From NCBI RefSeq assembly GCF_016026235.1, contig NZ_CP065613.1: a stretch of 64,000 nucleotides of DNA; one strand, 5' to 3'. A program made the position numbers and the translations under genes. Of the stretch, positions 1 through 64,000 are shown piece after piece. Every line of letters begins with the position of its first letter. Within the stretch, counting starts at the first letter, position 1. This DNA is from Escherichia coli (GTDB taxonomy: Bacteria; Pseudomonadota; Gammaproteobacteria; Enterobacterales; Enterobacteriaceae). A model generated the notes under the pieces. That model ran no database searches. It was given only the letters and a program-made list of their open reading frames with translations, and had not been told where the DNA came from.

Positions 1-694
1 TATAAAGATAAAAATGCCCTTCATGTTGTGCATTTTTATCTCGACCCAGCAGGCCTTCACCTAAATAAATTGCTGTCGTTGATGCTTTTGTGCCTGAGTC
101 CGACACCTTTTCCCAGCCATTACCAACATTGTAATAATGATTGCCCAGTACCCGGCAAATATAGGTCCAGCCACGGGAGCGGAGCTGTTGGAACCATCGC
201 CCCTGAAAACCGGCATCTGTAATAACAATGACATCAGTCCCGGGGGAAAAGCACTCAGCAAGCGATTCCAGAAAACGCTCATGTACATCTGCATTCGCTG
301 TCTGTGATGATGGAACGACACAACTCATCAACGGTAAAGAACGCCCGTCACATGCCAGGCTTGCCCGCAAAAGCTGAAAACGAGAGGCATGATAAGCACT
401 CCAGTCAATGAGTATCACAACACGAGACATTCCCCGCGTAATCTTTTGGGTAATTCGCTGAAAAATGGTGGAAACCTCATTTTGCAAATGTCGATTCCCC
501 AACAGTCGATCCACCCGCTTTATTTTGTTTTTAACTGATGCCGTACCGGTTAAATGACGCCCGATACTGGTAAGTGTGAGGGAAGCGCCATTTATTACAG
601 CATTAGTTGCGTCAATCAGTGATTTTTGACGGTAAAGATGCAAAGGGGCCAGTATGTTGTTAAGGAAATTTTGGCATAATGAACGTGCAGGCAT
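1..694 (-). CDS. IS4-family (IS10-like) transposase, N-terminal 231 codons; gene continues past window start
   Basis: Manual translation of minus strand from ATG at 694 gives an open frame to position 1; N-terminus aligns residue-for-residue in length and motif pattern with recalled IS10 transposase (IKRxDRLLGNRHL, VxLxDWS, DAGF). Not in ORF track because stop lies outside window. Confidence 0.6.
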   Translation of the reverse strand, partial: MPARSLCQNFLNNILAPLHLYRQKSLIDATNAVINGASLTLTSIGRHLTGTASVKNKIKRVDRLLGNRHLQNEVSTIFQRITQKITRGMSRVVILIDWSAYHASRFQLLRASLACDGRSLPLMSCVVPSSQTANADVHERFLESLAECFSPGTDVIVITDAGFQGRWFQQLRSRGWTYICRVLGNHYYNVGNGWEKVSDSGTKASTTAIYLGEGLLGRDKNAQHEGHFYLY

Positions 695-880
695 AGTGGT
701 GATCTCCTTGAAATTGTTAGCACAATCAATTAGATCACATCTCACTATGCCTGTCTTGTTTTCTGGGGATTCCTCAGGGGTGTTCCCTCCTCCGGTTCGC
801 TGTTCTGGTGCTGTTTATCTTCAGTCTGTCGCACTTCATTTTCCGTTTTTTTGACTTCATTTGAGGAGATATGATGACCG
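1..880 (-). mobile_element. IS4-family insertion sequence, partial; inner end somewhere in 745-880
   Basis: Transposase gene above; terminal inverted repeat not identified, so boundary is approximate. Confidence 0.4.
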
Positions 881-2352
881 GGAATCCATTTCGGATCATT
901 CGGGTCGCTAATCCCTTCAACAAATTCTCCGCGAGAGGCAGCCAGTAATTTGTCTGCATCGACAGGATTTTTGGGCGGAATGTTTTTCCGGGCTTCATGG
1001 AGTTCTGCCCGCAGTTCCTGATATTTCTCATCAACAGCATTTACCTGTGACTGAGCATCCAGCGGCTGCGTGTCCTGATGATGTTCAGTTGCATCCGGTT
1101 CCACTGTTTCAGCCGTTGCCTGTTCATCTGCCATTGCGCAAGATGGTTGCGGTTTTTCTTCATCATCCTGTTTTCCTTCTTCTGTTACTCGCTGCGGCAT
1201 CGGGGCAGAGGAGCGACCGCAGGCAATATCCACGATTTCCGGATCAGGGTTGGCATGATCGGTTTCAGTCAGTACCTTGTTCAGATATTCAGTGACGTGC
1301 GCGGGGATGACCTCGATACCAATCGGTGCTTCTTTCACTGACGCAACCACGATGGCGCGGGAATAATCCATCCCGCCAGGCATGGTGATGAATTTGTCGC
1401 GGAAAACAGAAAAGGGCGGTTTATTTTCAGTGATAATTTCCTCAATGCGTTTAGCGTGTGCCGGATGAAGATTATAAATATCCACGTCCATTGAACGGGC
1501 CAGTACGCCAGTGGCTACGTCGCGCGCCAGCGACGTCAGATCGTGGACGAAACCTTCGCCGCGATCGGTGAGGTTCCCGCCGCCAGCATTAGCACCGGAA
1601 GCCGTGCGAGTGATACGCGAAACACGATTTCCTTTCATCCACTCTTTTGTCAGCAGACCGCGATCGGTGTAGTTGGCATCCAGATATGCTTCGAAAAAAG
1701 CAGTCATCAGTCCCAGATTTGAATTGCCAGGATTAGGGAAAACTTTGTCAGTATCACGCACGAGTTTGTGGAGGTCGCGAATCTCCAGCGGGTCGAGCAG
1801 ACTGGTTTTATGCGAAACAGCCAGAGCAGTAACAGCCGGTAGTTCTTCATCCCGAGCAATGTGTAATGCCTGGAGTTCGTCGCGTGAAACGTGCGTTACC
1901 GGTTTTTCGCTGCCGTGTTGCGCAAGCCAACGAATGGGCAGTTCCTGACCGGAAACTGGCAGGAGCATGTTCTCCTCAATTTCTGTCATGTCTTCGCCGT
2001 TGACGTTGGTATTGTCAGTGCTGGCTGGTTTGTCCTGAACAGAGGGAGAAGATGCGATAAATACCATTGTGATGCCATCTTCCCCGCCTTTTTCGTAACG
2101 GTTGCAGAATTCCGTATCAAACACGCCTTCTGGTGGGAGGTCATCAACAACGGGCAAATTGACGCGAACAGGTTTTTTAAAGTCATCTTCATCGTAGCCA
2201 GCATCGTCAATCGCAACAGCACCACGGGAGATGGCAATGGATAATTTTTTCGCTTCAGCCCAGTAAAAACCGCCTTTAATACCGAGGCGTTTTCTTACTT
2301 TGTCATTTTTTGCTTCGTAATACAGTGGGTAAACTTGTTTATCGGTGCTCAT
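745..2352 (-). CDS. recE: RecE-like exonuclease VIII, N-terminal region (about 535 aa); C-terminal nuclease domain absent, 3' end apparently read into IS-proximal sequence
   Basis: 535-aa ORF in the Rac-like leftward recombination operon; sequence resembles recalled RecE N-terminal/central region; full RecE is about 866 aa. Confidence 0.45.
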
Positions 2353-2375
2353 TGTTTTTTAACCTCAACTCATAT

Positions 2376-2672
2376 TCAGATTGCATAAAAGAAACGAACT
2401 GATGATGCGATATGAGAGAGTTCTTTCAGTCGTTGATAACTGATACCGTATTTCTTGTCAGCCTCTTCAATGCGAGCTGTGAGTAATGCAATTTCTTTAA
2501 TGGCACATACACAACAATCAAATGTTCCCAGAACGTAACCGTCATCAATAATTACCGTGACGTTTTCTTTTTGGGAAATCTGAATGAAACTATGTAATGT
2601 ATTCCCACATTTAAATTCGGCGAGAGAATCGTTAATAACATCAAGTTCAATTTCACATTCAATAATGCTCAT
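2376..2672 (-). CDS. hypothetical protein (RacC-like position), 98 aa
   Basis: ORF track 2376..2720; internal ATG at 2672 preceded by AAGGAA Shine-Dalgarno; immediately upstream of recE-like gene. Confidence 0.45.
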   Translation of the reverse strand: MSIIECEIELDVINDSLAEFKCGNTLHSFIQISQKENVTVIIDDGYVLGTFDCCVCAIKEIALLTARIEEADKKYGISYQRLKELSHIASSVRFFYAI

Positions 2673-2746
2673 TGCTGTTTCCTTTTTTAAGGTTGAGTGA
2701 ATCCCTGCCATTGCTGGCATAAATTCAGTTTCGAATATTCAGTTAA

Positions 2747-3034
2747 TTAAAGTTCGTGTGCCATCTTGTCTTTTTCGGCACAAGCTGCACTGCAATATTT
2801 TCGTTTCTTTCTGGCAATCATGTTTCCATGCATATAAATAAGCTCGCCAGTAAAAGCTTTTTCAGGTAAAAACTGTTTATTGCAGAGATGGTAATCACAT
2901 TGTATTAAATCCAGGTCACCTTTTTGCTGGAGAATTTTTCTGATTCTCCACAGCCATTTTTTAATCCCGGTATGACTGATGGTCTGCCTGAGGGCAGGTG
3001 TAAAACAATAATCAAGCATGGGGTTCATATCCAT
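2747..3034 (-). CDS. hypothetical small Cys-containing protein
   Basis: 95-aa ORF in operon context; no family recognised. Confidence 0.3.
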   Translation of the reverse strand: MDMNPMLDYCFTPALRQTISHTGIKKWLWRIRKILQQKGDLDLIQCDYHLCNKQFLPEKAFTGELIYMHGNMIARKKRKYCSAACAEKDKMAHEL

Positions 3035-3044
3035 AGCTCCATTT

Positions 3045-3590
3045 TTATTTTAAGGAAAGCAACTGCTCTACGGTCATGTTTTTAATTGCGCCCCGGTTTA
3101 CAAGAGTCCAGCCCTGTTTTTCCAGATAAAACCGGAAAGTCTCCAGGGTACAGACCAGTGCGCCATCAGGAACGGTTTCGGTGAATTCGACATTGCCGAA
3201 TTTGTCGAAGTGAACAACCAGAGTGCGACCATCACCCGGAATCATCTTGTCAGCAGGTGGGGTGTTATTCTGGCGCAGTTCGGCCTCCATGCGGTCGAAC
3301 TCAGCAATGTAGGCTTCCTTGAATGTGGCGGCTTTTTTGCCCGTGAAGCCCATCACCAGGAAAACGAAGCCGTTTTTGGTGATTTGGTAGGCGTTATAAG
3401 AATTGCCGCGGTGTTCGAATTTAACCCGCGAAAAGTTGCTGGTTAAAAATAGTTCAGAACATTCGAGGGATTCTATTTTTTGAACAACATGGTGATGCTG
3501 CTTGCCAAAAAACTCAGCAATCGAAATAGAAGTAGTGACGGCGCGACCATTTTCGATGGTTACGTCAGGGTGAGAAAGGGTAGTAGCCAT
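3045..3590 (-). CDS. Rha-family phage regulatory protein
   Basis: Rha-like N-terminal domain from MATTLSHPDVTIENGRAVTTSISIAEFFGK; ATG at 3590. The 98-codon in-frame extension up to 3884 is low-complexity and contains a terminator, so not taken as coding. Confidence 0.55.
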   Translation of the reverse strand: MATTLSHPDVTIENGRAVTTSISIAEFFGKQHHHVVQKIESLECSELFLTSNFSRVKFEHRGNSYNAYQITKNGFVFLVMGFTGKKAATFKEAYIAEFDRMEAELRQNNTPPADKMIPGDGRTLVVHFDKFGNVEFTETVPDGALVCTLETFRFYLEKQGWTLVNRGAIKNMTVEQLLSLK

Positions 3591-3754
3591 AATGACATCC
3601 TCAAGTGATAAGTTAATTAACTCACCAGCAGAGGTGCTAATCTCATGGGTGGTGAGACGCACAGGGTTAGCACTACCGGTCACTCGAGAACCCGGCCAGC
3701 CTTGCGGCTGCCCCGCACGCCTCACCATAATTTGAATGTGGCTGTGCATTACGC

Positions 3755-3781
3755 ATAAAAAAACCGCTTCAGCGCGGTTAT
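3755..3781 (-). terminator. Rho-independent terminator (minus strand)
   Basis: Minus-strand hairpin AACCGC-GCTGAA-GCGGTT followed by TTTTTTT. Confidence 0.4.
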
Positions 3782-3905
3782 GCGCTCGAGTAACTTTCGG
3801 GGTGCTAATCCCGGCACCCGTTTTATGAGGTGCAGGTGCACTATAATTCCACCCGTTCTGGTTTTCAATAGCTACATTCAACATTTTCTCTTTCCTTTCA
3901 TCACC

Positions 3906-4060
3906 GAAGTGAATTTTGTGATGCGGTGCCTGGTGCCTCCAGGTGACGTTAACCAGTTAACAATTACAGTCGGCTTTCCCACCCAAAACAATAAGGACTA
4001 ACATGACTTTTAACTGTGCCGCGTGCGCTTAGCCGCATTCACCGCATCACAAAATTCACT
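3906..4060. repeat. Perfect 22-bp inverted repeat pair (3906-3927 and 4039-4060) flanking 111 bp
   Basis: AAGTGAATTTTGTGATGCGGTG at 3906-3927 and its exact reverse complement at 4039-4060; encloses palindrome GTTAACCAGTTAAC. Confidence 0.7.
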
Positions 4061-4291
4061 TTAAAAAGGGCGGACATCAGCCAGCAATTAAACCGATGCC
4101 GCCAACTGGTACTTCACACAGCAATGTCGTTATTTACAACCGGAAGCGCACTCCCACCATTTAAATTTCACAGACAAGACCGACTCTTTATGAATACCGG
4201 AAATGCGCCTTCGTGTTGTGCCCGGTTTTATTTCACCACCTCCGGGCTTTGGTGGTATCTTTACTGAAGTTCTCACACAACCAGTAAGGAA

Positions 4292-4615
4292 ATGAATATG
4301 CCAACGTATCTCGCCAGAGTAGAACTATATAATGCTGAGCCAGAGGATTACGAAGGGCTTCATAAATATATGCTCTCACTAGGATTCAGGAGAACGATCC
4401 CCCATGGAGATGGTTCGTATAATCAACTCCCGGACGGAACTTATGTTTCCGAAAAGGGCGGTGATATTTATCAAATTCGCAGCCAGATATCTGACTATGC
4501 AGACCGACTATCCGGGTATCGCGCGTCTGTTTTGTTTGCGAATTCAGTCAATGCGCATGGTATTTATACCCCGCCAAGACCCGGTGAATATCCTGCACGG
4601 CCTTCTGCTTTGTAG
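4292..4615 (+). CDS. hypothetical protein
   Basis: 107-aa ORF with AAGGAA Shine-Dalgarno before ATG. Confidence 0.4.
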   Translation: MNMPTYLARVELYNAEPEDYEGLHKYMLSLGFRRTIPHGDGSYNQLPDGTYVSEKGGDIYQIRSQISDYADRLSGYRASVLFANSVNAHGIYTPPRPGEYPARPSAL

Positions 4616-4767
4616 AAGGCTTCTTCGCTATCATAATCGCCAGATTCCAGCGCTTCTTTAGCCAGCCAGATGCGTGCCCCAGTGCCTGCATTTGGCTCCA
4701 GTTGCTGGAGGCGTTTTGCATCTTCTAGGAGTAGAGCGATAACGTGTTTTAATTCTGTCTCGTTCAT
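4564..4767 (-). CDS. hypothetical small protein (67 aa)
   Basis: ATG at 4767 preceded by AGGTGAG; track start at 4776 is a GTG. Confidence 0.35.
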   Translation of the reverse strand: MNETELKHVIALLLEDAKRLQQLEPNAGTGARIWLAKEALESGDYDSEEAFYKAEGRAGYSPGLGGV

Positions 4768-4768
4768 T

Positions 4769-4924
4769 TTACTCACCTGAATGTCTTCCCAACCAACGAC
4801 GTGCGCCAGCTTCGGTTTTAAACGTTTTGCTTTTGGTATACGTCATGGCGGTGAATGTGCCGTCTTGATTGGGAAACACGCCACATACCAGAGATTCGTT
4901 GTTGCCAAGATCGATAGTATTCAT
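4769..4924 (-). CDS. small prophage protein (YdaG-like), 52 aa; alternative start at 4987
   Basis: ATG at 4924 with AGGGGA upstream; immediately downstream of repressor gene as ydaF/ydaG are in Rac. Confidence 0.4.
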   Translation of the reverse strand: MNTIDLGNNESLVCGVFPNQDGTFTAMTYTKSKTFKTEAGARRWLGRHSGE

Positions 4925-5229
4925 GTTGACCCCATTTCCCCTTAACGCCGGGTGGCGGAACGTTTTATCTACTGCGCTTTGTATCAATCAACAACTGCCG
5001 TCATGTTCGTATGCCTCAGGCTGGCTACTTAGCCCTGTTCAGTGACTGGATAACTCGAGGTATTGTCCTGCCGTTCTCTGGTGGGGCGTTGTTTGGATAT
5101 GCTTATTAAACACAATTTGTTTTCTTATGTCAACACGTAATGTGTTTTATGGTGGGTGTCATATGATGATGCTACAAAAAAGCCCGCTGATAGCGGGCTG
5201 ATTGGCATATTACTGTGATAGCAAGATCA

Positions 5230-5649
5230 TTATTCCGGTGGGGGATTATCTTTAATCCTGCCTCTCAAATATTTTTCTACATACTCATCGATTTCTTTTA
5301 GCCGGACTTCAAATAGCTCAATCATTCGTTGTTGTTCTGAGCCCGGTAGCTGGTTAAACAACTCAAGAAGTTTTCGTTGGGATTCATTTAACCACAATTC
5401 AGAAGATTCCTGTTCTCCAAAGAGGAGCTCAGGAGGAGATATGCCAAGTGCCTTTCCCAATACGACAGCGTCATGTACTCCAACATTTCTGCTGCCCGCC
5501 TCATAGTTACCTATACGCGATTGCGTCCATCCGCAGATTTCAGCAAGTTTTCCTTGAGATAAACCAAGCTTCTGCCTGCGCTCTTTAAGACGCATTGCAA
5601 TTTTGTCATTGAGCCTACTAGCGGCAATTTTTTCGTTTTCTTTTTCCAT
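5230..5649 (-). CDS. HTH (XRE-family) prophage repressor, cI/RacR-like; no S24 peptidase domain
   Basis: HTH motif LGLSQGKLAEICGWTQSRIGNYE; divergent from cro-like gene; AAGGA Shine-Dalgarno. Confidence 0.7.
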   Translation of the reverse strand: MEKENEKIAASRLNDKIAMRLKERRQKLGLSQGKLAEICGWTQSRIGNYEAGSRNVGVHDAVVLGKALGISPPELLFGEQESSELWLNESQRKLLELFNQLPGSEQQRMIELFEVRLKEIDEYVEKYLRGRIKDNPPPE

Positions 5650-5660
5650 TGCATCCTTGT

Positions 5661-5721
5661 ATCACGAATCGTGATTTACATAAAACACAAAACAGCTTGA
5701 CTATATAACACAAGGTGTGTT
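5661..5721. promoter_or_regulatory. Immunity-region operators and divergent promoters
   Basis: Perfect palindrome ATCACGAATCGTGAT (5661-5675); inverted repeat AACACA-agg-TGTGTT (5707-5721) overlapping a TTGACT -35-like hexamer (5697-5702) upstream of the cro-like gene. Confidence 0.45.
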
Positions 5722-5745
5722 TAAAATTGTCATCGGAGGTTTTCA

Positions 5746-5988
5746 ATGAACAAAATTTCAACATATCGAAAACAGCTTGGGCTGTCTCAAAGACAACTTG
5801 CTGTTCAGTTAGGGTGGATACAAAGCCGACTGGCAAATTACGAAGCAAATTTTCGTACCCCTGGACTAGAGGAGTGCAGAAAAATTGTTTCTACCCTTAA
5901 TCGGCTTGGCGCTCATTGTGGACTTGACGATGTATTCCCCCCAGACGGTAAGCATAGCGAAAACAGCATAGGAGCGGTTGATTCATGA
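5746..5988 (+). CDS. Cro/YdaS-like HTH regulator
   Basis: HTH LGLSQRQLAVQLGWIQSRLANYE; GGAGG Shine-Dalgarno; divergent from repressor. Confidence 0.65.
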   Translation: MNKISTYRKQLGLSQRQLAVQLGWIQSRLANYEANFRTPGLEECRKIVSTLNRLGAHCGLDDVFPPDGKHSENSIGAVDS

Positions 5989-6407
5989 AAATCAGGCATG
6001 AGCACATCGAATCAGTGTTGTTAGCCCTGGCAGCCGAAAAAGGGCAGGCGTGGGTCGCTAACGCAATTACTGAAGAATATCTGCGCCAGGGGGGAGGTGA
6101 ATTGTCTCTGACACCAGGCAAGGACTGGAATAATCAGCAGAACATCTATCATCGTTGGTTAAAAGGTGAAACGAAAGCGCAAAGGGAAAAAATTCAGAAA
6201 CTGATCCCTGCGGTTCTGGCAATTCTTCCGCGCGAGCTGCGTCACCGACTCTGCATCTTCGATACCCTGGAACGCCGTGCATTACTGGCGGCGCAGGAAG
6301 CGTTGAGTACGGCAATTGATGCGCATGATGATGCAGTCCAGGCCGTTTACCGGAAAGCGCATTTCAGCGGCGGCGGGTCTTCCGACGATTCTGTCATTGT
6401 TCATTAA
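5985..6407 (+). CDS. YdaT-like prophage protein
   Basis: 140 aa, same length and position as Rac YdaT; start overlaps cro-like stop. Confidence 0.5.
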   Translation: MKIRHEHIESVLLALAAEKGQAWVANAITEEYLRQGGGELSLTPGKDWNNQQNIYHRWLKGETKAQREKIQKLIPAVLAILPRELRHRLCIFDTLERRALLAAQEALSTAIDAHDDAVQAVYRKAHFSGGGSSDDSVIVH

Positions 6408-6470
6408 GCAAAAGTTTCCATGCTGTTTGTGCTTATTCTAAGCAACCGGGCAGCATCATACGGGGCAATT

Positions 6471-7619
6471 ATGGCCGCATTACCATACATGCAACTGTAC
6501 ATAGCTGATTACCTGGCTGACACCATGCATTTGTCAGCAGAGGAGCACGGCGCGTATTTGTTGCTGATGTTCAATTACTGGCAAACAGGAAAGCCAATAC
6601 CCAAAAACAGGTTGGCAAAAATTGCCCGTCTGACTAACGAGCGATGGGTTGATGTTGAACCATCCTTGCGGGAGTTTTTTTGTGATAACGGCGACGAATG
6701 GATGCATCTTCGGATTGAGGAAGATCTGGCATCTGTCAGAGAAAAATTAACCAAAAAATCAGCCGCAGGAAAAGCATCTGTTCAGGCCAGAAGAAGCAGA
6801 AAGGAAGCAGATGTTCAAACAAAACAAGAGAGAAATTTAACAGGTGTTCAAACAGATGTTGGAGTGATGTTCGAACATGATGCCAACACAAAGGCAACTA
6901 ATAAAGATACAGATAAAGATCTAAAAACAGATCTAACCCATCCCAAACCCTTCCCTTCCGGAAGGGAGTTTCGGGATTTTGTGGCTGGAGTGCTTGAGGG
7001 GAGATTATCTGGCGGTACTGCAGCGGAATTTTGTAATTCTGCGGTGGTTGCGTTGCAGGCTGCTGGCCTGGATGTCTGTCGTGAGTATCCGGTGCCAGAG
7101 CGTGGTGACGGTTGCGGAGGGCGGATTGATATCGTCGTGACTGACAGGAACGGTGTCCGGTGTGGGATCGAGCTTGACCGAAATTCTCCGCGACAGAAAT
7201 CACTGCTCAAAATCGGTGCTGTTGAAACCGGGATATGTGTCTTGCGGCGCAGTGATATCGCAAGGCACACCGAGCAGGGAATTCTGGTTATCGGTGGGGC
7301 TGTTCGCCAGAAAAAATTTGACCCGTTGTCAGTTGATCTGCCCGACTGGTTGCCAGAAACACTCTGGCATGAGTGGGTCCAGTTCAGGCAGGCATTGCGA
7401 AAACCGATTCGAACGGAGCAGGGCGCTAACGGGGCGATACGGGAACTGGAAAAATTCCGTCAGCAGGGTTTTACACCTGAGCAGGTGATTCGACACAGCA
7501 TCGCCAATGAATACCAGGGTCTGTTCGCGCCGAAAGGTGTTCGGCCTGAGACGTTGCTCCGACAGGTTAACACCGTCTCGTTGCCGGACAGTGCGATCCC
7601 GCCAGGCTTCAGGGGGTAA
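6471..7619 (+). CDS. Replication initiation protein (DUF1376/YdaU-like) with extended central region
   Basis: N-terminal YMQLYIADYLADTMHLSAEEHGAYLLLMFNYW resembles DUF1376; ATG at 6471 chosen over track start 6420. Confidence 0.55.
   Translation: MAALPYMQLYIADYLADTMHLSAEEHGAYLLLMFNYWQTGKPIPKNRLAKIARLTNERWVDVEPSLREFFCDNGDEWMHLRIEEDLASVREKLTKKSAAGKASVQARRSRKEADVQTKQERNLTGVQTDVGVMFEHDANTKATNKDTDKDLKTDLTHPKPFPSGREFRDFVAGVLEGRLSGGTAAEFCNSAVVALQAAGLDVCREYPVPERGDGCGGRIDIVVTDRNGVRCGIELDRNSPRQKSLLKIGAVETGICVLRRSDIARHTEQGILVIGGAVRQKKFDPLSVDLPDWLPETLWHEWVQFRQALRKPIRTEQGANGAIRELEKFRQQGFTPEQVIRHSIANEYQGLFAPKGVRPETLLRQVNTVSLPDSAIPPGFRG
6811..6935. repeat. Iteron-like repeats plus AT-rich tract inside replication gene (putative ori)
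   Basis: ATGTTCAAAC (6811), GTGTTCAAAC (6845), ATGTTCGAAC (6867) followed by AT-rich AATAAAGATACAGATAAAGATCTAAAAACAGATC. Confidence 0.4.
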
Positions 7620-7625
7620 CAGACC

Positions 7626-8372
7626 ATGAAAAATATTGCGACAGGAGGCGTTCTGGAGCGTATCCGCAGACTGACCCCACCACATGTAACCGCCCCATTC
7701 AGAACGGTTGCGGAGTGGCGCGAGTGGCAACTTGCTGAAGGCCAGAAACGTTGCGAGGAGATCAACCGCCTGAATCGTCAGTTGCGGGTGGAAAAAATCC
7801 TGAACCGCTCCGGCATCCAGCCGTTGCACCGGAAGTGTTCGTTTGCGAATTACCGGGCGCAGAACGACGGTCAGCGACATGCACTGAGTCAGGCGAAATC
7901 CATAGCTGACGAACTGATGACAGGCTGTACGAATTTTGTGTTCAGCGGTAAGCCCGGCACCGGAAAAAATCATCTTGCAGCCGCGATTGGCAACCGGCTG
8001 ATGGCGAAGGGGCGTAGCGTGATTATCGTCACCGTGTCCGATGTCATGAGCGTGTTGCATGAGAGCTACGACAACGGCAAATCCGGTGAAAAATTTTTAC
8101 AGGAGCTTTGTGGTGTTGACCTGCTGGTCCTGGATGAAATTGGCATGCAGCGGGATACGAAAAACGAGCAGGTGGTACTGAACCAGATTGTTGATCGCCG
8201 GACGGCATCGTTACGCGGTGTGGGGATGCTGACAAATATTAACCATGCAGCGATGAATACACTTCTCGGCGAGCGGGTGATGGATCGCATGGTCATGAAC
8301 GGCGGGCGCTGGGTGAATTTTAACTGGGAGAGCTGGCGTCCGAATGTTAGCCATTCGAGGGTTGTTAAGTAG
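7626..8372 (+). CDS. DnaC-like helicase loader (IstB-like AAA+ ATPase)
   Basis: Walker A GKPGTGKNHLAAAIG, Walker B LLVLDEIG; follows initiator gene. Confidence 0.75.
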   Translation: MKNIATGGVLERIRRLTPPHVTAPFRTVAEWREWQLAEGQKRCEEINRLNRQLRVEKILNRSGIQPLHRKCSFANYRAQNDGQRHALSQAKSIADELMTGCTNFVFSGKPGTGKNHLAAAIGNRLMAKGRSVIIVTVSDVMSVLHESYDNGKSGEKFLQELCGVDLLVLDEIGMQRDTKNEQVVLNQIVDRRTASLRGVGMLTNINHAAMNTLLGERVMDRMVMNGGRWVNFNWESWRPNVSHSRVVK

Positions 8373-8386
8373 TTTCAGGAGGATTT

Positions 8387-8809
8387 ATGGCGAAACCTTT
8401 TACTCCCGAACAGCGGGAAGAACTGAAGACGCGAATTGTGGAACTCGTGCATCAGGACGGTCGGGTCACGATTCGGCAGTTGTCAGATGAAACAGGTATC
8501 AGTCGTGCGTCTGTCGGTCGCTTATGCATGGAACTGGTCGCAAGTGGTGATGTATATAATTCTGGCTACGGGGTATTTCCCTCTGAACAGGCTCATAAAG
8601 ACTGGCAAAACGCCCGCAAAAAGCTATCGAGGGTAAAGGTGAAGAAACCGGTTGTGGTTGATCCTGACCTTATCTGGTCATTACCAGACGGAGAAATACG
8701 CCGCTACGACAGGCGCCTGAATATAATCTGTCGCGAGTGCCGGAAGAGCGAAGCTATGCAGCGCGTGCTGGCGTTTTATCAGGGGAAATTTCAGGAGGCG
8801 GTACTGTGA
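8387..8809 (+). CDS. hypothetical prophage protein (possible winged-helix)
   Basis: 140-aa ORF directly after dnaC-like gene. Confidence 0.45.
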   Translation: MAKPFTPEQREELKTRIVELVHQDGRVTIRQLSDETGISRASVGRLCMELVASGDVYNSGYGVFPSEQAHKDWQNARKKLSRVKVKKPVVVDPDLIWSLPDGEIRRYDRRLNIICRECRKSEAMQRVLAFYQGKFQEAVL

Positions 8810-8852
8810 GTAAAATTAGCTATGAAGTGGTCAACAAAAACTGGCCACCGAG

Positions 8853-10000
<1,148 letters not shown>

Positions 10001-10119
10001 TATGGCACCTGTGTTGTTCTGAGGTGAGCATATCACCTCTGTTCAGGTGGCCAAATTCAGTAAACCACTTCACTATCAGGCTTCAATTACCGCTGGTATT
10101 CGCATCAAAGGAGAGGAGC

Positions 10120-10476
10120 ATGGAAATAAAACCAGAAGATGAGTTAAGCAATATCGTTTTATTTCCGGTAAAAGAGGATGACCCACGTAATCAGGTTAAT
10201 TTTCTTTATGAACCATCGGAAAGACCATATTGCCATCACGCCTCTGTCCGGGTTGACGAAAAAGAGCGTCAGGTCCGCTGTAAAATCTGCGGTGCGGTTG
10301 TGGAGCCGTTTGACTGGATGCTCTCTGTGGCAAAAAGAGAAACCAGACTGGCAGATGATGTAAGGCTATTGCGCCAGGAGGAACAGGAAAGGCGGAGAAA
10401 TATAGAAAAGCTGATACAGATTGAGCGTAACGCGAAAGCGCGGATACGCAGGGCGACAAAATCCAGAACTGAATAA
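10120..10476 (+). CDS. hypothetical protein with Cys-rich segment and basic coiled-coil tail
   Basis: ATG at 10120 after AAAGGAGAGGAG; 118 aa. Confidence 0.5.
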   Translation: MEIKPEDELSNIVLFPVKEDDPRNQVNFLYEPSERPYCHHASVRVDEKERQVRCKICGAVVEPFDWMLSVAKRETRLADDVRLLRQEEQERRRNIEKLIQIERNAKARIRRATKSRTE

Positions 10477-10568
10477 TTAAATTTAGCACTGTTAAAAATT
10501 TAATCCTTAACCGGAGGGATTTCTGCACCCTCAAATCATCAGGAGACCGCCCGAAAGGGCGGTAATGA

Positions 10569-10787
10569 ATGGTTACATTATTTAGAAAAAAATATCCGCG
10601 AAAGAGTAGAACAACAGAATTCCTGTTTCTCATTCTGTTTATCGTGTTGATGACACCGATATCCCCACTAATTTTTGTCTGGATAATCGGAAAAATAATT
10701 GAGCCAGTTATTGAATTGTATAACGACGTGGTATGGGCGTCATTCAACACACTGCACAATAAAATTAATCCGTATAAGGAAAGCTGA
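10569..10787 (+). CDS. hypothetical small membrane protein
   Basis: 72-aa ORF with a hydrophobic core (two predicted transmembrane segments). Confidence 0.4.
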   Translation: MVTLFRKKYPRKSRTTEFLFLILFIVLMTPISPLIFVWIIGKIIEPVIELYNDVVWASFNTLHNKINPYKES

Positions 10788-10788
10788 T

Positions 10789-11154
10789 ATGGCACTGACG
10801 AAAAAACAACGTGCAGAACTGCGCATGAAGTTCGGTGGTCGCTGCGCTTATTGCGGCTGCGAACTTGGCGAAAAGTGGCATGCAGACCATGTAAAACCGG
10901 TCATTCGTTTTGATGGAAATATGCTTCACCAGGAACGTGACGATATATCCAACATGGTACCAGCATGCCACCCATGCAATCTGCACAAGCATTGCAGTAG
11001 CCTGGAAGATTATCGACGAATTATCAGTGATGGTCGTCGTGAATTCCTTGCGTCCGGGAAAGGCAAAGCGCTGGTTCGTATGGGATTGGTTGAAATGAAA
11101 TCTGACCCGGTTGTGTTCTGGTTTGAAAAATATCAAGAAGGGGCTACGGCATGA
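10789..11154 (+). CDS. HNH endonuclease
   Basis: CAYCGCEL...HADHVKP...CHPCNLHKH HNH motif; ATG at 10789 after TAAGGAAAG. Confidence 0.7.
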   Translation: MALTKKQRAELRMKFGGRCAYCGCELGEKWHADHVKPVIRFDGNMLHQERDDISNMVPACHPCNLHKHCSSLEDYRRIISDGRREFLASGKGKALVRMGLVEMKSDPVVFWFEKYQEGATA

Positions 11155-11816
11155 CCACTATTACCAAAGAGCGACTGCAATGGCTGGCTAACATTTCTGG
11201 CCGCGATGATATTGACGATATAGACGGCGGTGAAATTCGTGAACTGGCGCTTATCGCTCTGGCATCACTGGAAGCAGAGCCTGTAGCGGAATGCATTGTT
11301 GAAGATGGGGGCATGTGTATTGACGGGTTCGGTGAGTATGTGGGTCACTCGCTGCCTGATGGAATGCATGAGCTTTATGCTGCCCCGCGAATGCGACAAC
11401 CTGATGGATGGAAAGCCGTAGCTGTAGCGTGGAAGGTGACGTTTACTCAAGTTGACCAGGAATCTAATACGTTCACTGCTATATATTTTGACAAAGCGGA
11501 AGTTGAGCGTTGGGTACGACTGCATAAAGCATGTGATTTTCGGGCAGATATAACACCGCTTTACGCAGCGCCGGCAGTGCCGGTTGCAGTAAACGACGAC
11601 ATGGCTTACGCATTCCATCACGCACTGTCAGATTCATCGCTTGGCTCTGATGAAATCGAAGAAATTAAAACCGGTTTGCGTGCTGCCTTTGCCAACGTCA
11701 CTATCCAACCAGAGCCGATAGTGCCGGATGAAATCGGGCCAAACGATAGTAATACGTTTGATTATGTTGATGGCTGGAACGCCTGCCGCGCTGCCATGCT
11801 TAAGGGAGATAAATAA
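11151..11816 (+). CDS. hypothetical prophage protein
   Basis: 221-aa ORF, start overlaps HNH stop. Confidence 0.5.
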   Translation: MTTITKERLQWLANISGRDDIDDIDGGEIRELALIALASLEAEPVAECIVEDGGMCIDGFGEYVGHSLPDGMHELYAAPRMRQPDGWKAVAVAWKVTFTQVDQESNTFTAIYFDKAEVERWVRLHKACDFRADITPLYAAPAVPVAVNDDMAYAFHHALSDSSLGSDEIEEIKTGLRAAFANVTIQPEPIVPDEIGPNDSNTFDYVDGWNACRAAMLKGDK

Positions 11817-12181
11817 TGATTAATCGAACCAAACTGGAGCACATTCTCGAATATGCCAGGCAGCAGAAATGTATTGGGCAACTTTGTAAAATTCCACCAG
11901 GAGATATGGTTGAAATCGTGGAAATGGCCATGCGTAAGGCTGGCAACTCTCCGGTAACTCCGGCTGGCTGGATAAGCTGTAGTGATGCAGTTCCTGCTGA
12001 ATATTGCGATGTGATTCTTCTCGATGATCTCGGGAATGTATTCCCCGGTTCCTGGGATAAGGTTTTTTGCCCCACTCGTGGCGGGAATAAGATGGCTTTT
12101 GTGGACAAAGACGGCGTTGAAGTAGAGAGCTCAACTCACTGGATGCCGCTACCGGAACCACCGCAGGAGGTGAATCAATGA
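11816..12181 (+). CDS. DUF551-like prophage protein
   Basis: C-terminal FVDKDGVEVESSTHWMPLPEPP resembles DUF551. Confidence 0.55.
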   Translation: MINRTKLEHILEYARQQKCIGQLCKIPPGDMVEIVEMAMRKAGNSPVTPAGWISCSDAVPAEYCDVILLDDLGNVFPGSWDKVFCPTRGGNKMAFVDKDGVEVESSTHWMPLPEPPQEVNQ

Positions 12182-12261
12182 CCTGGCCTGAGGCATTCAC
12201 CACGGTAGGAATTGCGATGGCGGTGGCGCTGGTGGTGTATTCGATTTGCCGTTGGGGTTAA
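12178..12261 (+). CDS. possible 27-aa hydrophobic peptide
   Basis: ATGA overlap with upstream stop; MTWPEAFTTVGIAMAVALVVYSICRWG; directly followed by a terminator. Confidence 0.25.
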   Translation: MTWPEAFTTVGIAMAVALVVYSICRWG

Positions 12262-12266
12262 CAAAC

Positions 12267-12298
12267 AAAAACCCCGGATTGATGGTCCGGGGTTTTTG
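12267..12298 (+). terminator. Rho-independent terminator
   Basis: CCCCGGA-TTGATGG-TCCGGGG hairpin followed by TTTTT. Confidence 0.6.
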
Positions 12299-12479
12299 AA
12301 GGAAACAAAACAGAAACAGCAATTGCCGTTACCTGTTGTTACCATGGCAAGTAAACGTATCTCAGGCGAGCGCATTGCGCCGTTCTGACGCAGATAAACT
12401 AGCCTGGATAGATGGTGCTGGCAATAAAAAATAGCGTTTTCTTATCGGTGTCGGTAAGATTGCTGCGGGTGCTTGAGGC

Positions 12480-12635
12480 TGTCTGCCTCGGGCATGTCAC
12501 TGTAAGGCAGACAGAGAAAAGCCCCAGTTAACATTACGCGTCCTGCAAGACGCTTAACATTAATCTGAGGCCCAATCTATGTCTCACAAATGTAGGTTAG
12601 CCTCTTACGTGCCGAAAGGCAAGGAGAAGCAGGCT
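12480..12635. promoter_or_regulatory. hok mRNA leader with stem-loops; expected location of sok antisense RNA
   Basis: Inverted repeat GTCTGCCT...AGGCAGAC (12481-12512); 9-bp hairpin GGCGGGAGA-GTAA-TCTCCCGCC downstream at 12800-12822. Confidence 0.35.
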
Positions 12636-12791
12636 ATGAAGCAGCAAAAGGCGATGTTAATCGCCCTGATCGTCATCTGTTTAACCGTCATTGTGACGGC
12701 ACTGGTAACGAGGAAAGACCTCTGCGAGGTACGAATCCGAACCGGCCAGACGGAGGTCGCTGTCTTCGTAGACTACGAATCTAGAGAGTAA
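12579..12791 (+). CDS. mok: mok-like in-frame extended reading frame overlapping hok
   Basis: 70-aa ORF ending at the hok stop, as MokC extends HokC in E. coli. Confidence 0.4.
   Translation: MSHKCRLASYVPKGKEKQAMKQQKAMLIALIVICLTVIVTALVTRKDLCEVRIRTGQTEVAVFVDYESRE
12636..12791 (+). CDS. hok: Hok/Gef-family type I toxin
   Basis: MKQQKAMLIALIVICLTVIVTALVTRKDLCEVRIRTGQTEVAVF is near-identical in pattern to HokD/RelF; AAGGAG Shine-Dalgarno. Confidence 0.8.
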   Translation: MKQQKAMLIALIVICLTVIVTALVTRKDLCEVRIRTGQTEVAVFVDYESRE

Positions 12792-13069
12792 GAGTGACCA
12801 GGCGGGAGAGTAATCTCCCGCCACCTTTGATGTGTCAGGCATCCTCAACGCACCCGCACTTAACCCGTTTCGGCGGTTTTTTTTGTTGCGTGCTGAATAC
12901 GCAGGGTGAAAAATAACCATATATTTGATTATATACACAACAAAAAATAAAAGTCATTGTACTTGCACATTAAACAATCAAATATACGGCGTGAAATAAA
13001 TGTTTTTCAGATTAATATTTTTGTCTCTATGTGGATATAACCGTTTGTACTTATAAACCTGGAGGCATC

Positions 13070-13282
13070 GTGGAAAAAATAAAGAAACTATTTAGTAGCA
13101 AATACGCAGTCATACGTCGTGATGACCTGTCAGTTATAGTCGAAATGGATTACTTCCCTGAAACCCCAAAATCAATAATGTATCGTAATGGTCGAAAGGC
13201 AATTTTTTTACCGATGAGGGTAAGTGACATTATGGGAAATGATAAACTGCTGGATGAATTGCGAGTCAGAGCATCCTGTTAG
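13070..13282 (+). CDS. hypothetical protein
   Basis: GTG at 13070 preceded by GGAGG; track start 13031 lacks a ribosome-binding site. Confidence 0.4.
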   Translation: MEKIKKLFSSKYAVIRRDDLSVIVEMDYFPETPKSIMYRNGRKAIFLPMRVSDIMGNDKLLDELRVRASC

Positions 13283-13353
13283 TATTGGCATTAATTCTGG
13301 TATACTACATAACGGGCTGAACACCCATTCTACTGCGCCAGCGGAGAACTACG

Positions 13354-13953
13354 ATGGCGCATATACAACTGGTCAAACAAACCTCTTCCGGATTACTTCT
13401 CCCGGCGACGCCGGAGAGTTGCGATTTTTTGCATCAAATCAAAATAGGTGAGTGGATACACGCAGACTTTAAGCGTGTGCGTAACTACGCATTCCACAAG
13501 CGTTTTTTCAAACTCCTGCAACTGGGATTTGATTACTGGACTCCGGTCGGTGGGGCGATCACGCCTCGCGAACGAAAACTGGTATCAGGCTTCGTTGATT
13601 ACCTGTGCGAATCAGTAGGTCGGGAACACACTCCAGCCCTGAGTGATGCCGCAGAGCAATACCTTAATACAGTTGCGACATGCAGAACCCGGGATACGGC
13701 ATTGCTAAAGTCGTTTGACGCTTTCCGCGAGTGGGTAACCATTCAGGCCGGATTTTACACCGAGCATATTTATCCTGATGGTAGTCGTGGGCGCAGGGCA
13801 AAATCTATCGCATTTGCGAACATGGACGAAACCGAGTTTCAGCAGGTTTATAAATCTGTACTGAATGTGCTGTGGAACTGGATCCTGTTCCGTAAATTTT
13901 CCTCTCCGGAACAAGTCGAAAATGTGGCCGCGCAGCTACTGGAGTTTGCGTAA
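13354..13953 (+). CDS. DUF1367-like lambdoid prophage protein
   Basis: 199-aa ORF in the nin-like region upstream of Q. Confidence 0.5.
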   Translation: MAHIQLVKQTSSGLLLPATPESCDFLHQIKIGEWIHADFKRVRNYAFHKRFFKLLQLGFDYWTPVGGAITPRERKLVSGFVDYLCESVGREHTPALSDAAEQYLNTVATCRTRDTALLKSFDAFREWVTIQAGFYTEHIYPDGSRGRRAKSIAFANMDETEFQQVYKSVLNVLWNWILFRKFSSPEQVENVAAQLLEFA

Positions 13954-14243
13954 TGGTGGATTTACGTAAAGCGGCGCGGGGGCAGATGTGCACCGTCAGA
14001 ATTCCTGGCTACTGCAATCACGATCCGGAAACGTCTGTGCTGGCGCATTACCGACTGGCGGGAACGTGCGGAACAGCGACAAAACCACACGATATGCAGG
14101 CGGCGATTGCCTGTAGCTCATGCCACGATTTAATCGACGGGCGGGTAAAAACAAGCGATTACACCAAAGAAGAATTACGCCTGATACATGCAGAAGGTGT
14201 TTTTCGCACGCAAGAAATCTGGAGAAAGGAAGGTTATTTATGA
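13953..14243 (+). CDS. Zinc-binding prophage protein (DUF1364-like)
   Basis: Cys/His pattern C..C...CSSCH; translationally coupled to neighbours. Confidence 0.45.
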   Translation: MVDLRKAARGQMCTVRIPGYCNHDPETSVLAHYRLAGTCGTATKPHDMQAAIACSSCHDLIDGRVKTSDYTKEELRLIHAEGVFRTQEIWRKEGYL

Positions 14244-14794
14244 TTTACCCAACAAATACAGGCAAAAGCGGGGAACACCTTCGTCTCACCACGCTGGAAA
14301 GTGTCTGGATTCAGGGAAAACTGCGCATGTGGGGGCGCTGGTCGTATATTGGCGGCGGTAAGACGGGGAATATGTTCAACCAGTTGTTGGCCTCTAAAAA
14401 GCTGACAAAAACGGCAATTAACGAGGCGCTCCGGAGGATGAAAAAAGCAGGTCTGGACAAACCTGAACTTGAGGCTTTTTTGCGGGATATGATCAACGGC
14501 AAGCAAAAAAGCTGGCTGGTGCATTGTACTGACGCAGAGGCGTTATGCATTGATCGGGTGATTAGTGAAGTGCTGGCAGAACACCCAGGATTGATTTGTA
14601 TCCTCCGGCAACGATATGAAGGGAGTGGGATGACTAAGCGAAAAATGGCTGAATTGCTGAATGATTCACACCCTGAGTGGTGTTATCGGACGTGTTGCAG
14701 TCGGGTTGATGTATGGCTAAATCTTGCTGAATATATGCTCTATCTACCGATGCGTGATGCATTCTCTTCCGGGGATCTAAAAACCGTCTGTTGA
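14240..14794 (+). CDS. Late-gene antitermination protein Q
   Basis: Position before tRNA/lysis region; AAGGAAGG Shine-Dalgarno; Cys-containing C-terminus. Confidence 0.55.
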   Translation: MIYPTNTGKSGEHLRLTTLESVWIQGKLRMWGRWSYIGGGKTGNMFNQLLASKKLTKTAINEALRRMKKAGLDKPELEAFLRDMINGKQKSWLVHCTDAEALCIDRVISEVLAEHPGLICILRQRYEGSGMTKRKMAELLNDSHPEWCYRTCCSRVDVWLNLAEYMLYLPMRDAFSSGDLKTVC

Positions 14795-14883
14795 CTCAAT
14801 CTGTTATCCGGGGCTATATTCCTCACGCGCCAGCAAAATCTGGCGTCGGGATTGGCGTCCCGGATGTTTACGGAGCGATATGA

Positions 14884-14904
14884 GACGCGCCCGCGTCTTT
14901 TTTC
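14884..14904 (+). terminator. Hairpin plus T-run downstream of Q (possible tR'-like terminator)
   Basis: GACGCG-CCC-GCGTC followed by TTTTTT. Confidence 0.4.
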
Positions 14905-15066
14905 ATATCGTTTGCACAGTCTCATTCGCGATTTATGGCGGGCTGTGTGGGGGAGCCGAAAGGCTCGCCGGTTTCCGTACCCGGTTACGCCAACCCTGCA
15001 CAGTTCGCCACCAGTTCGATTGGCGTCGTCGGTGGCGATAATTTCCAAATGTACGGAGTTATCGTT

Positions 15067-15624
15067 ATGACCACTCAAATCTCTGTTGAAACTCTCTCCC
15101 CGATCACCCATAACCAGATTCCTGTTATTACCACCGAACTTTTGGCGCAGCTTTACGGCACTGAGCCGGTGCGTATTCGCCAGAATCATCATGAGAACAA
15201 AGTACGCTTCGTTGAAGGGAAACACTTTTTCAAAGTTGTTGGTAATGACCTTAAAGAATTGCGGGTAGCTTTAAACTACTCACAAAATCCCATCTCTCCC
15301 AAAGCCCGCTCCCTCATCCTCTGGACAGAACGAGGCGCAGCACGCCACGCCAAAATGCTCGAAACCGATCAGGCGTGGGATGTGTTCGAAAAACTGGAAG
15401 ACTGCTATTTCAGTCAAAAGGATCCGTCAACGCCAGTTTCATGCCAGAAAAGTTACGACACGCGAGTTCTCTGTTATCAGAGAGGCGGTGTCACTGTTTC
15501 CACAATTCAGTTACGGGATGATGATATTGTTATTTCCCTTGAGTCATGGCTGGAACTGGCGAGAGCCAATGGTTGGTTTGTTGTTCGCAGAGATAAACTG
15601 GTGGAAAGGTTGATGCAGCTTTAA
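15067..15624 (+). CDS. ORF6N/Bro-N-like antirepressor-family protein
   Basis: ATG at 15067 after GGAG; N-terminal IPVITTELLAQLYG...KVRFVEGKHFFKV resembles ORF6N domain. Confidence 0.5.
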   Translation: MTTQISVETLSPITHNQIPVITTELLAQLYGTEPVRIRQNHHENKVRFVEGKHFFKVVGNDLKELRVALNYSQNPISPKARSLILWTERGAARHAKMLETDQAWDVFEKLEDCYFSQKDPSTPVSCQKSYDTRVLCYQRGGVTVSTIQLRDDDIVISLESWLELARANGWFVVRRDKLVERLMQL

Positions 15625-15718
15625 AAAAGTTCTTGCATTTTTGCACATAAACTGCTTCAATTCCGGTAAGCTTCGCAAAGCTGTATCGCGAGGCGAATAG
15701 CAGACATGGACATTTGAA

Positions 15719-15746
15719 AGAGCCCGCTTTATGCGGGTTTTTTTAT
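15719..15746 (+). terminator. Rho-independent terminator
   Basis: AGCCCGC-TTTA-TGCGGGT followed by TTTTTTT. Confidence 0.55.
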
Positions 15747-15832
15747 ACCTGAAAAACGGCACAGGACGTTAAACGTGCTGGTGGTCAGATGAGTTTGCAG
15801 ATGTGATGACATATGGTTATTATTCTGCCTCC

Positions 15833-15909
15833 GGCCCTTTAGCTCAGTTGGTCAGAGCGAGCGACTCATAATCGCCAGGTCGCTGGTTCAAGTCCAGCAA
15901 GGGCCACCA
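15833..15909 (+). tRNA. tRNA with CAU anticodon (Met or Ile2, ileZ-like)
   Basis: Manual cloverleaf: acceptor GGCCCTT/AAGGGCC, anticodon loop CTCATAA, 3' CCA. Confidence 0.8.
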
Positions 15910-15910
15910 A

Positions 15911-15987
15911 CCACCACTAGCTCATCCGGATAGAGCATCAACCTTCTAAGTTGACGGTGCGAGGTTCGAGTCCTCGGTGGTGGGCCA
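15911..15987 (+). tRNA. tRNA-Arg (UCU)
   Basis: Acceptor CCACCAC/GTGGTGG, anticodon loop CTTCTAA, T-loop TTCGAGT, 3' CCA. Confidence 0.75.
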
Positions 15988-15989
15988 GC

Positions 15990-16065
<76 letters not shown>

Positions 16066-16068
16066 TAT

Positions 16069-16143
<75 letters not shown>

Positions 16144-16435
16144 GTCAGAGTCTTTCAGTCTGCGATGATGGGAAATCCCGGAGTGACTGAAAGACGTTTA
16201 AGTTATGAATGATCGCCTTTTTTTGCAAAATTGCTGTGCAGAAATACTAACCTTCGGGCGTGCGATCATTCATAAGCACTCTGCTTTTATTCCGATTAAC
16301 TGTGGGTGGTTTGTTGGATAGAGTGCTTTCCTTACTGTATATATCGTTTCGCCCGCTTTTGCGTTTTTTTCTTTTCAAATCCCTTTCATTTCTCAGTGTA
16401 AAACTACGCCATCCGTTATTTGCGGAGGTGAGGCT

Positions 16436-16651
16436 ATGAAATCCATGGACAAAATTTCAACGGGCATTGCCTACGGCACCTCCGCCGGCAGTGCCGGCTA
16501 CTGGTTTTTGCAGTGGTTGGATCAGGTCAGTCCATCACAGTGGGCTGCGATTGGTGTGCTGGGAAGTCTGCTTCTGGGGCTTCTGACTTATCTGACGAAT
16601 CTGTATTTCAAAATAAGAGAAGACAAGCGTAAGGCTGCACGGGGAGAGTAA
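16436..16651 (+). CDS. Pinholin (phage 21 S21-like class II holin)
   Basis: [29 protein letters not shown]...[13 protein letters not shown] matches recalled S21; GGAGGTGA Shine-Dalgarno. Confidence 0.8.
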
Positions 16652-16654
16652 ATA

Positions 16655-17284
16655 ATGAAGCATGAAGAAATGAATCAGCGATTCAATCACCTGGAAAATG
16701 AAATCACTGAGCTTAATAAAAAATTGTCGGCGTTGGTGAGTTCTGAAGATGAAAACAAACGCCGCGATGAGCATTATGCGGCGATTTACGATTACTGCCA
16801 CAAAGTCGCTCACGAGACTTTTATGAAGTTTTTGCAGGAAAAGTTTTTACCGGCCGCATTGTCAGAAAAAGAGGCGGCTTACCTGCGGCCTGAGTACGTC
16901 ATTACGGTTAACAGTGCCGGAGAGGAAGAGCATAAAAGTGATTTTATTGCGTCTGCACCGGATAAAGACCAGGAACCCCGTCGGCCTTTCAGGGTTTCCT
17001 GTGAAGAGGGTGAGTTCGTCGTTTATGAGAACGGAAAACCTGTCCGGGCATCGCATCATCACTGCCTGAAAATTATTAATCTCGCTATCAGATGCCTGAA
17101 AGACGAAAACACCAGAGTTATGAAACGCATTGGCCGTTGCATGGGGTATTTGCAGGTGGCGGCAGAGATTGAAGCACTTGCCAGTGGTGCAGACATGGAT
17201 GCTGCGGTGCGGGAGGCTCTTCTTCGTGATTTCAATACTCCCCCTTTAAGAAAGAGCCTGATGACTGGATCCAGCCGGGGCTGA
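16655..17284 (+). CDS. hypothetical 209-aa protein inserted between holin and endolysin
   Basis: ORF starts 4 bp after holin stop; N-terminal coiled-coil-like segment; no family recognised. Confidence 0.55.
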   Translation: MKHEEMNQRFNHLENEITELNKKLSALVSSEDENKRRDEHYAAIYDYCHKVAHETFMKFLQEKFLPAALSEKEAAYLRPEYVITVNSAGEEEHKSDFIASAPDKDQEPRRPFRVSCEEGEFVVYENGKPVRASHHHCLKIINLAIRCLKDENTRVMKRIGRCMGYLQVAAEIEALASGADMDAAVREALLRDFNTPPLRKSLMTGSSRG

Positions 17285-17349
17285 CTTATCTTAAAAGGCG
17301 TATATAAGTTGGCTCGTTATTTGTTGCCGATAAATCCTGATAAATATCC

Positions 17350-17883
17350 ATGAGCGCAAAAATCAAATACGGCCTGTCGGCTGCTGTTCTGGCGCTGATT
17401 GCCGCAGGCGCGTCTGCTCCCCAGATACTTGACCAGTTTCTGAACGAAAAAGAGGGTAATCACACAACGGCATACCGTGATGGTTCTGGCATATGGACCA
17501 TCTGTCGTGGTGCCACAATGGTGGATGGTAAGCCTGTCATACCGGGAATGAAGCTGTCGAAGGAAAAATGTGACCAGGTTAACGCTATTGAACGTGATAA
17601 GGCGCTGGCATGGGTGGAGCGCAATATTAAAGTACCTCTGACCGAACCACAAAAAGCGGGTATAGCGTCATTTTGCCCCTATAACATTGGCCCCGGTAAG
17701 TGTTTCCCGTCGACGTTTTATAAGCGGCTGAATGCCGGTGATCGTAAGGGCGCATGCGAGGCGATTCGCTGGTGGATAAAAGATGTTGGGCGCGATTGCC
17801 GCATACGTTCAAATAACTGCTATGGACAGGTTATTCGTCGTGACCAGGAAAGCGCATTAGCCTGTTGGGGGATAGATCAATGA
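17350..17883 (+). CDS. SAR endolysin (lysozyme, R21-like)
   Basis: N-terminal signal-anchor-release segment [16 protein letters not shown] followed by lysozyme-like domain. Confidence 0.8.
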
Positions 17884-18347
17884 GCAGAGTCACCGCGATT
17901 ATCTCCGCTCTGGTTATCTGCATCATCGTCTGCCTGTCATGGGCTGTTAATCATTACCGTGATAACGCCATTACCTACAAAGAGCAGCGCGACAAAAACG
18001 CAAGAGAACTGAAGCTGGCGAACGCAACCATTACTGACATGCAGCAGCGCCAGCGTTCTGTTGATGCACTCGATGCTAAATACACGAAGGAGTTAGCTGA
18101 TGCGAAAGCTGAAAATGATGCTCTTCGGCGCAAGCTTGATAATGGTGGTCGGGTGCTCGTCAAAGGAAAATGCCCTGTGCCAGCCTCAGCCAAAACCTCC
18201 AGCGCCTCCGGCATGGGCAATGATGCCACCGTCGAACTCTCTTCAGTTGCTGGACGAAACGTTCTCGGTATCCGGGACGGAATTATCCGCGACCAAACAG
18301 CACTGAGAACGCTTCAGGAATACATCAATACGCAATGCCTGAATTAA
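17880..18347 (+). CDS. Rz i-spanin
   Basis: ATGA overlap with endolysin stop; N-terminal transmembrane segment then coiled-coil periplasmic domain. Confidence 0.7.
18100..18306 (+). CDS. Rz1 o-spanin lipoprotein embedded in Rz (+1 frame)
   Basis: Lipobox VVGCSS; Pro-rich mature region; entirely within Rz. Confidence 0.65.
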
Positions 18348-18388
18348 TCCCTCTGTATCAAAAACGAACTCAATTTGTTGGATAGTGA

Positions 18389-18700
18389 ATGAAAATTTAT
18401 ATTGCCGGGCCAATGACGGGATATGAGAACTTTAATCGTGACGCCTTTAATAAAGAGGCAGATCGTTTGTCACGACATGGTCACTCTGTCTTGAATCCAG
18501 CCACTTTGCCTAATGGTCTGACACAACGTGAATACATGGATATTTGCTTTGCAATGCTTCGTTGTGCGGATGCTATTTTGATGCTTCCTGGCTGGAAAGC
18601 GTCTGCTGGAGCAACTGCTGAGTATCATTACGCATACAAGATGGAGATGCCGGTATTCACTACGCTGAATTACCCGCCAGCTTGTTCCTCTGCAGTATAA
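18389..18700 (+). CDS. DUF4406 / nucleoside 2-deoxyribosyltransferase-like protein
   Basis: MKIYIAGPMTGYENFNRDAF N-terminus typical of the family. Confidence 0.5.
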   Translation: MKIYIAGPMTGYENFNRDAFNKEADRLSRHGHSVLNPATLPNGLTQREYMDICFAMLRCADAILMLPGWKASAGATAEYHYAYKMEMPVFTTLNYPPACSSAV

Positions 18701-19039
18701 AAATCTCTTTGTTTCTCGTGTGCGATCGTGGTCGCTCGCTAAATTCCGCGCTGCATCGTCGCCGTATTTCCGCATTAACTATGACCGTAGCCCGACGGGG
18801 AACTCCTTCTGCGCGAGTGTGCGGGAATAATCAAAAACGATGCACACCGGGTTTTTACCGCGTTTATGGTTCGCGGGTTTGTCCCTCATGCTCGCCAGTC
18901 CTGTGCGGGGGTGGAAGAAACAGGACACTTACACTGATTCTTGTGGGTACGATGCTATTCCTTTCTGGATTATCCCGATGTCATTCATGCAGGGCGCTGT
19001 ATCAGACGTTCGTCATGGCTGTCAGGCTGACGGGTCCTC

Positions 19040-19150
19040 CCGGTGGGGTGGCCTGCCACGGGGCGGGAGCGGCGCGGAAAAAGGCTAGTTTTTGAAATTT
19101 CATTCGTCATCACCACTACTGTAATGTATTGATATTACAGTGGTTTTATT
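19040..19150. other. Putative cos/packaging site region upstream of terminase
   Basis: GC-rich GGGGCGGGAGCGGCGCGG followed by AT-rich tract with palindrome CTGTAAT...ATTACAG; ORF-poor 550 bp. Confidence 0.25.
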
Positions 19151-19246
19151 TTTGTGCTGTCGGTTTTGATTGTTTTTTGTTCATCACTAACACCGTTTGC
19201 CTAAAGTTGTTCGCAAGATGCATGTTTAAAACATTCTGGAGCGGGT

Positions 19247-19740
19247 ATGGATCGAGAGTTAAAAAATCTGACGCTGAATATCAGTCAACTGGCGGCACTG
19301 TCAGGTGTACATCGCCAGACTGCTGCGGCAAGGCTGCAAAATCTACCCGTTGCAGGGGGCATGAAAGCAACCTCAAGCTTTATCGGGTGGTTGATATTGT
19401 GTCGGCATTTCTGGCATTACCACCGCCGGTTGCAGAAGGCGAAATGGACGCGCATGAGCGCAAAGCCTGGTATCAGTCTGAACGTGAGCGTCTTAAGTTC
19501 GAACAGGAAACGGCACAACTCATTCCGGCCAGTGATGTCAGACGGGAGTTTGCCATCTGGGCAAAAGCGGTCGTGCAGGTGCTGGAGACATTACCGGATA
19601 TTCTTGAACGTGACTGCGGTCTGCAGCCTGCCGCTGTGAGCCGTGTTCAGTCCATTATTGATGATCTGCGCGATCAGATAGCCCTGCGGGTGACTGAAGC
19701 AGGTGCGGATGATGAGGAGGAATTACAGCAGGAGGAGTAA
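19247..19740 (+). pseudogene. Terminase small subunit (Nu1-like), frameshifted at G-run 19355-19359
   Basis: N-terminal HTH MDRELKNLTLNISQLAALSGVHRQT in one frame; C-terminal part in the -1 frame; one extra G restores a Nu1-like protein. Confidence 0.6.
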
Positions 19741-21820
19741 TGCTGAATCAGGAAACCGCAAAGGCAGCACGAACCGATTCAGGTTATATCCTTCGCGCAC
19801 CAAGACGAATGCGGGTTGCTGATGCCGTTGCTCAGTATATGCGGGTGCCCATGGGGCAGGGAACTCAGTCCCGTGGGATCCGCTGGTGGCACCGTATGTT
19901 ATTGAGCCGATGAACTGCCTGGCCTCGCGTGAATACGACGCAGTGATATTTGTTGGCCCGGCACGAACCGGCAAGACTATCGGCCTGATTGACGGCTGGG
20001 TGATTTACAACGTGATTTGCGATCCTGCTGATATGCTGATCATTCAGATGACGGAGGAAAAAGCCCGCGAACACTCCAAAAAACGACTCGCCAGAACGTT
20101 TCGCGTCAGCCCGGAAGTGGTCAGTCGCCTGAGTCCGAACAAAAATGACAACAACGTTTATGACAGAACATTCCTTGCTGGCAACTACCTGAAAATCGGC
20201 TGGCCGTCAGTCAATATCATGTCCTCATCAGATTATAAATGCGTCGCGCTGACGGATTATGACCGTTTTCCGGAAGATATTGATGGTGAGGGGGATGCTT
20301 TCTCTCTTGCCTCAAAACGTACCACAACATTTATGTCCAGTGGTATGACGCTGGTGGAGAGTTCCCCCGGCAGGGATGTGAAGGATGTGAAATGGCGACG
20401 GACTTCACCGCATGAGGCTCCACCAACCACGGGGATACTGTCGCTCTATAACCGTGGCGATCGCCGTCGCTGGTACTGGCCCTGTCCACACTGTGGTGAG
20501 TATTTTCAGCCCTGCGGCGATGTGGTTGCTGGTTTCCGTGATATTGCCGATCCCGTGCTGGCAAGTGAGGCGGCTTATATTCAGTGTCCTTCCTGTTCAG
20601 GACGGATTATGCCTGAACAAAAACGTGAGCTGAACGGACGTGGGGTCTGGTTGCGGGATGGTGAATCCATCAATGCGGATGGCAGTCGTTATGGTGATCC
20701 CAGGCGTTCACGTATTGCGTCATTCTGGATGGAGGGTCCGGCAGCTGCTTACCAGACACTCTCGCAACTCGTTTACAAACTGCTTACTGCAGAACAGGAA
20801 TACGAGACAACCGGAAGTGAAGAAACACTCAGGGCGGTTATCAACACCGACTGGGGATTACCTTATCTTCCCCGCGCCAGCATGGAGCAACGAAAAAGTG
20901 AACTGCTTGAGCAGCGGGCAGAGCCTGTTCCTCCCCGCTGCGTGCCGGATGGTGTTAATTTCCTGGCGGCGACAGTGGATGTGCAGGCGGGACGTCATCG
21001 CCGTTTTGTGGTTCAGGTAACGGGTTATGGTTGCCGTGGCGAACGCTGGATTATTGATCGTTACAACATCACGCAGTCATTGCGTTGTGACAACAACGGA
21101 GAAAGCCTGCGAATTGATCCTGCTGGTTATCCTGAGGACTGGGATGTCCTGCTGACGGATGTTTTTCATAAAAGCTGGCCGTTGGCCTCCGATCCTTCTC
21201 AACAAATGCGACTGATGGCAATGGCGGTGGACTCCGGCGGTGAAGACGGGGTCACTGATAATGCCTATAAATTCTGGCGTCGTTGCCGTCGTGATGGCCT
21301 TGGTAAACGTATTTACCTGTTTAAGGGCGACAGCATCCGGCGCGCAAAACTGATCACCCGTACATTCCCTGATAACACCGGACGAACGGGCCGACGGGCG
21401 CAGGCCGCAGGTGATGTGCCGCTCTGGCTTCTTCAGACGGATGCCCTGAAAGACCGGGTGAATAACGCGTTATGGCGTGACTCGCCAGGTCCCGGCTATG
21501 TGCATTTCCCTGACTGGCTGGGGAGCTGGTTTTACGACGAACTGACGTATGAAGAGCGGAGCAGTGACGGGAAATGGAGTAAGCCGGGTCGAGGTGCCAA
21601 CGAAGCTTTTGACCTGATGGTGTATGCCGAGGCTCTGGTCATTCTGCATGGTTACGAGAAAATTCAGTGGCCGGATGCGCCGGAATGGGCATGCAGGGAA
21701 ACCTGGCTGGAGCGTGTCAGGGACGATGCCGGACTGTCAGCCTCGCCGGAGCCGGTATCCGTGTCCGTTAAAAAAAGAAACGAAAAAAAGTGGTGCCTGA
21801 TGAAGAAAACCCATGGGTGA
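19740..21820 (+). pseudogene. Terminase large subunit (gpA-like), frameshifted at G-run 19859-19861
   Basis: Conserved N-terminal segment (RAPRRMRVADAVAQYMRVP) starts at ATG 19740 in one frame; main body 19886..21820 (Walker A GPARTGKT) in another; one extra G joins them. Confidence 0.65.
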
Positions 21821-22049
21821 CTTCCGGAGGATGGTTGTGAACCAGAATGATATTGAAGCCATGATCCATCGTTATATCAATGCGGAAATGGCAGTGCTGG
21901 ACGGAAAGTCCATTACTTTTAATGGTCAGCAGATGACCATGGAAAACTTATCCGAGATCCGACAGGGGCGGCAGGAGTGGGAACGTCGCCTTGCGACTCT
22001 GGCTGCGCGGCGACGGGGGACGCCGGGCTATAAACTGGCGAGGTTCTGA
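21813..22049 (+). CDS. Head-tail joining protein W-like
   Basis: Size and C-terminus RRRGTPGYKLARF resemble lambda gpW; start uncertain. Confidence 0.5.
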   Translation: MGDFRRMVVNQNDIEAMIHRYINAEMAVLDGKSITFNGQQMTMENLSEIRQGRQEWERRLATLAARRRGTPGYKLARF

Positions 22050-23553
22050 TGGCAATTCTTGATGATGTGATTGGTGTTTTTTCACCTGGCTGGAAAGCTG
22101 CGAGATTGCGCTCAAGGGCATTAATTCGTGCCTATGAGGCAGTGAAGCCTACTCGTACACATAAAGCCCGGCGGGAAAATCGTTCTGCCGACCAGCTCAG
22201 TAAGTACGGTGCAGTTTCCCTGCGGGAGCAGGCTCGTTTTCTGGACATCAATCATGATCTGGTAATCGGTGTTTTCGACAAACTTGAGGAACGGGTGATT
22301 GGTGCAAAAGGGATCGTTGTCGAACCCCAGCCATTACTGAAGAACGGTGATATAGCCACAGAGCTGGCAATGATTATCCGTCGCTTGTGGGTGGAATGGT
22401 CTGTCAGTCCGGATGTGACCGGGCAGTATACGCGCCCCATGCTCGAGCGTCTGCTGCTGCGTACCTGGTTACGTGATGGTGAAGTGTTTGCCCAGCTGGT
22501 TCGTGGTGCCGGCGGCGGGCTGGTGCGGACTGCTGGCGTGCCTTTCTGGATCGAGGCAATGGAGCCGGATTTTGTGCCCATGCTCAGTGATGAATCTGTG
22601 GGGTTGAATCAGGGTGTTTTTCTGGATGACTGGGGCAGACCGAAAAAATACCTGGTTTATAAAAATCATCCGACTACCGGGCGGCTGAGTGATACCAAAG
22701 AGATCGTTGCCGAAAATATGGTGCATCTGAAATTTACCCGTCGTCTGCATCAGACGCGTGGTACATCCATGTTGTCAGGTGTGCTGATGCGGATCAGTGC
22801 GCTTAAGGAATATGAAGATGCTGAGCTGACAGCGGCGCGTGTTGCTGCGGCTCTGGGGCTGTATATCCGTAAAGGAGATGGGCAGGATTATGAAGACGCC
22901 ACGATAAATAAAGATAATGACCGGGAACTGCATATCACCCCTGGCATTATTTATGACGATTTGCGCAAGGGGAAGATATTGGCATGGTCAAATCTGATCG
23001 GCCCAATCCTAACCTTGAAACTTTTCGTAACGGGCAGCTGCGTGCGGTGGCCGCAGGCAGTCGTATGAGTTTTTCCAGTGCGGCGCGCAATTACAACGGT
23101 ACCTACAGCGCTCAGCGACAGGAGCTGGTCGAGTCCACTGACGGGTATCTGATCCTGCAGGACTGCTTTATTGGTGCTGTAACCCGTCCCGTGTACCGGA
23201 CGTGGCTGAACATGGTGGTAGCAGCAGGTCTGCTGAAAATCCCGTCGGATGTGGATATGAAAACGTTGTGTAACGCAACATATTCCGGTCCGGTCATGCC
23301 GTGGATTGATCCGGTTAAGGAGGCTGAGGCCTGGAAAATCCAGATTCGCGGTGGAGCGGCGACAGAATCAGACTGGGTGCGAGCAGGTGGGCGTAATCCG
23401 GATGATGTCAAACGTCGGCGCAAGGCTGAAATTGATGAAAACCGCAAGCTGGGTCTGATATTTGATACCGATCCGGCCAGTGATAAAGGAGGCAGCAGTG
23501 TCGCAACGAAACGACAGGAGCCGCAGCACACCGACGGCCAGTCCGAAGAATAA
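22049..23553 (+). pseudogene. Portal protein, frameshifted at G-run 22969-22972
   Basis: Two overlapping ORFs (22049..23068, 22984..23553); one extra G makes a single reading frame of about 500 aa; position between W and protease. Confidence 0.6.
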
Positions 23554-23566
23554 TTCCTGGTTCAGG

Positions 23567-25557
23567 ATGCAGGCAGGTCACCAGAGTGACGCGGATATTT
23601 ATATTTATGACGAGATTGGTTTCTGGGGTGTTACGGCGAAGCAGTTTATCAGCGATCTGAATGCACTGGGCGATATCACCCACATTAATCTCCATATCAA
23701 TTCACCGGGTGGCGATGTCTTTGAAGGCATCGCCATTTTTAATGCACTGAAAACACATGGTGCGTCCATTACCGTTTATGTCGACGGTGTGGCGGCATCA
23801 ATGGCGTCGGTCATTGCGATGGTGGGAAACCCGGTCATTATGCCGGAAAACACCTTCATGATGATTCATAAACCATTTGGCTTTACGGGCGGTGATGCGG
23901 AGGACATGCGCACCTATGCCGACCTGCTCGATAAAGTTGAGGCGGTTCTGTTACCCGCTTATGCACAGAAAACCGGGAAAACCACCGATGAAGTTGCTGC
24001 CATGCTGGCGGATGAGACCTGGATGTCCGGTGCCGAATGTCTGGCACATGGATTTGCTGATCAGGTGACGCCAGCCGTTAAGGCAATGGCATGTATTCAG
24101 TCAAAACGTACAGAGGAATTTAAAAAGATGCCGGAATCCATTCGAAACATGATTACTCCGCCACGCAACAGTGCAACGCGTGAACCTGAAAACAAAAATA
24201 CTGCATCTCAGACACAGGAGCAGACTACGGCTCAGGTTGCCACAACCGCGACCACCACAAATGCACCTTCCGCAGATGAAAGCAGTATCCGTGCGCAGGT
24301 ACTGGCAGAGCAAAAAGCACGTGTGAGTGGTATTAATGAACTGTTTGGTATGTTTGGCGGGCGTTATCAGACATTGCAGGCCAGTTGTCTTTCCGATCCG
24401 GAGTGCTCGCTTGAGCAGGCCCGTGAGAAATTACTTAACGAAATGGGTAAGGAATTTTCACCATCAAATAAAAATACCCCGGCCCATATTTATGCCGGAA
24501 ACGGTAATTTTGTGGGGGACGGGATCCGCCAGGCGCTGATGGCGCGTGCCGGGTTTGAAAAAACTGAACGTGATAATGTCTACAACGGGATGACCCTGCG
24601 TGAATATGCCCGTATGTCACTGACTGAACGGGGTATTGGGGTTTCCGGTTATAACCCGATGCAGATGGTCGGGGCAGCGTTCACACACAGTACGTCTGAC
24701 TTCGGTAATATTCTGCTGGATGTTGCGAACAAAGCCATTCTGCAGGGCTGGGAAGATGCCCCTGAAACCTATGAACAGTGGACGCGGAAAGGTCAGCTGT
24801 CTGATTTTAAAATTGCCCATCGTGTGGGTATGGGGGCTTCAGTGCTCTGCGTCAGGTGCGTGAAGGAGCGGAATATAAATACGTTACTACCGGAGATAAA
24901 CAGGCCACGATTGCACTGGCGACCTATGGTGAACTGTTCAGTATCACCCGTCAGGCCATTATCAACGATGATCTGAATATGCTGACCGATGTCCCGATGA
25001 AACTGGGCCGTGCGGCAAAATCCACTATTGCCGATCTGGTTTATGCCATTCTGACGTCTAACCCGAAAATCTCCACAGATAATGTAAGTCTGTTCGATAA
25101 AGCGAAACATGCAAACGTACTGGAGAGCGCTGCAATGGACGTGGCATCGCTGGATAAAGCCCGCCAGTTGATGCGTGTTCAGAAAGAGGGTGAGCGTCAT
25201 CTGAATATTCGTCCTGCGTTCGTACTGGTACCGACGGCGATGGAGTCTGTTGCTAACCAGGTCATTCGCTCCTCAAGTGTCAAGGGGGCTGACATTAACG
25301 CCGGTATTATTAACCCGGTGAAAGATTTTGCGACCGTTATTGCAGAGCCTCGTCTTGATGATAACAGCCAGACCACCTTCTACCTGGCTGCGTCCAAAGG
25401 CTCCGATACGATTGAAGTGGCTTATCTCAACGGTGTGGATACGCCATATATTGATCAGATGGAGGGCTTCAGTGTGGATGGCGTGACAACGAAAGTGCGT
25501 ATTGACGCTGGTGTCGCGCCAGTTGATCACCGCGGTCTGGTGAAATGTACGGCGTAA
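23567..25557 (+). pseudogene. Prohead protease (ClpP/S49-like) - scaffold - major capsid fusion, frameshifted at G-run 24832-24836
   Basis: N-terminal ClpP-like GDVFEGIAIFNALKTHGASITVYVDGVAASMASVIA; capsid-like C-terminal part continues in ORF 24856..25557; one extra G restores continuity. Confidence 0.6.
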
Positions 25558-25643
25558 ACGTCGCAGATAACAACTCTGATGGCCCGTAAGGGCTTTTTTT
25601 GTACCTGAAATCAGCCCCTGAACGGGGCTGTGCGGAGACAGTT

Positions 25644-25967
25644 ATGGCAAAGAATTTTGTAGAAGAAGGGAAAACGGTGGCGATTGTTGCCAGTGCAGCC
25701 ATCAGCAGCGGAGATCTGGTGCAGGTGGGTGATGTTTTTGCGGTGGCGCTGACCGATATTCCACAGGGTGAAACAGGCGACGGCCTGACCGAAGGTGTGT
25801 TTATGCTGCCTAAGCTGAAAACGGATGACATGAAAACGGGTAAGAAGGTTTTTCTGAAGTCCGGAAAAGTTCAGCTGACTAACAGCGGCTCTGATCCGCT
25901 GGTCGGGGTTGTCTGGGCAGATGCCGGAGCTGGTGCAGAAGAAGTGCCGGTAAAACTCAATGTCTGA
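25644..25967 (+). CDS. DUF2190-like head protein
   Basis: ATG at 25644 after GGAG; 107 aa immediately after capsid gene. Confidence 0.45.
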   Translation: MAKNFVEEGKTVAIVASAAISSGDLVQVGDVFAVALTDIPQGETGDGLTEGVFMLPKLKTDDMKTGKKVFLKSGKVQLTNSGSDPLVGVVWADAGAGAEEVPVKLNV

Positions 25968-26235
25968 TCCCTTTTCCCGGCTGGCAGCGCGTATGGATGC
26001 GATCACGGTCAGAAAGATGGGAAAGATGGCCTCGATTAATGATGTTTATATGCCTGTGCTCCCGGGAGAAACTCTGGCAGAGCTGAACGCTCTGTCCGGA
26101 CCGGCGGTCTCTCTGGTGGTGTTTTCTTCGGGATACCGCCCACGGCGCGGGGACCGCGTTGTTTATGACGGACAACAATGGACGGTCACACGGCATGAAC
26201 GCTTTAACGGTAAACCAATGATCTTTATTGAGTAA
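25960..26235 (+). CDS. Head-tail connector protein (gpFII-like)
   Basis: RRGDRVVYDGQQW motif resembles lambda FII RRGDTLTIGEENFW; gene order. Confidence 0.5.
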   Translation: MSDPFSRLAARMDAITVRKMGKMASINDVYMPVLPGETLAELNALSGPAVSLVVFSSGYRPRRGDRVVYDGQQWTVTRHERFNGKPMIFIE

Positions 26236-26246
26236 AGAGGTGTGGG

Positions 26247-26831
26247 ATGAAGGGGCTTGAGAATGCCATCCGTAATCTGAACAGCCTCGATACCCGCATG
26301 GTGCCACAGGCCAGCGCATGGGCGGTAAACCGTGTGGCGGCAAAGATTATTTCTGTCGCCACACGGCAGGTTGCGCAGAATACCGTTGCCGGGGATAACC
26401 AGGTGAAAGGTATTCCCCTGAAAACGGTCAGGGAGCGTGTCAGGCTGCTTAAAGCCAGCCCCTCAGGAAAAATGTATGCCCGCATGCGTGTTAACCGGGG
26501 TAACCTGCCCGCCATTAAGCTGGGTACCGCACAGGTCAGACTGGCCCGCTCCCGGCATGGCAGCAACTCACGTCATCGTGGCAGCGTACTGAAAGTGGGG
26601 AAATACCTTTTCCGGGATGCGTTTATTCAGCAACTGGCGAATGGTCGCTGGCATGTGATGCGGCGTATTGACGGCAAAAATCGTTACCCCATTGATGTGG
26701 TGAAAATCCCGCTGTCCGGACCGCTGACACAGGCATTTGAAGATGCCCGCGACCGCATCATTGCTGCGGAAATGCCGAAACAGCTGGGGTATGCACTGAA
26801 ACAACAACTGAGGTTATGGCTGACCCGATGA
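26247..26831 (+). CDS. Tail completion protein Z-like
   Basis: 194 aa, position before U; AGAGG Shine-Dalgarno. Confidence 0.55.
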   Translation: MKGLENAIRNLNSLDTRMVPQASAWAVNRVAAKIISVATRQVAQNTVAGDNQVKGIPLKTVRERVRLLKASPSGKMYARMRVNRGNLPAIKLGTAQVRLARSRHGSNSRHRGSVLKVGKYLFRDAFIQQLANGRWHVMRRIDGKNRYPIDVVKIPLSGPLTQAFEDARDRIIAAEMPKQLGYALKQQLRLWLTR

Positions 26832-27229
26832 ACCGACATACACAGATCCGCCAGGTCGTACTGGCACGCCTTCGGGAACAGTGTGGAGACAGCGCCACGT
26901 TTTTTGACGGGCTTCCGGCATTTGTTGATGCGCAGGAACTGCCTGCCGTGGCGGTGTGGCTGAGTGATGCTCAGTACACCGGAAAAATGACGGATGAAGA
27001 TGACTGGCAGGCTGTTCTGCATATTGCTGTCTTCATCCGGGCACAGGCACCGGATTCAGAGCTGGATATGTGGATGGAGAGCACCATTTTCCCGGCCCTG
27101 AATGATGTACCGGCACTTTCCGGACTCATCGACACCATGAACCCACTCGGTTTTAACTATCAACGTGATAATGAGATGGCCACCTGGGCGATGGCGGAAA
27201 TCACGTACCAGATCACGTACACGAATTAA
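26816..27229 (+). CDS. Tail terminator protein U
   Basis: ATFFDG...AVAVWL...PDSELDMWMES...ITYQITY closely resembles recalled lambda gpU. Confidence 0.7.
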   Translation: MADPMNRHTQIRQVVLARLREQCGDSATFFDGLPAFVDAQELPAVAVWLSDAQYTGKMTDEDDWQAVLHIAVFIRAQAPDSELDMWMESTIFPALNDVPALSGLIDTMNPLGFNYQRDNEMATWAMAEITYQITYTN

Positions 27230-27239
27230 GGAGGTGGCA

Positions 27240-27980
27240 ATGACCACACCAAATCCACTGGCAAAAACGAAAGGTGCGGGAACGACGTTCTGGATGTACA
27301 CCGGCAAGGGCGATGCGTTTGCGAACCCTTTGTCGGACACTGACTGGCTGCGTCTTGCGATGGTGAAGGATCTGCAACCTGGCGAAATGACCGCTGATGC
27401 AGAAGATGACACTTATCTCGATGATGAAGATGCAGACTGGAAAACGACAACCCAGGGGCAGAAATCCGTCGGTGATACTTTGGCGACGCTGGCCTGGCGT
27501 CCGGGTGACAGCGGGCAGAAAAAACTGGTTCAGTTGTTCGATTCCGGTGAAGTCTGCGCGTTTCGTATCAAATACCCCAACGGTACGGTTGATGTTTTCC
27601 GTGGCTGGCTGAGTTCACTGGGTAAAACCATTACCTCAAAAGAGGTGATGACCCGTACTGTAAAAATCAGCGGTGTGGGGCGTCCGTATCTGGCAGAGGA
27701 GGGCGCTGAAACCGTGGGTGTTACCGGACTGACGGTGGCACCGGCATCTGTCAGTGTCAAAGCGGGAGCAACCACCACACTGACCTTTACAGTAAAACCT
27801 GACGGGGCCAGTGACAAAGCGATCAGTGTGCATTCGTCAGATCCTCAGACTGCTTCGGTGACCCTGAGCGGGCTTGTGGCCACGGTGAAAGGCGTGAAGC
27901 AGGGCAGTGTCAGCATCGTGGGCATGACCTCTGACGGAGAGTTTGTGGCAGTGGCTGCGGTGACCGTCAGCGCACCATAA
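27240..27980 (+). CDS. Major tail protein V with C-terminal Ig-like domain
   Basis: 246 aa as lambda gpV; AAGGAGGTG Shine-Dalgarno; C-terminal Big_2-like repeat. Confidence 0.8.
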   Translation: MTTPNPLAKTKGAGTTFWMYTGKGDAFANPLSDTDWLRLAMVKDLQPGEMTADAEDDTYLDDEDADWKTTTQGQKSVGDTLATLAWRPGDSGQKKLVQLFDSGEVCAFRIKYPNGTVDVFRGWLSSLGKTITSKEVMTRTVKISGVGRPYLAEEGAETVGVTGLTVAPASVSVKAGATTTLTFTVKPDGASDKAISVHSSDPQTASVTLSGLVATVKGVKQGSVSIVGMTSDGEFVAVAAVTVSAP

Positions 27981-28035
27981 CAGGACGATACTCATCATTG
28001 CCCCGGTTATCCGGGGCTTTTTGCATCCGGAGAAC

Positions 28036-28425
28036 ATGATGTTTCTGAAACAGGATACGTTTAATTATGAAAAACAGTCCGTGGTGCTCAGTGAGCTGTC
28101 CGGGCTGCAGAGAATTGAATATCTGACGTTTGTTCAGCAGCGAACGGCAAAGTTTGATGCACAGGAGGGAGAACTGCCGGAGGCTGAACGACAGATTGCT
28201 TTTCTGCGTATGGGAATGGATATCAATGCCTGGCTGGTTTCCCGCTCACTGTGGAATGCTGAGCAGTCTCAGGATGTTGAGACGCTTTGCGCATCCATTA
28301 TGACAACATGGTCGTATGATGCGCTGGGCGCGGGGGCGGAGAGGGTTCTGTCGCTGAGCGGTATGGGGACCATTGAGAATGCCGGGGATGATGATCATGA
28401 GGCGCTGACGCCGGAAAAGTCCTGA
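28036..28425 (+). CDS. Tail assembly chaperone G
   Basis: MFLKQ...LSELSGLQRIEYL resembles lambda gpG. Confidence 0.7.
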   Translation: MMFLKQDTFNYEKQSVVLSELSGLQRIEYLTFVQQRTAKFDAQEGELPEAERQIAFLRMGMDINAWLVSRSLWNAEQSQDVETLCASIMTTWSYDALGAGAERVLSLSGMGTIENAGDDDHEALTPEKS

Positions 28426-28763
28426 CGCGGGAAATGCAGTTTGTCATGCGGCTTGCCCGGGAGTTCCGGCGGGCAGACTGGCGGCGGATGCTGTCGGAAA
28501 TGTCGGCCACTGAGCTTGGTGAGTGGGGCGATTATTTCCGGATGCAGAGCTTCAGTGATGTGTGGATGGATGCGCAGTTTGCCTCGCTGAAGGCATTGAT
28601 CGTGAGAATGGTGTCCGGCAGCAGCGATGCTGCGGTGGCTGATTTCAGCCTTTTACCGGAAGAGAACGGGATACCGGAGCGAACGGACGAAGAACTGATG
28701 CATCTTGGGGAAGGTATTTCCGGAGGTGTGCGTTATGGACCAGATAGCCAACCTGGTCATTGA
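28410..28763 (+). CDS. T-frame of tail assembly chaperone GT (expressed as G-T fusion by -1 programmed frameshift)
   Basis: -1 frame opens at 28410 and overlaps the end of G; heptamer GGAAAAG at 28413-28419 sits where lambda has GGGAAAG. Confidence 0.55.
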   Translation, partial: AGKVLTREMQFVMRLAREFRRADWRRMLSEMSATELGEWGDYFRMQSFSDVWMDAQFASLKALIVRMVSGSSDAAVADFSLLPEENGIPERTDEELMHLGEGISGGVRYGPDSQPGH

Positions 28764-31700
28764 TTTGGGGATTGATGCGGCAGAGTTTAAAAATGAAATT
28801 CCCCGTATCAAAAACCTTCTGAATGGTGCAGCCAGCGATGCAGAACGGTCTTCTGCCCGTATGCAGCGTTTTATGGAGCGTCAGACTCAGGCCGCCCGGC
28901 AGACAACGCAGGCGGCTTCTTCGGCTGCAACAGCCGCATCCGTCCATGCGCAGACGGTGGAGAAGAACGCACAGGCTCATGAACGCATGGCCCGCGAGGT
29001 GGAGAAAACCCGCCAGCGCATGGAGGCGCTGAGCCAGAAAATGCGCGAGGAACAGGCGCAGGCCAGGGCACTGGCGGAGGCGCAGGATAAAGCGGCTGCC
29101 GCCTTTTATCGCCAGATTGACAGTGTGAAACAGGCCGGTGCGGGGCTTCAGGAATTACAGCGTATTCAGCAGCAGATCCGACAGGCCAGAAACAGTGGCG
29201 GGGTTGGTCAGCAGGATTATCTGGCGCTGATTTCGGAGATCACGGCGAAAACCCGTGCCCTGACGCAGGCAGAGGAACAGGCCACCCGGCAGAAAGCGGC
29301 GTTTATCCGCCAGCTTAAAGAGCAGGCAACCCGCCAGAATCTGTCGTCTTCTGAGTTGCTTCGCGCCAGGGCGGCTCAGCTGGGGGTAAGCAGTGCTGCA
29401 GAAGTGTATATCCGCAAAATGGAGCGGGCAGGAAAAGCCACACATTCGCTGGGGCTGAAAAGTGCGGCAGCCCGGCGGGAGCTGGGGGTGTTAATCAGTC
29501 AGATGGCGCGCGGCAATTTTGGTGCGCTGAGGGGATCCGGGATAACGCTGGCTAACCGTGCCGGATGGACAGGCGCACTGATGTCGCCGAAAGGCATGAT
29601 GACTGGCGGCGTTATTGGCGGACTTGTCGCGGCGGTCCTGGGTCTGGGTAAAGCCTGGCATGACGGCCGGAAGGAGGGCGAGGAATTTAACCGTCAGCTG
29701 GCGCTGACGGGACATTATGCCGGTGTCACTGTCGGGCAGTTGTGGAAACTCAGCCGGGCCATATCCGGGAATGGTATCACGCAACATGCGGCAGCCGGTG
29801 CGCTGGCACAGGTGGTGGGCAGTGGGGCATTTCATGGAAACGATATTGGTATGGTGGCGAAAGCTGCCGCACAGATGGAGCGATCGGTTGGCCAGTCGGT
29901 CAGCGATACCATAAATCAGTTTAAGCGGCTGAAGGATGATCCTGTAAATGCCGCGAAGGCGCTGGACAATGCGCTGCATTTTTTGACTGCCACTCAGCTT
30001 GAGCAGATACGCGTCCTTGGGGAGCAGGGGCGGTCCAGTGATGCGGCCCGGATCGCCATGTCTGCGCTGGCAGAGGAAACCGGTAAACGCACATCTGATA
30101 TTGATAATAATCTCAATGCGCTGGGTAGTACGCTGCAAACCTTGTCTGACTGGTGGAAGCAGTTCTGGGATGCGGCCATGAATATTGGTCGTGAAGACTC
30201 GCTGGATGCGCAGATTGATGCGTTACAGGAAAAAATTCAGCGCGCGAAAAAATATCCGTGGACAAACGCCTCCACACAGGTGGAGTACGATCAGCAGCGT
30301 CTTAACGATCTTCAGGAGAAAAAACGCCGGAAGGATTTGCAGGATGCAAAAGCGCAGGCAGAACGGAATTACCAGGAGCAACAGAAACGCCGGAATGCTG
30401 AAAATGCCGCGCTGAACCGGATGAATGAAACGGAAGCTGCACGACATCAGCGGGAAATTGCGCGTATTAATGCCATGCAGTACGCCGACCAGGCTGTCAG
30501 GGATGCGGCGATACAGCGTGAAAATGAACGTTACGAAAAAGCCATTAAGAAAAATACACGGGCAACCCGTAATGATGAGGCCACCCGGTTATTGCTGCAG
30601 TACAGTCAGCAGCAGGCACAGGTGGAAGGGCAGATTGCTGCTGCCAGACAGTCAGCAGGCATTGCCACTGAAAGGATGACTGAAGCGCATAAACAGCTTC
30701 TGGCCCTGCAGCAGCGCATCAGCGACCTGGGCGGGAAAAAGCTGACGGCAGATGAAAAGAGTGTGCTGGCCCGTAAGAATGAGCTGATTCAGGCGCTGAC
30801 GCTGCTGGATGTGAAACAGCAGGAGCTGCAGAAACAGACAGCGCTTAACGACCTGAGAAAAAAAACGGTTCAGCTGACCAGCCAGCTGGCAGACAAAGAA
30901 CGTGCACTGCGTGAGCAGCACAATCTGGATATTGCCACTGCAGGTATGGGGATAAGCAGCGGCAGCGCTACCAGGCACAGTTGCGCATCCGGCAGGAATA
31001 CCGGCAACAGTTGCAACAGCTTGAGAATGACAGTCGCCAGAAAGGCACTTACGGGACGGAGGACTACCGGAGGGCTGAGGAGGTGCTGAAGGGGAGCCTG
31101 AAGCGACAACTGAATGAAAACAAACGCTACTGGCAGGAACTGGAAGTGGCGCAGGGCGACTGGAAAAACGGTGCCATGCGGGCGTTTCAGAATTTTACGG
31201 CGGATGCGGATAATGCGGCGGGAACGGCAGAACAGATGTTTACAGTGGCATTCAGCAGTGCCGGTAATGCACTGGCGACATTCTGTACCACCGGTAAGCT
31301 GAATTTTAAATCCTTTACCTCTTCCCTGTTGTCAGATATGGCCAGAATTATGGCACAGATGGCCATGATGCAGGCGGTAAAGGGCGTCGGTTCTTTATTC
31401 GGCTTCACGACTAATGCTGATGGCGGTGTTTACCAGTCTGCTGATTTGAGTCGCTACAGTGGCACGGTGGTTAACCGTCCGACGTTTTTTGCTTTTGCAA
31501 AAGGCGCGGGTGTGATGGGGGAAGCGGGACCTGAAGCCATTCTGCCACTGCGTCGCGGTGCTGATGGTAAGCTGGGGGTTGTGGCGGATACTGGTGGTTC
31601 AGGCATGGTGATGTTTGCCCCGCAGTACAACATTGAGATCAATAACGATGGCACGAACGGGCAGATAGGTCCGGCTGCCCTGAAGGTGGTTTATGACCTC

Positions 31701-31775
31701 GGGAAAAAAGCGGCCGCGGACTTTATGCAACAGCAGGCCCGTGATGGTGGCCGGTTAAGTGGAGCATACCGGTAA
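28735..31775 (+). pseudogene. Tail tape measure protein H, frameshifted at G-run 30948-30951
   Basis: Long Ala/Gln-rich coiled-coil ORF 28705..31089 continues in ORF 30981..31775; one extra G gives a continuous protein of about 1010 aa. Confidence 0.7.
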
Positions 31776-32104
31776 TGGAGACGTTTCACTGGAAAGTGCG
31801 CCCGGATATGAATGTGGTATCAGAGCCGAAAGTGGTGACAGTGAAGCTGGGCGATGGTTATGAACAGCGTCGTGCGGCGGGACTGAATAACCAGTTGTCG
31901 ACTTACAGCGTGACGATACGTGTTCGTAAAGGTGAACACCCATCTTTAAAAGCCTTTCTGGAACGGCACGGTGGCGTCCGCGCATTTCAGTGGACGCCAC
32001 CTTATGACTGGAAGCCGATCAGGGTGGTTTGTCGTAAATGGTCGGCAAGCGTGGGGGCGTTGTGGGTAACCATAACGGCAGATTTTGAACAGGTCGTGGC
32101 ATAG
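31775..32104 (+). CDS. Minor tail protein M
   Basis: 109 aa, same length and gene order as lambda gpM. Confidence 0.8.
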   Translation: METFHWKVRPDMNVVSEPKVVTVKLGDGYEQRRAAGLNNQLSTYSVTIRVRKGEHPSLKAFLERHGGVRAFQWTPPYDWKPIRVVCRKWSASVGALWVTITADFEQVVA

Positions 32105-32113
32105 GAGTCTCTG

Positions 32114-32812
32114 ATGCAGGATATTCCACAGGAAACACATCATGAGACGACACGCCTCACTCAGTCAGCCCAGGTGGTGCTCTGGGAAATCGATCTGACA
32201 GTGGTCGGTGGAGAACGTTATTTTTTCTGTAATGAGCAGAACGATAAAGGTGAGCCGGTCACCTGGCAGAGGCGACAGTATCAGGCGTATCCCATTCAGG
32301 GGACGGGATTTGAACTGAACGGCAAAGGCAGTGCTGCCCGTCCGACACTGACGGTTTCTAACCTGCACGGCATGGTCACCGGGATGGCGGAAGACCTGCA
32401 GAGTCTGGTCGGAGGAACGGTGGTCCGGCGTAAGGTTTACGCCCGTTTTCTGGATGCGGTGAACTTCGTCAACGGAAACAGTGACGCCGATCCGGAGCAG
32501 GAGGTGATCAGCCGCTGGCGCATCGAGCAGTGCAGCGAACTGAGCGCGGTGAGTGCCTCTTTTGTACTGTCCACGCCGACGGAAACGGACGGCGCTGTTT
32601 TTCCGGGGCGCATCATGCTGGCTAATACCTGCACCTGGACCTATCGCGGTGATGAGTGCGGTTATCACGGTCCGGCGGTCGCGGATGAATATGACCAGCC
32701 GACCTCCGATATCACGAAGGATAAATGCAGCAAATGCCTGAGCGGCTGTAAGTTTCGCAATAACGTCGGCAACTTTGGCGGCTTCCTTTCCATTAACAAA
32801 CTTTCGCAGTGA
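32114..32812 (+). CDS. Minor tail protein L
   Basis: 232 aa as lambda gpL; Cys cluster near C-terminus. Confidence 0.8.
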   Translation: MQDIPQETHHETTRLTQSAQVVLWEIDLTVVGGERYFFCNEQNDKGEPVTWQRRQYQAYPIQGTGFELNGKGSAARPTLTVSNLHGMVTGMAEDLQSLVGGTVVRRKVYARFLDAVNFVNGNSDADPEQEVISRWRIEQCSELSAVSASFVLSTPTETDGAVFPGRIMLANTCTWTYRGDECGYHGPAVADEYDQPTSDITKDKCSKCLSGCKFRNNVGNFGGFLSINKLSQ

Positions 32813-33561
32813 ATCCCATGACAGAGACAGAATCAGCGATTCTGGCGCACGCCCGGCGATGTGCGCCAGCGGAGTCGTGCGGCTTCGTGGTGAGAACACC
32901 GGAGGGGGAAAGATATTTTCCCTGCGTGAATATCTCCGGTGAGCCGGAGGAGTATTTCCGGATGTCGCCGGAGGACTGGCTGCGGGCAGAGATGCAGGGT
33001 GAGATTGTGGCGCTGGTCCACAGCCACCCCGGTGGTCTGCCCTGGCTGAGTGAGACCGACCGGCGGCTGCAGGTGCAGAGTGATTTGCCGTGGTGGCTGG
33101 TTTGCCGGGGGGCGATTCACAAGTTCCGCTGTGTGCCACATCTTTCCGGGCGGCGCTTTGAGCACGGGGTGACGGACTGTTACACGCTGTTCCGGGATGC
33201 TTACCATCTGGCGGGGATTGAGATGCCGGATTTTCATCGCGAGGATGACTGGTGGCGTAACGGTCAGAATCTCTATCTGGATAATCTGGAGGCCACAGGG
33301 CTGTATCAGGTGCCGTTGTCAGCGGCGCAGCCGGGCGATGTGCTGCTGTGCTGTTTTGGTTCATCGGTGCCGAATCATGCCGCCATTTACTGTGGTGACG
33401 GCGAGCTGCTGCACCATATTCCTGAACAACTGAGCAAACGAGAGAGGTACACCGACAAATGGCAGCGACGCACACACTCCCTCTGGCGTCACCGGGCATG
33501 GCACGCATCTGCCTTTACGGGGATTTACAACGATTTGGCCGCCGCATCGACCTTCGAGTGA
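32809..33561 (+). CDS. Tail assembly protein K (MPN/JAB + NlpC/P60)
   Basis: HSHPGG JAB motif and Cys/His peptidase motifs. Confidence 0.75.
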   Translation: MNPMTETESAILAHARRCAPAESCGFVVRTPEGERYFPCVNISGEPEEYFRMSPEDWLRAEMQGEIVALVHSHPGGLPWLSETDRRLQVQSDLPWWLVCRGAIHKFRCVPHLSGRRFEHGVTDCYTLFRDAYHLAGIEMPDFHREDDWWRNGQNLYLDNLEATGLYQVPLSAAQPGDVLLCCFGSSVPNHAAIYCGDGELLHHIPEQLSKRERYTDKWQRRTHSLWRHRAWHASAFTGIYNDLAAASTFE

Positions 33562-34106
33562 AAACGGGGTCCGAAGCCATCCGGGCGCTGGCCATGCAGA
33601 TCCCGGCGTTTCGTCAGAAACTGAGCGACGGCTGGTACCAGGTACGCATTGCCGGGCGTGATGCAGGTGAAACCGAATTGTCTGCCCGTCTTAATGAGCC
33701 GCTGGCAAATGGTGCCGTGATCCACATCGTGCCGCGTCTGGCGGGAGCTAAAAGTGGCAGTGTGTTTCAGGTGGTGCTGGGGGTGGCGCTGATTGCGGTG
33801 GCATGGTGGAACCCTGTGGGCTGGCTGGGTGCCGCGGCTGTATCGGGCATGTATGCGGCAGGGGCCAGTATGATCCTGGGCGGAGTGGCGCAGATGCTGG
33901 CACCGAAAGCCAGGACGCCCACGGCAGCAAGTACAGATAACGGCAAACAGAACACCTATTTCTCCTCACTGGATAACATGGTTGCCCAGGGCAATGTTCT
34001 GCCCGTTCTGTACGGTGAAATGCGCGTGGGGTCGCGGGTGGTCTCTCAGGAGATCCGCACGGCAGACGAAGGGGATGGTGGTCAGGTTGTGGTGATTGGT
34101 CGCTGA
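33459..34106 (+). CDS. Tail assembly protein I
   Basis: MAATHTLPLASPGMARICLYGDLQRFGRRIDLRVKTG matches recalled lambda gpI; overlaps 3' end of K. Confidence 0.7.
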   Translation: MAATHTLPLASPGMARICLYGDLQRFGRRIDLRVKTGSEAIRALAMQIPAFRQKLSDGWYQVRIAGRDAGETELSARLNEPLANGAVIHIVPRLAGAKSGSVFQVVLGVALIAVAWWNPVGWLGAAAVSGMYAAGASMILGGVAQMLAPKARTPTAASTDNGKQNTYFSSLDNMVAQGNVLPVLYGEMRVGSRVVSQEIRTADEGDGGQVVVIGR

Positions 34107-34163
34107 TGAAAAACGTTTTATGTGAAACCGCCTCCGGGCGGTTTTGTCGTTTATGGAGCGTGA

Positions 34164-37575
<3,412 letters not shown>

Positions 37576-37644
37576 AATTGTTATAACCCATATAAGGGCA
37601 CCAGAAATGGTGCCTTTTTTATTGCAGAAAAGCGAGAGGTAATT

Positions 37645-38244
37645 ATGCGTAAACTTTATGCCGCCATTTTGTCCGCAGCCATTTGTCTGGCCGTATCCGG
37701 TGCGCCTGCATGGGCATCTGAACATCAGTCCACGCTGAGCGCGGGGTATCTTCATGCCTCGACGAACGTTCCCGGCAGCGATGATCTTAACGGGATTAAC
37801 GTGAAATACCGTTATGAGTTTACGGACACACTGGGGCTGGTGACGTCATTCAGCTATGCAGGAGACAAGAATCGCCAGCTTACCCGTTACAGCGATACCC
37901 GCTGGCATGAAGATTCCGTGCGTAACCGCTGGTTCAGCGTGATGGTGGGGCCGTCTGTGCGCGTGAATGAATGGTTCAGCGCGTATGCGATGGCGGGTAT
38001 GGCTTACAGCCGTGTGTCGACTTTCTCCGGGGATTATCTCCGCGTAACTGACAACAAGGGGAAAACGCACGACGTGCTGACCGGAAGTGATGACGGTCGC
38101 CACAGCAACACGTCTCTGGCGTGGGGAGCTGGCGTGCAGTTTAACCCGACCGAATCCGTGGCCATTGACCTTGCTTATGAAGGTTCCGGCAGTGGCGACT
38201 GGCGCACTGACGGTTTCATCGTGGGTGTCGGTTATAAGTTCTGA
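37645..38244 (+). CDS. lom: Lom-like outer membrane protein (Ail/OmpX family)
   Basis: Signal peptide, beta-barrel pattern ending GYKF; position between J and stf as in lambda. Confidence 0.75.
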
Positions 38245-38270
38245 TTAGCCAGGTAACACAGTGTTATGAC

Positions 38271-38296
38271 AGCCCGCTGGTTCAGGCGGGCTTTTT
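38271..38296 (+). terminator. Rho-independent terminator after lom
   Basis: AGCCCGC-TGGTTCAG-GCGGGCT followed by TTTTT. Confidence 0.55.
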
Positions 38297-38307
38297 GTGG
38301 GGTGAAT

Positions 38308-39720
38308 ATGGCAGTAAAGATTTCAGGTGTACTGAAAGATGGGGCGGGTAAACCTGTCGTAAATTGTGCGATTGAACTGCGGGCCAGAAGAACCAGTCCG
38401 ACCGTTGTGGCACACGTTGTTGCCACTTGCGTGACGGACAATAACGGTGCTTATGTGATTGAGGCTGAGCCGGGGTATTACGAGGTTGCGCTTCACTGTA
38501 ACGGCTGGCAGCCAACCCGTGTCGGGGATATTGATGTGGCACCGACTGATGCACCGGGGACACTGAACGCGTTTCTGAATGCACCAAAGGATGGTGATTT
38601 ACGTCCGGAGGTGATGAAGCGCTTTGAGGAAATGGTGGCGCAGGCGCAGCAGAGTGCCGGGGCTGCAGCCGGAAACGCACAGCAGACGGCGCAGAATGTG
38701 GCGGCAGCCGCAACGGCCCGTGATGATGCACAACGTTTTGCGGAGAATGCCAGACAGGATGCAGTTGCCACTGCAGAGGACAGAAAGGCCACTGCGGAAG
38801 ACGTGAAAAGCACGGGGAAAAACGCCGTCTTATCCGGTCAGCGTGCACAGGCAGCCGCAGGTTATGCCCGCGCAGCAGAACAGGCCAAAAATGACATTGA
38901 TGCTGCGCTGACCGGCACTCTGAAAACGGCTAACCATCTGTCAGAAATCGCAGCAGCAGGCGAAAAGGCACAACAGAAGTCCCGGGATAATCTGGGGCTG
39001 AAAAGTGCGGCCACGATGGAAGCACAGAGCGACATTTACGACCGGACAAAAGGCCGTCTGGCGATACCCGGCGCATTCGGCTTTGGGTGTGCTTTTCTGC
39101 CTGAAGATGTTATCCGTTTTGACACTAAGAGTGATTTCCTGGCCTGGGTAAGGAATGCGCTGCCAGGTGAGTATTCCGTTGCTGGCCGCCTGGGCATCAT
39201 ACCCGACACACGGTTTGAAGGGGTGCTCAGCATCCGGTGGACTGATGCACGCCCTGAGACAACAGAACCGCGGTACAGAGCCAAATCCCTTACTTTTTAC
39301 GGCATTAACGGCCCCATTTATCACACCCGCTACTGCTACTGGCCCATATCCAGACTGACTGACTGGGTGAAAATAAATATAACCACAGAAGATATTATTT
39401 ACAGAATCGTGGCGAGCTCTGTCTGCAACAGATGGGGAGACCCTGACATTGGCGGGCTGATTATTGCTGCGTACCAGGGAGAAGCTGACGGTGATAAAGT
39501 CATCAGACTTGTCAGGGGGCAGTCATACAGAGGCTCACGACTGGGACCGGTGGGGATTTCAGTGCCCAGTACTCCCACCGGAACGCATATAGCATACCCA
39601 CAATTTTTCATTACGGGATGTTCAGAGCATTCATTACCGGGGTCATATTGCGCCCTGTCCGGGGTGCCGGATGCACATGTCTCTGGCGCAATGCCCGGGC
39701 TTTTTATTCGCACATCGTGA
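38308..39720 (+). CDS. Side tail fibre protein (Stf-like)
   Basis: ATG at 38308; N-terminal prophage tail-fibre domain, Ala/Gln-rich central region. Confidence 0.55.
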   Translation: MAVKISGVLKDGAGKPVVNCAIELRARRTSPTVVAHVVATCVTDNNGAYVIEAEPGYYEVALHCNGWQPTRVGDIDVAPTDAPGTLNAFLNAPKDGDLRPEVMKRFEEMVAQAQQSAGAAAGNAQQTAQNVAAAATARDDAQRFAENARQDAVATAEDRKATAEDVKSTGKNAVLSGQRAQAAAGYARAAEQAKNDIDAALTGTLKTANHLSEIAAAGEKAQQKSRDNLGLKSAATMEAQSDIYDRTKGRLAIPGAFGFGCAFLPEDVIRFDTKSDFLAWVRNALPGEYSVAGRLGIIPDTRFEGVLSIRWTDARPETTEPRYRAKSLTFYGINGPIYHTRYCYWPISRLTDWVKINITTEDIIYRIVASSVCNRWGDPDIGGLIIAAYQGEADGDKVIRLVRGQSYRGSRLGPVGISVPSTPTGTHIAYPQFFITGCSEHSLPGSYCALSGVPDAHVSGAMPGLFIRTS

Positions 39721-39730
39721 GGAATGCACC

Positions 39731-40294
39731 GTGGAAATTAAAAAAATCATTAATCCCCGTTATACCGAAAGTGGCGCAGTAGACTGTGACGTTTTTTTTG
39801 ACGACAGGGACCAGGCAGTTCCCTACACAGCCACCGCTGATGATGTCGCACCGACGGGTCAGCAAATCTGGCAGGAACTGCAAAGTGGCAAATGGGGTGA
39901 GATAGCCCCATTCACTGTGACACCAGAAATGCTGGAAGCGGCCAGAGAGGCCAGACGTCAGGAAATTGAAGCATGGCGCGCAGAACAGGAGGCGAAGCCG
40001 TTCACGTTTGAATGGAACGGTCGTATCTGGAATGCTGGTCCCGACTCACTGGGCCGCCTGTCCCCGGTAGTCATGCTGGCAAAATCTGTCACAGCACAAA
40101 CACATATGGCGTGGAGCGATGCCGATAATCAGCAGGTGAAACTGTCGATGCCGGAACTGGAAGAACTGGCGGCAGCAATGGTGCAGGCGCAGGTCGATCG
40201 CAACGATGAGATTTATCGCCGTCAGCGGGAGCTGAAGGAAGAGCTGAATAGTCTGAAGGATTTGAATTCGGTTAGGAATTTTATCGTGGAATAA
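39731..40294 (+). CDS. hypothetical protein following stf (possible tail fibre assembly/chaperone)
   Basis: GTG at 39731 after GAGGAA; function inferred only from position. Confidence 0.35.
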   Translation: MEIKKIINPRYTESGAVDCDVFFDDRDQAVPYTATADDVAPTGQQIWQELQSGKWGEIAPFTVTPEMLEAAREARRQEIEAWRAEQEAKPFTFEWNGRIWNAGPDSLGRLSPVVMLAKSVTAQTHMAWSDADNQQVKLSMPELEELAAAMVQAQVDRNDEIYRRQRELKEELNSLKDLNSVRNFIVE

Positions 40295-40494
40295 CAGAAG
40301 CTGCGGCACGTCGTATGCAGGAACGTGCCGCGGTTGGCTGGTAAACTTTCGATAGTGCGAGTATTGAATGATTTCTAGGCGTTATCGATTTTACGTATTT
40401 TTTGCATGATAGAATTCGTACCTCCTCCCAACGACCTTCCATGGCTTTCCGGACTTCTGTAGGCTGGCGGACGATGCTGTCCTCGGATGTTGTG

Positions 40495-41352
40495 CTAATT
40501 GGGTGATAACAGATCCTGTGTATGGGCGTTTCCCTTTGTGCGTGCGTTGATGCTGGTAACGGTAAACGTCATGATGAACACGACCGCGAATAAGACGACA
40601 ATCGTCGGAGCTGGTGCGCTGTCGATAAAAAAGGACAGCCAGACACCAGTCATTGACACTATTACCGATATGCCAGTCGCCAGTAGGAGCGCAATATGAA
40701 AGCGTTGTGTCAGGAGTACTGCAATGGCGCCAGGCGCAATGAGCAGAGAAATAGAGAGAATGATACCTACTGCTTTCAGCGTCGCCACAATGGTCAGGGA
40801 AACCATGCACAGCAGCCCATAATGCAGCCATCTCGTATGCAAACCGCTTACCTGCGCCTGTTGATAATCAAAGCTGAACAGCAAAAAATCCCGCCATTTT
40901 ACGCTAATAACAAGTGTAACCAGCCCGGCAATAATCACCGTCTGGATTATATCGCCGATGGTTATCCCGAGCATGTCGCCGAAAAGAATATGGTCAAGAT
41001 GTACGTCTGGTTTGATTGCAATATACAAGATCAGACCTGCGGCAAACATGCCAGAAAAAACAATCCCCATAACTGTATCTTGCTTGATTCGGCTGTTGTC
41101 TTTCAGGTATCCCGTCGCCACCGCGCAGAATACTCCGGCGACGAATGCCCCTGTAGCCAGAGGTAACCCCAGAATCCAGGTAAGCACGATGCCAGGAAAA
41201 ACCGCATGACTCATCGCGTCACCCATCAGTGCCCAACCTTTCAGGACCAGAAAGACCGACAGCAGCGCACAGGGTATGGAAACTACCAGTGAAATCAGCA
41301 GTGCGTGACTCATAAAGGTGAACTGCAGTGGCTCCAGTAATAATGCCATCAT
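40495..41352 (-). CDS. sitD: Mn/Fe ABC transporter permease SitD
   Basis: 285-aa polytopic membrane protein; last gene of sitABCD; 4-bp overlap with sitC. Confidence 0.85.
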   Translation of the reverse strand: MMALLLEPLQFTFMSHALLISLVVSIPCALLSVFLVLKGWALMGDAMSHAVFPGIVLTWILGLPLATGAFVAGVFCAVATGYLKDNSRIKQDTVMGIVFSGMFAAGLILYIAIKPDVHLDHILFGDMLGITIGDIIQTVIIAGLVTLVISVKWRDFLLFSFDYQQAQVSGLHTRWLHYGLLCMVSLTIVATLKAVGIILSISLLIAPGAIAVLLTQRFHIALLLATGISVIVSMTGVWLSFFIDSAPAPTIVVLFAVVFIMTFTVTSINARTKGNAHTQDLLSPN

Positions 41353-42206
41353 GAGCGATCCTCCAGCGCTTTATGCGCACGCCGACGATTTGCCAAAAGT
41401 CCATGGGTGGGCGCAAATACAAATGCTAAAAGAAACAGCAGTGTCTGCGCCACCACGATGATTCCACCTGTCGCGCCGTCCAGAAAGTAACTGACCCACG
41501 CGCCGAGGAAACTGGTTACACTGCCAATAGTTACAGCAATTATGAGCAGGCGGGGAAAACGATCGGTTAACAACCATGCTGTTGCACCGGGAGTCACCAC
41601 CAGACAGATCACCAGAAAGGCACCAACCGTTTGCAGCGCCGCAACGGTCGAAACCGACAGCAGGGTGAAGAAGAGGATTTTTAATCTGCCCGGATGTAAT
41701 CCAATAGCACGGGCGTGATTCTCGTCGAAAAAGGTCACCATAAGATCTTTCCATTTGAAAAAAAGCACGATGATCGAGAGAATGCCAATGATAGTGAGTT
41801 GCAGGATATCCGCCGGATCGATTGCCAGAATATTGCCCAGGACGATGGTCTGAATGTTCACGGATGTCGGGTTCAATGACACCATAAACAGCCCCAGGCC
41901 AAAAAAGGACGAGAAGATCAGGCCGATGATGGCATCTTCTTTTAAGCGGGTGCGTTGGTTAAGAAACAGCATGCTGCCCGCTGCCAGTCCGCCGGAAAAG
42001 AAGGCTCCCAGAGAAAACGGAAGCCCCAGCATATATGCCCCCGCAACACCCGGGACAATAGAGTGCGACAGCGCATCGCCAATCAGCGACCAGCCTTTTA
42101 GCATCAGATAGCATGACAGGAAAGCGCAGAGACCGCCGACCATTGCCGAGACCCACATCGCATTGAGCATATATTCATAGCTGAAGGGTTCCAGTAGCAC
42201 GTTCAT
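41349..42206 (-). CDS. sitC: Mn/Fe ABC transporter permease SitC
   Basis: 285-aa ABC-3 family permease. Confidence 0.85.
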
Positions 42207-43030
42207 CTTGCTTCCCTCTGCACCGCTGACGGTCGATGTGCCACAAAAGGGCGTTCATCGTCAGTAATAATGCTTTCTTCCGAGCCGTTAAGTGTGACAT
42301 GGCGCAGTACGCCGCTAAAAGCCAGCTCCAGGTTCTCGGCTGTAAAAGTGGTGTCTGTCGGCCCGCTTGCCAGGACGGTGCCTTTGACCATGACCGTATA
42401 ATCGCAAAATGTCGTGACTGAGCCGAGATTGTGCGTTGAGACAAGCATCGTTTTGCCTTCCGCGCGTAACTCCCTCAACAGGCTGATGATTTTCGCTTCG
42501 GTTTTCACATCAACGCCGGTAAAAGGTTCATCCAGCAGGATCACATCACCCTGCTGTGCAATCGCTCTCGCCAGAAAGACGCGTTTCTTTTGTCCACCGG
42601 AAAGCTCGCCGATTTGACGATGGCGAAAATCCACCATATCGACACGTTCCAGCGCATCGGTGACAATCTGACGATCCCTCTTTTTGGCTATACGCAACAT
42701 ACCCATATGCCCATAGCGGCCCATCATCACCACATCTTCCACCAGTACAGGAAATGACCAGTCAACCTCTTCTGACTGAGGGACGTAGGCAACCAGGTTT
42801 TTCTGTAGCGCCTGTCGCGTGGGAATACCCAGAACAGATATCTTTCCGCTGGTCAGACGCACAAATCCCATAATCGCTTTAAACAACGTCGATTTTCCGG
42901 AACCGTTTACCCCAACCAGAGCGGCAATAGATCCACTTGGTACTGTGAAGGATGCATCGCGCAGTGCTGTGTGCCCGTTACGCCAGGTGACAGTAACATC
43001 ATTAACGACAATGCCTGCAGATTGCATCAT
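42203..43030 (-). CDS. sitB: Mn/Fe ABC transporter ATP-binding protein SitB
   Basis: Walker [10 protein letters not shown], signature LSGGQKKR, Walker B ILLDEP. Confidence 0.85.
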
Positions 43031-43944
43031 TATTTCTCCCTTTTCCCGGCTTTAATTCCCTGTACCAGCGTACTGGTAGTAACCTTAAGAAGGTCGATAT
43101 ACGTAGGTACCGGGCCGTTTTCTGTGCTCAGGGAATCGACATAGAGCACACCGCCGTAGTGTGCGCCGGTTTCACGCGCAACCTGACGCGCTGGTTTATC
43201 GGAAATCGTACTCTCGCTAAAGACTGCCGGGATATGATTTTTCTTAACTATATCAACAACCTTACGTACCTGCTGCGGTGTTCCTTGTTGATCGGCATTA
43301 ATCGGCCACAGATAAAGCTCTTTTAGCCCCAAATCGCGTGCGAGATAAGAAAAAGCCCCTTCACTGGTGACCATCCATCGCTGATTCTCAGGGAGTTCCG
43401 TAATCTGCTTACGCAGGGGGGCAAGGGTTTGGGTAATCTTGGCTTTATAAGTATCGGCATTACGTTGGTAGGTTTGTGCATTTGCCGGATCGTATTTTAT
43501 CAACGCATCACGAATATTATCGACGTAAATCAGAGCATTATCTGGCGACATCCATGCATGGGGATTAGGTTTGCCCTCATAGGGTCCTTCGGTGATCCCT
43601 ACTGGCGTCACACCCGAAGAGACAATTACTTCTGGAACCCCATTGAGATGCTGGTAAAAGCGTTGGAACCACAATTCCAGATTCATACCATTGGCGAGAA
43701 TCAGTTGTGCCCCCTGCGCACGTTTAATATCGCCAGGGGTAGGCTGATACTCATGAATTTCTGCACCAGGCTTGGTTATGGATGAGACTTCTGCAGCATC
43801 TCCAGCCACGTTTTTGGCCATATCCGCGATGATGGTAAATGTTGTAATGACCTTGAATTTTTCAGTTGCACTTGCCTGAAATGCGATCGAGCAGGTGAGG
43901 GCGAGGCACCCCAAGAGCATGGTTACTTTTTTTATTGAGTGCAT
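43030..43944 (-). CDS. sitA: Periplasmic Mn/Fe-binding protein SitA
   Basis: 304 aa, signal peptide, cluster A-I substrate-binding family. Confidence 0.85.
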
Positions 43945-43976
43945 AATTTAGTACCTATAGTGAGCAAAATTAGAAC

Positions 43977-43998
43977 AAACATAGCAACGGCTATGTTT
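43977..43998. promoter_or_regulatory. MntR box upstream of sitA
   Basis: Perfect inverted repeat AAACATAGC-AACG-GCTATGTTT, 33-54 bp upstream of the sitA start codon. Confidence 0.6.
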
Positions 43999-44020
43999 TA
44001 TAGCATAACCTATACAAAAT

Positions 44021-44039
44021 GAAAATAATTATCATTAAC
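44021..44039. promoter_or_regulatory. Fur box upstream of sitA
   Basis: GAAAATAATTATCATTAAC matches Fur consensus GATAATGATAATCATTATC at 15 of 19 positions. Confidence 0.5.
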
Positions 44040-44497
44040 AGCTTTGAGGCCTAAAACAGGGATTAGGTTGTTTCCTGCTGGCGACATGATATTGAGGAAA
44101 AAAGTAGAGCAGCTATTAGGCTTTGAAATGACTTTATGAGGAAAATTGTTGATGGCAAAAATGGGGCAAAACGCTGTAGAAGGGGCAAAAAAGGGGCAAA
44201 AAAAGAGTGGGTTATCGTAGCTTATTGTTGTCGCTGATAATGTTTAACATATTGAAAAATAAATAAAATACTTATGAGTCAGATAGTTGTGATTTTTGCC
44301 CTTACTTGTTCAGATTGTATTGTTCTTTCTTGCTAATTTCTTGATTTTGCGACATTTAAAAGCGACTCAATTCGTTATATGGCATCAGAAGAGTATGCGT
44401 CATGCCGGAACGCCCAGCATAAGAAATCTGATATAAAAACTGTGGCGTGTATGGTACGGATTAGAGGGGAAAATGTCAGCACATTTGCGAAATGAAT

Positions 44498-44524
44498 CAA
44501 AAAGCCCGCAGCAATGTGCGGGCG
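44498..44524 (-). terminator. Rho-independent terminator of uspF
   Basis: Minus-strand GCCCGCA-CATTGCT-GCGGGC followed by TTTTT. Confidence 0.5.
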
Positions 44525-44530
44525 TTAGTG

Positions 44531-45046
<516 letters not shown>

Positions 45047-45075
45047 TTAGATCAAAGGAGGAAGAATAAGCAGAA

Positions 45076-45102
45076 AAAGCCCGCCATAACAGCGGGCAGG
45101 AG
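45076..45102 (-). terminator. Rho-independent terminator of ompN
   Basis: Minus-strand GCCCGC-TGTTATG-GCGGGC followed by TTTTT. Confidence 0.5.
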
Positions 45103-45105
45103 GAT

Positions 45106-46239
45106 TTAGAACTGATAAACCAGACCTAAAGCGACAATATCATCGGTAGAGATGCCGTTGGCAGCGTAGAAACTGTCATCTTCATCCAACAGGTTGATTT
45201 TATAGTCAACATAAGTGGACATGTTTTTATTGAAATAGTAAGTCGCGCCAACATCGGCGTATTTAACCAGATCTTTATCATCAACACCTGCCGGGTTGTC
45301 TGCACCACCGGCAGCGTGCAGGTCACGGCCTTTAGACATCAGGAAAGAGACTGCCGGACGCAGACCAAAATCAAACTGGTACTGTGCAGTGACTTCAAAG
45401 TTCTGGGTTTTGTTTGCAACAGCATAATCGCTGTCGCCAAACGGGGTCATATTACGCGTTTCTGAATACATGGTTGCCAAGTAAATATTGTTAGCATCGT
45501 ATTTTAGCCCAGCAGTCCACGCGTCTGCTTTATCACCACCCGCCGCAGTATGGTTAACCTGGTCATTGGTGCGGTCAGAAGAGGTGTATGCCGCACCAGC
45601 GCTAAAGCCCATGCCTAAATCATATGTTGTGGAAAGACCCCAGCCGTCACCGTTTTCATGGCGAACATCACGTCCGTTGTTGGTGCCTTCCTGACCATTA
45701 CTGGCACCTTCGTTGTTACCTTGATACTGCACCGCGAAGTTCAGACCATTTACCAGACCGAAGAAATCAGTATTACGATAAGTCGCGACGCCATTGGCAC
45801 GACCAGTCATAAAGTTGTCTGCATTGGTATAAGAGTCACCGCCAAATTCAGGCAGCATATCGGTCCAGCCTTCGATGTCGTACATTACGCCATAATTACG
45901 TCCGTAATCGAAAGAACCGTAATCTGAAAATTTCAGTCCGGCAAATGCCAGACGGGTCCATGACTGGTTTTTTGAAGATTCAGTGTTGTTTGCCTGAATA
46001 TTGTATTCCCATTGACCGTAGCCAGTAAGTTGATCGTTAATTTGGGTTTCGCCTTTAAAACCCAGACGCGCATAGCTCTGGTCGCCATCTTTCGCTGAAT
46101 TATCAGAAAAATAATGCAGGCCATCAACTTTGCCATACAGATCTAATTTGTTGCCGTCTTTATTATAAACTTCGGCTGCATGTGCAGCACCTGCGCCGAG
46201 CAGGGCAGGAATTAAAAGTGCCAGTACTTTGCTTTTCAT
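45106..46239 (-). CDS. ompN: Outer membrane porin OmpN
   Basis: 377-aa OmpC/F-family porin with signal peptide, C-terminal LVYQF. Confidence 0.85.
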
Positions 46240-46548
46240 TGAATAAATCCTTTAGTTATTTTATTTGCCTTTTATCCCCATTTCGGGGAGTGAAAACATC
46301 CTAAAGGAGAAGTTCAGTTAGCCGATAAATATCATTTGTTACGCCTTAAGTAAAACCTTAATCAAAAAATTCCTCTGAAATGATAATAAGTCTGGTGAAT
46401 GTATCGAAGATAATACATACAAAATAAAAATTATACTTTTAATTTTCTATACGTTATTCTGCGCGGGTTATATGCCTTTATTGTCACAGATTTTATTTTC
46501 TGTTGGGCCATTGCATTGCCACTGATTTTCCAACATATAAAAAGACAA

Positions 46549-46580
46549 GCCCGAACAGTCGTCTGGGCTTTTTTTTAGAA
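46549..46580. terminator. Bidirectional hairpin terminator between ydbK and ompN
   Basis: AAGCCC...GGGCTT hairpin flanked by A-run and T-run. Confidence 0.45.
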
Positions 46581-46604
46581 TTGGATAATCCTTATCCAGA
46601 GCAT

Positions 46605-49600
46605 TTAATCGGTGTTGCTTTTTTCCGCTTTTCCGGCCATTTGTGCCAGGAAGTCATAGCGTTTTTGCAAATCAGCTGCAGCATCTTTCCATAACTGTTC
46701 TGCCACTTCTGGCTGCTGAGAATTCAGACGACGGAAACGTTGCTCGTGAAGTAACGTTTCTTCCAGTGCTTCTGACGGCGGGCGTGAATCCAGCGCCAGC
46801 GGCAGTTTGCCTTCATCGGCACGACGCGGATCGAAGCGATATAGCGGCCAGAAGCCGGTAGCTGTGAGTTGGCGCATCTGGTCATGGCTGAGTGCCAGAT
46901 CGTAACCATGCTCTTCACACGGGCTATAAGCAATGATCAGCGATGGTCCCGGATACGCTTCCGCTTCCTGAATCGCTTTCACCGTCTGGTTCAGTTGCGC
47001 GCCGAGAGAAATCTGCGCCACATAAACATGACCGTACATCATCATACTGACGCCAAGATCTTTACGCGCTTTACGTTTGCCGTGCTCGCCAAATTTAGTT
47101 ACTGCACCCAGCGGTGTCGCTTTCGACGCCTGACCACCGGTGTTGGAATAGCATTGCGTATCCAGCACCAGAATGTTGACGTTTTCCGTCAAACTCAATA
47201 CATGATCCAGACCGCCAAAGCCGATATCGTAAGCCCAGCCGTCGCCACCAATCAGCCAGATTGATTTTTCTACCAGTGCATCTGCGTCACGCAGCAGTTC
47301 ATGTGCTTCGGCAACATCGTTGAGTTGCTGGCGTAAAGCTGCAACCTGTTCACGACGAACCTCTGGCGTGGCGTCTGATTTCAACGCAGTCAGTAATTCC
47401 GCCGGGATTTTATCGGCAAATTGATCCAGCAGACGCAGCACGCGGACACGGTGTTGATCGACCGTCAGGCGGAAACCAAGGCCAAATTCGGCATTATCTT
47501 CAAATAGAGAGTTCGCCCATGCCGGCCCACGACCGTTGGCATCGGTGGTATACGGTGTAGAGGGCAGGTTACCGCCATAAATTGAAGAACAGCCGGTGGC
47601 GTTAGCGATCAACATCCGGTCGCCATAGAGCTGAGTCAGCAATTTAATATACGGCGTCTCGCCACAACCGGAGCAAGCACCGGAATATTCAAACAGCGGT
47701 GTAATCAGCTGCGATGTACGAATATCAATACGTTCCAGTTTGCTACGGTCGATTTCTGGCAGGTTGAGGAAGAAATCGTAATTGATTTTCTCTTCTTCGA
47801 CATGTTCCAGGCGCGACATCATATTGATGGCTTTAATCTCTGGATTCTGACGGTCTTTCGCCGGGCAAACTTCGACGCACAGGTTACAACCGGTGCAATC
47901 TTCCGGAGCCACCTGCAAGACATATTTCTGCCCGCGCATATCACGCGATTTCACATCCAGCGAATGCAGGCTGGCAGGGGCGTTTTCCATCGCTTCAGGC
48001 GGTACCACTTTTGCGCGAATAGCTGAGTGTGGGCAAGCGGCGACGCAGTGGTTACATTGGGTACAGAGTTCCTCTTTCCAGATGGGGATCTCTTCGGCGA
48101 TATTGCGTTTTTCCCAGCGAGTGGTGCCCATCGGCCAGGTGCCGTCTGGCGGCAGCGCCGAAACGGGGAGGGCATCACCAAGCCCGGCGAGCATCGCAGC
48201 GGTTACGGTTTTCACGAAATCAGGGGCGGCATCGGAAACCACTGGCGGTCGATTGGCGCTGTGCGGATTTACCGGTTGCAACGGAACTTCTTCTACGGAT
48301 TCACGCGCCAGCGCCAGAGCCTGCCAGTTGCGTTCCACCAGATCCTGACCTTTGCTGCTGTAACTTTTGGCAATCGCACCCTGCAATTCTGCGAGGGCGC
48401 TATCGCCAGGCAGAATTTGTGTCAGATGGAAAAAAGCCATCTGCATGACGGTATTAATACGGGCCGCCAGGCCACATTCGCGGGCGATTTTCGCCGCGTT
48501 AATCACATAGAAGCGCGCTTTTTTCTGATTTAGCACGGCCTGAACTTCCTGCGGCAAGCGCGACCACACTTCATCTGCGCTGTACGGCGTGTTGAGCAGG
48601 AAAATGCCGCCAGGTTTTAAACGCTCAGCCATCTGATATTTATCGATAAACTGCAACTGGTGGCAGCCAACAAAATCAGCCTGGGAAATGAGATAAGCGG
48701 AACGAATCGGCTGTTCGCTCACGCGAAGGTGAGAAACCGTCAGGCCGCCCGCCTTTTTGGAGTCGTAAACAAAATAGCCCTGTGCGTACCACGGCGTGGA
48801 ATTACCGATAATCTTGATATTGTTTTTGGTCGCGGAAACGCTGCCATCACTACCAAGGCCATAAAACAAGGCTTCCAGTTTCGCCGAGTTTGGCAGGGTG
48901 TTTTCCGGCAACGGCAGTGACAGATTGGTCACATCATCGTAAATACCAACCGTAAAGCGCGCTTTCGGTTTAGCCGCGTTGAGCTCGGCAAATACCGCCA
49001 GTACACAGTCCGGGCCAAATTCTTTGGATGAAAGACCATAGCGCCCACCAATGATACGGGGCAGAGTTTCGCGCTCGCCATTATTAAAGGCTTCTGCCAG
49101 TGCGGTCATTACATCCAGATAGAGCGGTTCTGCCTGGGCACTGGGTTCTTTGGTTCTGTCCAGTACCGCCACGCTGCGTACGGATCCCGGCAGAGCTTGC
49201 AGCAAGTGTTTGGCGGAGAAGGGACGGTACAGGCGAACTTTCAGCACGCCAACTTTTTCGCCACGGGTTAGCAATTCATCAACCACTTCTTCACAGGTGC
49301 CAATGGCAGAGCCCATCAGGATAATCACCCGTTCCGCTTGCGGATGCCCGTAATATTCAAACGGCTGATACTGACGACCTGTCGCGGCAGAGAAATCATT
49401 CATCGCCTGTTCAACATGGTCATAGACCGCGTTGTACCATGGGTTGGTGGCTTCGCGAGACTGGAAATAAGTGTCAGGATTCGCGGACGTACCGCGGATC
49501 ACCGGATGTTCCGGGTTGAGTGCCCGGGCGCGATGAGCATCAATTTCGGCCTGCGGCATGAGATCAAGAATCGTGTCATCGGCCAGCGGGACAATTTTGT

Positions 49601-50129
49601 TGATTTCGTGGGACGTGCGGAAACCATCAAAGAAATGAATAAATGGCACGCGGCTCTTCAGCGTCGCGATGTGCGAAATGAGAGCAAAGTCTTGCGCTTC
49701 CTGGACGTTTGCTGCACACAACATCGCGCAACCCGTCTGGCGCACCGCCATGACGTCGGAATGATCGCCAAAAATAGAGAGTGCATGTGTGGCAACGGTA
49801 CGTGCCGCTACATGCAGGACAAACGGTGTGAGTTCGCCTGCCAGTTTGTACAGCGTCGGGATCATCAGCAGCAAACCCTGCGATGACGTAAACGATGTTG
49901 AAAGGGCACCCGTCTGCAAAGCGCCATGCACGGTAGCGATAGCACCCGCTTCCGACTGCATTTCAACCACGCGTGGTGTGTCTCCCCAAACGTTCTTCAA
50001 GCCGTTTCCGGCCCAGGCATCAGCCTGTTCTGCCATCGTGGAACTGGGGGTAATAGGGTAGATGGCGATAACTTCACTGGTGCGAAACGCCACCGAAGCA
50101 ACCGCGCCATTACCGTCAATAGTAATCAT
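46605..50129 (-). CDS. ydbK: Pyruvate:flavodoxin oxidoreductase
   Basis: 1174-aa PFOR with 4Fe-4S Cys clusters (CTQCNHCVAACP, CTGCNLCVEVCP) and TPP-binding domain. Confidence 0.9.
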   Translation of the reverse strand: MITIDGNGAVASVAFRTSEVIAIYPITPSSTMAEQADAWAGNGLKNVWGDTPRVVEMQSEAGAIATVHGALQTGALSTSFTSSQGLLLMIPTLYKLAGELTPFVLHVAARTVATHALSIFGDHSDVMAVRQTGCAMLCAANVQEAQDFALISHIATLKSRVPFIHFFDGFRTSHEINKIVPLADDTILDLMPQAEIDAHRARALNPEHPVIRGTSANPDTYFQSREATNPWYNAVYDHVEQAMNDFSAATGRQYQPFEYYGHPQAERVIILMGSAIGTCEEVVDELLTRGEKVGVLKVRLYRPFSAKHLLQALPGSVRSVAVLDRTKEPSAQAEPLYLDVMTALAEAFNNGERETLPRIIGGRYGLSSKEFGPDCVLAVFAELNAAKPKARFTVGIYDDVTNLSLPLPENTLPNSAKLEALFYGLGSDGSVSATKNNIKIIGNSTPWYAQGYFVYDSKKAGGLTVSHLRVSEQPIRSAYLISQADFVGCHQLQFIDKYQMAERLKPGGIFLLNTPYSADEVWSRLPQEVQAVLNQKKARFYVINAAKIARECGLAARINTVMQMAFFHLTQILPGDSALAELQGAIAKSYSSKGQDLVERNWQALALARESVEEVPLQPVNPHSANRPPVVSDAAPDFVKTVTAAMLAGLGDALPVSALPPDGTWPMGTTRWEKRNIAEEIPIWKEELCTQCNHCVAACPHSAIRAKVVPPEAMENAPASLHSLDVKSRDMRGQKYVLQVAPEDCTGCNLCVEVCPAKDRQNPEIKAINMMSRLEHVEEEKINYDFFLNLPEIDRSKLERIDIRTSQLITPLFEYSGACSGCGETPYIKLLTQLYGDRMLIANATGCSSIYGGNLPSTPYTTDANGRGPAWANSLFEDNAEFGLGFRLTVDQHRVRVLRLLDQFADKIPAELLTALKSDATPEVRREQVAALRQQLNDVAEAHELLRDADALVEKSIWLIGGDGWAYDIGFGGLDHVLSLTENVNILVLDTQCYSNTGGQASKATPLGAVTKFGEHGKRKARKDLGVSMMMYGHVYVAQISLGAQLNQTVKAIQEAEAYPGPSLIIAYSPCEEHGYDLALSHDQMRQLTATGFWPLYRFDPRRADEGKLPLALDSRPPSEALEETLLHEQRFRRLNSQQPEVAEQLWKDAAADLQKRYDFLAQMAGKAEKSNTD

Positions 50130-50402
50130 ATGACACCCTTACATTGCGCAAATGAGGGGCGCACGAAATTGCTGCGCGCCCAGTAGTAATCCTTCAATTT
50201 TAGCAAATGGCTTTCTTCTGCATTTTCGCTTTTGTGTCCCCCACATCAGCGTAATGAATGTTTTGATCAAACAGAGGGCAAAAAAATAGCCATAAAAAAG
50301 TAAAAATGCGGGGCAACGCGCAGGACAGCTCTCGACGCCGCCCTCTGTGCTGCCTATTATTTATGGCGGTGTCGTTTGGCTTGAAGATCAGAGGAAGAAG
50401 AG

Positions 50403-50669
50403 ATGCGAGCAGCGTTTTGGGTAGGGTGTGCCGCTTTATTGTTGTCGGCGTGTAGTAGTGAACCTGTTCAGCAGGCGACTGCGGCGCACGTAGCGCCAGG
50501 TTTAAAAGCGTCGATGTCCAGTAGTGGAGAAGCAAATTGTGCAATGATCGGCGGTTCGCTTTCTGTTGCCCGTCAACTGGATGGTACGGCGATTGGGATG
50601 TGTGCATTACCCAACGGCAAACGCTGTAGCGAACAGTCACTTGCCGCCGGGAGCTGTGGCAGCTATTAA
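50403..50669 (+). CDS. ydbJ: DUF333 lipoprotein YdbJ
   Basis: 88 aa with lipobox LSAC. Confidence 0.8.
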   Translation: MRAAFWVGCAALLLSACSSEPVQQATAAHVAPGLKASMSSSGEANCAMIGGSLSVARQLDGTAIGMCALPNGKRCSEQSLAAGSCGSY

Positions 50670-51088
50670 TTCATTAAATCCGCCAGCTTATAAGTTAATG
50701 TCTGTTTCGCGGTCGCCAGCGTTAACTGGTTCGCGGTCAGATCCACTTGTGCACCTTCTTTCAGCATTTCGCTAATGGTGTTATCGAGTTCATTAAGCTG
50801 CGGGTTAGCGCACATCATACGGGTCATTGCCAGCCCTTTGGCTGTCAGTTCACCATTAGACAGTTTGCCTTCACCGCTAAAGCGGTTACACATGCTGCCG
50901 GAAATCATCATTTTTTCACCAAAGCTGATTTCTGGCGGATTTTTATCGCTGGTCACGGGCTTACCGTTTACGCTTTCCAGCACAAAGCGATGATGCTGTA
51001 GCTGTTCTGGCGTAACAGCAATTTTGTCATTACTTACACATCCCGCCATCAGCAGGCTTAGCGCAACAAACGCGGCTACTTTCTTCAT
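50666..51088 (-). CDS. hslJ: Heat-shock lipoprotein HslJ
   Basis: 140 aa from MKKVAAFVALSLLMAGC; track ORF has a 4-codon upstream extension. Confidence 0.85.
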   Translation of the reverse strand: MKKVAAFVALSLLMAGCVSNDKIAVTPEQLQHHRFVLESVNGKPVTSDKNPPEISFGEKMMISGSMCNRFSGEGKLSNGELTAKGLAMTRMMCANPQLNELDNTISEMLKEGAQVDLTANQLTLATAKQTLTYKLADLMN

Positions 51089-51198
51089 TGTGGTTCTCAA
51101 TTACAGTTTCTGACTCAGGACTATTTTAAGAATAGAGGATGAAAGGTCATTGGGGATTATCTGAATCAGCTCCCCTGGATTGCAGGGGAGCGGCAAGA

Positions 51199-52188
51199 TT
51201 AAACCAGTTCGTTCGGGCAGGTTTCACCTTTTTCCAGATTGCTTAAGTTTTGCAGCGTAGTCTGAGAAATACTGGTCAGAGCTTCTGCTGTCAGGAATGC
51301 CTGGTGCCCGGTAAACAGCACGTTGTGGCAGGCAGACAGGCGACGGAATACGTCATCCTGGATCACGTCGTTGGATTTATCTTCAAAGAACAGATCGCGT
51401 TCGTTCTCATACACGTCCATACCCAACGAACCAATTTTCTGATTTTTCAGCGCTTCAATTGCTGCCTGAGAATCAATCAATGCACCGCGACTGGTATTGA
51501 CGATCATCACGCCATTTTTCATCTGATCGAAGGCGGCTTCGTTCAACAGATGGTAGTTTTCCGGTGTCAGCGGGCAGTGCAGAGAGATAACGTCAGATTC
51601 AGAGAACAGGGTTGGCAGATCGACATACTCCACACCGAGTTCCAGCGCCGCTGCACTTGGATACGGATCGAACGCCAGCAGACGCATACCAAAACCTTTC
51701 AGAATGCGCAGCATCGCCACCCCGATTTTACCGGTACCGATAACGCCTGCCGTTTTGCCATACATAGTAAAGCCGGTCAGACCTTCCAGAGAGAAGTTAG
51801 CGTCACGGGTACGCTGATACGCGCGGTGAATACGGCGGTTCAGCGTCATCATCATACCGATGGCGTGTTCAGCAACGGCCTCTGGATCATAGGCTGGAAC
51901 ACGGACTACTTTCAGCCCCAGTTCTTTTGCCGCGTCAAGGTCGACGTTATTGAAACCGGCACAGCGCAGGGCGATATATTTAACGCCGTGCTTTTTCAGC
52001 TCTTCCAGCACCGGGCGGCTGCCGTCATCGTTTACGAAAATACATACCGCTTCGCAGCCATTGGCAGTTTTAGCGGTTTTTTCCGTCAGCAGAAAGTCAA
52101 AAAATTCCAGCTCAAAGCCAAAGGACTCGTTCACCTGTTGCAGGTACTTCTTGTCGTACTGTTTTGTGCTATAAACGGCGAGTTTCAT
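51199..52188 (-). CDS. ldhA: Fermentative D-lactate dehydrogenase
   Basis: 329-aa D-2-hydroxyacid dehydrogenase with NAD-binding GVIGTGKIG. Confidence 0.9.
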   Translation of the reverse strand: MKLAVYSTKQYDKKYLQQVNESFGFELEFFDFLLTEKTAKTANGCEAVCIFVNDDGSRPVLEELKKHGVKYIALRCAGFNNVDLDAAKELGLKVVRVPAYDPEAVAEHAIGMMMTLNRRIHRAYQRTRDANFSLEGLTGFTMYGKTAGVIGTGKIGVAMLRILKGFGMRLLAFDPYPSAAALELGVEYVDLPTLFSESDVISLHCPLTPENYHLLNEAAFDQMKNGVMIVNTSRGALIDSQAAIEALKNQKIGSLGMDVYENERDLFFEDKSNDVIQDDVFRRLSACHNVLFTGHQAFLTAEALTSISQTTLQNLSNLEKGETCPNELV

Positions 52189-52395
52189 AAGACTTTCTCC
52201 AGTGATGTTGAATCACATTTAAGCTACTAAAAATATTTTACAAAATTTCAAATTTAATTGAAAGCTATGGCGATATTGAAAAATTCATCAACAACTATGC
52301 TTAGTGTAGGCGCAACCTTCAACTGAACGGTTAAACATGCCACAATACCCGTATTGAATGCTTAATTTTTCGCTAAATCAGGATATTAACTACCC

Positions 52396-55035
52396 ATGCT
52401 GGGTAAATATAAAGCCGTTCTCGCGCTGTTATTACTGATTATTCTTGTGCCGTTGACGCTGCTGATGACGCTCGGGCTGTGGGTTCCCACGCTGGCGGGC
52501 ATCTGGCTACCGCTCGGGACACGTATTGCATTAGATGAAAGCCCACGCATTACGCGTAAAGGTTTAATCATTCCCGATCTCCGTTATCTGGTGGGAGATT
52601 GTCAGCTTGCGCATATCACCAACGCCAGCCTTTCACATCCCAGCCGCTGGTTATTGAACGTCGGCATGGTAGAACTTGATTCTGCTTGTCTGGCGAAATT
52701 GCCGCAGACGGAGCAATCGCCAGCTGCTCCAAAAACCCTCGCGCAGTGGCAGTCCATGCTGCCTAACACCTGGATCAATATCGATAAACTGATTTTTTCT
52801 CCCTGGCAGGAATGGCAGGGAAAACTCTCTCTCGCATTAACCTCTGATATCCAGCAACTGCGTTATCAGGGCGAAAAAGTTAAATTTCAAGGCCAGCTGA
52901 AAGGGCAACAACTTACAGTCAGCGAACTGGATGTCGTCGCGTTTGAAAATCAGCCGCCGGTTAAACTGGTGGGGGAATTTACTATGCCGCTCGTGCCGGA
53001 TGGACTTCCTGTAAGTGGGCATGCTACTGCGACGTTAAACTTGCCGCAGGAACCGTCACTGGTGGATGCAGAGCTGGACTGGCAGGAAAATAGCGGGCAA
53101 TTGATTGTGCTGGCACGGGATAACGGCGATCCGTTGCTCGATTTGCCGTGGCAAATTACTCGTCAACAATTGACCGTAAGCGATGGTCGCTGGAGTTGGC
53201 CGTATGCAGGTTTTCCTTTGAGTGGCCGACTGGGTGTCAAAGTCGACAACTGGCAGGCAGGGCTTGAGAACGCTCTGATCAGCGGACGACTGAGTGTGCT
53301 GACCCAGGGGCAAGCGGGTAAAGGCAACGCGGTGCTAAATTTTGGCCCAGGAAAATTAAGCATGGATAACAGCCAGCTGCCTCTGCAGCTGACCGGTGAA
53401 GCGAAACAGGCGGACCTCATTTTATATGCCCGCTTACCCGCGCAGCTAAGTGGAAGTCTGACTGACCCAACGCTGGCCTTTGAGCCAGGCGCGTTACTTC
53501 GTTCAAAGGGAAGAGTCATCGATTCGCTGGACATCGATGAAATCCGCTGGCCTTTAGCGGGTGTAAAAGTCACCCAACGTGGTGTTGACGGACGTCTGCA
53601 GGCCATTTTGCAGGCGCATGAAAATGAACTGGGCGATTTCGTGCTGCATATGGATGGTCTGGCGAATGATTTTCTCCCTGACGCTGGCCGCTGGCAGTGG
53701 CGCTACTGGGGAAAAGGGAGTTTTACACCGATGAATGCCACCTGGGATGTCGCAGGAAAAGGTGAGTGGCATGACAGCACGATTACGCTGACCGATCTAT
53801 CCACCGGTTTCGACCAGTTACAATACGGTACGATGACGGTAGAAAAGCCGCGATTAATTCTCGACAAGCCCGTCGTCTGGGTACGTGACGCACAGCATCC
53901 CTCCTTCAGCGGCGCGCTGTCACTGGACGCCGGGCAAACGCTGTTCACTGGCGGCAGTGTGTTACCGCCATCAACCTTAAAATTTAGCGTCGATGGGCGC
54001 GATCCGACGTATTTCCTCTTTAAAGGCGATTTACATGCTGGTGAGATTGGCCCGGTTCGGGTAAATGGTCGCTGGGACGGTATTCGTCTGCGCGGTAACG
54101 CCTGGTGGCCAAAACAATCACTGACTGTATTCCAGCCGCTGGTGCCACCCGACTGGAAGATGAACTTACGCGATGGTGAACTGTATGCTCAGGTTGCATT
54201 TTCTGCTGCGCCTGAACAAGGATTCCGCGCGGGAGGACACGGCGTGTTGAAAGGCGGTAGTGCCTGGATGCCAGATAATCAGGTTAACGGTGTCGATTTT
54301 GTCCTGCCTTTCCGTTTTGCCGATGGAGCCTGGCATCTGGGGACTCGCGGCCCCGTTACGTTGCGAATTGCCGAAGTGATTAATCTGGTGACAGCGAAAA
54401 ATATTACGGCTGATTTGCAAGGGCGTTATCCGTGGACTGAAGAAGAACCCTTGCTGTTGACTGATGTTAGCGTCGATGTGTTAGGCGGTAACGTACTGAT
54501 GAAACAATTACGTATGCCGCAACATGACCCGGCGCTGTTGCGGCTGAATAATCTCTCATCCAGCGAACTGGTTAGCGCCGTCAATCCAAAACAATTCGCC
54601 ATGTCCGGGGCATTTAGTGGTGCATTGCCGTTATGGCTAAACAACGAAAAATGGATAGTGAAAGATGGTTGGCTGGCAAATAGCGGGCCAATGACCTTGC
54701 GGCTGGATAAAGACACCGCAGATGCGGTGGTGAAAGACAATATGACTGCGGGTTCAGCAATTAACTGGTTGCGCTATATGGAAATTAGCCGTTCATCGAC
54801 AAAAATTAACTTAGATAATCTCGGTTTATTAACCATGCAGGCCAACATTACAGGTACCAGTCGCGTTGATGGTAAAAGCGGTACGGTAAACCTTAATTAC
54901 CATCATGAAGAGAATATTTTTACGCTGTGGCGCAGTTTACGCTTTGGCGATAATCTCCAGGCATGGTTGGAGCAGAACGCACGTCTGCTGGGAAATGACT
55001 GTCCGCAAGGAAAAGAGTGTGAGGAAAAACAATGA
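52396..55035 (+). CDS. ydbH: AsmA-family protein YdbH
   Basis: 879 aa with N-terminal transmembrane anchor; first gene of ydbH-ynbE-ydbL. Confidence 0.85.
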   Translation: MLGKYKAVLALLLLIILVPLTLLMTLGLWVPTLAGIWLPLGTRIALDESPRITRKGLIIPDLRYLVGDCQLAHITNASLSHPSRWLLNVGMVELDSACLAKLPQTEQSPAAPKTLAQWQSMLPNTWINIDKLIFSPWQEWQGKLSLALTSDIQQLRYQGEKVKFQGQLKGQQLTVSELDVVAFENQPPVKLVGEFTMPLVPDGLPVSGHATATLNLPQEPSLVDAELDWQENSGQLIVLARDNGDPLLDLPWQITRQQLTVSDGRWSWPYAGFPLSGRLGVKVDNWQAGLENALISGRLSVLTQGQAGKGNAVLNFGPGKLSMDNSQLPLQLTGEAKQADLILYARLPAQLSGSLTDPTLAFEPGALLRSKGRVIDSLDIDEIRWPLAGVKVTQRGVDGRLQAILQAHENELGDFVLHMDGLANDFLPDAGRWQWRYWGKGSFTPMNATWDVAGKGEWHDSTITLTDLSTGFDQLQYGTMTVEKPRLILDKPVVWVRDAQHPSFSGALSLDAGQTLFTGGSVLPPSTLKFSVDGRDPTYFLFKGDLHAGEIGPVRVNGRWDGIRLRGNAWWPKQSLTVFQPLVPPDWKMNLRDGELYAQVAFSAAPEQGFRAGGHGVLKGGSAWMPDNQVNGVDFVLPFRFADGAWHLGTRGPVTLRIAEVINLVTAKNITADLQGRYPWTEEEPLLLTDVSVDVLGGNVLMKQLRMPQHDPALLRLNNLSSSELVSAVNPKQFAMSGAFSGALPLWLNNEKWIVKDGWLANSGPMTLRLDKDTADAVVKDNMTAGSAINWLRYMEISRSSTKINLDNLGLLTMQANITGTSRVDGKSGTVNLNYHHEENIFTLWRSLRFGDNLQAWLEQNARLLGNDCPQGKECEEKQ

Positions 55036-55217
55036 AAATTTTACTGGCTGCGTTGACGTCATCTTTTATGCTGGCTGCCTGTACGCCGCGTATTGAAGTC
55101 GCTGCGCCCAAGGAACCGATCACTATCAATATGAACGTTAAAATTGAGCATGAGATCATCATCAAGGCAGACAAAGATGTCGAAGAGCTGCTTGAAACTC
55201 GTAGCGATCTTTTCTGA
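55032..55217 (+). CDS. ynbE: Lipoprotein YnbE
   Basis: 61 aa, lipobox LAAC; overlaps ydbH stop. Confidence 0.8.
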   Translation: MKILLAALTSSFMLAACTPRIEVAAPKEPITINMNVKIEHEIIIKADKDVEELLETRSDLF

Positions 55218-55221
55218 GGCG

Positions 55222-55551
55222 ATGATGAAGAAAACATTACTTCTTTGTGCGTTTCTTGTTGGACTGGTAAGCAGCAATGTAATGGCATTGACTCTGGATG
55301 AAGCCAGAACGCAGGGGCGGGTCGGGGAAACATTTTATGGTTATCTGGTTGCGCTGAAAACGGATGCTGAAACAGAGAAATTAGTAACCGACATTAATGC
55401 CGAACGTAAAGCGAGTTACCAACAACTGGCAAAGCAAAATAATGTGTCGGTAGATGATATCGCGAAACTCGCCGGGCAAAAGCTCGTAGCTCGGGCCAAA
55501 CCGGGGGAATATGTACAAGGGATAAACGGTAAATGGGTGCGAAAATTTTAA
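55222..55551 (+). CDS. ydbL: DUF1318 periplasmic protein YdbL
   Basis: About 108 aa from MMKKTLLLCAFLVGL; track ORF starts earlier in frame. Confidence 0.8.
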   Translation: MMKKTLLLCAFLVGLVSSNVMALTLDEARTQGRVGETFYGYLVALKTDAETEKLVTDINAERKASYQQLAKQNNVSVDDIAKLAGQKLVARAKPGEYVQGINGKWVRKF

Positions 55552-55722
55552 TAGCAAAACCGCAATATCGGGATAACGCTACAGGAGAAAGCGATTGATC
55601 TATTTTCCTGAAACAAGGTGAATATTCAAAAACTCCTGTCAAATTGCCTTTCGCCCTGAAAAATGCATAGTCAAATATCTGTTTTAACTAATTGGCGTTG
55701 CAGTACACACAACGCCAATTAG

Positions 55723-56628
55723 TTAGCGGAATTTACGTCGATACTCGCCTGGCGTCATCCCAAAGCGTTGCTTAAATACCGTTGAAAAATGACTCTGGTC
55801 AGAAAATCCCCAATGAAAGCCGATGCCTGCCAGTTTTTCATCATCTGCGGCATGGCGAATCGCATCTGCACAAAAATCGAGACGACGGTTACGAATATAT
55901 TGCGCGACTACCAAACCTTTATCGGCAAACATTCGGTACAAACTACGTACTGACATACCTGTCTCTCCTGCTATCCACTCCGGGCGTAATATCTCTTCGC
56001 GAATATTATCGTCTATCAACGTAACCACTTTTTGAAACTGACGTTCACGGCGAGGTTGAACAGATTCCCGCTGATGAAGTACCGGGCGCAGCAGACACAC
56101 CATCGCCTGTAGCGCAGCTTCACTTTCTGTTTCAGAAAGTGCCGGGTTATTCATGCTCTCCTGCAACAGGCGATGACTGAGTTGCACCATAGGTAAGTCA
56201 GCAGCCAGTCTCTCTGCGCAGACAGGTTTTTGATGGGGAAAATATTGTTCCAGCAGAGTGCGTGGCAAAAGTAATGAAATCTGTTTAGAAGACTCCTGCC
56301 AGTAAAGCGAACAGGGTCGTGAGGCATCGAGTAACGTAATATCGCCTGCGCTAATCGGCACCTGACGCTCATCCTGCTCCATTATCGCCTGACCACTAAG
56401 CTGAAAAACGGTGTAAAACCAGGCATCGTCACTGCCTTTTACCTCCTGCCAGGTGCGGGATAAATTCACCCCGCTGGTTGTCACGGTACTCAGCTTTAGT
56501 CCTTTGGCAAAATGCGTGTCCAGTACACCCGTGTAACGCTCAGTCAGCAGGCGTCCGGTAAAATTTCCGCATACCTGATTGATTTGGGAAAGCCATTGCT
56601 GAAACTCATTATCCACTGCGGGGTTCAT
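55723..56628 (-). CDS. feaR: AraC-family transcriptional activator FeaR
   Basis: 301 aa with C-terminal AraC HTH; divergent from feaB. Confidence 0.85.
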   Translation of the reverse strand: MNPAVDNEFQQWLSQINQVCGNFTGRLLTERYTGVLDTHFAKGLKLSTVTTSGVNLSRTWQEVKGSDDAWFYTVFQLSGQAIMEQDERQVPISAGDITLLDASRPCSLYWQESSKQISLLLPRTLLEQYFPHQKPVCAERLAADLPMVQLSHRLLQESMNNPALSETESEAALQAMVCLLRPVLHQRESVQPRRERQFQKVVTLIDDNIREEILRPEWIAGETGMSVRSLYRMFADKGLVVAQYIRNRRLDFCADAIRHAADDEKLAGIGFHWGFSDQSHFSTVFKQRFGMTPGEYRRKFR

Positions 56629-56863
56629 GGCACGTTTTCGCTCTGTGAAATGTATTTTTATTGTTGCATTTGTGTTGCAGTAAACGAAGCTAATGAGCCT
56701 GACTATAGGAAATAAGTCTTGTCAGGCATAGAGGCATAAGCGGTTATTGTCACGATTTGCGGAGCTTGTCACAGCTGACAAAGCGAATGTCACAGCGAAA
56801 AAAGTGACATTTCTTGTCGCTGCGTACACTGAAATCACACTGGGTAAATAATAAGGAAAAGTG

Positions 56864-58363
56864 ATGACAGAGCCGCATGTAGCAGTATTAAGCCAGGTCC
56901 AACAGTTTCTCGATCGTCAACACGGTCTTTATACTGATGGTCGTCCTGGCCCCGCACAAAGTGAAAAACGGTTAGCGATCTTTAATCCGGCAACCGGGCA
57001 AAAAATTTCGTCAACTGCTGATGCCAACGAAGCGGATGTAGATAACGCGGTCATGTCTGCCTGGCGGGCCTTTGTCTCGCGTCGCTGGGCCGGGCGATTA
57101 CCCGCAGAGCGTGAACGTATCCTGCTACGTTTTGCCGATCTGGTGGAGCAGCACAGTGAGGAGCTGGCGCAGCTGGAAACCCTGGAGCAAGGCAAGTCAA
57201 TTGCCATTTCCCGTGCTTTTGAAGTGGGCTGTACGCTGAACTGGATGCGTTATACCGCCGGGTTAACGACCAAAATCGCGGGTAAAACGCTGGACTTGTC
57301 GATTCCCTTACCCCAGGGGGCACGCTATCAGGCCTGGACACGTAAAGAGCCGGTTGGCGTAGTGGCGGGAATTGTGCCGTGGAACTTCCCGTTGATGATT
57401 GGCATGTGGAAGGTGATGCCTGCACTGGCAGCAGGCTGTTCAATCGTGATTAAGCCTTCGGAAACCACGCCACTGACGATGTTGCGCGTGGCGGAACTGG
57501 CCAGCGAGGCTGGTATTCCTGATGGCGTTTTTAATGTGGTCACCGGGGCCGGTGCTGTATGCGGCGCGGCCCTGACGTCACATCCTCATGTTGCGAAAAT
57601 CAGTTTTACCGGTTCAACCGCGACGGGCAAAGGTATTGCCAGAACTGCTGCTGATCGCTTAACGCGTGTAACGCTGGAACTGGGCGGTAAAAACCCGGCA
57701 ATTGTATTAAAAGATGCTGATCCGCAATGGGTTATTGAAGGCTTGATGACCGGAAGCTTCCTGAATCAGGGGCAAGTATGCGCCGCCAGTTCGCGAATTT
57801 ATATTGAAGCGCCGTTGTTTGACACGCTGGTTAGTGGATTTGAGCAGGCGGTAAAATCGTTGCAAGTGGGACCGGGGATGTCACCTGTTGCACAGATTAA
57901 CCCTTTGGTTTCTCGTGCGCACTGCGACAAAGTGCGTTCATTCCTCGACGATGCGCAGGCACAGCAAGCAGAGCTGATTCGCGGGTCGAATGGACCAGCC
58001 GGAGAGGGGTATTATGTTGCGCCAACGCTGGTGGTAAATCCCGATGCTAAATTGCGTTTAACTCGTGAAGAGGTGTTTGGTCCGGTGGTAAACCTGGTGC
58101 GAGTAGCGGATGGAGAAGAGGCGTTACAACTGGCAAACGACACGGAATATGGCTTAACTGCCAGTGTCTGGACGCAAAATCTCTCCCAGGCTCTGGAATA
58201 TAGCGATCGCTTACAGGCAGGTACGGTGTGGGTAAACAGCCATACCTTAATTGACGCTAACCTACCGTTTGGTGGGATGAAGCAGTCAGGAACGGGCCGT
58301 GATTTTGGCCCCGACTGGCTGGACGGTTGGTGTGAAACCAAGTCGGTGTGTGTACGGTATTAA
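56864..58363 (+). CDS. feaB: Phenylacetaldehyde dehydrogenase
   Basis: 499-aa aldehyde dehydrogenase (ELGGKNP, catalytic Cys); ATG at 56864. Confidence 0.9.
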
Positions 58364-58381
58364 TCTTGTTCGCGCATAAGT

Positions 58382-58410
58382 AAAAAACGGCACCTGGTGC
58401 CGTTTTTTTA
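58382..58410. terminator. Bidirectional Rho-independent terminator between feaB and tynA
   Basis: AAAAAACGGCACC-TGGT-GCCGTTTTTTT. Confidence 0.55.
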
Positions 58411-58421
58411 GTCTGAAACAA

Positions 58422-60695
58422 TCACTTATCTTTCTTTATCGCCCCTAGCGTTGGCGTTTCGTCAAAGAAGTTCCATGGTTTAAGCAGAGTATGTACCCAT
58501 TCGGTCGGCATAATCGGCCACTCTTCGGCACGGGCCACATGCGTGGTGCCGGTGGTCATCCAGACAACGGCGTCGGTGTTGTCCAGCGACTCGTTATTCT
58601 TACTGTATTGTCCAAGACCGGTGTCATGAGTGGAACGGTTCGGATATTTGCCTTCCGGGAAACGCTCGCCTGGATGGTAACGCGTTACCCAAAGCTGCTT
58701 GTCCATAAAGCTTAAACGATGATAGATCCACTCGTCCGGGGCGAACTGGGCACCTTTTGCTACCGGGTGAGTACCACCTGCATAAGGAATAATTTGATAG
58801 GAAACCGGATTGCCCATGCGATTCTCTTTGTTCGGGTTACTCAACAAACGAATCGTGCCCGGATCAAATTTCTGTGCGGCATCCTGTTCATTGCCGATGT
58901 TGTACTGATTAACTTGCATGGTACTGGTGCGTGGGCCACCGGTAGTATTCGGTTTTACCACCGGGTCCATCGCCACCAGGCTGTTATTTTCGCCATCTAC
59001 ATCCAGATCGAGGCGGAAATTATAAATATGTTGGTGCGTAGTACCCACGATATTGTGATCGATAAGCGTGCCGTAGCGCGTGTCATCTTTCGCCGTCTCA
59101 TCGTGCATGGTTTTCGCTTTAACACCTTTCACCGCTTCGATGCCCGTAGCACCGGCATCAATGCCAATAGTGCCGTTTTCATGGAAGATCCAGTCAAAAA
59201 TGTAGTCATAGTTACCCACTGTACTGATCCAGCGCACCACCAACTCCCGGCGTTCGGTACTGACGTTGGGCTGGCCCATTTCCTGATGCTTATACTCAGG
59301 CCCGGCATAACGTTCAAATACCGCGATAGCACGAGGGATCTCCATCGGTACGCCAGTGTAGTCGGCGATGGTTTCATTCAGGAGCACTGCGTTAGAGGGT
59401 GCATCTTTGCCACGTGCAATTGGCGAGGTTAGCGTGCCCATACCGTAGTCACCAGAGTCCAGATACGCTTTAAAGTACCAGCCAATATCAGGATCACCGT
59501 AAGGCACAATCATGCCGCCGAGAGAACCTTCGTACATGACTTTGCGTTTGGTGCCATTGTCGTTATAAGTCACGGTGGAGATCATCGGCCCGACGCGAGA
59601 GTTCATGCTGAGGTGAAAATCCCAGTTACGCCAGTGAATCATATCGCCAGTAATGGTGTAATTTTTACCTTCAGGCTCGATGATTTGCATAGGTTTAACT
59701 GCCGGAGCAACGCGGTCACGGCCATCAAATGGACGTGCGGTCATTGGCACCGGAACTACCGGACCTTCTTCAATCTTAACGATTTTTTTCTGTTCTAAAT
59801 CAACGACCGCCACCAGGTTTTCGATGGGATGTGCCCAGTAGTTGCCATCACCGACATCAAGATAGCTGATGACTTTGAGCAACCGGGCATCTTGTTTCAG
59901 GCCATCTTTACCATCGAAATAACCTACGGTCAGCGGCGTGGTAATCACTTTCTTCGCATCAGTAATACCGCGCTTCTTCACGGCAGCGGTAAATTCTTCA
60001 CTGTTGTTAATAATGTTCTGCACACTGGCGAAATCATCCAGCAACACCATTCCGTGGGCGTCTTTAATGGGTTGCCAGGAGAGCAATTTGTTGTTTTGCA
60101 GATCCACCACCGCTTCGATGATATGTTTGCCGTCGAGCATAATGACGTCGGCTTTGCGTGGCTGGTCAACCGGTTTGTTTTCCAGCGCAAACGCCCAGAC
60201 AGCTTCTTTATCTGGCGGTAGCAGGGAGATCTCAGTAAAACGGGTATTGGGTTTGAAGTCCGCGGAAGCTTTAACAATTTCAACGGCCTGTTTAATTTCG
60301 TCCGCAGTTAGCGCATTAAGTGGGTGAGGGCGCTTTTCTACCTGAAAGGTTTGATCCAGCCCGGACTGGAAAACATCGTTAATAAAGGTGTCAGAAACCC
60401 AGGCTTTATTGTCTTTCATCACTACCGGTACTTGCAGTGCCAGAGGCTGACCATTAACAATTGCTGTTTGTGCACTAGGCTTCACTTTCACGTACGCGCC
60501 ATCTTTAATCAGGGTAAAGAGCTGGGCGTAGTCGTCCCACTGCACATCGGCACCAAATTCTTTAAGCGTTTTATCCATTGGCACCATATGCGCTTCACCA
60601 CCGTGGGCAAATACCGGCGCTTGCCAGGCGAAACTTAAGGCGACTGCCAACGCCAGGGTTGTTTTACGGGCAGAATACAGAGAGGGGCTTCCCAT
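58422..60695 (-). CDS. tynA: Copper-containing primary amine oxidase
   Basis: 757 aa from MGSPSLYSARKTTLALAV (signal peptide); track ORF has a 12-codon upstream extension. Confidence 0.9.
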   Translation of the reverse strand: MGSPSLYSARKTTLALAVALSFAWQAPVFAHGGEAHMVPMDKTLKEFGADVQWDDYAQLFTLIKDGAYVKVKPSAQTAIVNGQPLALQVPVVMKDNKAWVSDTFINDVFQSGLDQTFQVEKRPHPLNALTADEIKQAVEIVKASADFKPNTRFTEISLLPPDKEAVWAFALENKPVDQPRKADVIMLDGKHIIEAVVDLQNNKLLSWQPIKDAHGMVLLDDFASVQNIINNSEEFTAAVKKRGITDAKKVITTPLTVGYFDGKDGLKQDARLLKVISYLDVGDGNYWAHPIENLVAVVDLEQKKIVKIEEGPVVPVPMTARPFDGRDRVAPAVKPMQIIEPEGKNYTITGDMIHWRNWDFHLSMNSRVGPMISTVTYNDNGTKRKVMYEGSLGGMIVPYGDPDIGWYFKAYLDSGDYGMGTLTSPIARGKDAPSNAVLLNETIADYTGVPMEIPRAIAVFERYAGPEYKHQEMGQPNVSTERRELVVRWISTVGNYDYIFDWIFHENGTIGIDAGATGIEAVKGVKAKTMHDETAKDDTRYGTLIDHNIVGTTHQHIYNFRLDLDVDGENNSLVAMDPVVKPNTTGGPRTSTMQVNQYNIGNEQDAAQKFDPGTIRLLSNPNKENRMGNPVSYQIIPYAGGTHPVAKGAQFAPDEWIYHRLSFMDKQLWVTRYHPGERFPEGKYPNRSTHDTGLGQYSKNNESLDNTDAVVWMTTGTTHVARAEEWPIMPTEWVHTLLKPWNFFDETPTLGAIKKDK

Positions 60696-60942
60696 TATTA
60701 ACCTCGTCAGATGTTGTGTTCTTGTTAGCAACCGCGCTCTGTGGGCGGTTTAGTCAGGTTCACATTATCAGCACTGATGTAAAGGGGATTGCCTGCACCT
60801 GCCAGGTTGTTTGGCAGGTGTGCCAGCTTTTCATACAGTGGGTGCCCTGAAAATAGATATATACATCATGCATAATGTGACAACGTCACAAAATTTGGTG
60901 AAATAAAAGGGCAACTATTCGCCGTTGCCCTTCATTCACCGA

Positions 60943-62988
60943 TTAATCGACAAAATCACCGTGCTGCCTTGCCACCAGCGTCAGAATTGAATACAGCGCC
61001 ACCGGGGTTTGATGCTGATTGAATACCTCTACCGCCCATTCCACCACACCTGTTGGTTTTTCTTCTGCGCTACGCTGTTTTTTCAGCGTCTTGCGCTTAC
61101 AGGTGAGACGCACCTGGATGGTATCGCCTGGTTTTACTGGCTCGATAAAACGCAAGTTTTCCAGCCCGTAGTTAGCAATGACCGGACCAACTCCGGCATC
61201 GACAAACAGACCCGCAGCCGCAGAAAGCACAAAATACCCATGCACCACACGCTCACCGAAAATAGATTCGGCAGCAGCAATCTTATCCATATGCGCATAG
61301 AAATGATCGCCGCTGAGGCAAGCAAAGTTAACAATATCGGCCTCTGTCATTGTGCGGCGGGGAGTCAGCAGGCTGTCGCCTGGTTGCAGCTCCTCAAAAT
61401 ATTTGCGGAACGGATGAATACGATCTTCTTCGACTTTCGCGCCACGCACCCACTGTTTACTGATAGCGGCAAGCATCGACGGGCTACCCTGTACAGCGGT
61501 TCGCTGCATGTAATGTTTCACCGCCCGTAAACCACCTAATTCTTCACCGCCTCCTGCGCGACCAGGCCCACCATGTACCAGTTGTGGCAGTGGGGAGCCA
61601 TGCCCGGTGGATTCTTTTGCCGACTCTTCATTGAGGATCTGAATTCGCCCATGCGTACGCGCCGCGTCGGCAATAAACTGACGCGCAATTTGCGGATCAG
61701 CCGTCACCAGCGTTCCCGCAAGGCTACCGCCGCCTGCACAAGCCAGTTGCAGAGCATGTTGCTGGTTTTGTGCTGGCATTAGCGTTGCGACAGGGCCAAA
61801 GGCTTCTGTTGCATGTACCGCCGGTGTTTCATCCGGCTGCGGACAGTACAATAAGGTTGGCGGGAAGAAGGCACCCGCAGCAGATAAATCCGCCTGACCA
61901 CCGAGGCGAATCTCGCATCCTGCAGCCAGCAATGTGTTCACTTTTTCCTGCACATCGGCACGCTGCTCAGCATTTACCAGTGCGCCCATTTTCACGCCTT
62001 CCTGCGCAGGATCACCGACCACGACTTTCTGTAATCGCGCAACCAGAGCGTCACTGACAGCATTAACCAATACTTGCGGCACAATAATCCGCCGGATTGC
62101 CGTACATTTTTGCCCGGCTTTTGTGGTCATCTCACGCACAACTTCACGAATAAACAGCGCAAACTCCGGGCGATCCGGGGTGACATCTTCGCCCAGTACG
62201 CAGCAGTTCAGGGAATCAGCTTCCATAGTGAAGGGGATAGATTTGGCTACGATATTTGGCTGAACTCGCAGCATCTGTCCGGTCGCCGCTGACCCCGTGA
62301 AAGTCACCACATCCTGGCTGTCCAGATGATCCAAAAGGTCGCCCGCACTACCGCAGATCAGACTAATTGCGCCTTCGGGAACAAGACCACTATCGACAAT
62401 TGATTTCACCATCGCCTGAGTCAGTTGGGCCGTCGCGGTAGCTGGTTTGATGATGGCTGGCATTCCGCCCAGCCACGTTGGTGCCAGCTTTTCCAGCATT
62501 CCCCAGCAGGGGAAGTTAAAGGCGTTAATATGCACTGCCACGCCTGACTTTGAGGTCAGTACATGGCGCGCGGCAAATCCACCTTCTTTTGATAAGGGGA
62601 TCAATTCATCTTCCGGCCACAGCGTATCGTCAGGCAGCTCCCGGCTACCGAGGCTGGCGTAAGTAAATAACGTCCCAATACCGCCTTCAATATCAACCCA
62701 ACTGTCTGCCCGCGTTGCGCCTGTTTGCGCAGAAAGAGCATAGAAACGCTCTTTTTCACTCAGCAGATGTTTAGCGACCGCTTTAAGCATCGCCGCACGT
62801 TCGATAAAGGTCATAGCGCGAAGGGCTGGGGCACCTTTTTCAATGGCAAACAGGCGGGCAGCCGCCATATCAAGACCTTCACGGGTCACTTCCCATAACG
62901 CCTCGCCGCTAATAGCGTGATGAATCAAACGGCTACGGCCCCGGCCAGACTGCCAGGTACCGGATAAGAAACTGGCTAACTGCTGCAT
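60943..62988 (-). CDS. paaZ: Bifunctional oxepin-CoA hydrolase / 3-oxo-5,6-dehydrosuberyl-CoA semialdehyde dehydrogenase
   Basis: 681 aa: N-terminal aldehyde dehydrogenase domain, C-terminal MaoC-like hydratase domain. Confidence 0.9.
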
Positions 62989-63272
62989 CGCTACTCTCCA
63001 GATGTTTCACATTTCTGTTGCTAATAGTTAAATCACGAATCATAAAAAGCAAGGCGTATTTTAACGAAATGTTAACTGTGCGATCTGTATATCAACTACT
63101 AAAAACATTAATGCACTGATAAATAATGAGTTATAAAAATAGGGTGCGAAATCCGTCACAGTTCAAACATACAAAATTTGTGATTTTAGTTAACCATTGT
63201 GTAACTTTCATAAAACAACATGATTCGTGTTTTTAATTAATTCACGAAAACTGGAATCGTAAAGGTGATGAC
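62989..63272. promoter_or_regulatory. Divergent paaZ / paaA promoter region
   Basis: AT-rich 284-bp intergenic region between divergent paaZ and paaA; regulatory sites not resolved by eye. Confidence 0.35.
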
Positions 63273-64000
63273 GTGACCCAAGAAGAACGCTTTGAGCAAC
63301 GGATAGCCCAGGAAATGGCTATCGAGCCGCAGGACTGGATGCCCGATGCTTACCGAAAGACATTGATCCGCCAGATTGGGCAGCATGCGCACTCCGAGAT
63401 TGTTGGTATGTTGCCTGAAGGTAACTGGATCACTCGCGCACCAACCTTGCGGCGTAAAGCCATTCTGTTAGCCAAAGTGCAGGATGAAGCAGGTCATGGC
63501 CTGTATCTCTATAGCGCCGCCGAAACACTGGGCTGTGCCAGAGAAGACATCTACCAAAAAATGCTCGACGGACGGATGAAATATTCCTCCATCTTTAATT
63601 ATCCGACATTGAGTTGGGCTGATATCGGCGTTATCGGCTGGCTGGTGGATGGCGCAGCGATCGTCAATCAGGTGGCGTTATGCCGCACTTCTTATGGCCC
63701 GTATGCCAGAGCAATGGTGAAAATCTGCAAAGAAGAGAGTTTTCACCAGCGTCAGGGGTTTGAAGCCTGCATGGCACTGGCGCAGGGCAGCGAAGCTCAA
63801 AAGCAGATGTTGCAAGACGCCATTAACCGTTTCTGGTGGCCGGCCTTAATGATGTTCGGGCCAAACGATGATAACTCGCCAAACAGCGCCAGAAGTCTCG
63901 CCTGGAAAATCAAACGTTTCACCAACGACGAACTCCGCCAGCGTTTCGTGGATAACACCGTTCCACAAGTTGAAATGCTCGGTATGACCGTTCCTGACCG
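63273..64000 (+). CDS. paaA: Phenylacetyl-CoA 1,2-epoxidase subunit A, 5' portion (runs off window end)
   Basis: GTG at 63273 then [13 protein letters not shown]...; open to window end. Confidence 0.85.

Follow-up and report, generated by a model that had tools for sequence, protein, structure and literature searches.

Features of the locus

The window analysed in this study is a stretch of 64,000 nt of Escherichia coli DNA (RefSeq assembly GCF_016026235.1, contig NZ_CP065613.1). It carries a small toxin gene, hok, an overlapping upstream frame, mok, and a set of RNA elements distributed over both strands, the coordinates of which are collected in Table 1. The conservation of the elements was evaluated in 51 distinct copies, consisting of the window and 50 distinct IMG/VR copies, to which the cassette of the window is 83–99% identical. 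An initial annotation, made from the sequence without database searches, had proposed a 51-aa toxin of the Hok/Gef family, a mok-like in-frame extension from 12579, an inverted repeat in the leader and a 9-bp hairpin 3' of the gene, and all four could be recovered in the analyses described below.

Table 1. Coordinates of the features of the hok/mok/sok locus, numbered from the first base of the window
Feature	Position	Strand	Remarks
hok promoter -10 box (putative), TAAGAT	12455-12460	+	Tentative placement; TAGAAT in most relatives
Full-length hok mRNA (predicted), ~418 nt	12467-12884	+	5' end placed from conservation; 3' end at a weak hairpin and eight T
tac (translational activator element), GGGUGCUUGAGG	12467-12478	+	Invariant in 51 copies
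Leader hairpin with GTCTGCCT/AGGCAGAC repeat	12479-12514	+	From folding and repeat search
ucb (anti-Shine-Dalgarno box), AAGCCCCA	12519-12526	+	Invariant
Sok (predicted), ~71 nt	12587 to ~12517	-	Mapped by alignment from the sokW misc_RNA of 933W
mok Shine-Dalgarno region, UGAGGC	12566-12571	+	Invariant in 51 copies
Hypervariable tract	12572-12593		22 bases; entropy peak among copies
mok	12579-12791	+	70 codons, same frame as hok; runs through hok
dcb (downstream complementary box)	12581-12586	+	Pairs with the mok Shine-Dalgarno in the truncated fold, giving the Sok-target hairpin
Sok promoter (predicted)	12594-12622	-	-35 TTGCCT (12622-12617), 17-nt spacer, -10 TAACCT (12599-12594); read from sequence
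hok Shine-Dalgarno, AAGGAG	12621-12626	+	9 nt before the hok ATG; read from sequence
hok	12636-12791	+	51 aa, Hok/Gef membrane toxin; Pfam PF01848
UACG motif at Tyr47-Glu48	12774-12777	+	Invariant in 51 copies
9-bp hairpin, GUAA loop	12801-12822	+	GGCGGGAGA/TCTCCCGCC; -19.7 kcal/mol, z -4.7
fbi (fold-back inhibitory element), CCUCAACGCACCC	12843-12855	+	12 pairs with tac, one bulged C
Terminator-like element (weak)	12865-12884	+	4-bp stem, UUCG loop, eight T; -4.7 kcal/mol, z 0.16

Toxin gene and the overlapping mok frame

The Pfam profile search revealed a match of PF01848 (HOK_GEF) to the 51-aa ORF with an E-value of 1.3e-22 and all 42 model positions covered, and the same ORF was matched by PHROG 251, 'MokW-like host killing' (E 3.6e-32). 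The NCBIfam Hok models reached 53 bits against a curated cut-off of 73, and because these scores lie under the curated cut-offs the product bears the generic name 'Hok/Gef family protein'. The toxin gene had already been called by the annotation pipeline. The protein is 96% identical to HokW, from which only the last two residues differ, 92% identical to K-12 HokD and 43% identical to the Hok of plasmid R1. Alignment with these three proteins revealed C15, T17, L29-C30-E31 and E40 as invariant, in agreement with the conserved set given in a recent preprint (10.1101/2025.08.07.668861). The identical protein could be found on at least 1000 public contigs. The UACG motif at Tyr47-Glu48, which was described together with its conservation in the same preprint, may be a TadA A-to-I recoding site that would change Tyr to Cys. 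Folding indicated that a local hairpin presenting TACG in the manner of the tRNA-Arg anticodon loop is possible (4 bp), but the minimum free energy (MFE) structure differs.

The mok frame spans the hok start and has a Shine-Dalgarno sequence of its own, with GAGG located 8 nt upstream of its ATG. This ATG is kept in 50 of the 51 distinct copies, the exception having an ACG start, and mok shares the frame of hok in 46 of the 51. Among the variants, two copies have mok in the +1 frame, while two others have a 19-codon upstream ORF with an ATGA overlap. The exact 70-aa mok product occurs on 142 contigs.

Elements of the hok transcript

A covariance-model search against Rfam, proposed in the initial annotation as a check of the locus, gave a match to RF01794 at 118.4 bits, twice the gathering score of 59 (E 2.4e-26; 12467-12641; model positions 1-157). 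For other Rfam families, a search of 12100-13400 at a relaxed threshold produced sub-threshold noise only. The putative -10 box of hok lies 6 nt upstream of the start of the Rfam match and of the conserved block, and it aligns with TATGAT of an R1-type locus; no convincing -35 box could be found for hok. A consensus scan for promoters and terminators missed the promoters of both hok and Sok as well as the two terminators, and these elements were placed by homology and folding. The start of the homology block falls at 12459 in 50 of 80 phage loci and at 12463 in 11 more, and its end falls at 12865-12867 or at 12882-12888. The ends of the conserved block coincide in these loci with the predicted ends of the transcript. 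The folding energy of a 421-nt transcript was -164 kcal/mol (z -6.8), a stability that was not reached by any of 100 shuffled sequences.

Within the leader, GTCTGCCT at 12481-12488 pairs with AGGCAGAC at 12505-12512 as part of a longer imperfect repeat, and this hairpin contains one compensatory change from G-C to A-U, present in 17 of the 51 copies. The 9-bp hairpin downstream of hok shows compensatory changes in three pairs (24 cells). This hairpin is not the terminator; its counterpart in the R1 model is the final stem-loop of the mRNA after 3' processing. It likely protects the 3' end of the active, processed mRNA, a role that is taken from work on R1 (PMC9841398). The terminator-like element beyond fbi is weak in the window, and most relatives have a stronger terminator-like sequence, CCCGCUUCGGCGGG, at this place.

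Predicted Sok antisense RNA

A sok antisense RNA had been expected on the opposite strand without being delimited, and it could be placed here on the minus strand by its homology to sokW. The predicted RNA consists of a 14-nt single-stranded 5' tail, GUGAGACAUAGAUU, which is complementary to the mok start region, followed by a long hairpin and UUUU. The folding energy was -29.2 kcal/mol (z -5.3) and the hairpin is terminator-like. Among the 51 copies, the +1 position is invariant and the hairpin carries compensatory changes; the extended form of this hairpin is present in 47, including the window. The Sok promoter lies inside mok and is nearly invariant among the copies, with a mean pairwise difference of 0.047. 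At the sequence level, the locus thus contains a predicted cis-antisense Sok with a promoter in mok, a free 5' tail and a terminator hairpin. In the homologous locus, the sokW RNA has been detected and acts as an antitoxin (PMC8621323). In the same work, the mutagenic primer YO-421 listed by Takada et al. replaces exactly the corresponding -10 bases, which is consistent with the 'promoter-less' sokW construct.

The RF01794 match, which bears the name 'sok', was reported on the plus strand and would, if read literally, put the antitoxin RNA on that strand at 12467-12641; this reading is scarcely tenable, as the 157-position model starts at the tac sequence, ends at the hok AUG and therefore describes the hok leader instead of the antisense RNA, while the annotated sokW is a 71-nt RNA on the opposite strand and the Sok promoter and the terminator-like hairpin are both on the minus strand.

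Predicted conformational switch

In the predicted fold of the full-length transcript, tac and fbi form 12 pairs across 364 nt, and ucb is paired with the mok Shine-Dalgarno, which is sequestered. The long-range complementarity between the 5' and 3' regions (12467-12478 with 12843-12855) had been missed in the initial annotation. In the fold of a transcript truncated before fbi, tac pairs with ucb and the mok Shine-Dalgarno pairs with dcb. The closed and open states are the predicted MFE structures of the full-length and truncated RNAs, respectively, and the hok Shine-Dalgarno is paired with 12780-12782 in both. When the transcript is truncated further to end at 12826, tac pairs with 12485-12495, the 5' arm of the leader hairpin, and this arm can also pair with tac in the nascent transcript.

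The tac/fbi interaction was paired in 100% of the cells in the 51 copies, without variation, and a compensatory difference could be observed against an R1-type locus. The tac/ucb and ucb/Shine-Dalgarno pairs likewise never vary within the subfamily. The covariation sample consisted of the hokW/hokD subfamily, and covariation is uninformative for these three interactions because the pairs are invariant within the subfamily. For dcb and the mok Shine-Dalgarno, 79% of the cells were paired across alleles compared to approximately 40% in slid controls, which gives weak evidence that dcb may take part in a Sok-target hairpin. Across the 51 distinct copies, tac, ucb, the mok Shine-Dalgarno, fbi, the Sok promoter, the mok ATG and the Sok +1 are invariant or nearly so.

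Comparison with known loci

The hokW/mokW/sokW locus of the Stx2 phage 933W and the Sakai prophage Sp5 (AF125520; PMC8621323) is the same cassette, with 93% DNA identity over 12459-12865. The tac, ucb, mok Shine-Dalgarno, Sok promoter, hok Shine-Dalgarno and fbi elements are identical, and the extended Sok hairpin is shared. The two loci differ in the allele of the Sok 5' tail and mok N-terminus (GUGAGACAUAGAUUGG in the window, GUUCAGCAUGGAUUGA in 933W), in the C-terminus of Hok (...SRE in the window, ...SEK in 933W) and in the sequence after fbi, where 933W is without the terminator-like element of the window. In 933W, the cassette is not upstream of Q but on the other strand, at the right end of the phage. 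The hokW-sokW locus of Sp5 acts as a type I toxin–antitoxin (TA) system, in which the toxicity of HokW is counteracted by sokW when this is expressed from its own promoter (PMC8621323). The locus of the window belongs to the hokW-sokW subfamily, with which it shares a near-identical cassette sequence, including the extended form of the Sok hairpin and invariant tac, fbi and Sok promoter elements.

Compared with hok/sok (parB) of plasmid R1, the paradigm for the mechanism, the window shares tac, the leader hairpin, ucb, the Sok-target region, mok, hok, the 3' hairpin and fbi, and the same full-length tac/fbi fold is predicted for both. All regulatory parts of the R1 model are represented in the window. 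The Sok hairpin of the window is approximately 20 nt longer than that of R1, and the extra length shows up as an insertion against the Rfam consensus. The R1 locus is plasmid-borne, whereas that of the window is prophage-borne.

In K-12, hokD (relF) of the Qin prophage has the hok Shine-Dalgarno, coding sequence, 3' hairpin, fbi and terminator homologous to those of the window, but it shares only 12622-12882 with it; relBE stands where the window has the promoter, tac, ucb and the mok start, together with the Sok RNA and its -10 box. As the homology is limited to 12622-12882, the window holds the full cassette, from which K-12 hokD appears to be derived by 5' truncation. Assignment of the window to the hokD type (relBEF) was also considered; it was rejected, as the whole leader is present and the homology to K-12 starts only at 12622.

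Taken as a whole, the region 12455-12884 is best read as an intact hok/mok/sok type I TA cassette of the hokW/hokD subfamily that forms a self-contained prophage module and would work by the R1-type mechanism, a reading to which we assign a probability of about 0.9. By this mechanism, a weak promoter would give a stable hok mRNA of approximately 418 nt, in which tac would pair with fbi while ucb hides the mok ribosome-binding site, and this full-length mRNA would be neither translated nor bound by Sok. Slow trimming of the 3' end to the 9-bp hairpin would remove fbi, after which tac would pair with ucb and the mok Shine-Dalgarno would move into a small hairpin with dcb. The mok frame would then be translatable, and translational coupling would open the hok start. 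While the DNA is present and transcribed, a constitutive and unstable Sok of 71 nt would dock its 5' tail onto the mok start region, blocking mok and triggering cleavage of the duplex. Once Sok is no longer made, whether because the element is lost, transcription is shut off or the prophage is induced, the processed hok mRNA would be translated and Hok would depolarise the inner membrane.

Prophage setting

The cassette forms a 'moron' in a lambdoid prophage at the Rac position, with the replication/nin-like genes on one side and the Q antiterminator on the other. The prophage genes include recE, ydaT and a ydaU-like gene, and they are followed by sitABCD-like genes, uspF, an ompN-like porin gene, MicC and nifJ. 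The recE gene is truncated, indicating some decay of the prophage; the Rac prophage of K-12 is a deleted remnant. In 35 of the 64 phage loci examined, a Q gene of the DUF1133 type follows hok at a distance of no more than 3 kb. The hok region is 100% identical in strain VL40, where it lies in a prophage beside yecD/aspS. Derivation of the window from VL40 was rejected; its core genes are 98.8% identical to E. coli.

The initial annotation had read the locus as a mok/hok type I locus with RNA elements of the hok/sok type inside a prophage, with Sok on the opposite strand, and had further regarded hok in a Rac-type prophage as a different arrangement from K-12, where the closest relative sits in Qin. 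The former part could be upheld, but the latter could not. 'Escherichia phage Rac' of E. coli 442/2 (MN652886) is a prophage of the same type (dicA/ydaT/ydaU/ydaV...) and has the same order as the window, namely mok/hok, a small ORF, DUF1367, DUF1364 and Q (DUF1133). In Qin, the order is hokD-rem-ydfU-ydfT(Q), and hok is therefore in the same relative place as in the window. Since MN652886 already annotates mok/hok upstream of Q, at the place found in both the window and Qin, the claim of a different arrangement fails. The MN652886 cassette is 90% identical to the window at the DNA level and has another Sok-tail allele, a mok of 68 codons in the +1 frame and a Hok with a HokD-type C-terminus. 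The small ORF after hok also differs, being rem in MN652886 and a different ORF in the window; comparison of the window ORF (13031-13282) against K-12 Rem revealed no similarity.

Physiological role and activity

The physiological role of the cassette is most likely the selfish stabilisation of the prophage, and a contribution to lysis on induction, as reported for hokW-sokW, is possible. An RNA switch with delayed activation is what a post-segregational killer needs. That the main job is to aid phage lysis on induction and not prophage stabilisation, as proposed for hokW-sokW of Sp5, is possible but rather unlikely. According to this proposal, Sok is lost when the prophage is induced, and membrane damage by Hok precedes the action of holin and endolysin. 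After mitomycin C treatment of the Sp5 system, sokW disappears, HokW appears in a RecA-dependent manner and the phage yield halves without the locus (PMC8621323). In the window, hok is on the same strand as the early-right genes and upstream of Q; as hok is co-directional with these genes, we infer that induced read-through would oppose the Sok promoter. However, the effect in Sp5 was two-fold, and hokW is located there at the opposite end of the phage and in the opposite orientation. Since the tested hokW sits elsewhere in its phage, the role reported for it may not transfer to the window.

A defence by abortive infection, in which a lytic phage stops transcription in the host, Sok is degraded and the cell dies early through Hok, is a less likely role still. 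According to later citations of Pecota and Wood (1996), R1 hok/sok on a high-copy plasmid lowered the plating of T4, and the high-copy plasmid was required for this effect. [quoted passage not shown] Nothing in the window bears on such a defence role.

It is improbable that the cassette is a silent relic that, as with the hok loci of K-12, has kept an intact sequence but lost its expression or toxicity. In the direction of a relic point the two promoters, which are weak or unrecognised by the consensus scan, the weakened terminator of the window allele and the truncated recE of the host prophage, and the chromosomal hok homologues of K-12 have been suggested to be mostly inactive (preprint 10.1101/2025.08.07.668861). 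Against it, the cassette is free of any IS element, frameshift or truncation, whereas K-12 hokD has lost everything upstream of 12622. Moreover, all of the regulatory elements are identical at the positions invariant in the 51 copies, the same promoters drive the functional hokW-sokW, and the exact Hok protein is maintained on the public contigs counted above.

Hypervariable Sok-tail tract

Comparison of the copies revealed a hypervariable tract within the otherwise conserved cassette, covering the Sok 5' tail with its target (12572-12587) and the 6 nt that separate the Sok -10 box from +1. The mean pairwise difference in the tract was 0.37 and 0.33, compared with 0.04–0.06 at the third codon positions of hok. 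The tract is present as 20 alleles among 169 phage loci that are otherwise near-identical, and the allele of the window is one of the commoner ones (16 of 169 loci). The predicted duplex between tail and target reached approximately -24 kcal/mol for cognate pairs versus approximately -10 kcal/mol for non-cognate pairs. In the 14 pairs of cassettes residing in the same genome, the alleles differed in 13, compared with 90% of random pairs, which provides no evidence of selection in a comparison of little power.

As a tentative proposal, to which we give somewhat less than even odds, the 16-nt Sok 5' tail and its target around the mok start may serve as a specificity cassette, present in at least 20 alleles among phage-borne modules with 90-100% identity elsewhere. 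If so, several modules could reside in one cell, even in tandem in one prophage, each of them addictive and unsilenced by the Sok of its neighbour. No description of this idea could be found in the literature searched, and Sok and mok were explicitly excluded from the analysis in a recent catalogue of Hok.

Significance of the locus

A hok/mok/sok cassette of this kind is ordinary and very common in prophages, and the locus is of little significance in itself as one more intact copy of a common prophage-borne TA cassette. Its main use lies in annotation, as base-level coordinates are given for Sok, mok, tac, ucb, dcb and fbi, which the genome annotation omits; the Rfam 'sok' match is seen to mark the strand of the hok leader and not the antisense RNA, and K-12 hokD appears as a truncated form of the window-type cassette. 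E. coli genomes carry up to nine such cassettes. Should the hypervariable tract turn out to be under selection as a specificity determinant, it would hold modest interest, as it would explain how up to nine cassettes can be carried without neutralising one another.

Identification and anatomy of the cassette

The initial annotation had described a mok/hok type I toxin locus within the prophage, and this identification was correct. The predicted toxin ORF matched Pfam HOK_GEF (E 1.3e-22) and PHROG 251 'MokW-like host killing' (E 3.6e-32), and the mok-like in-frame extension, the leader inverted repeat and the perfect hairpin 3' of hok were all present. A covariance-model search with Rfam RF01794 scored the leader at 118.4 bits (gathering score 59), while the 421-nt transcript folded 6.8 standard deviations better than shuffles. 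The Pfam, PHROG and Rfam matches and the fold z-score indicate that the ORF, leader repeat and hairpin are not due to chance. The anatomy was obtained by alignment with hokW/mokW/sokW of Stx2 phage 933W, K-12 hokD and an R1-type plasmid locus, the RNA elements being named after the plasmid R1 model.

Features of the hok/mok/sok cassette and its prophage (window positions)
Feature	Position	Strand	Remarks
recE, truncated	745-2352	-	535 aa; positions 1-523 of 877-position exodeoxyribonuclease VIII model
hok -10 box	12455-12460	+	TAAGAT; inferred
hok mRNA +1	about 12467	+	
tac	12467-12478	+	
Leader hairpin	12479-12514	+	GTCTGCCT (12481-12488) pairs with AGGCAGAC (12505-12512)
ucb	12519-12526	+	
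Sok-complementary hairpin	12527-12565	+	exceeds R1 and Rfam consensus by about 20 nt
mok SD	12566-12571	+	
mok ATG	12579	+	in frame with hok; lengthens ORF to 70 codons
dcb	12581-12586	+	
hok SD	12621-12626	+	
hok	12636-12791	+	51-codon ORF; product MKQQKAMLIALIVICLTVIVTALVTRKDLCEVRIRTGQTEVAVFVDYESRE
3' hairpin	12801-12822	+	perfect 9 bp
fbi	12843-12855	+	
Weak terminator-like hairpin, eight T	12865-12884	+	CCCGTTTCGGCGG stem-loop; -4.7 kcal/mol, z 0.16
Sok -35	12622-12617	-	TTGCCT
Sok promoter spacer	17 nt	-	
Sok -10	12599-12594	-	TAACCT; 7 nt upstream of G12587
Sok RNA	12587-12517	-	71 nt; mapped from 933W sokW annotation
sitABCD-like Mn/Fe ABC transporter	40495-43944	-	prophage/chromosome junction
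MicC	46464-46584		

The antisense RNA, previously expected on the opposite strand but left undelimited, could be placed using the 933W sokW annotation. In its predicted fold (-29.2 kcal/mol, z -5.3), the first 14 nt (GUGAGACAUAGAUU), which are complementary to the mok start, stay single-stranded as a 5' tail, and a long hairpin with UUUU after it makes up the rest. Mutagenic primer YO-421 of Takada et al. (PMC8621323) substitutes exactly the Sok -10 bases, a change consistent with their promoter-less sokW construct. The RF01794 match, labelled 'sok', was rejected as the antisense RNA itself; it covers + strand positions 12467-12641, with tac at one end and the hok AUG at the other, so the 157-position model represents the hok leader. 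Automated annotation from RF01794 ('sok antitoxin') would assign Sok to the opposite of its true strand, at more than double its true length.

Folding of the full-length RNA predicted a closed state with tac/fbi (12 pairs, one bulge) and ucb/mok SD pairing. When the RNA ended before fbi, tac/ucb pairing and a small mok SD/dcb hairpin were predicted, giving an open, Sok-accessible state; in a still shorter RNA, tac was predicted to pair with 12485-12495, resembling the metastable hairpin of nascent transcripts. Closed, open and nascent states are those reported for R1 hok mRNA (PMC9841398). The R1-type locus folded in the same way; its tac/fbi helix (GGCGCUU/AAGCGCC) differs on both strands from that of the window (GGGUGCUU/AA-C-GCACCC). 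The terminator following fbi is weakened in the window allele and its closest relatives; most copies carry CCCGCTTCGGCGGG, and 933W-type copies lack it. The AT-rich stretch that separates the hok 3' end from the following ORF (12900-13030) contains two minus-strand promoter-like sites (12957-12928 and 13010-12981), both directed towards hok.

Conservation among phage copies

A peptide scan of IMG/VR revealed at least 575 phage loci encoding a close relative. Of the 80 loci that were retrieved, 50 had homology to the window beginning at 12459 and 11 more at 12463, with the block ending at 12865-12867 or 12882-12888; the mobile unit thus corresponds to the transcript. Across 51 different copies, little or no variation was seen in tac, ucb, the SD and ATG of mok, the promoter and +1 of Sok, the hok SD and fbi. 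Three helices were supported by compensatory changes: the leader hairpin with 17 cells, the hairpin of Sok with 3 pairs, and the 3' hairpin with 3 pairs and 24 cells. No variation occurred in these copies within tac/fbi, tac/ucb or ucb/SD, so covariation is silent on those helices either way.

The mok frame was shared with hok in 46 of the 51 copies. Of the five exceptions, two used the +1 frame (68 codons), two had a uORF of 19 codons that terminates in an ATGA overlap, and one began with ACG; these variants fit a role for mok in coupling translation, not in making a protein. The UACG motif at Hok Tyr47-Glu48 (12774-12777) was invariant in the 51 copies; this TadA-type Tyr-to-Cys recoding context has been described for hok genes (2026 preprint, 10.1101/2025.08.07.668861). 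CUACGAA could form the loop of a 4-bp stem there, but this is not the predicted MFE structure.

A hypervariable tract at the Sok tail

Within the otherwise 90-100% conserved cassette, positions 12572-12593 were hypervariable. This tract takes in the 5' tail of Sok together with its target and the initial codons of mok; the mok ATG and Sok +1 were its sole fixed points. The mean pairwise difference was 0.37 over Sok tail and target and 0.33 over the adjoining 6 nt; for comparison, third positions of hok codons gave 0.04-0.06, and the loop of the leader hairpin gave 0.18. Twenty tract alleles occurred in 169 IMG/VR loci, the window allele accounting for 16. Predicted tail-target duplexes averaged -24.5 kcal/mol for cognate versus -10.1 kcal/mol for non-cognate pairs.

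Such variability would fit selection for non-cross-reacting antitoxins. However, co-resident copies in the same genome differed in 13 of 14 pairs, no departure from the 90% expected by chance, and the 6 nt outside Sok were as variable as the tail, which could reflect relaxed constraint. One prophage fragment (IMG/VR locus L031) carried two complete cassettes 1.4 kb apart (2592-3010 and 3961-4380), differing in Sok-tail allele and Hok C-terminus (VDYESRE vs TAYEPEE); contig IMGVR_UViG_2681813268_000003 (loci L021 and L030) was listed as a further two-cassette case. The tract was not described in the literature searched, and a recent Hok catalogue states that it left Sok and mok unanalysed.

Distribution and gene order

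The cassette is of an already known kind and sequence. An identical Hok, named 'Hok/Gef family protein', was found in at least 1000 contigs, and an identical 70-aa Mok in 142; among 5,426 complete E. coli genomes, the query was partly matched in 4,720 (median 2, up to 9 places per genome). According to the recent catalogue, about 80% of Enterobacteriaceae genomes contain hok, which is enriched four-fold in prophages. [quoted passage not shown]

The initial annotation had considered location in Rac rather than Qin a different arrangement; this reading did not hold. GenBank MN652886 ('phage Rac') has mok/hok annotated likewise upstream of DUF1367, DUF1364 and Q, Qin reads hokD-rem-ydfU-ydfT(Q), and 35 of 64 phage loci had a DUF1133-type Q gene no more than 3 kb downstream of hok. 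K-12 hokD shares only 12622-12882, its promoter, tac, ucb, mok start and sok being replaced by relBE; judged by sequence, it looks like a derived, truncated form.

Prophage setting

The hok region was 100% identical to that of strain VL40, whose copy lies in a prophage adjoining yecD/aspS that carries ipaH. The window prophage contains the Rac-like genes truncated recE, ydaT and ydaU; recE of VL40 is interrupted by IS600. Beyond it, the interval 40495-46584 holds the sitABCD-like transporter, uspF, an ompN-like porin and MicC, followed in the right-hand third by core E. coli-type DNA (98.8% identity; nifJ, ydbH, tynA, paaZ), and these neighbours place the prophage at the Rac position. Around hok, the + strand order is DUF551, hok, a 70-aa ORF, a NinB-like DUF1367 protein, DUF1364 and a Q-like antiterminator.

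Two separate modules of isrK and C4 antisense RNA (P1/P7-type immunity RNAs) were also observed. One (3645-3833, -) is located inside or next to an ORF of 279 aa (3045-3884, -) that probably encodes the Rha-family regulator of the VL40 annotation; the other (14814-15015, +), with an a1/b1 target match at 14814-14866, directly follows Q, ahead of an antirepressor-like ORF. Four consecutive tRNA genes (15833-16140), annotated Ile, Arg, Thr and Gly in the near-identical VL40 prophage, lie between Q and the lysis genes, and Stx-type lambdoid phages have a similar arrangement.

Probable role

The RNA mechanism of the cassette is well supported by homology and structure; its physiological role is not well supported. 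Selfish stabilisation by post-segregational killing was ranked first, because the delayed-activation switch suits such killing. Help with lysis on induction, ranked second, may be suggested by analogy with the Sp5 data and by the sense orientation of hok in the early-right operon, from which we infer that induced read-through would oppose the Sok promoter. Abortive infection, ranked third, would rest on the R1/T4 data as cited in later literature. Both promoters are weak by consensus, the window allele has a poor terminator and the prophage shows some decay, but a silent relic is unlikely since no part of the cassette is broken.

Follow-up and report, generated by a model that had tools for sequence, protein, structure and literature searches.

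The cos site of phage lambda, as described by the Feiss and Catalano laboratories, is composed of cosQ, cosN, the I2 spacer and cosB, the last of these comprising R3, I1/IHF, R2 and R1 (PMC4856287). The same work attributes to cosQ a role in packaging termination, provides the definition of I2 and includes gifsy-1 in the group of lambda-like cos phages (PMC4856287). Two other groups of described systems are relevant to the locus analyzed here: the NDT superfamily of proteins (Pfam families DUF4406, DUF1937 and Nuc_deoxyrib_tr), and the cis-acting, hairpin-based sense-strand RNAs embedded in long transcripts of lambdoid phages, namely the nut boxB hairpins, the HK022 put RNAs and the C4/isrK-type RNAs. 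In the window, by which we mean the whole stretch of 64,000 nucleotides of Escherichia coli DNA that was analyzed, the interval leading up to the terminase genes of a lambdoid prophage very probably consists of three independent items placed end to end in the late operon: a DUF4406 gene, an RNA-like element and a cos site (Table 1). The DUF4406 gene and the cos site are ordinary additions to known kinds, and the RNA element is the sole potentially novel part of the interval.

A sequence-only reading of this DNA had noted, directly 3' of Rz/Rz1, a 103-aa ORF beginning with MKIYIAGPMTG, and this ORF was confirmed. It had also described about 550 bp devoid of a convincing ORF; the intergenic stretch preceding the small terminase gene indeed measures 546 bp (18701-19246) and contains no reading frame conserved among relatives. 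The description of this stretch as GC-rich is accurate for the cosQ-cosN core, which reaches 85% GC, whereas the segment 18701-19077 is only moderately so, with 56.5% against 50.9% for the window; the 169 bp following the core fall to 35%. The motifs that had drawn attention were located at 19060-19077 (GGGGCGGGAGCGGCGCGG), 19119 (CTGTAAT) and 19134 (ATTACAG). Finally, the 550 bp had been viewed as one cos-containing spacer, which is correct for its right half, but the left third to half is occupied by a separate conserved structured element.

Table 1. Features mapped between the lysis genes and the terminase genes (positions are those of the window).
Feature	Position	Strand	Remarks
Rz	17880-18347		adjoins the DUF4406 gene upstream
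Rz1 ORF	18100-18306		embedded in Rz
DUF4406 gene	18389..18700	+	103 aa; PF14359, PHROG 355, AlphaFold2/Foldseek fold
Conserved structured RNA-like element	18748..18931	+	seven helices, ~184 nt; covariation; non-coding; no Rfam match
Helix P1	18753-18759 / 18837-18843	+	99% paired; UA/UG/CG series
Helix P2	18765-18775 / 18819-18829	+	97% paired; compensatory changes including lambda CCGGA/UCCGG
Terminal hairpin	18898..18926	+	7-bp covarying stem, 15-nt loop GCGGGGGUGGAAGAA, invariant GAAGAA core
cosQ-like heptamer GGGTCCT	19032..19038	+	identical in lambda, cdtI, Tritos, mEp460
cosN-like nicking region	19056..19077		lambda identity 15/22; record termini of relatives
I2-like spacer	19078..19110		A5 + T5 tracts (AAAAAGGCTAGTTTTTGAAATTT...); aligns with lambda bp 18-50 (GCTATTTATGAAAATT)
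Imperfect inverted repeat ACTACTGTAAT / ATTACAGTGGT	19115..19144		arms 19115-19125 / 19134-19144, 91% complementary, 8-nt spacer
IHF consensus, perfect	19122..19134	-	WATCAANNNNTTR on minus, TAATGTATTGATA read on plus
Box AAAGTTGTTCGCAAGATGCATGTTTAAA	19203..19230		kept just before the terS start in three cosB variants preceding DUF1441 TerS
Small terminase gene (DUF1441/PHROG 141)	19247..19740	+	split: 1-nt deletion in G run ~19354
Large terminase gene, gpA-type	19740..21820	+	split: 1-nt deletion in G run ~19852

The cosN/cosB-like layout that had been proposed just upstream of terS was borne out by the alignment with lambda, in which cosQ, cosN and I2 correspond base for base. The order and the spacing of the sub-sites match, the cosQ heptamers are identical, the cosN regions share the frame ACGGGGCGG...CGCGG, the I2 spacers are homologous A/T-tracts and the AT-rich region of the window contains an IHF consensus. 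The distance from the nick to the ATG of terS is 185 nt in the window and 190 nt in lambda. In the cosN region the identity with lambda includes 7 of the 12 bases of the overhang and is found in the same register, the predicted 12-nt 5' cohesive end of the window being GGGCGGGAGCGG (19061-19072) and that of lambda GGGCGGCGACCT. Differences were also observed. Lambda cosQ lies one nucleotide farther from the nick (30 nt from the cosQ start, as compared to 29 nt here), and the cosB sequence of the window is unrelated to the lambda R sites, in line with a TerS that has no detectable similarity to Nu1.

Comparison with the cos sites of lambdoid relatives, which the sequence-only reading had suggested as a check, placed the ends of database records at the predicted nick. 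The records of cdtI (AB285204) and Tritos (OV696610) both begin at GGGCGGGAGCGT, homologous to position 19061 of the window, the linear Tritos record ends with ...CCACG, the homologue of 19060, and the ends of lambda fall in the same register. The mEp460_4F5 record is opened 4 nt further left and is devoid of the GCG in cosN, so that record ends are not uniformly precise. The cosQ-cosN-I2 segments of cdtI, Tritos, mEp460/Ayreon and Gifsy/Fels-type cos sites are nearly identical to that of the window, and their records carry no annotation of cos sub-sites. A single difference separates the predicted overhang from theirs, G against T at position 12 (pattern GGGCGGGAGCG(G/T)). mEp460, Ayreon, 569R4 and phi458 carry the same cosB and DUF1441 TerS as the window (95-97% identity), whereas in cdtI and Tritos both the TerS and the cosB sequence that follows I2 on the right are different. 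The cos motif was detected in at least 120 IMG/VR loci, where the sequence to its right sorts into classes that track the TerS type, and the variant of the cos core present in the window was found identical in 31 viral contigs.

The sequence comparisons and the termini of database records thus support the assignment of the segment from 19032 to ~19235 as a lambda-type cos site. By analogy with lambda, cosQ would act in termination, the gpA-type TerL would introduce nicks 12 nt apart in cosN to generate GGGCGGGAGCGG ends, IHF would bend the DNA at 19122-19134 within the AT-rich cosB that follows the A/T-tract I2 spacer, and the DUF1441-type TerS would bind class-specific cosB sequences. Despite a TerL that shares only 25% identity with gpA and a TerS unrelated to Nu1, cosQ, cosN and I2 remain recognizable, and this pattern of conservation agrees with the lambda model, where cosN and cosQ are the sites of TerL and cosB is that of TerS. 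For a large group of temperate phages and prophages of E. coli, of the mEp460, Ayreon, cdtI, Tritos and Gifsy-like types, the assignment predicts exactly where the genome ends lie. The database records of such phages are mostly opened arbitrarily, and some of them carry spurious ORFs across cos.

To the right of cosN, the I2-like spacer is common to all four cosB classes. The palindrome CTGTAAT...ATTACAG pointed out earlier corresponds to the inner part of the inverted repeat at 19115-19144, whose arms are specific to the cosB class of the window. The perfect IHF consensus in this repeat is one of only 3 matches on both strands of the 64-kb window and is also perfect in the cdtI class, that is in two of the four cosB classes, while its TTGAT core (19129-19133) keeps its distance from cosN in three of the four classes, the fourth having TTGAA, one base off. 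The site is a candidate equivalent of lambda I1.

The palindrome and the T-run that follows it (19115-19154) could also be read primarily as an intrinsic terminator instead of a packaging element, and such a terminator would, in lysogens, keep transcription of the DUF4406 gene or of other morons from running on into the head genes. In a consensus scan of 18200-19400 this was the sole terminator-like site, located on the plus strand and composed of a 13-pair stem followed by TTTATTTTTG. However, the stem has only 3 G-C pairs, shuffled sequences yield 1.5±1.0 such sites by chance, and the centre of the hairpin is the perfect IHF consensus. Furthermore, the TTGAT core is retained at its cosN offset in two cosB classes that are devoid of the palindrome arms, with TTGAA in a third. 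We therefore consider it very unlikely that termination is the primary function of this palindrome. The two roles, termination and packaging, can coexist. The same scan combined with inspection detected no intrinsic terminator inside the 184-nt element or after the DUF4406 gene.

Elsewhere in cosB, no three-copy pattern of R-type repeats was found, the sequence containing short palindromes and one 8-mer (TTCGTCAT) that occurs twice, at 19009 and 19103, probably by chance. The only motifs seen were the candidate TTGTTC/TCATCAC and the conserved 28-bp box at 19203-19230, which is overlapped by a palindrome at 19208-19233. This box might be an R-like site to which TerS binds, or else part of a translation-initiation region.

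The cos site is directly followed by terS and by a terL of the gpA family, both of which are frameshifted in the assembly of the window. TerL matches the Pfam profiles GpA_ATPase (5.7e-70) and GpA_nuclease (6.2e-84), and its intact and near-identical counterpart in E. coli NCCP 15734 (L008) displays 25% identity to lambda gpA (E=5e-19). An intact TerS homologue of 164 aa is annotated in the same strain; a comparison of the DUF1441 TerS with lambda Nu1 detected no similarity. If the frameshifts are real, the cos site would be a relic in this genome, carried by a defective prophage with broken terminase genes and without packaging. Relative to the intact copy of NCCP 15734, single-base deletions are indeed present in terS, in terL and at a further site (21775), and the portal gene, near 23000, also seems to be split into two ORFs. 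However, all three lesions consist of the loss of one nucleotide in G/A homopolymers, a typical signature of sequencing errors, the cos core is intact and is the variant shared with the 31 viral contigs, and a related helper phage could use the site in trans. The terminase frameshifts are possibly sequencing errors of this homopolymer kind, and we regard a non-functional relic as the less likely situation.

The stretch located between the DUF4406 gene and terS might alternatively be coding. Mechanical ORF prediction in 18701-19246 yields an 82-aa ORF (18840-19088) and a 137-aa ORF (18682-19095), and a real gene could correspond to the former or to a small minus-strand ORF. Plus-strand homologues of the 82-aa ORF have been annotated in relatives, as mEp460_059 (82 aa) and as a "putative late gene regulator" in Ayreon (95 aa), minus-strand ORFs of 59-61 aa have been annotated in 569R4 and Lambda_4C10, and the N-terminus of the 82-aa ORF (MHTGFLPRLWFAGLSLMLA) seems hydrophobic. 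These annotations nevertheless conflict in strand and in frame, and the comparative data argue against all of them. The ATG at 18840 is replaced by ATA in half of the sequences, indels of 1-2 nt and in-frame stops break the 82-aa frame in relatives, and the variable sites are distributed 22:17:13 by codon position, with no third-position excess. None of the six frames of the 184-nt element stays open in a set of 40 sequences. Additionally, the 82-aa ORF would extend across cosN and would thus be interrupted in virion DNA. In two E. coli genomes PGAP called no CDS at this place, and the Pfam search gave no match there. The coding reading was rejected, since the plus-strand 82-aa ORF and the six frames of the element fail the conservation tests, and the presence of a real gene appears extremely improbable.

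The left part of the stretch is occupied by the non-coding 184-nt element, bounded by homology breakpoints at 18748 and ~18925. Matches to it were found in 439 phage records, among them lambda, K-12 DLP12, Stx phages and ES18, and it is carried by 206 of the 276 loci examined. The lambda copy (~46868-47039) lies between bor and lambdap78 and the DLP12 copy between borD and ybcV, with no RNA annotated at either location. In lambdoid phages with quite different terminases the element separates, in unchanged orientation, the lysis/moron region from the packaging genes. A scan of genome contigs with a 22-base core pattern retrieved 12 loci, mostly from Escherichia, plus Intestinirhabdus and probable contaminant contigs, and at that stringency the element appears confined to enterobacterial lambdoid phages.

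A consensus fold of the element was obtained by applying RNAalifold to its alignment, and covariation was compared with two controls, shuffled and slid, both of which were exceeded. Pairs changed on both sides numbered 14 as compared to 5.4±1.6 in shuffles, and reached 24 out of 37, against 10.0±1.9 in the control, in a CM-based alignment that was itself fitted to the model. The helices were 96.9% paired, and 165 G.U cells were counted against 15 A.C cells (11:1); the excess of G.U over A.C indicates a fold of the plus strand. Since the element sequences are related, counts of cells exceed the true number of independent changes. In unpaired columns transversions are frequent and no C>T bias is seen, and the changes in paired columns are mostly transitions. 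The P1/P2 region (18753..18843) encloses two small hairpins, and an invariant single-stranded AUCAAAA separates the 3' arms of P2 and P1. In the terminal hairpin, all 7 pairs were changed on both sides in a set of 73 sequences. The folding energy of the single sequence is not better than that of shuffles on either strand (z=-0.55 and +0.92), and the structural case consequently derives from comparative data only. We conclude that the seven helices are held by compensatory and G.U-tolerant plus-strand substitutions and that the alignments define a covariation-supported structure. A search against Rfam 15 (4227 families, E≤1) returned no match in 18300-19300, and none in the interval at gathering thresholds; the Rfam families C4, isrK and c4-a1b1 were found elsewhere in the window. 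The idea of a CsrA sponge received no support, with 4.3 GGA motifs per sequence as compared to 3.5 in shuffles.

Conservation of the element as DNA only, without RNA function, would be expected if it were a remnant of the bor promoter region and/or a boundary sequence recopied by homologous recombination among lambdoid phages. A minus-strand promoter, by its position presumably that of bor, is annotated in the left edge of the element in HK630, and the lambda sequence is the same. The edges of the element coincide with homology breakpoints, two copies flank a block of extra genes in PhiR46_1, and the unremarkable folding of the single sequence is also in agreement with this explanation. Recombination alone, however, fails to explain the 14 to 24 compensatory pairs, which are well above the shuffled and slid controls, and it accounts neither for the 11:1 excess of G.U over A.C nor for the opposition between transversion-rich unpaired columns and transition-dominated paired columns. 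The hexamers of the bor promoter are moreover degenerate in phages that do not carry bor, including that of the window, and the element is still kept. A purely DNA-level conservation is on these grounds unlikely.

The maintenance of the helices on the plus strand suggests that the element most likely works within the late mRNA as a folded segment; judging by its position, it would lie in the sense orientation of a Q-dependent late operon. Our preferred guess is that it acts in cis on processing or stability and separates the lysis part from the head part of the transcript, which might uncouple lysis mRNA from morphogenesis mRNA. Alternatively, the invariant GGAAGAA of the hairpin loop might bind a host or phage factor. 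The element may also serve as a shared sequence for the recombination of modules. Like the nut boxB hairpins, the put RNAs and the C4/isrK-type RNAs, it is hairpin-based, lies on the sense strand within a long phage transcript and is retained among lambdoid genomes despite their mosaicism. It differs from them by its sequence and architecture (seven helices over ~184 nt) and by its position at the lysis-packaging junction, the C4/isrK-type RNAs being located near the late promoter. A literature search for sRNAs or conserved elements at the lysis-terminase junction retrieved only the unrelated prophage RNAs svsR, Pas, AsxR/AgvB near pR' and 24B_1, and the lambda CRISPRi essentiality paper makes no mention of the 184-nt element. 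We tentatively propose, as a possibility not quite reaching an even chance, that the element represents an undescribed class of structured cis-acting RNA of the lambdoid late operon, lambda and DLP12 included, with a specific role in late expression. If it is a real RNA, lambda, among the best-studied of genomes, carries an unrecognized conserved RNA that could be tested with existing genetics.

The NDT-like fold that had been anticipated for the 103-aa protein was corroborated by profile matches and by structural modeling. The protein matches PF14359 (DUF4406) with E=3.7e-34 and 117.4 bits against a cut-off of 22, over profile positions 1-90 of 91, and PHROG 355, "nucleoside 2-deoxyribosyltransferase", with E=2.8e-45; its score with the Nuc_deoxyrib_tr profile, 20.7, is under the cut-off of 28.8. 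A PDB search with the single sequence gave no match, and a search with a DUF4406 profile gave marginal matches to solved NDTs (E ~0.6). The AlphaFold2 model (pLDDT 90.9, pTM 0.85) displays the same flavodoxin/Rossmann-like predicted fold as the NDT superfamily. Its best Foldseek matches in the PDB are NDT, DNPH1/Rcl, MilB and BcmB (TM ~0.7, probability 1.0), with TM ~0.7 to structures 2a0k, 6evs, 1t1j, 4fyk and 4jem. The wider list of about 50 top matches contains NDT, DNPH1, MilB, BcmB and BlsM or uncharacterized structural-genomics proteins, apart from two low-ranked unrelated chains. As in the NDT superfamily, the protein has an N-terminal YI(A)GP and a C-terminal S-x-G-A-x-x-E with an invariant Glu, and it is much shorter than the solved members (125-160 aa). 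The invariant residues of its homologues read YI.GPM...N...NP...W..S.GA..E78; Glu78, inside S72-x-G74-A75-x-x-E78, is invariant across 38 homologues, and its residue-level match to the Glu of NDT/DNPH1 is putative. As modeled, the DUF4406 protein represents a minimal version of the NDT/DNPH1 N-glycosidase fold, and it would most likely bind a (deoxy)nucleoside or nucleotide or cleave its glycosidic bond via Glu78.

PADLOC returned no defence-system match for the DUF4406 protein, and in a literature search the name DUF4406 was found in only 3 papers, none of them functional. This widespread phage accessory protein may plausibly act in nucleotide-directed metabolism or in counter-defence. The same gene is annotated by PGAP in E. 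coli NCCP 15734, and close homologues are found in Enterobacter prophages, in the same slot ahead of Nu1/gpA, and in the nin region of Salmonella prophages, as would be typical of a mobile accessory gene of phages. The DUF4406 gene is an accessory (moron-type) gene that follows the lysis cassette and precedes the packaging signals, and it is probably read within the late transcript.

The region from 16.4 to 22 kb of the window is the late region of a lambdoid prophage (see the table for coordinates). Within its lysis cassette, an unusual place for an extra gene, a 209-aa ORF was observed for which neither Pfam nor PADLOC returned a match. The 103-aa ORF beginning MKIYIAGPMTG, the motif GGGGCGGGAGCGGCGCGG and the CTGTAAT/ATTACAG palindrome described in the sequence-only reading were all located, and its ORF-poor stretch of about 550 bp measures 546 bp between the DUF4406 gene and the terminase gene. 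That this stretch is GC-rich holds in a moderate form (56.5% versus 50.9% for the window, with a core of 85% GC) and fails for the 169 bp following the core, which contain 35% GC. No CDS is annotated by PGAP in the 546-bp stretch, and the ORF annotations of phage records conflict there on strand and frame. An 82-aa ORF was considered as a gene and rejected: among 47 distinct relatives its frame is broken by 1-2-nt indels and stops, its variable sites are distributed 22:17:13 by codon position with no third-position excess, and it would span the predicted nick site.

Features of the window discussed in the text (window coordinates)
Feature	Position	Remark
C4 antisense RNA/isrK pair	3645-3833 (-)	
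sok antitoxin RNA (hok/sok)	12467-12641	inside the prophage
C4 antisense RNA/isrK pair	14814-15015 (+)	
tRNA genes (four)	15833-16140	just upstream of the lysis cassette
P21-type holin gene	16436-16651	first in the late-region order
209-aa ORF	16655-17284	holin-lysozyme interval; PHROG 1085 (unknown function) is the only match
Lysozyme gene	17350-17883	
Rz gene	17880-18347	Rz1 embedded
Interval under study	18389-19246	between Rz/Rz1 and terS
DUF4406 gene	18389-18700	103 aa
Structured element	18748-18931 (+)	
82-aa ORF	18840-19088	rejected as a gene
Octamer TTCGTCAT	19009-19016; 19103-19110	-52 and +43, either side of cosN
85%-GC core	19032-19077	
Motif GGGGCGGGAGCGGCGCGG	19060-19077	
Palindrome CTGTAAT/ATTACAG	19119 and 19134	
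Predicted IHF site	19122-19134	centre of the palindrome
28-bp box	19203-19230	candidate R-type site
Small terminase gene (terS)	start 19247	
gpA-type large terminase gene (terL)	end 21820	
Portal gene ORFs	22049-23068; 22984-23553	overlapping
MicC	46464-46584	

The putative cos site proposed upstream of terS is supported by alignment with lambda and by the ends of related phage records. The cos sub-sites are named as defined in a work that counts gifsy-1 among the lambda-like cos phages (PMC4856287). Placed side by side, the lambda ends read ...ACGGGTCCTTTCCGGTGATCCGACAGGTTACG / GGGCGGCGACCT CGCGGG... and the window at the predicted nick ...ACGGGTCCTCCCGGTGGGGTGGCCTGCCACG / GGGCGGGAGCGG CGCGG...; in a global alignment of the two, the cosQ heptamer is kept together with 15 of the 22 cosN positions and the I2 segment (GCTAGTTTTTGAAATTT vs GCTATTTATGAAAATT). 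In a distant BLAST of 19000-19260, the first base of the cdtI record corresponds by homology to window 19061 and the last base of the Tritos record to 19060. Read directly, both records start with GGGCGGGAGCGT and that of Tritos ends in ...CCACG. That the mEp460 and Ayreon records begin at the terminase gene is an arbitrary choice, as the Ayreon authors state. At least 120 IMG/VR contigs contain the pattern CACGGGGCGGGAGCGNCGCGGAAAAAGG; overhang base 12 is T in 99 matches and G, as in the window, in 31.

In the linear record of mEp460_4F5 (LR595868.1) the cut falls 4 nt left of the nick in lambda register, and cosN, GGGCGGGAGCGCGG, lacks the GCG found in the window, mEp460 and others; the discrepancy probably arose as an artefact when the cohesive ends were assembled. 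Several IMG/VR contigs carry the cosQ-cosN motif in two or three direct copies (L045, L020, L044, L048 and L052; three in L082) spaced by about 2536 bp. In L045, the copies at 3641 and 6178 bracket a ClpP/S49-like protease ORF and a major-capsid-like ORF, and a DUF1441 terS follows the second; such a repeat may represent a cassette of capsid genes with a cos site at each border, or an arrangement resembling that of a satellite. The octamer flanking cosN in the window also occurs in lambda cosB (left end bp 66-73), probably by chance.

To the right of I2, four cosB sequence classes could be distinguished, three preceding small terminases of the DUF1441 type whose N-terminal domains differ slightly and the fourth preceding the unrelated cdtI-type small terminase. 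The classes track the small-terminase type, which is what a TerS-specific cosB would predict. A TTGAT core stands at a constant distance from cosN in three classes and reads TTGAA in the fourth; in the window it falls inside a perfect IHF consensus, one of three such matches in the 64 kb. No convincing R-type repeats were found in cosB, and the 28-bp box kept in the three DUF1441 classes is a candidate R-type site. The intact, near-identical copy in E. coli NCCP 15734 encodes a large terminase only 25% identical to lambda gpA and a small terminase without similarity to Nu1. Compared with this reference (98.5% identical), the window displays 1-nt deletions in G runs of terS (19354) and terL (19852) and one more at 21775, where the run is of A; the portal gene seems to be split as well. 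The homopolymer pattern suggests sequencing errors rather than decay, and the deletions may be such errors; if real, they would leave the prophage unable to package alone.

The reading of the 103-aa protein as NDT-like is likewise supported. DUF4406 covers its whole length (Pfam, E=3.7e-34), DUF1937 and Nuc_deoxyrib_tr giving sub-threshold matches only, and it matches PHROG 355, 'nucleoside 2-deoxyribosyltransferase' (E=2.8e-45). A PDB sequence search gave no match and a profile search marginal NDT hits only. An AlphaFold2 model built from 38 homologues is confident (pLDDT 90.9, pTM 0.85), and the best Foldseek matches of this predicted structure among solved ones are almost all NDT, DNPH1/Rcl, MilB, BcmB or BlsM, with TM about 0.7. 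Invariant among homologues are Y4-I5-x-G7-P8-M9, N36-P37 and W69-x-x-S72-x-G74-A75-x-x-E78, in which Glu78 offers itself as the obvious candidate nucleophile of the family. Homologues of 80% identity occupy the same slot in Enterobacter prophages, after the lysis genes and before Nu1/gpA, and in Salmonella prophages (loci L280-L283, 4001-4291) homologues sharing about 60% identity are found in the nin or nin-like region, between the genes for replication (DnaT, lambda-P, IstB/DnaA-like or other) plus DUF977 and DUF4752. The family is therefore found in at least two different lambdoid slots, as a mobile accessory phage gene. PADLOC returned no match for the protein, and nothing functional was found in the literature on DUF4406.

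As representatives of known kinds, the cos site and the DUF4406 gene are unremarkable, and the interest of the interval comes mainly from a structured element that lies within it and that the sequence-only reading had not interpreted. Phage BLAST hits recurrently begin at 18748 and end at about 18925, and the element was found, always in the late-operon direction, in 439 phage records that differ greatly in their packaging modules. Carriers include lambda and HK630 (bor-lambdap78 interval), 933W-like and other Stx phages, Stx phages with HNH-associated terminases, and Salmonella phage ES18. A further copy is in K-12 DLP12, where it lies between borD and ybcV and RefSeq annotates no RNA. The element is absent from the 2.5 kb examined of cdtI. 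In bor-carrying phages a promoter that is annotated on the minus strand in HK630, presumably that of bor, overlaps the left edge of the element; the promoter hexamers are degenerate in phages without bor.

Forty sequences were aligned after thinning, so that each shared less than 96% identity with all those retained before it, and the RNAalifold consensus was extended slightly to seven helices and 37 pairs, with 96.9% of cells paired. Both sides changed in 14 pairs, versus 5.4+-1.6 in shuffles (0/500 reaching the observed value) and 2-12 in slid controls. The alignment was used to build a covariance model, which recovered 101 copies; in the 73 distinct sequences used, as aligned to the model itself, both-side changes affected 24 of the 37 pairs (10.0+-1.9 when shuffled), including all seven of the terminal hairpin. 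G.U pairs number 165 versus 15 A.C mismatches; substitutions are mostly transitions in paired columns, and transversion-rich with no C>T excess in unpaired ones. From sequence comparison, these two patterns point to selection on a plus-strand single-stranded fold, carried most simply by the late mRNA. Neither a conserved reading frame nor an Rfam match was found for the element. Our preferred guess is that it would act in cis on the processing or stability of the late transcript and might also serve as a recombination joint between modules. No support was found for titration of CsrA.

PhiR46_1 carries the element twice (3360-3542 and 5141-5326), bracketing three extra ORFs in the DUF4406-Nu1 interval, which suggests a joint for moron insertion or exchange. 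In Tritos, a weak, degenerate copy (2063-2228; 31.9 bits, E=2.5e-8) lies immediately upstream of cos. Elsewhere in the window, the two C4/isrK pairs, one with a c4-a1b1 target match, stand in opposite orientations about 11 kb apart, suggesting that the window contains a pair of late-regulatory modules, either from two prophages or through an inversion. The presence of MicC at 46.46 kb probably indicates flanking chromosome.

Follow-up and report, generated by a model that had tools for sequence, protein, structure and literature searches.

A Gifsy-2-type protease-scaffold-capsid fusion gene in a lambdoid Escherichia coli prophage, interrupted by a frameshift that is most likely a homopolymer under-call

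The protease-capsid reading frame in the window (the whole 64,000-nucleotide stretch of E. coli DNA analyzed here) is, we conclude with high confidence, a tripartite capsid gene of the Gifsy-2 type, carried by a lambdoid prophage, and the single-base frameshift that interrupts it is not programmed, being most likely a homopolymer under-call. The gene is a typical representative of a large curated family whose arrangement is already known and very common. With a structural precedent in Gifsy-2 from 2010, an NCBI family model of its own, and related DNA in more than a third of complete E. coli genomes, it is of little novelty. Going by its sequence, the copy in the window is a disrupted member of that family (NF045540), not another kind of gene. 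Its value to annotators is as a quality flag: the eight contractions found in the late genes of this prophage, including the one in the capsid gene, should be treated as probable sequence errors rather than as biology.

Two plus-strand ORFs were listed at this locus: 23462..24976 and, shifted into its -1 frame, 24856..25557. The overlap of these two ORFs lies around a GGGGG run at exactly 24832-24836, and it is this G5 in place of G6 that splits the ORF and leaves the window copy without an uninterrupted frame. Adding one G after 24836 produced a single ORF with its stop ending at 25557; translation from ATG 23567 gives 663 aa, and from GTG 23498 it gives 686 aa. The earlier note had described one ORF of about 663 codons at 23567-25557, broken by a single-base frameshift at 24832-24836; its coordinates, its codon count (once the G is restored), and its placing of the lesion are all correct. 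At this run, where the window shows G5, the closest E. coli record (99.8% identical) carries G6. The GTG is the start usually annotated in relatives and is the PGAP start in intact ones (e.g., CDS 6099..8159 of record L001), and we graded the Shine-Dalgarno sequence upstream of it as strong. Read from this GTG, the fusion gene shares 23498-23553 with the last 56 nt of the portal gene, in another frame. In the closest E. coli record, PGAP annotates an intact protein, from which the repaired 686-aa product departs at a single residue. The frameshift follows codon 423, within what is predicted to be the E-loop of the capsid domain, so that most of the capsid fold is missing from the first ORF. 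As written, the interrupted gene would not be expected to yield a capsid protein; it would do so only if the frameshift proved to be a sequence error. The features of the locus and the other late-gene contractions are collected in Table 1.

Table 1. Features of the fusion gene and its surroundings, and homopolymer contractions in other late genes (window coordinates)
Feature	Position	Strand	Basis
Portal gene, immediately upstream, split by G5>G4 at 22969	22049..23553	+	ORFs, relatives
Shine-Dalgarno AAGGAGG, 5 nt upstream of GTG 23498	23486..23492	+	sequence
Fused protease-scaffold-capsid gene, complete but with -1 frameshift	23498..25557	+	NF045540, PHROG 133
ClpP-like (S14) serine protease domain, aa 23-168	23633..24070	+	Pfam CLP_protease 7e-36
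Predicted catalytic Ser78 codon	23798-23800	+	conservation in homologues
Predicted catalytic His101 codon	23867-23869	+	conservation in homologues
Thr/Ala/Gln-rich linker, predicted disordered, aa 201-233	24167..24265	+	AF2 pLDDT <50
Helical region, presumed scaffold/delta-like, aa 238-327	24278..24547	+	AF2 secondary structure
HK97-fold major capsid domain, Pfam aa 365-660	24659..25545	+	Phage_capsid_4 3e-54
G5 run, G6 in every intact relative read; -1 frameshift site after codon 423	24832..24836	+	sequence, relatives
Terminator-like hairpin and T-run just after capsid gene	25581..25600	+	sequence; mEp460 annotation
DUF2190 / Phage_cement_2 decoration (cement) protein gene	25644..25967	+	61% identical to Gifsy-2 homologue
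Contraction G6>G5	19355		
Contraction G5>G4	19853		
Contraction A8>A7	21770		
Contraction G5>G4	22969		
Contraction G5>G4	30948		
Contraction T6>T5, in J	36614-36618		
Contraction A5>A4, in J	36664-36667		

The repaired protein matched the NCBIfam model NF045540 at 983.9 bits (cutoff 475), with aa 9-662 aligned to profile positions 2-651 of 652, and PHROG 133 matched it end to end. PGAP names the gene in E. coli genomes as a ClpP-like prohead protease/major capsid protein fusion protein. By megablast, related DNA was present in 2077 of 5426 complete E. coli genomes (about 38%); it was also found in 29 phage records, including mEp460, cdtI, Ayreon, and Tritos, at about 96.5% identity. A tblastn search showed the full-length architecture to be encoded in 80 phage records, among them Pseudomonas phage MD8 and a Paracoccus phage, with about 1570 further records having a stand-alone ClpP-like protease only. 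Fusion lengths of 630-735 aa were found by HMMER in about 120 of the best 150 cluster representatives (clustered at 50% identity), mostly collinear with the query, and the collinear full-length architecture held in most of these ~120 down to 34% identity. Public protein sets also contain ORFs of 1135-1159 aa that join portal, protease, and capsid; because the junction varies between cases, we take them to be sporadic frameshift artefacts rather than a conserved form.

Within this family, the characterized prototype is Salmonella phage Gifsy-2, whose capsid gene product (STM1034.3n) is 69% identical to the repaired protein over 676 aligned residues, that is, over its full length. The gene order is the same. 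The earlier note set the fused frame apart from the separate C, Nu3, and E genes of lambda, and fusion is indeed the defining feature of the curated NF045540 family. The Gifsy-2 capsid gene is called 'tripartite' by Effantin et al. (2010, Virology 402:355), as cited in PMC12315714, and PMC8538268 names Gifsy-2 as one of the phages whose trimeric decoration protein sits at the three-fold axes.

The N-terminal domain is a ClpP-like protease. Besides the Pfam assignment, it matched the NCBIfam model NF045542, 'head maturation protease, ClpP-related', at 215 bits, and Foldseek aligned it with ClpP chains at TM 0.75-0.83. A sequence search of the PDB returned ClpP as the only match, for the N-terminus, and no capsid relative for the C-terminal part. 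The predicted catalytic residues Ser78 and His101, the ClpP catalytic pair, were kept in 122 of 123 diverse fusion homologues in our alignment; Asp165 is present and is conserved less (88 of 123). The protease had initially been described as ClpP/S49-like, and only the first half of that description stands: Pfam and Foldseek both support a ClpP-like (S14) protease, whereas the NCBIfam SppA_dom model scored 22 bits against a cutoff of 155, with the ClpP models far stronger, placing the domain outside S49/SppA.

We modeled the whole protein with AlphaFold2, using an alignment of 100 diverse full-length homologues (33-59% identity). The full-length model (mean pLDDT 89.3) contains a compact domain from aa 1 to about 170 and a large alpha/beta domain at about 340-663 with a long helix at 471-498, so that the folded capsid domain begins near aa 340, at about nt 24584. 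Between the domains lies the Thr/Ala-rich linker that had been noted from the sequence, a low-complexity Thr/Ala/Gln stretch that is disordered in the model. It is followed by helices at 238-261, 268-276, 282-295, and 315-327, a region that we presume to be a scaffold or delta-like segment by analogy with Gifsy-2, the HK97 delta domain, and lambda Nu3. In the homologue alignment this linker/scaffold-like segment is gap-rich and poorly conserved. The capsid fold was assigned by structure prediction and Foldseek, with a separate model of aa 301-663 (pLDDT 92.7), the search with the full-length model having been swamped by ClpP chains. The aa 301-663 model matched HK97-fold shells at probability 1.00, including encapsulins, the capsids of phages FCWL1, D3, SaPI1, and phiCD508, and HK97 Head II (2ft1); Pfam gave an additional, weaker match to Mu-like_gpT in the capsid domain. 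The suggestion of a capsid-like C-terminus, which a fold other than HK97 would have contradicted, is thus borne out by both Pfam (3e-54) and Foldseek, and the domain mapping proposed at the outset yielded a ClpP-like protease, a disordered stretch with helices, and an HK97-fold capsid domain in succession.

The fusion gene sits between the portal and decoration genes in the head module. In mEp460, a rho-independent terminator is annotated at the place equivalent to the hairpin at 25581..25600. The prophage is lambdoid and occupies the Rac site, where recE and ydaU/ydaV-like genes at its left and sitABCD and chromosomal genes at its right place it. The sitABCD iron/manganese transporter operon (40495-43944, minus strand) lies at its right end, and beyond it are the chromosomal genes uspF, ompN, nifJ, ldhA, ydbH, feaRB, tynA, and paaZ. 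In the early/replication region, an ISEc52-like element of the IS3 family (8822-10072, with an rve-domain transposase on the minus strand) adjoins a ydaV-like ATPase gene and differs from a reference copy by one substitution and no indel. A cluster of four tRNAs at 15833-16143, between the early region and the lysis genes, comprises a CAT-anticodon tRNA (called Met here, Ile in relatives), Arg-TCT, Thr-TGT, and Gly-TCC. The prophage has mosaic boundaries at 18347-18748 and 31700-37600. Left of 18748, similarity is lost in all close relatives of the late region; most of these also diverge from about 31.7 kb, with the closest (L027) identical to about 34 kb, and J takes on a lambda-like allele in its C-terminal part.

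The G run at 24832-24836 is a recurrent weak point, whatever the cause. A megablast search with the 53-bp stretch around it found an exact G5 match in 6 of 1785 E. coli records, with 1778 of the 1785 at 95-99% identity; among the 95-99% matches listed, the alignment spanned one extra base. In NCTC9699, the annotation marks the G5 copy as 'frameshifted'; the infectious phage mEp460 has an in-frame G6, and so does Gifsy-2. Several independent SRA assemblies made up of short contigs also have G5, there on a different allele, with a nonsense allele nearby in one of them; this recurrence on another allele indicates that real slippage at the run occurs. Two public assemblies with megabase contigs (GCA_026134585.1 and GCA_052662605.1) have G8 or G5 at the run and many fragmented phage genes nearby, the pattern that homopolymer sequencing errors would produce in the same module in other genomes.

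The capsid gene is not the only late gene affected. We found eight -1 homopolymer contractions in the late genes, including that at 24832, and the seven others are private to the window among the relatives examined. The eight break DUF1441 (small-terminase-like), the large terminase (twice), the portal, the capsid fusion, the tape measure, and J (twice), and are confined to about 19.2-36.7 kb; the late genes contain no nonsense mutations and no +1 changes. Every indel between 18748 and 31699 relative to the closest relative is a one-base homopolymer contraction in the window, and comparison of positions 19000-34000 with L027 (GCA_900449985.1) revealed zero substitutions and six -1 homopolymer contractions. 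At the six sites 19355, 19853, 21770, 22969, 24832, and 30948, the run is longer in each of the ten loci that encode the identical intact protein. A protein catalogue with 15 billion entries lacks the truncated products peculiar to the window allele, and it lists the intact protein of identical sequence on 172 contigs; a 233-aa C-terminal fragment is catalogued and is common to other alleles. Elsewhere in the window, the flanking chromosome at 41000-64000 has only two indels relative to a 98.8% relative, both intergenic, and the early prophage region, about 14 kb, has no coding indels relative to its relatives. Comparison with the nearest relatives showed three more contractions, each of a single T, at 46569 (T9>T8), 4530 (T5>T4), and 3919 (TT>T); all are intergenic.

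We consider it most likely that the frameshift reflects under-calling of a homopolymer, limited to the late region of the prophage in the source assembly, because six contractions stand against zero substitutions over 15 kb, the runs are longer in the loci encoding the intact protein, and the truncated products are absent from the catalogue. To our knowledge, no natural mutation spectrum gives six slippage deletions and zero substitutions in 15 kb. A simple genome-wide homopolymer error was rejected on the strength of the 23 kb flank, the early region, and the ISEc52-like element, none of which has coding indels; with the flank, early region, and multi-copy IS all spared, any error process must have been confined to the late region, and a long intragenomic repeat that escaped polishing would confine errors in just this way. 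The same clean flank and early region are, however, what purifying selection predicts if this is a defective prophage and the gene a genuine pseudogene, with the late genes inactivated by real, very recent, private slippage in homopolymers. The IS3-family insertion in the early region, the heavy degradation of relatives in Shigella-like genomes, the status of G:C runs as natural slippage hotspots, and the recurrence of G5 in other assemblies (one with a nonsense allele nearby) would all fit such decay. We nevertheless regard it as unlikely: the six indels and zero substitutions over 15 kb relative to the nearest relative lie well outside any natural ratio of indels to substitutions that is known and disfavor natural decay, each of the eight lesions is a -1 contraction, with +1 changes, nonsense mutations, and larger events all absent, and the truncated products are missing from 15 billion proteins that include the identical intact protein on 172 contigs.

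A functional role for the frameshift seems highly improbable. The break could be a programmed -1 ribosomal or transcriptional slip setting how much protease-scaffold is made per full-length capsid precursor, or a phase-variable G-tract switch; it does lie in a homopolymer, G5 variants occur in several genomes on two allele backgrounds, and programmed frameshifts operate elsewhere in phage late operons, as in the G-T of tail assembly (annotated in Gifsy-2). But every intact copy read, including those of mEp460 and Gifsy-2, has an in-frame G6, and 1778 of 1785 records match at 95-99% rather than exactly. Moreover, the site, AUG GGG GCU, does not fit the X XXY YYZ pattern of a slippery heptamer, and no regulatory model explains seven other late-gene lesions of the same kind. 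The in-frame G6 of the relatives and the missing heptamer led us to reject a programmed frameshift. Similarly, we give very little credence to the idea that the G6 tract in the capsid E-loop codons is a recurrent slippage switch that turns the capsid off, a contingency locus for prophage domestication; were it true, the truncated product of 469-492 aa would keep the ClpP-like protease intact along with the scaffold segment and might retain some activity. Finally, there is almost no chance that the fusion ORF is fortuitous or was mis-assembled from separate protease and capsid genes. Databases do hold sporadic artefacts of this sort, such as the 1159-aa portal-protease-capsid ORFs with differing junctions, but the architecture is collinear in most of the ~120 representatives and in isolated phages, a curated full-length HMM (NF045540) exists, and comparison of the window ORFs with annotated L001, mEp460, and Gifsy-2 revealed no separate capsid gene elsewhere in the head module.

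The intact gene suggests a route of head assembly, which we draw from homology and from what is established for HK97 and lambda heads. The precursor would co-assemble on the portal into a procapsid, with its protease and helical/scaffold parts facing inward. The Ser-His protease would then cut off the N-terminal roughly 330-340 residues of the precursor; we infer this self-processing from homology and the Gifsy-2 literature. The shell would expand upon DNA packaging and then be cemented by the adjacent DUF2190 decoration protein (25644-25967). A fused protease-scaffold-capsid layout fixes the stoichiometry of the parts and ensures that the protease is packaged.

Among known systems, Gifsy-2 shares the order ClpP-like protease, linker/scaffold, capsid, with a start that overlaps the end of the portal gene, a capsid domain visibly more conserved than the rest of the protein, and the gene order terS-terL-small ORF-portal-fusion-decoration-tail. 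It differs in the sequence and length of the linker, and its gene is intact, whereas the window copy has the -1 frameshift in the capsid domain. The coliphages mEp460, cdtI, Ayreon, and Tritos, which carry NF045540 (scaf_prot_MCP1), share the terminator and neighboring genes; the window has a slightly different linker allele and encodes 686 aa rather than 675 aa, counted from the upstream start, and its copy is interrupted. In lambda, protease and scaffold are already in one reading frame (C/Nu3) and likewise work inside a T=7 HK97-fold shell stabilized by a trimeric decoration protein. However, lambda gpC is S49/SppA-like, in contrast to the S14/ClpP-like protease of the window, and its capsid protein E is encoded by a separate gene, whereas the capsid in the window is fused. 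The capsid domain has the HK97 fold (Foldseek 2ft1), and in HK97, too, a scaffold function is joined to the N-terminus of the capsid protein and cut off by a phage protease. The HK97 gp4 protease belongs to the herpesvirus-like prohead protease family, and the delta domain of gp5 is only about 100 residues long. HK97 encodes its protease in a separate gene, whereas in the window the protease is on the same chain as the capsid.

Follow-up and report, generated by a model that had tools for sequence, protein, structure and literature searches.

The question raised by this locus is whether two overlapping reading frames in a 64,000-nucleotide stretch of Escherichia coli DNA (here called the window) encode a tail assembly chaperone in the manner of phage lambda, with a short product G and a longer product GT made by a -1 shift of the ribosome, and whether the heptamer GGAAAAG near the end of the first frame is the place of that shift. 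An earlier note, made from the letters of the window, had proposed such a site. The gene pair, the overlap of its frames, the distribution of the heptamer in related phages and the sequence context of the site are considered here in turn.

Identification of the G-T module

The GT fusion was modelled by reading gene G through the lysine codon of the heptamer and following the -1 frame onward. Profile searches with this protein revealed matches well above the model cutoffs in both of its parts. The G part was recognized by TIGR01674 (phage_lambda_G; 180.3 bits, cutoff 74.45, 1.6e-53) and PF06894 (135.4 bits, cutoff 27, 1.2e-39), and the T part by TIGR01715 (phage_lam_T; fusion residues 133-239, 134.1 bits, cutoff 77.35, 2.3e-39) and PF06223 (54.1 bits, cutoff 25.9, 2.1e-14). 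TIGR01674 and TIGR01715 are NCBIfam equivalog models, for the phage tail assembly chaperone G and the phage tail assembly protein T, respectively.

The gene pair is located between a homologue of the major tail gene V (lambda V-like), which ends at 27980, and a homologue of the tape measure gene H, which begins at 28735. The same V-G-T-H order is annotated in phages mEp460, cdtI, Tritos and Ayreon and in E. coli prophages in RefSeq. Upstream of G a terminator-like hairpin has been identified, which belongs to the setting of the G-T-H transcription unit; the records of mEp460, Ayreon and N15 annotate a rho-independent terminator at the corresponding place. The DNA of the G-T segment is 96-97% identical to 17 phage records. 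Judged by homology and gene order, positions 28036-28763 hold the G-T tail assembly chaperone module, and the E. coli prophage carrying it is lambda-like and of the cdtI/mEp460 type. Homology, synteny and conservation thus all support the proposal of the earlier note that a G/GT -1 frameshift site of the conserved tail chaperone lies here.

Organization of the G/T overlap

The features of the module and its surroundings are collected in Table 1. Two starting codons may be considered for gene G: the ATG on which the length in the table is based, and a second ATG at 28039, which is used in RefSeq relatives and is better suited to the GGAG at 28029-28032. At its 3' end the gene reads ...CTG ACG CCG GAA AAG TCC TGA, as seen directly in the sequence. 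Relative to G, T is encoded in the -1 frame, which runs to a TGA at 28761-28763. The last stop upstream in that frame is the TGA at 28398-28400, so that the frame opens at 28401, from where it reads GADAGKVLTREMQFVMRLAREF... According to the earlier note the -1 frame opened at 28410 and overlapped the end of G; the overlap and the position of the G stop are correct, while the true opening lies 9 nt earlier.

Table 1. Features of the G-T module and neighbouring elements in the window
Feature	Position	Strand	Description
Terminator-like hairpin GCCCCGG-TTAT-CCGGGGC with T run	28000..28022	+	7 GC pairs; between V homologue and G
Gene G (gpG homologue, tail assembly chaperone)	28036..28425	+	129 aa from ATG 28036; profile matches, RefSeq annotation
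SD-like GAGG, candidate upstream stimulator	28399..28402	+	10 nt 5' of heptamer; read from sequence
G/T overlap, both 0 and -1 frames open	28401..28425	+	25 nt, set by stops 28398-28400 and 28423-28425
Putative slippery heptamer G_GAA_AAG	28413..28419	+	0 frame: P-site GAA (Glu), A-site AAG (Lys); after -1 shift: GGA, AAA
T segment after -1 shift (GTC CTG ACG ... TGA)	28419..28763	+	Modelled GT fusion of 242 aa, junction ...ALTPEK-VLTREMQF...
Gene G stop TGA	28423-28425	+	One codon (TCC) past heptamer
Tape measure gene H homologue	28735..31775	+	Start overlaps T end by 29 nt; split by 1-nt deletion near 30947

Since the two frames are open together solely within this short region, the frameshift must fall there. 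Enumeration across the overlap revealed G_GAA_AAG as the sole in-phase site at which the A-site tRNA is able to re-pair in the -1 frame, and the earlier view of GGAAAAG as the only slippery candidate in the overlap is borne out in this sense. The bare string GGAAAAG is not significant in itself, as it occurs 18 times across the window against 9.6 expected. The meaning of the heptamer rests on its phase, its place in the 25-nt overlap and its conservation, and not on its mere presence.

Distribution and conservation of the heptamer

The isolated phages mEp460, Tritos, cdtI and Ayreon have the same heptamer with the same flanks. G_GAA_AAG also occupies the homologous codon pair in N15, phi80, LLS, mEp213, mEp237 and Gifsy-2, and further phages have other forms there: G_GGA_AAG in lambda and Stx2a_EH1535, and A_AAA_AAG in Stx2_95. 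A 33-nt query centred on the heptamer was matched by megablast in no fewer than 1,813 of the 5,426 complete E. coli genomes; because megablast requires an exact word of 28 nt, the heptamer is identical in every one of these matches. Two phage records in GenBank name the site explicitly. In N15, for which the evidence is the GenBank feature itself, positions 10027..10033 are marked as a misc_feature "slippery sequence for -1 translational frameshift", and the letters there were confirmed to be GGAAAAG; in LLS, a misc_feature "minus-one programmed translational frameshift site GGAAAAG" is accompanied by a joined CDS. The site, the gene pair and the exact heptamer are thereby already known, being annotated in N15 and LLS.

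A survey of 80 IMG/VR loci together with the named phages yielded 67 distinct GT proteins, which form 22 lineages at 80% identity. G_GAA_AAG is carried by 17 of the 22 lineages, G_GCA_AAA followed directly by TAG by two, and G_GAA_AAA-TAG, C_GCA_AAG and G_GGA_AAG (the last in lambda) by one each, in a sample that is biased toward relatives of the window and in which lambda-type sites are therefore under-counted. By this sequence comparison GGAAAAG is the mainstream, majority form of the sampled family, and the GGGAAAG of lambda is in the minority in the same biased sample. The earlier note had presented GGAAAAG as a variant heptamer, one base different from that of lambda; the one-base difference is real at the homologous position, but for a form found in 17 of the 22 lineages, and already marked in N15 and LLS as their slip site, the label of a variant is not supported.

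Across 23 representatives of the diverged lineages the heptamer stands out as an island of nucleotide conservation, with 1.2-2.0 bits per position against mostly 0-1.3 in the upstream flank. The A_AAR portion is kept in all 23 and is the sole invariant part of the site. In locus L046 the overlap is just 19 nt long, and in loci of the L070 type the stop codon directly follows the heptamer; taken together, these loci bracket the shift site to the position of the heptamer.

Proposed mechanism of frameshifting and alternative explanations

A -1 frameshift at G_GAA_AAG that yields the GT fusion is considered very probable, and within this reading a tandem slippage of two tRNAs is somewhat favoured. 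Most ribosomes would translate G and terminate at the TGA at 28423, and a small fraction would slip back by one nucleotide on the heptamer. In this event tRNA-Lys (anticodon UUU) would move from AAG to the fully cognate AAA. Peptidyl-tRNA-Glu (anticodon UUC) would leave GAA for GGA, where positions 1 and 3 would still form Watson-Crick pairs and position 2 a G·U pair. After the slip the T frame would be read as GTC CTG ACG... up to 28763, giving the 242-aa fusion. By analogy with lambda, the binding partner of G would be the tape measure protein, and recruitment of the major tail protein would fall to the T part of GT, the frameshift thereby setting the G:GT ratio.

Compared with the canonical X_XXY_YYZ pattern, the A-site half of the heptamer conforms, AAG being exchanged for the cognate AAA of the single E. 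coli tRNA-Lys(UUU), whereas the P-site half does not, as the first three bases, GGA, are not identical. The statement of the earlier note that P-site re-pairing would be imperfect is therefore right, the imperfection being the second-position G·U pair of GAA moved to GGA, and the same argument was made by Peng et al. 2019 (PMC6924986). As a P-site departure from XXX, G_GA is accepted and occurs in well-studied viral sites (PMC5009743; PMC3542737). To judge from the motif name, GG+AAAA appears to belong to the 'twofour' class of PRFect, which was derived from annotated phage frameshifts (PMC10885494). In E. coli, which has a single tRNA-Lys (UUU), A_AAG is the shiftiest A-site motif (PMC4066793; also PMC5009743).

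Several published values bear on the efficiency to be expected. In a purified E. coli system, Peng et al. 2019 set AUG_GAA_AAG against G_GGA_AAG as the 'less slippery' control, and with wild-type EF-G this control gave mainly the 0-frame product (PMC6924986). Frameshifting of 6-7% was obtained by Antonov 2013 for two HK97-like tail chaperone genes, the heptamer of which differs from GGAAAAG (PMC3711429). In lambda the GT:G ratio is about 1:30 (PMC5009743). Full-text literature searches found no frameshifting measurement for any phage with G_GAA_AAG. The efficiency at the present site may be well below the few percent of lambda, and a lower efficiency would be acceptable, given that the required GT:G ratio is small.

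The bases of the heptamer themselves speak to the part played by the P site. Base 1 forms the third letter of the codon before it, which is CCG, CTG, GCG, GTG or ATG and thus specifies five different amino acids. This base is G in every lineage with GAA or GGA in the P site and A in the case of a P-site AAA; one lineage with GCA, where P-site re-pairing is impossible anyway, has C. Such covariation of base 1 with the P-site codon argues for P-site re-pairing. The lineages with G_GCA_AAA_TAG and C_GCA_AAG have a P-site codon without re-pairing ability, which indicates that tandem re-pairing is not obligatory in the G-T family. For these GCA variants a slippage of tRNA-Lys by itself is plausible. 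The same could apply to the window: tRNA-Lys would slip on A_AAG while in the A site, or else once in the P site and ahead of decoding of the following codon, with no meaningful re-pairing of tRNA-Glu and with the same protein (...PEK-VLTR...) as the product. In keeping with this, no part of the site but A_AAR is shared by all lineage representatives, tRNA-Lys(UUU) slips very readily on AAG (PMC4066793), and a stop codon that follows at 0-1 codons, as in 16 of 23 lineages, could slow decoding. Against it stand the constancy of G at base 1 across five preceding codons whenever the P site holds GAA or GGA, and the behaviour of the tetramer A_AAG, which by itself stays near background in E. coli unless a strong stimulator is present (PMC4066793); none is predicted here. 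A lysine-only slip is accordingly rated as a minority possibility, of about one chance in a few, beside the two-tRNA slip.

Production of T from its own start at ATG 28434, with no frameshift at all, is much less probable still. PGAP and several phage records do annotate a separate T CDS from this codon, and a purine-rich GGGAA lies just upstream of it. This candidate was rejected, however, as the ATG is not conserved, its Met being aligned with Leu in lambda, N15, phi80 and Gifsy-2, and as the spacing from GGGAA is poor, only 2 nt. In addition, homology in the T frame (V/A-L/F-x-x-E-L/M-x-F) begins directly after the heptamer and hence upstream of the ATG, and the match to TIGR01715 begins at fusion residue 133, just ahead of that Met. 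Levin, Hendrix and Casjens are said to have reported in 1993 that the T sequences of lambda are made only as GT. The least credible explanation, with a probability close to nil, is that the heptamer is a misread lambda-type GGGAAAG or that the change of frame is due to RNA polymerase slippage. A sequencing error had been mentioned in the earlier note, and homopolymers elsewhere in the window do differ in length; the alignment check rejected it, since the same heptamer is present in the four isolated phages, which were sequenced independently, and in the large set of E. coli genomes found by megablast. Transcriptional slippage was rejected because the A run comprises four residues, against roughly 7-9 needed (PMC3711429).

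Sequence context of the slippery site

Around the heptamer three kinds of context element were considered: Shine-Dalgarno-like (SD-like) cores, defined as GGAG, GAGG or AGGA; the distance to the G stop codon; and RNA structure. Of 23 lineage representatives, 12 have an SD-like core 6-17 nt 5' of the heptamer; among control positions taken from the same genes the share is 11%. The comparison is made in a region that encodes an acidic tail and in lineages that are phylogenetically related. The G stop codon lies 0-1 codons past the heptamer in 16 of the 23 representatives, and all 12 with an SD-like core belong to these 16. Conversely, no core was found in the seven lineages of the lambda/N15/phi80 type, in which the stop is located 5 codons past the heptamer. 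Within the 16 close-stop lineages the cores are most frequent at 6-17 nt, and the rest of the preceding 70 nt holds few of them: 14 lineage-bin hits fall at 6-17 nt compared with 0-2 per 6-nt bin at other distances, a contrast to be read with the relatedness of the lineages and the overlap of the core with an invariant Glu codon in mind. Pseudoknot-free folding gave no sign of a downstream stimulatory structure, the folds of 28420-28500 (z = -0.39) and 28385-28470 (z = +0.24) being no better than those of shuffled sequences.

A tentative suggestion drawn from this pattern is that the cdtI/mEp460/Gifsy-2 branch, to which the window belongs, may use a three-part signal, formed from the weak heptamer G_GAA_AAG, a GAGG about 10 nt 5' of it and a stop 0-1 codons 3' of it; we regard this as possible, though rather doubtful. 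If it were true, frameshifting would rise to what G_GGA_AAG by itself achieves in lambda, and the N15/phi80 branch would have either a much lower GT:G ratio or another, unseen stimulator.

State of the prophage

Compared with its closest complete-genome relative, a different prophage in E. coli FDAARGOS_943 (97.5% identity), the window lacks one G in each of three G runs. These losses break the portal gene (near 22968), the ClpP-protease/major capsid fusion gene (near 24831) and the tape measure gene (near 30947). The host flank of the prophage is 100% identical to FDAARGOS_943, and that genome has no prophage at this locus.

The site could on this account be a relic in a decaying prophage, in which G/GT frameshifting no longer has a role in tail assembly. 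Single-base deletions that interrupt portal, capsid fusion and tape measure genes are what such a reading would build on. All three changes, however, are losses of one G from a homopolymer, which is typical of sequencing or assembly error, and other genomes with intact neighbouring genes carry copies of the G-T segment at 100% identity. Decay is considered less probable than not, yet not so improbable as to be disregarded; should the G-run deletions be real, the G/GT site would be idle in this prophage. The question of decay concerns present use and does not touch the identity of the element.

Significance

As a discovery the site carries little weight: the heptamer was already annotated in N15 and LLS, and the sequence is found in a third of complete E. 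coli genomes. Its importance is of a modest, practical kind. RefSeq/PGAP and many phage records list T as a free-standing CDS, and the GT fusion is consequently absent in a systematic way from the annotation of a module that is very common. Programs for frameshift detection that admit only X_XXY_YYZ overlook the G-T heptamer that is commonest among the sampled enterobacterial lambda-like phages. Furthermore, the heptamer that served as a "less slippery" control in vitro is the form carried by most of the sampled phages. Given that this control is the natural majority form, the family offers a convenient natural series, G_GGA_AAG, G_GAA_AAG, A_AAA_AAG and G_GCA_AAA-stop, which would be suited to asking how P-site re-pairing and sequence context each contribute to a low, fixed frameshift ratio.

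Comparison with known frameshift systems

The best known relative is the G/GT pair of lambda, the -1 programmed frameshift of which is attributed in PMC5009743 to the work of Levin, Hendrix & Casjens 1993 and Xu, Hendrix & Duda 2004, 2013, 2014. The proteins are homologous, with 34% identity over the fusion, and the V-G-T-H order and the direction of the shift are the same. The lambda heptamer G_GGA_AAG is located at the homologous codon pair and shares the A-site A_AAG. The differences relate to the P site, where lambda has GGA (Gly) and the window GAA (Glu), with the second-position G·U as a consequence in the window, and to the surroundings: the G stop lies 5 codons past the heptamer in lambda and one codon past it in the window, and lambda has no SD-like GAGG.

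In N15 (genes 14/15), LLS and phi80 the same G_GAA_AAG is found at the homologous position, with explicit slip-site features in GenBank for N15 and LLS. Their proteins are about 36-37% identical to the GT of the window, the stop is placed 5 codons past the heptamer, and no SD-like core is present. Phages cdtI, mEp460, Tritos and Ayreon, with 96-97% DNA identity over G-T and the same heptamer and flanks, show essentially no difference from the window. Salmonella Gifsy-2 has 53% protein identity, the same ...ACG CCG GAA AAG TCC TGA end and a GAGG at the same distance. In the records of all five of these phages T is given as a separate CDS with no slippage join; that of Gifsy-2 carries a descriptive note.

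Outside the bacteriophages, RNA viruses with G_GAN_NNN (insect-specific flaviviruses, umbraviruses and dianthoviruses) have the same G_GA deviation in the P-site part (PMC5009743). Pea enation mosaic virus, with G_GAU_UUU_UGG_UAG, carries its stop 3 nt past the heptamer, as in the window, and there the stop is required for frameshifting (PMC5009743). The sites of the RNA viruses differ in that they are read by eukaryotic ribosomes, have a U-rich A-site codon and need downstream RNA structures, and they have no evolutionary relationship to the site described here.

In E. coli dnaX the SD-like stimulator acts at a spacing of 10 nt, the same as that of the candidate GAGG in the window. The dnaX heptamer, A_AAA_AAG, has the same A-site A_AAG read by tRNA-Lys(UUU), and its upstream SD-like element (PMC6924986) has a candidate counterpart in the window. 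In contrast, dnaX possesses a downstream hairpin and a different P-site codon, whereas no significant downstream hairpin is predicted in the window. The efficiency of dnaX frameshifting is 50% (PMC3711429), and that of the G/GT site in the window is expected to be far lower.

Slip-site variants and their upstream context in the G-T family

The tail assembly chaperone genes G and T have been compared across diverged lineages with regard to the region preceding the slippery heptamer (G_GAA_AAG in the window). SD-like cores peak 6-17 nt 5' of the heptamer, most often 10 nt away from it, and the window carries one upstream of its own heptamer; cores at the equivalent position are also present in the related loci L010, L043, L046, L055, L060 and L074, among others. 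Such a core is found in 12 of the 16 lineages in which the G stop lies 0-1 codons past the heptamer, and it is confined to that group: none of the seven lambda/N15/phi80-type lineages possesses one 6-17 nt upstream.

Variant slip sites have been identified in the family members L050, L052, L057 and L060 (heptamer at about 1902-1908), in L055, and in L067. In the family, these forms include: (i) G_GCA_AAA with TAG immediately 3', in some members; (ii) C_GCA_AAG; (iii) G_GAA_AAA, likewise followed directly by TAG. Re-pairing of the P-site tRNA is impossible in the first two, and the GCA sequences suggest slippage by the Lys tRNA only, aided by the adjoining stop codon where this lies directly 3'.

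Counted over both strands of the whole window, the heptamer GGAAAAG has 18 copies against 9.6 expected, a number attained in just one of 100 shuffles; composition or codon effects probably account for the excess.

Annotation of T and integrity of the structural genes

Roughly one in three complete E. coli genomes carries the G-T module. In the window (28434-28763) as in RefSeq/GenBank relatives, T is presented by PGAP and most phage records as an independent CDS with no ribosomal-slippage join, and the GT fusion is therefore absent from the annotation of the module. The annotated T start is an ATG that is not conserved.

Compared to the closest relative (L007), one G is missing in each of three G homopolymers, which splits the portal gene, the ClpP-protease/major capsid fusion gene and the tape measure gene. 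The deletions may be sequencing errors in the homopolymers; otherwise the prophage is decaying.

Features identified in the window
Feature	Position	Strand	Remarks
C4 antisense RNA + isrK pair, copy 1	3645-3833	-
sok antitoxin RNA	12467-12641		one copy
C4 antisense RNA + isrK pair, copy 2	14814-15015	+
tRNA cluster	15833-16143		four genes, in prophage: Met(CAT), Arg(TCT), Thr(TGT), Gly(TCC)
Portal gene	~22968		split by single-G deletion (vs L007)
ClpP-protease/major capsid fusion gene	~24831		split into ORFs 23462-24976 and 24856-25557 (vs L007)
Terminator-like hairpin, strong	28000-28022		7 GC pairs and T run; between major tail gene and G
SD-like core	28399-28402		upstream of heptamer
Tape measure gene	~30947		split into ORFs 28735-31089 and 30981-31775 (vs L007)
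Host flank	45000-49000		ompN, micC, nifJ/ydbK
MicC	46464-46584		in host flank

RNA genes and host flank

The two C4/isrK pairs lie in opposite orientations and, together with sok, suggest that the window contains two regions for prophage immunity or late control, or that it has been rearranged. The tRNA-Gly(TCC) decodes GGA, the codon that comes to lie in the P site in the -1 frame; this does not imply a functional connection. Across the host flank the sequence matches E. coli FDAARGOS_943 with 100% identity, but FDAARGOS_943 carries no prophage at the corresponding locus. The window derives from a related strain outside the complete-genome collection.

The hairpin between V and G

The hairpin preceding G may lower G-T-H expression relative to the major tail gene V. 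It is recorded as a terminator in the annotations of phages mEp460, Ayreon and N15.

Follow-up and report, generated by a model that had tools for sequence, protein, structure and literature searches.

An intact lom cassette bracketed by two conserved terminator-like hairpins between J and stf of a Rac-site prophage in Escherichia coli

The window, the whole stretch of 64,000 nucleotides of Escherichia coli DNA that was analysed (GCF_016026235.1, NZ_CP065613.1), carries a lambdoid prophage whose tail genes J and stf are separated by a short open reading frame on the same strand. A sequence-only reading had described this frame as an Ail/Lom-family outer-membrane gene with a signal peptide, inserted as a moron in the tail-fibre region and followed by its own terminator. 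The features of the locus are as follows.

34167-37575, + strand: J, a pseudogene in two open reading frames (34167-36632 and 36748-37575), with Pfam J domains on both
37594-37617, with a T-tract at 37615-37623, + strand: J-distal hairpin terminator, core GGGCACC-AGAAAT-GGTGCC followed by TTTTTTATT
37624-37644, + strand: lom leader of 21 nt, GCAGAAAAGCGAGAGGTAATT, with the Shine-Dalgarno sequence GAGAGG at 37634-37639, 5 nt before the ATG
37645-38244, + strand: lom CDS, 199 aa, stop included, identified by PF06316, PHROG 108, AF2 and PDB matches
38271-38296, + strand: lom terminator-like hairpin, AGCCCGCT-GGTTCA-GGCGGGCT plus a T-run at 38292-38296, recognised by scan, folding and conservation
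38308-39720, + strand: stf, side tail fibre, 470 aa, with PF08400 phage_tail_N on residues 1-131

The product of the open reading frame at 37645 matched the Pfam family Ail_Lom (PF06316) from end to end, residues 1-199 of 199 aligning with profile positions 1-199 (E 1.2e-119; 397.7 bits against a cutoff of 23), and it also matched the general outer-membrane protein β-barrel model and PHROG 108, ‘Lom outer membrane protein’ (E 7e-110). In a sequence search of the PDB, lambda Lom (9wso_C) ranked at the top (E 3.5e-48), and OmpX and Ail came next at E ~1e-17. These full-length family matches, together with the N-terminus described below, bear out the assignment to the Ail/Lom family. Transfer of Rck or OmpX function to the lom product was rejected, as its scores lie far under the cutoffs of the NCBIfam equivalog models for Rck (NF011777; 114.2 versus 258 bits) and OmpX (NF006917; 94.7 versus 176 bits); the specific function is thus not transferable, and serum resistance or invasion cannot be assumed. 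Judged by these profiles, the lom product is a relative of both Rck and OmpX and the equivalent of neither. In the sense of Juhala and Hendrix, a moron is an extra, autonomously expressed cassette in a phage genome. We are confident that the object described here is an intact lom, a moron that lambdoid prophages carry as an accessory cassette and whose product is a small barrel of the Ail/OmpX type. The gene is long known and extremely common, and the observation is correct.

The N-terminus of the lom product has the anatomy of a Sec signal, with a basic n-region (MRK), a hydrophobic core and a c-region. As read from the sequence, the signal peptide covers aa 1-24 (37645-37716) and is predicted to be cleaved at an A-x-A site between AWA and SE, giving a mature protein that starts with SEHQ; the mature N-termini of Ail and OmpX in the PDB align with lom residues 25-27. 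No lipobox was found in the product, since Cys14 is preceded by Ile and is not conserved in the alignment of homologues. An AF2 model built from 20 homologues (mean pLDDT 76.5) has an N-terminal helix at residues 2-18 and eight strands (29-38, 48-58, 63-81, 86-108, 111-135, 141-166, 172-181 and 190-198). When this model was compared by Foldseek with a PDB set of entries to April 2026 that is without 9wso, its best neighbours were Ail (3qrc and 3qra; E 1.6e-11, target TM 0.75), and OmpX (1qj9; E 2.1e-10) was also among the top matches. Mature Lom is thereby predicted to be an 8-stranded antiparallel outer-membrane β-barrel. The C-terminal sequence is ...GVGYKF, and its final F, which is invariant in 20 aligned homologues, constitutes the aromatic β-signal for BAM. 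Chain C of 9wso belongs to a solved structure containing lambda Lom, which could be informative about what Lom does; a sequence search identified neither J nor Stf among the other chains, and a literature search found no paper on 9wso.

The neighbouring genes confirm that lom lies between J and stf, as the sequence-only reading had placed it, with J domains upstream and phage_tail_N downstream. The J frame moves from 0 to 2 to 1 through two shifts near 36618-36680, a region of ~60 nt in which lambda-like J protein sequence continues across the frames of the three-frame translation. The open reading frame at 36748-37575, with Phage_Tail_Tip and the Ig_GpJ_C receptor-binding domain, is thus the C-terminus of J. 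In close relatives, including E. coli VL40 and 53638, J is intact (1164-1165 aa). As a result of the frameshifts, the prophage in the window is defective for tail assembly. Downstream, the phage_tail_N domain identifies the open reading frame from 38308 as stf. Its start, MAVKISGVLKDG, with the ATG at 38308 behind GGGGTGA, is conserved in lambda, 434 and VL40. A 484-aa open reading frame from 38266 was rejected as stf because it runs through the lom terminator and the conserved start is at 38308; gene callers in some genomes use a long stf form of 485 aa.

The flanking genes uspF, ompN, MicC, ydbK, ldhA and ydbH, and direct comparison, place the prophage at the K-12 Rac site. K-12 Rac carries lomR (b4570) at the same chromosomal site, in the prophage right arm beside uspF-ompN-micC-ydbK. 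The two genes are 100% identical over 214 nt and 96% over 304 nt, and they share the terminator and the stf start. However, the 5’ end of lomR is missing and IS5 interrupts the gene, whereas the copy in the window is complete. With the host prophage at the Rac site and defective, the window copy represents the intact allele of K-12 lomR. Past the tail fibre genes the two prophages differ, the window having sitABCD where K-12 has pinR-ynaE-ynaM. The sitDCBA genes for an iron/manganese ABC transporter (40495-43944, - strand) directly follow a tfa-like DUF4376 gene and lie before the point near 44153, 152 nt inside the Rac right end, at which K-12 homology resumes. By this position the sit operon is cargo in the right arm of the Rac-site prophage, and E. 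coli VL40 is alike. In E. coli 53638 and FDAARGOS genomes (L017, L019 and L020, ~6650-8600), identical Lom, stf and DUF4376 genes are followed not by sitABCD but by an ipaH-type effector (LRR_TTSS plus a NEL E3 ligase). From these arrangements, the part of the prophage right arm beyond the tail fibre genes seems to hold exchangeable cargo.

Several other elements of the prophage were recorded. An isrK plus C4-antisense RNA module (Rfam RF01394, RF01695 and RF03163) is present in two copies: one at 3645-3833 (- strand), adjoining a Rha/Ash-type gene (3045-3884), and one at 14814-15015 (+ strand), just after a Q-like antiterminator (14120-14794) and overlapping the start of an ORF6N-domain gene (14935-15624). 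Past the Q region and before the lysis genes (lysozyme, 17350-17883) lies a cluster of four tRNA genes at 15833-16143 (+ strand; Met-CAT, Arg-TCT, Thr-TGT and Gly-TCC). A sok antitoxin RNA at 12467-12641 (+ strand; Rfam RF01794, 118 bits) points to a hok/sok-type toxin-antitoxin locus in the prophage. The early region contains an IS-type transposase with an rve integrase core (8853-9671, - strand), and the list of open reading frames suggests split structural genes in the portal/protease (22049-24976) and tape-measure (28705-31775) regions. The transposase and the split genes are consistent with general prophage decay.

Downstream of lom, a terminator scan placed a stem of 8 bp, 6 of them GC pairs, at 38271-38292, with TTTTT behind it. 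Its minimum free energy is -16 kcal/mol (z = -2.1), and 10 of 200 shuffled sequences fold equally well. The bare terminator pattern is within chance, with 4 sites observed and 4.1 expected in 4.1 kb; the terminator is taken as real because of its placement on the coding strand in the 63-nt gap between lom and stf and because of its conservation, not because of the pattern alone. The hairpin is common to 7 of 8 other aligned lom-bearing loci, and to K-12 Rac in addition; the loci with the hairpin are lambda, 434, 2G7b, 640R1, SPF_0923, Stx2_499, E. coli VL40 and K-12 Rac. Across relatives it changes only by one-sided substitutions from G-C to G-U, by which pairing is preserved. In PhiR49_2 the lom-stf gap has unrelated sequence, and another hairpin with a T-run takes its place (-20.5 kcal/mol, z = -3.8). 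The records of phages 434, Ayreon and mEp460 annotate the downstream hairpin as ‘terminator’. It directly precedes the stf ribosome-binding site, GTGGGGTGAAT-ATG, and forms the right boundary of the cassette. The stem and T-run, the cassette-internal position and the conservation all agree with the earlier claim of a Rho-independent terminator at 38271-38296, and an ‘own terminator’ of lom is supported by these sequence features.

The second hairpin, which the sequence-only reading had not included, lies between J and lom. The terminator scan gives this J-distal hairpin 10 pairs, and it folds with -15.6 kcal/mol (z = -3.5), a value equalled by 0 of 200 shuffles; it is stronger than the downstream one. 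Among 7 distinct sequences of this hairpin, 8 pairs are standard in every cell (100%), and three pairs show compensatory double changes (A-U to G-C, C-G to U-A and A-U to U-A). The covariation score was reached by 0 of 500 shuffles, and slid controls dropped to 39-61% pairing. In lambda, a stem of unrelated sequence is found where the J-distal hairpin sits, and in phage 434 the J-distal hairpin is annotated as a terminator. It is the resident hairpin of the J-stf intergenic region, as it is present in lom-less phages too, and it forms the left boundary of the cassette. To judge from their folding and conservation, lom is bracketed by two conserved terminator-like hairpins. That either of them is a described sRNA was rejected, with Rfam giving no match at or near threshold in 37300-38500; the best score, 21.8 versus 55 bits for STnc50, lay over the J hairpin.

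The limits of the cassette were obtained from empty sites; a distant-mode search of the phage collection brought to light lambdoid phages with only ~60 nt between the J 3’ end and the stf 5’ end. Three lom-less phages, PhiR11_1_star, Lambda_2E9 and PhiR57_1, have J, one hairpin and stf in direct succession, and the junctions are precise to within one T. With the junction marked by a double slash, the empty site reads J-stop ... GGGCRCCAG(A/C)AATGGYGCC TTTTTTATT // TGTGGAGTGA(A/G)TATG(stf), and the filled site reads ... GGYGCC TTTTTTATT // GCAGAAAAGCGAGAGGTAATT ATG-lom-TGA ... AGCCCGCYGGTTCAGGCGGGC TTTTT(T) // GTGGGGTGAATATG(stf). This comparison sets the cassette limits, from the T-tract of the J hairpin to the stf ribosome-binding site. 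The cassette occupies ~37624-38296 and comprises 672-673 nt, made up of the leader, the open reading frame, a 26-nt spacer and the terminator. The leader is identical in 8 lom-bearing loci (7 complete ones and the truncated PPompW copy), similar in lambda and Stx2_499, and missing from the three empty sites; the ribosome-binding site within it is annotated in phage 434. The relatives without lom, in which the junction of J, hairpin and stf is uninterrupted, directly substantiate the proposed moron status of lom. Both junctions fall in T-runs, so the data fit insertion at a terminator and deletion between two T-tracts alike. That lom stands out as a compositional island was rejected, since its GC content of ~55% does not set it apart from its neighbours (lom, 0.54-0.57; J 3’ end, 0.45-0.50; stf, 0.53-0.59). 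In phage D2 (OM475427; L007 500-690), a lambda-type lom is reduced to its final ~120 nt, which, with the terminator, are fused behind a broken J, and in PPompW_132418 (L013 1307-1633) lom is cut to 108 codons, with an espO effector gene further on. By comparison of these sequences, the J-lom-stf junction is a rearrangement hot spot.

Among the closest known relatives is phage 434 (UMO75287.1, OL657226.1), whose DNA is 98.3% identical from the 3’ end of J through lom to the 5’ end of stf. The two Lom proteins differ at 2 aa (R56L and L176I); leader, ribosome-binding site and upstream hairpin are identical, and the downstream hairpin is one base off, a C to T change that leaves a G-U pair. The 434 region is annotated as ‘Ail/PagC/OmpX porin’ with two terminators. 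Phage 434 is viable, whereas the prophage that harbours lom in the window is chromosomal and defective, its J being frameshifted. Phage 434, Stx phages, cdtI- and mEp460-type lambdoid phages and Rac form, together with the window, a group of 199-aa alleles. In the case of lambda, the earlier reading that lom is arranged as in that phage stands for the position and not for the likeness of the proteins. Lambda Lom (NP_040601.1, 9wso chain C) has the same J-stf position, and the cassette plan is shared (hairpin, short leader with GAGAGGT, open reading frame, near-identical 3’ end, terminator and stf start), but the two proteins, although of the same family and conserved in the C-terminal third, are only 45% identical in amino acids and differ in length (206 aa in lambda, with a longer loop 1, versus 199 aa). 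The last ~100 nt of lom, the terminator and the stf start are ~96% identical to lambda, which, set against 45% for the whole protein, indicates a typical mosaic boundary. More distant members of the same Pfam family are the chromosomal or plasmid-borne 8-stranded barrels Ail (Yersinia), OmpX (E. coli) and Rck/PagC (Salmonella), to which the window Lom is ~28% identical and compared to which it is ~30-40 residues longer in the outward hairpins.

Pairwise dN/dS values of lom against six 199-aa alleles are 0.10-0.25, indicating purifying selection. Amino acid differences among the alleles are concentrated in three places, namely the signal peptide, loop 1 (residues 37-49) and the outward part of strand 3 (residues 73-81), and loop 4 and strand 8 vary hardly or not at all. 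Of 5426 complete E. coli genomes, 4703 (87%) have a match to the 673-nt cassette, at a median of 2 and a maximum of 14 places per genome, and in 4087 of the matching genomes at least 80% of the query is covered. Tens of thousands of E. coli sequences are subsumed under the Lom cluster representatives, and the exact Lom protein is also found in E. coli 53638 and several FDAARGOS genomes.

The terminator had been taken as consistent with expression of lom from the prophage in lysogens. The sequence only weakly supports such expression, because the presence of a terminator does not imply a promoter. The cassette contributes only 21 nt before the lom ATG, too short for a promoter. A sigma-70 consensus scan of the + strand over 36500-40600 gave 0 sites, and in the 500 nt upstream of lom the best position weight matrix score was 8.7 bits, compared to a mean best score of 9.35 ± 1.85 in shuffled sequences; comparison with lambda by the same approach yielded no positionally conserved candidate. 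A promoter at the junction of T-tract and leader was rejected after manual inspection, which found only poor -35 and -10 candidates. A promoter of its own, as a moron in the strict sense would carry, was thus not recognised in the lom cassette, although one that is weak or not of the sigma-70 type may be present. A literature search found no mapped lom transcription start. With no recognisable promoter and a conserved terminator just upstream, lysogen expression is an assumption taken from the literature on homologues. During induction, lom is part of the Q-antiterminated late transcript in lambda. In the whole window, the strongest sigma-70-like site on the + strand is at 14791-14826 (TTGACT-18-TATATT, 15.0 bits), at the end of the Q-like gene; it is probably the late promoter pR’ that would transcribe J-lom-stf on induction. 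In a defective prophage, however, late-operon expression may no longer occur.

Family knowledge and these features suggest how the cassette may work. The Lom precursor would leave the cytoplasm by the Sec route and lose its signal peptide behind Ala24; periplasmic chaperones would then escort it to BAM, which would insert it by way of the C-terminal aromatic β-signal. The resulting 8-stranded barrel would expose four surface loops, with the long β-hairpins of strands 3/4 and 5/6 pointing outward, and by analogy to homologues this surface part may serve adhesion to host epithelial cells and not phage growth. A role of lambda Lom in adhesion is reported (PMC3594210, citing Vica Pacheco 1997); this specific function is demonstrated only for lambda Lom, 45% identical, which limits its extension to the protein described here. 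On induction, a Q-antiterminated late transcript would ignore both hairpins and read through lom. In the repressed prophage, lom could be transcribed only from a promoter, weak and unmapped, that coincides with the J hairpin or precedes it, and the downstream terminator would keep such a transcript out of stf.

This account has to be weighed against others. Since lom is embedded in the late tail operon and shares its strand, and since its cassette is promoterless with a conserved terminator directly upstream, it may instead be a late lytic gene with a phage-centred role (e.g., altering the envelope of the dying cell), its hairpins serving as operon punctuation or for RNA stability and its expression in lysogens not being meaningful. 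The expression literature is divided on this point. In one lambda microarray study lom went undetected in lysogens, and its promoter was described as uncharacterised, with little known of it (PMC2147009), whereas lom and bor are listed elsewhere among the lambda genes expressed in lysogens (PMC7067206), and qPCR and RNA-seq reportedly showed the lom of phi24B to be expressed constitutively and independently of induction (PMC3342100, PMC4651098). Furthermore, lambda forms plaques without lom, which is non-essential with an EOP of 0.88 (PMC10695390), and the lom in the window is intact and under purifying selection though the J of this prophage is already broken. We therefore regard a purely lytic role as unlikely. 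The broken J also invites the view that lom here is a functionless leftover of a decaying prophage, intact only through its shortness and the recency of decay. The two frameshifts in J, the apparently split structural genes, the IS transposase inside the prophage and the 5’-truncated, IS5-split lomR of K-12 are in line with it, and 2 lesions in 3.4 kb of J lead to an expectation of only ~0.35 in 0.6 kb, for which reason the intactness of lom alone is not significant. What makes this view very unlikely is that the frame is complete with the conserved positions of the family kept, that the functional allele of phage 434 is only 2 aa away (dN/dS 0.10), that the ribosome-binding site and both hairpins are intact, and that the exact protein recurs in several other genomes.

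The hairpin at 38271-38296 might also serve stf, as a 5’ element (a processing site, a stabiliser or a translational context), and not primarily be a terminator of lom. In lom-less phages stf likewise follows a hairpin, a T-run and GTGGAGTGAATATG, an arrangement before the stf Shine-Dalgarno sequence that is kept whichever hairpin is present. The anatomy of the hairpin is nevertheless that of a canonical intrinsic terminator, its sequence is unrelated to that of the J hairpin, and it travels with lom, being kept beside the lom 3’ remnant in phage D2. The two roles are also compatible with each other, and a primary role in stf appears highly improbable. A further reading treats lom as a promoter-less ‘half-moron’ that either came in or is repeatedly being lost by exchange between T-tracts belonging to two intrinsic terminators. 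The expression reported for lysogens would in that case have one of two sources: a cryptic promoter within the 3’ end of J, for which the conserved J-distal hairpin would be a leaky or regulated attenuator, or a promoter at the junction that overlaps the hairpin. We consider this reading distinctly unlikely, but if true, the T-tracts of terminators would be both the insertion point and the expression switch of such cassettes. The preferred reading remains that of an intact lom moron encoding an Ail/OmpX-type barrel.

The lom gene is a textbook lysogenic-conversion gene of lambda, and as this allele occurs in most E. coli genomes, the finding is of little importance beyond annotation. A covarying upstream terminator, the limits of the cassette and the lack of a recognisable promoter are additions to the earlier reading. 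The empty-site comparison provides base-precise limits for a cassette in which a terminator is carried and a promoter is not recognisable, and this boundary result puts more sharply the old question of which start site lom transcription uses in lysogens. For the source strain, the presence of an intact lom and of prophage-borne sitABCD, where K-12 has a broken lomR, may bear on adhesion and virulence phenotypes.
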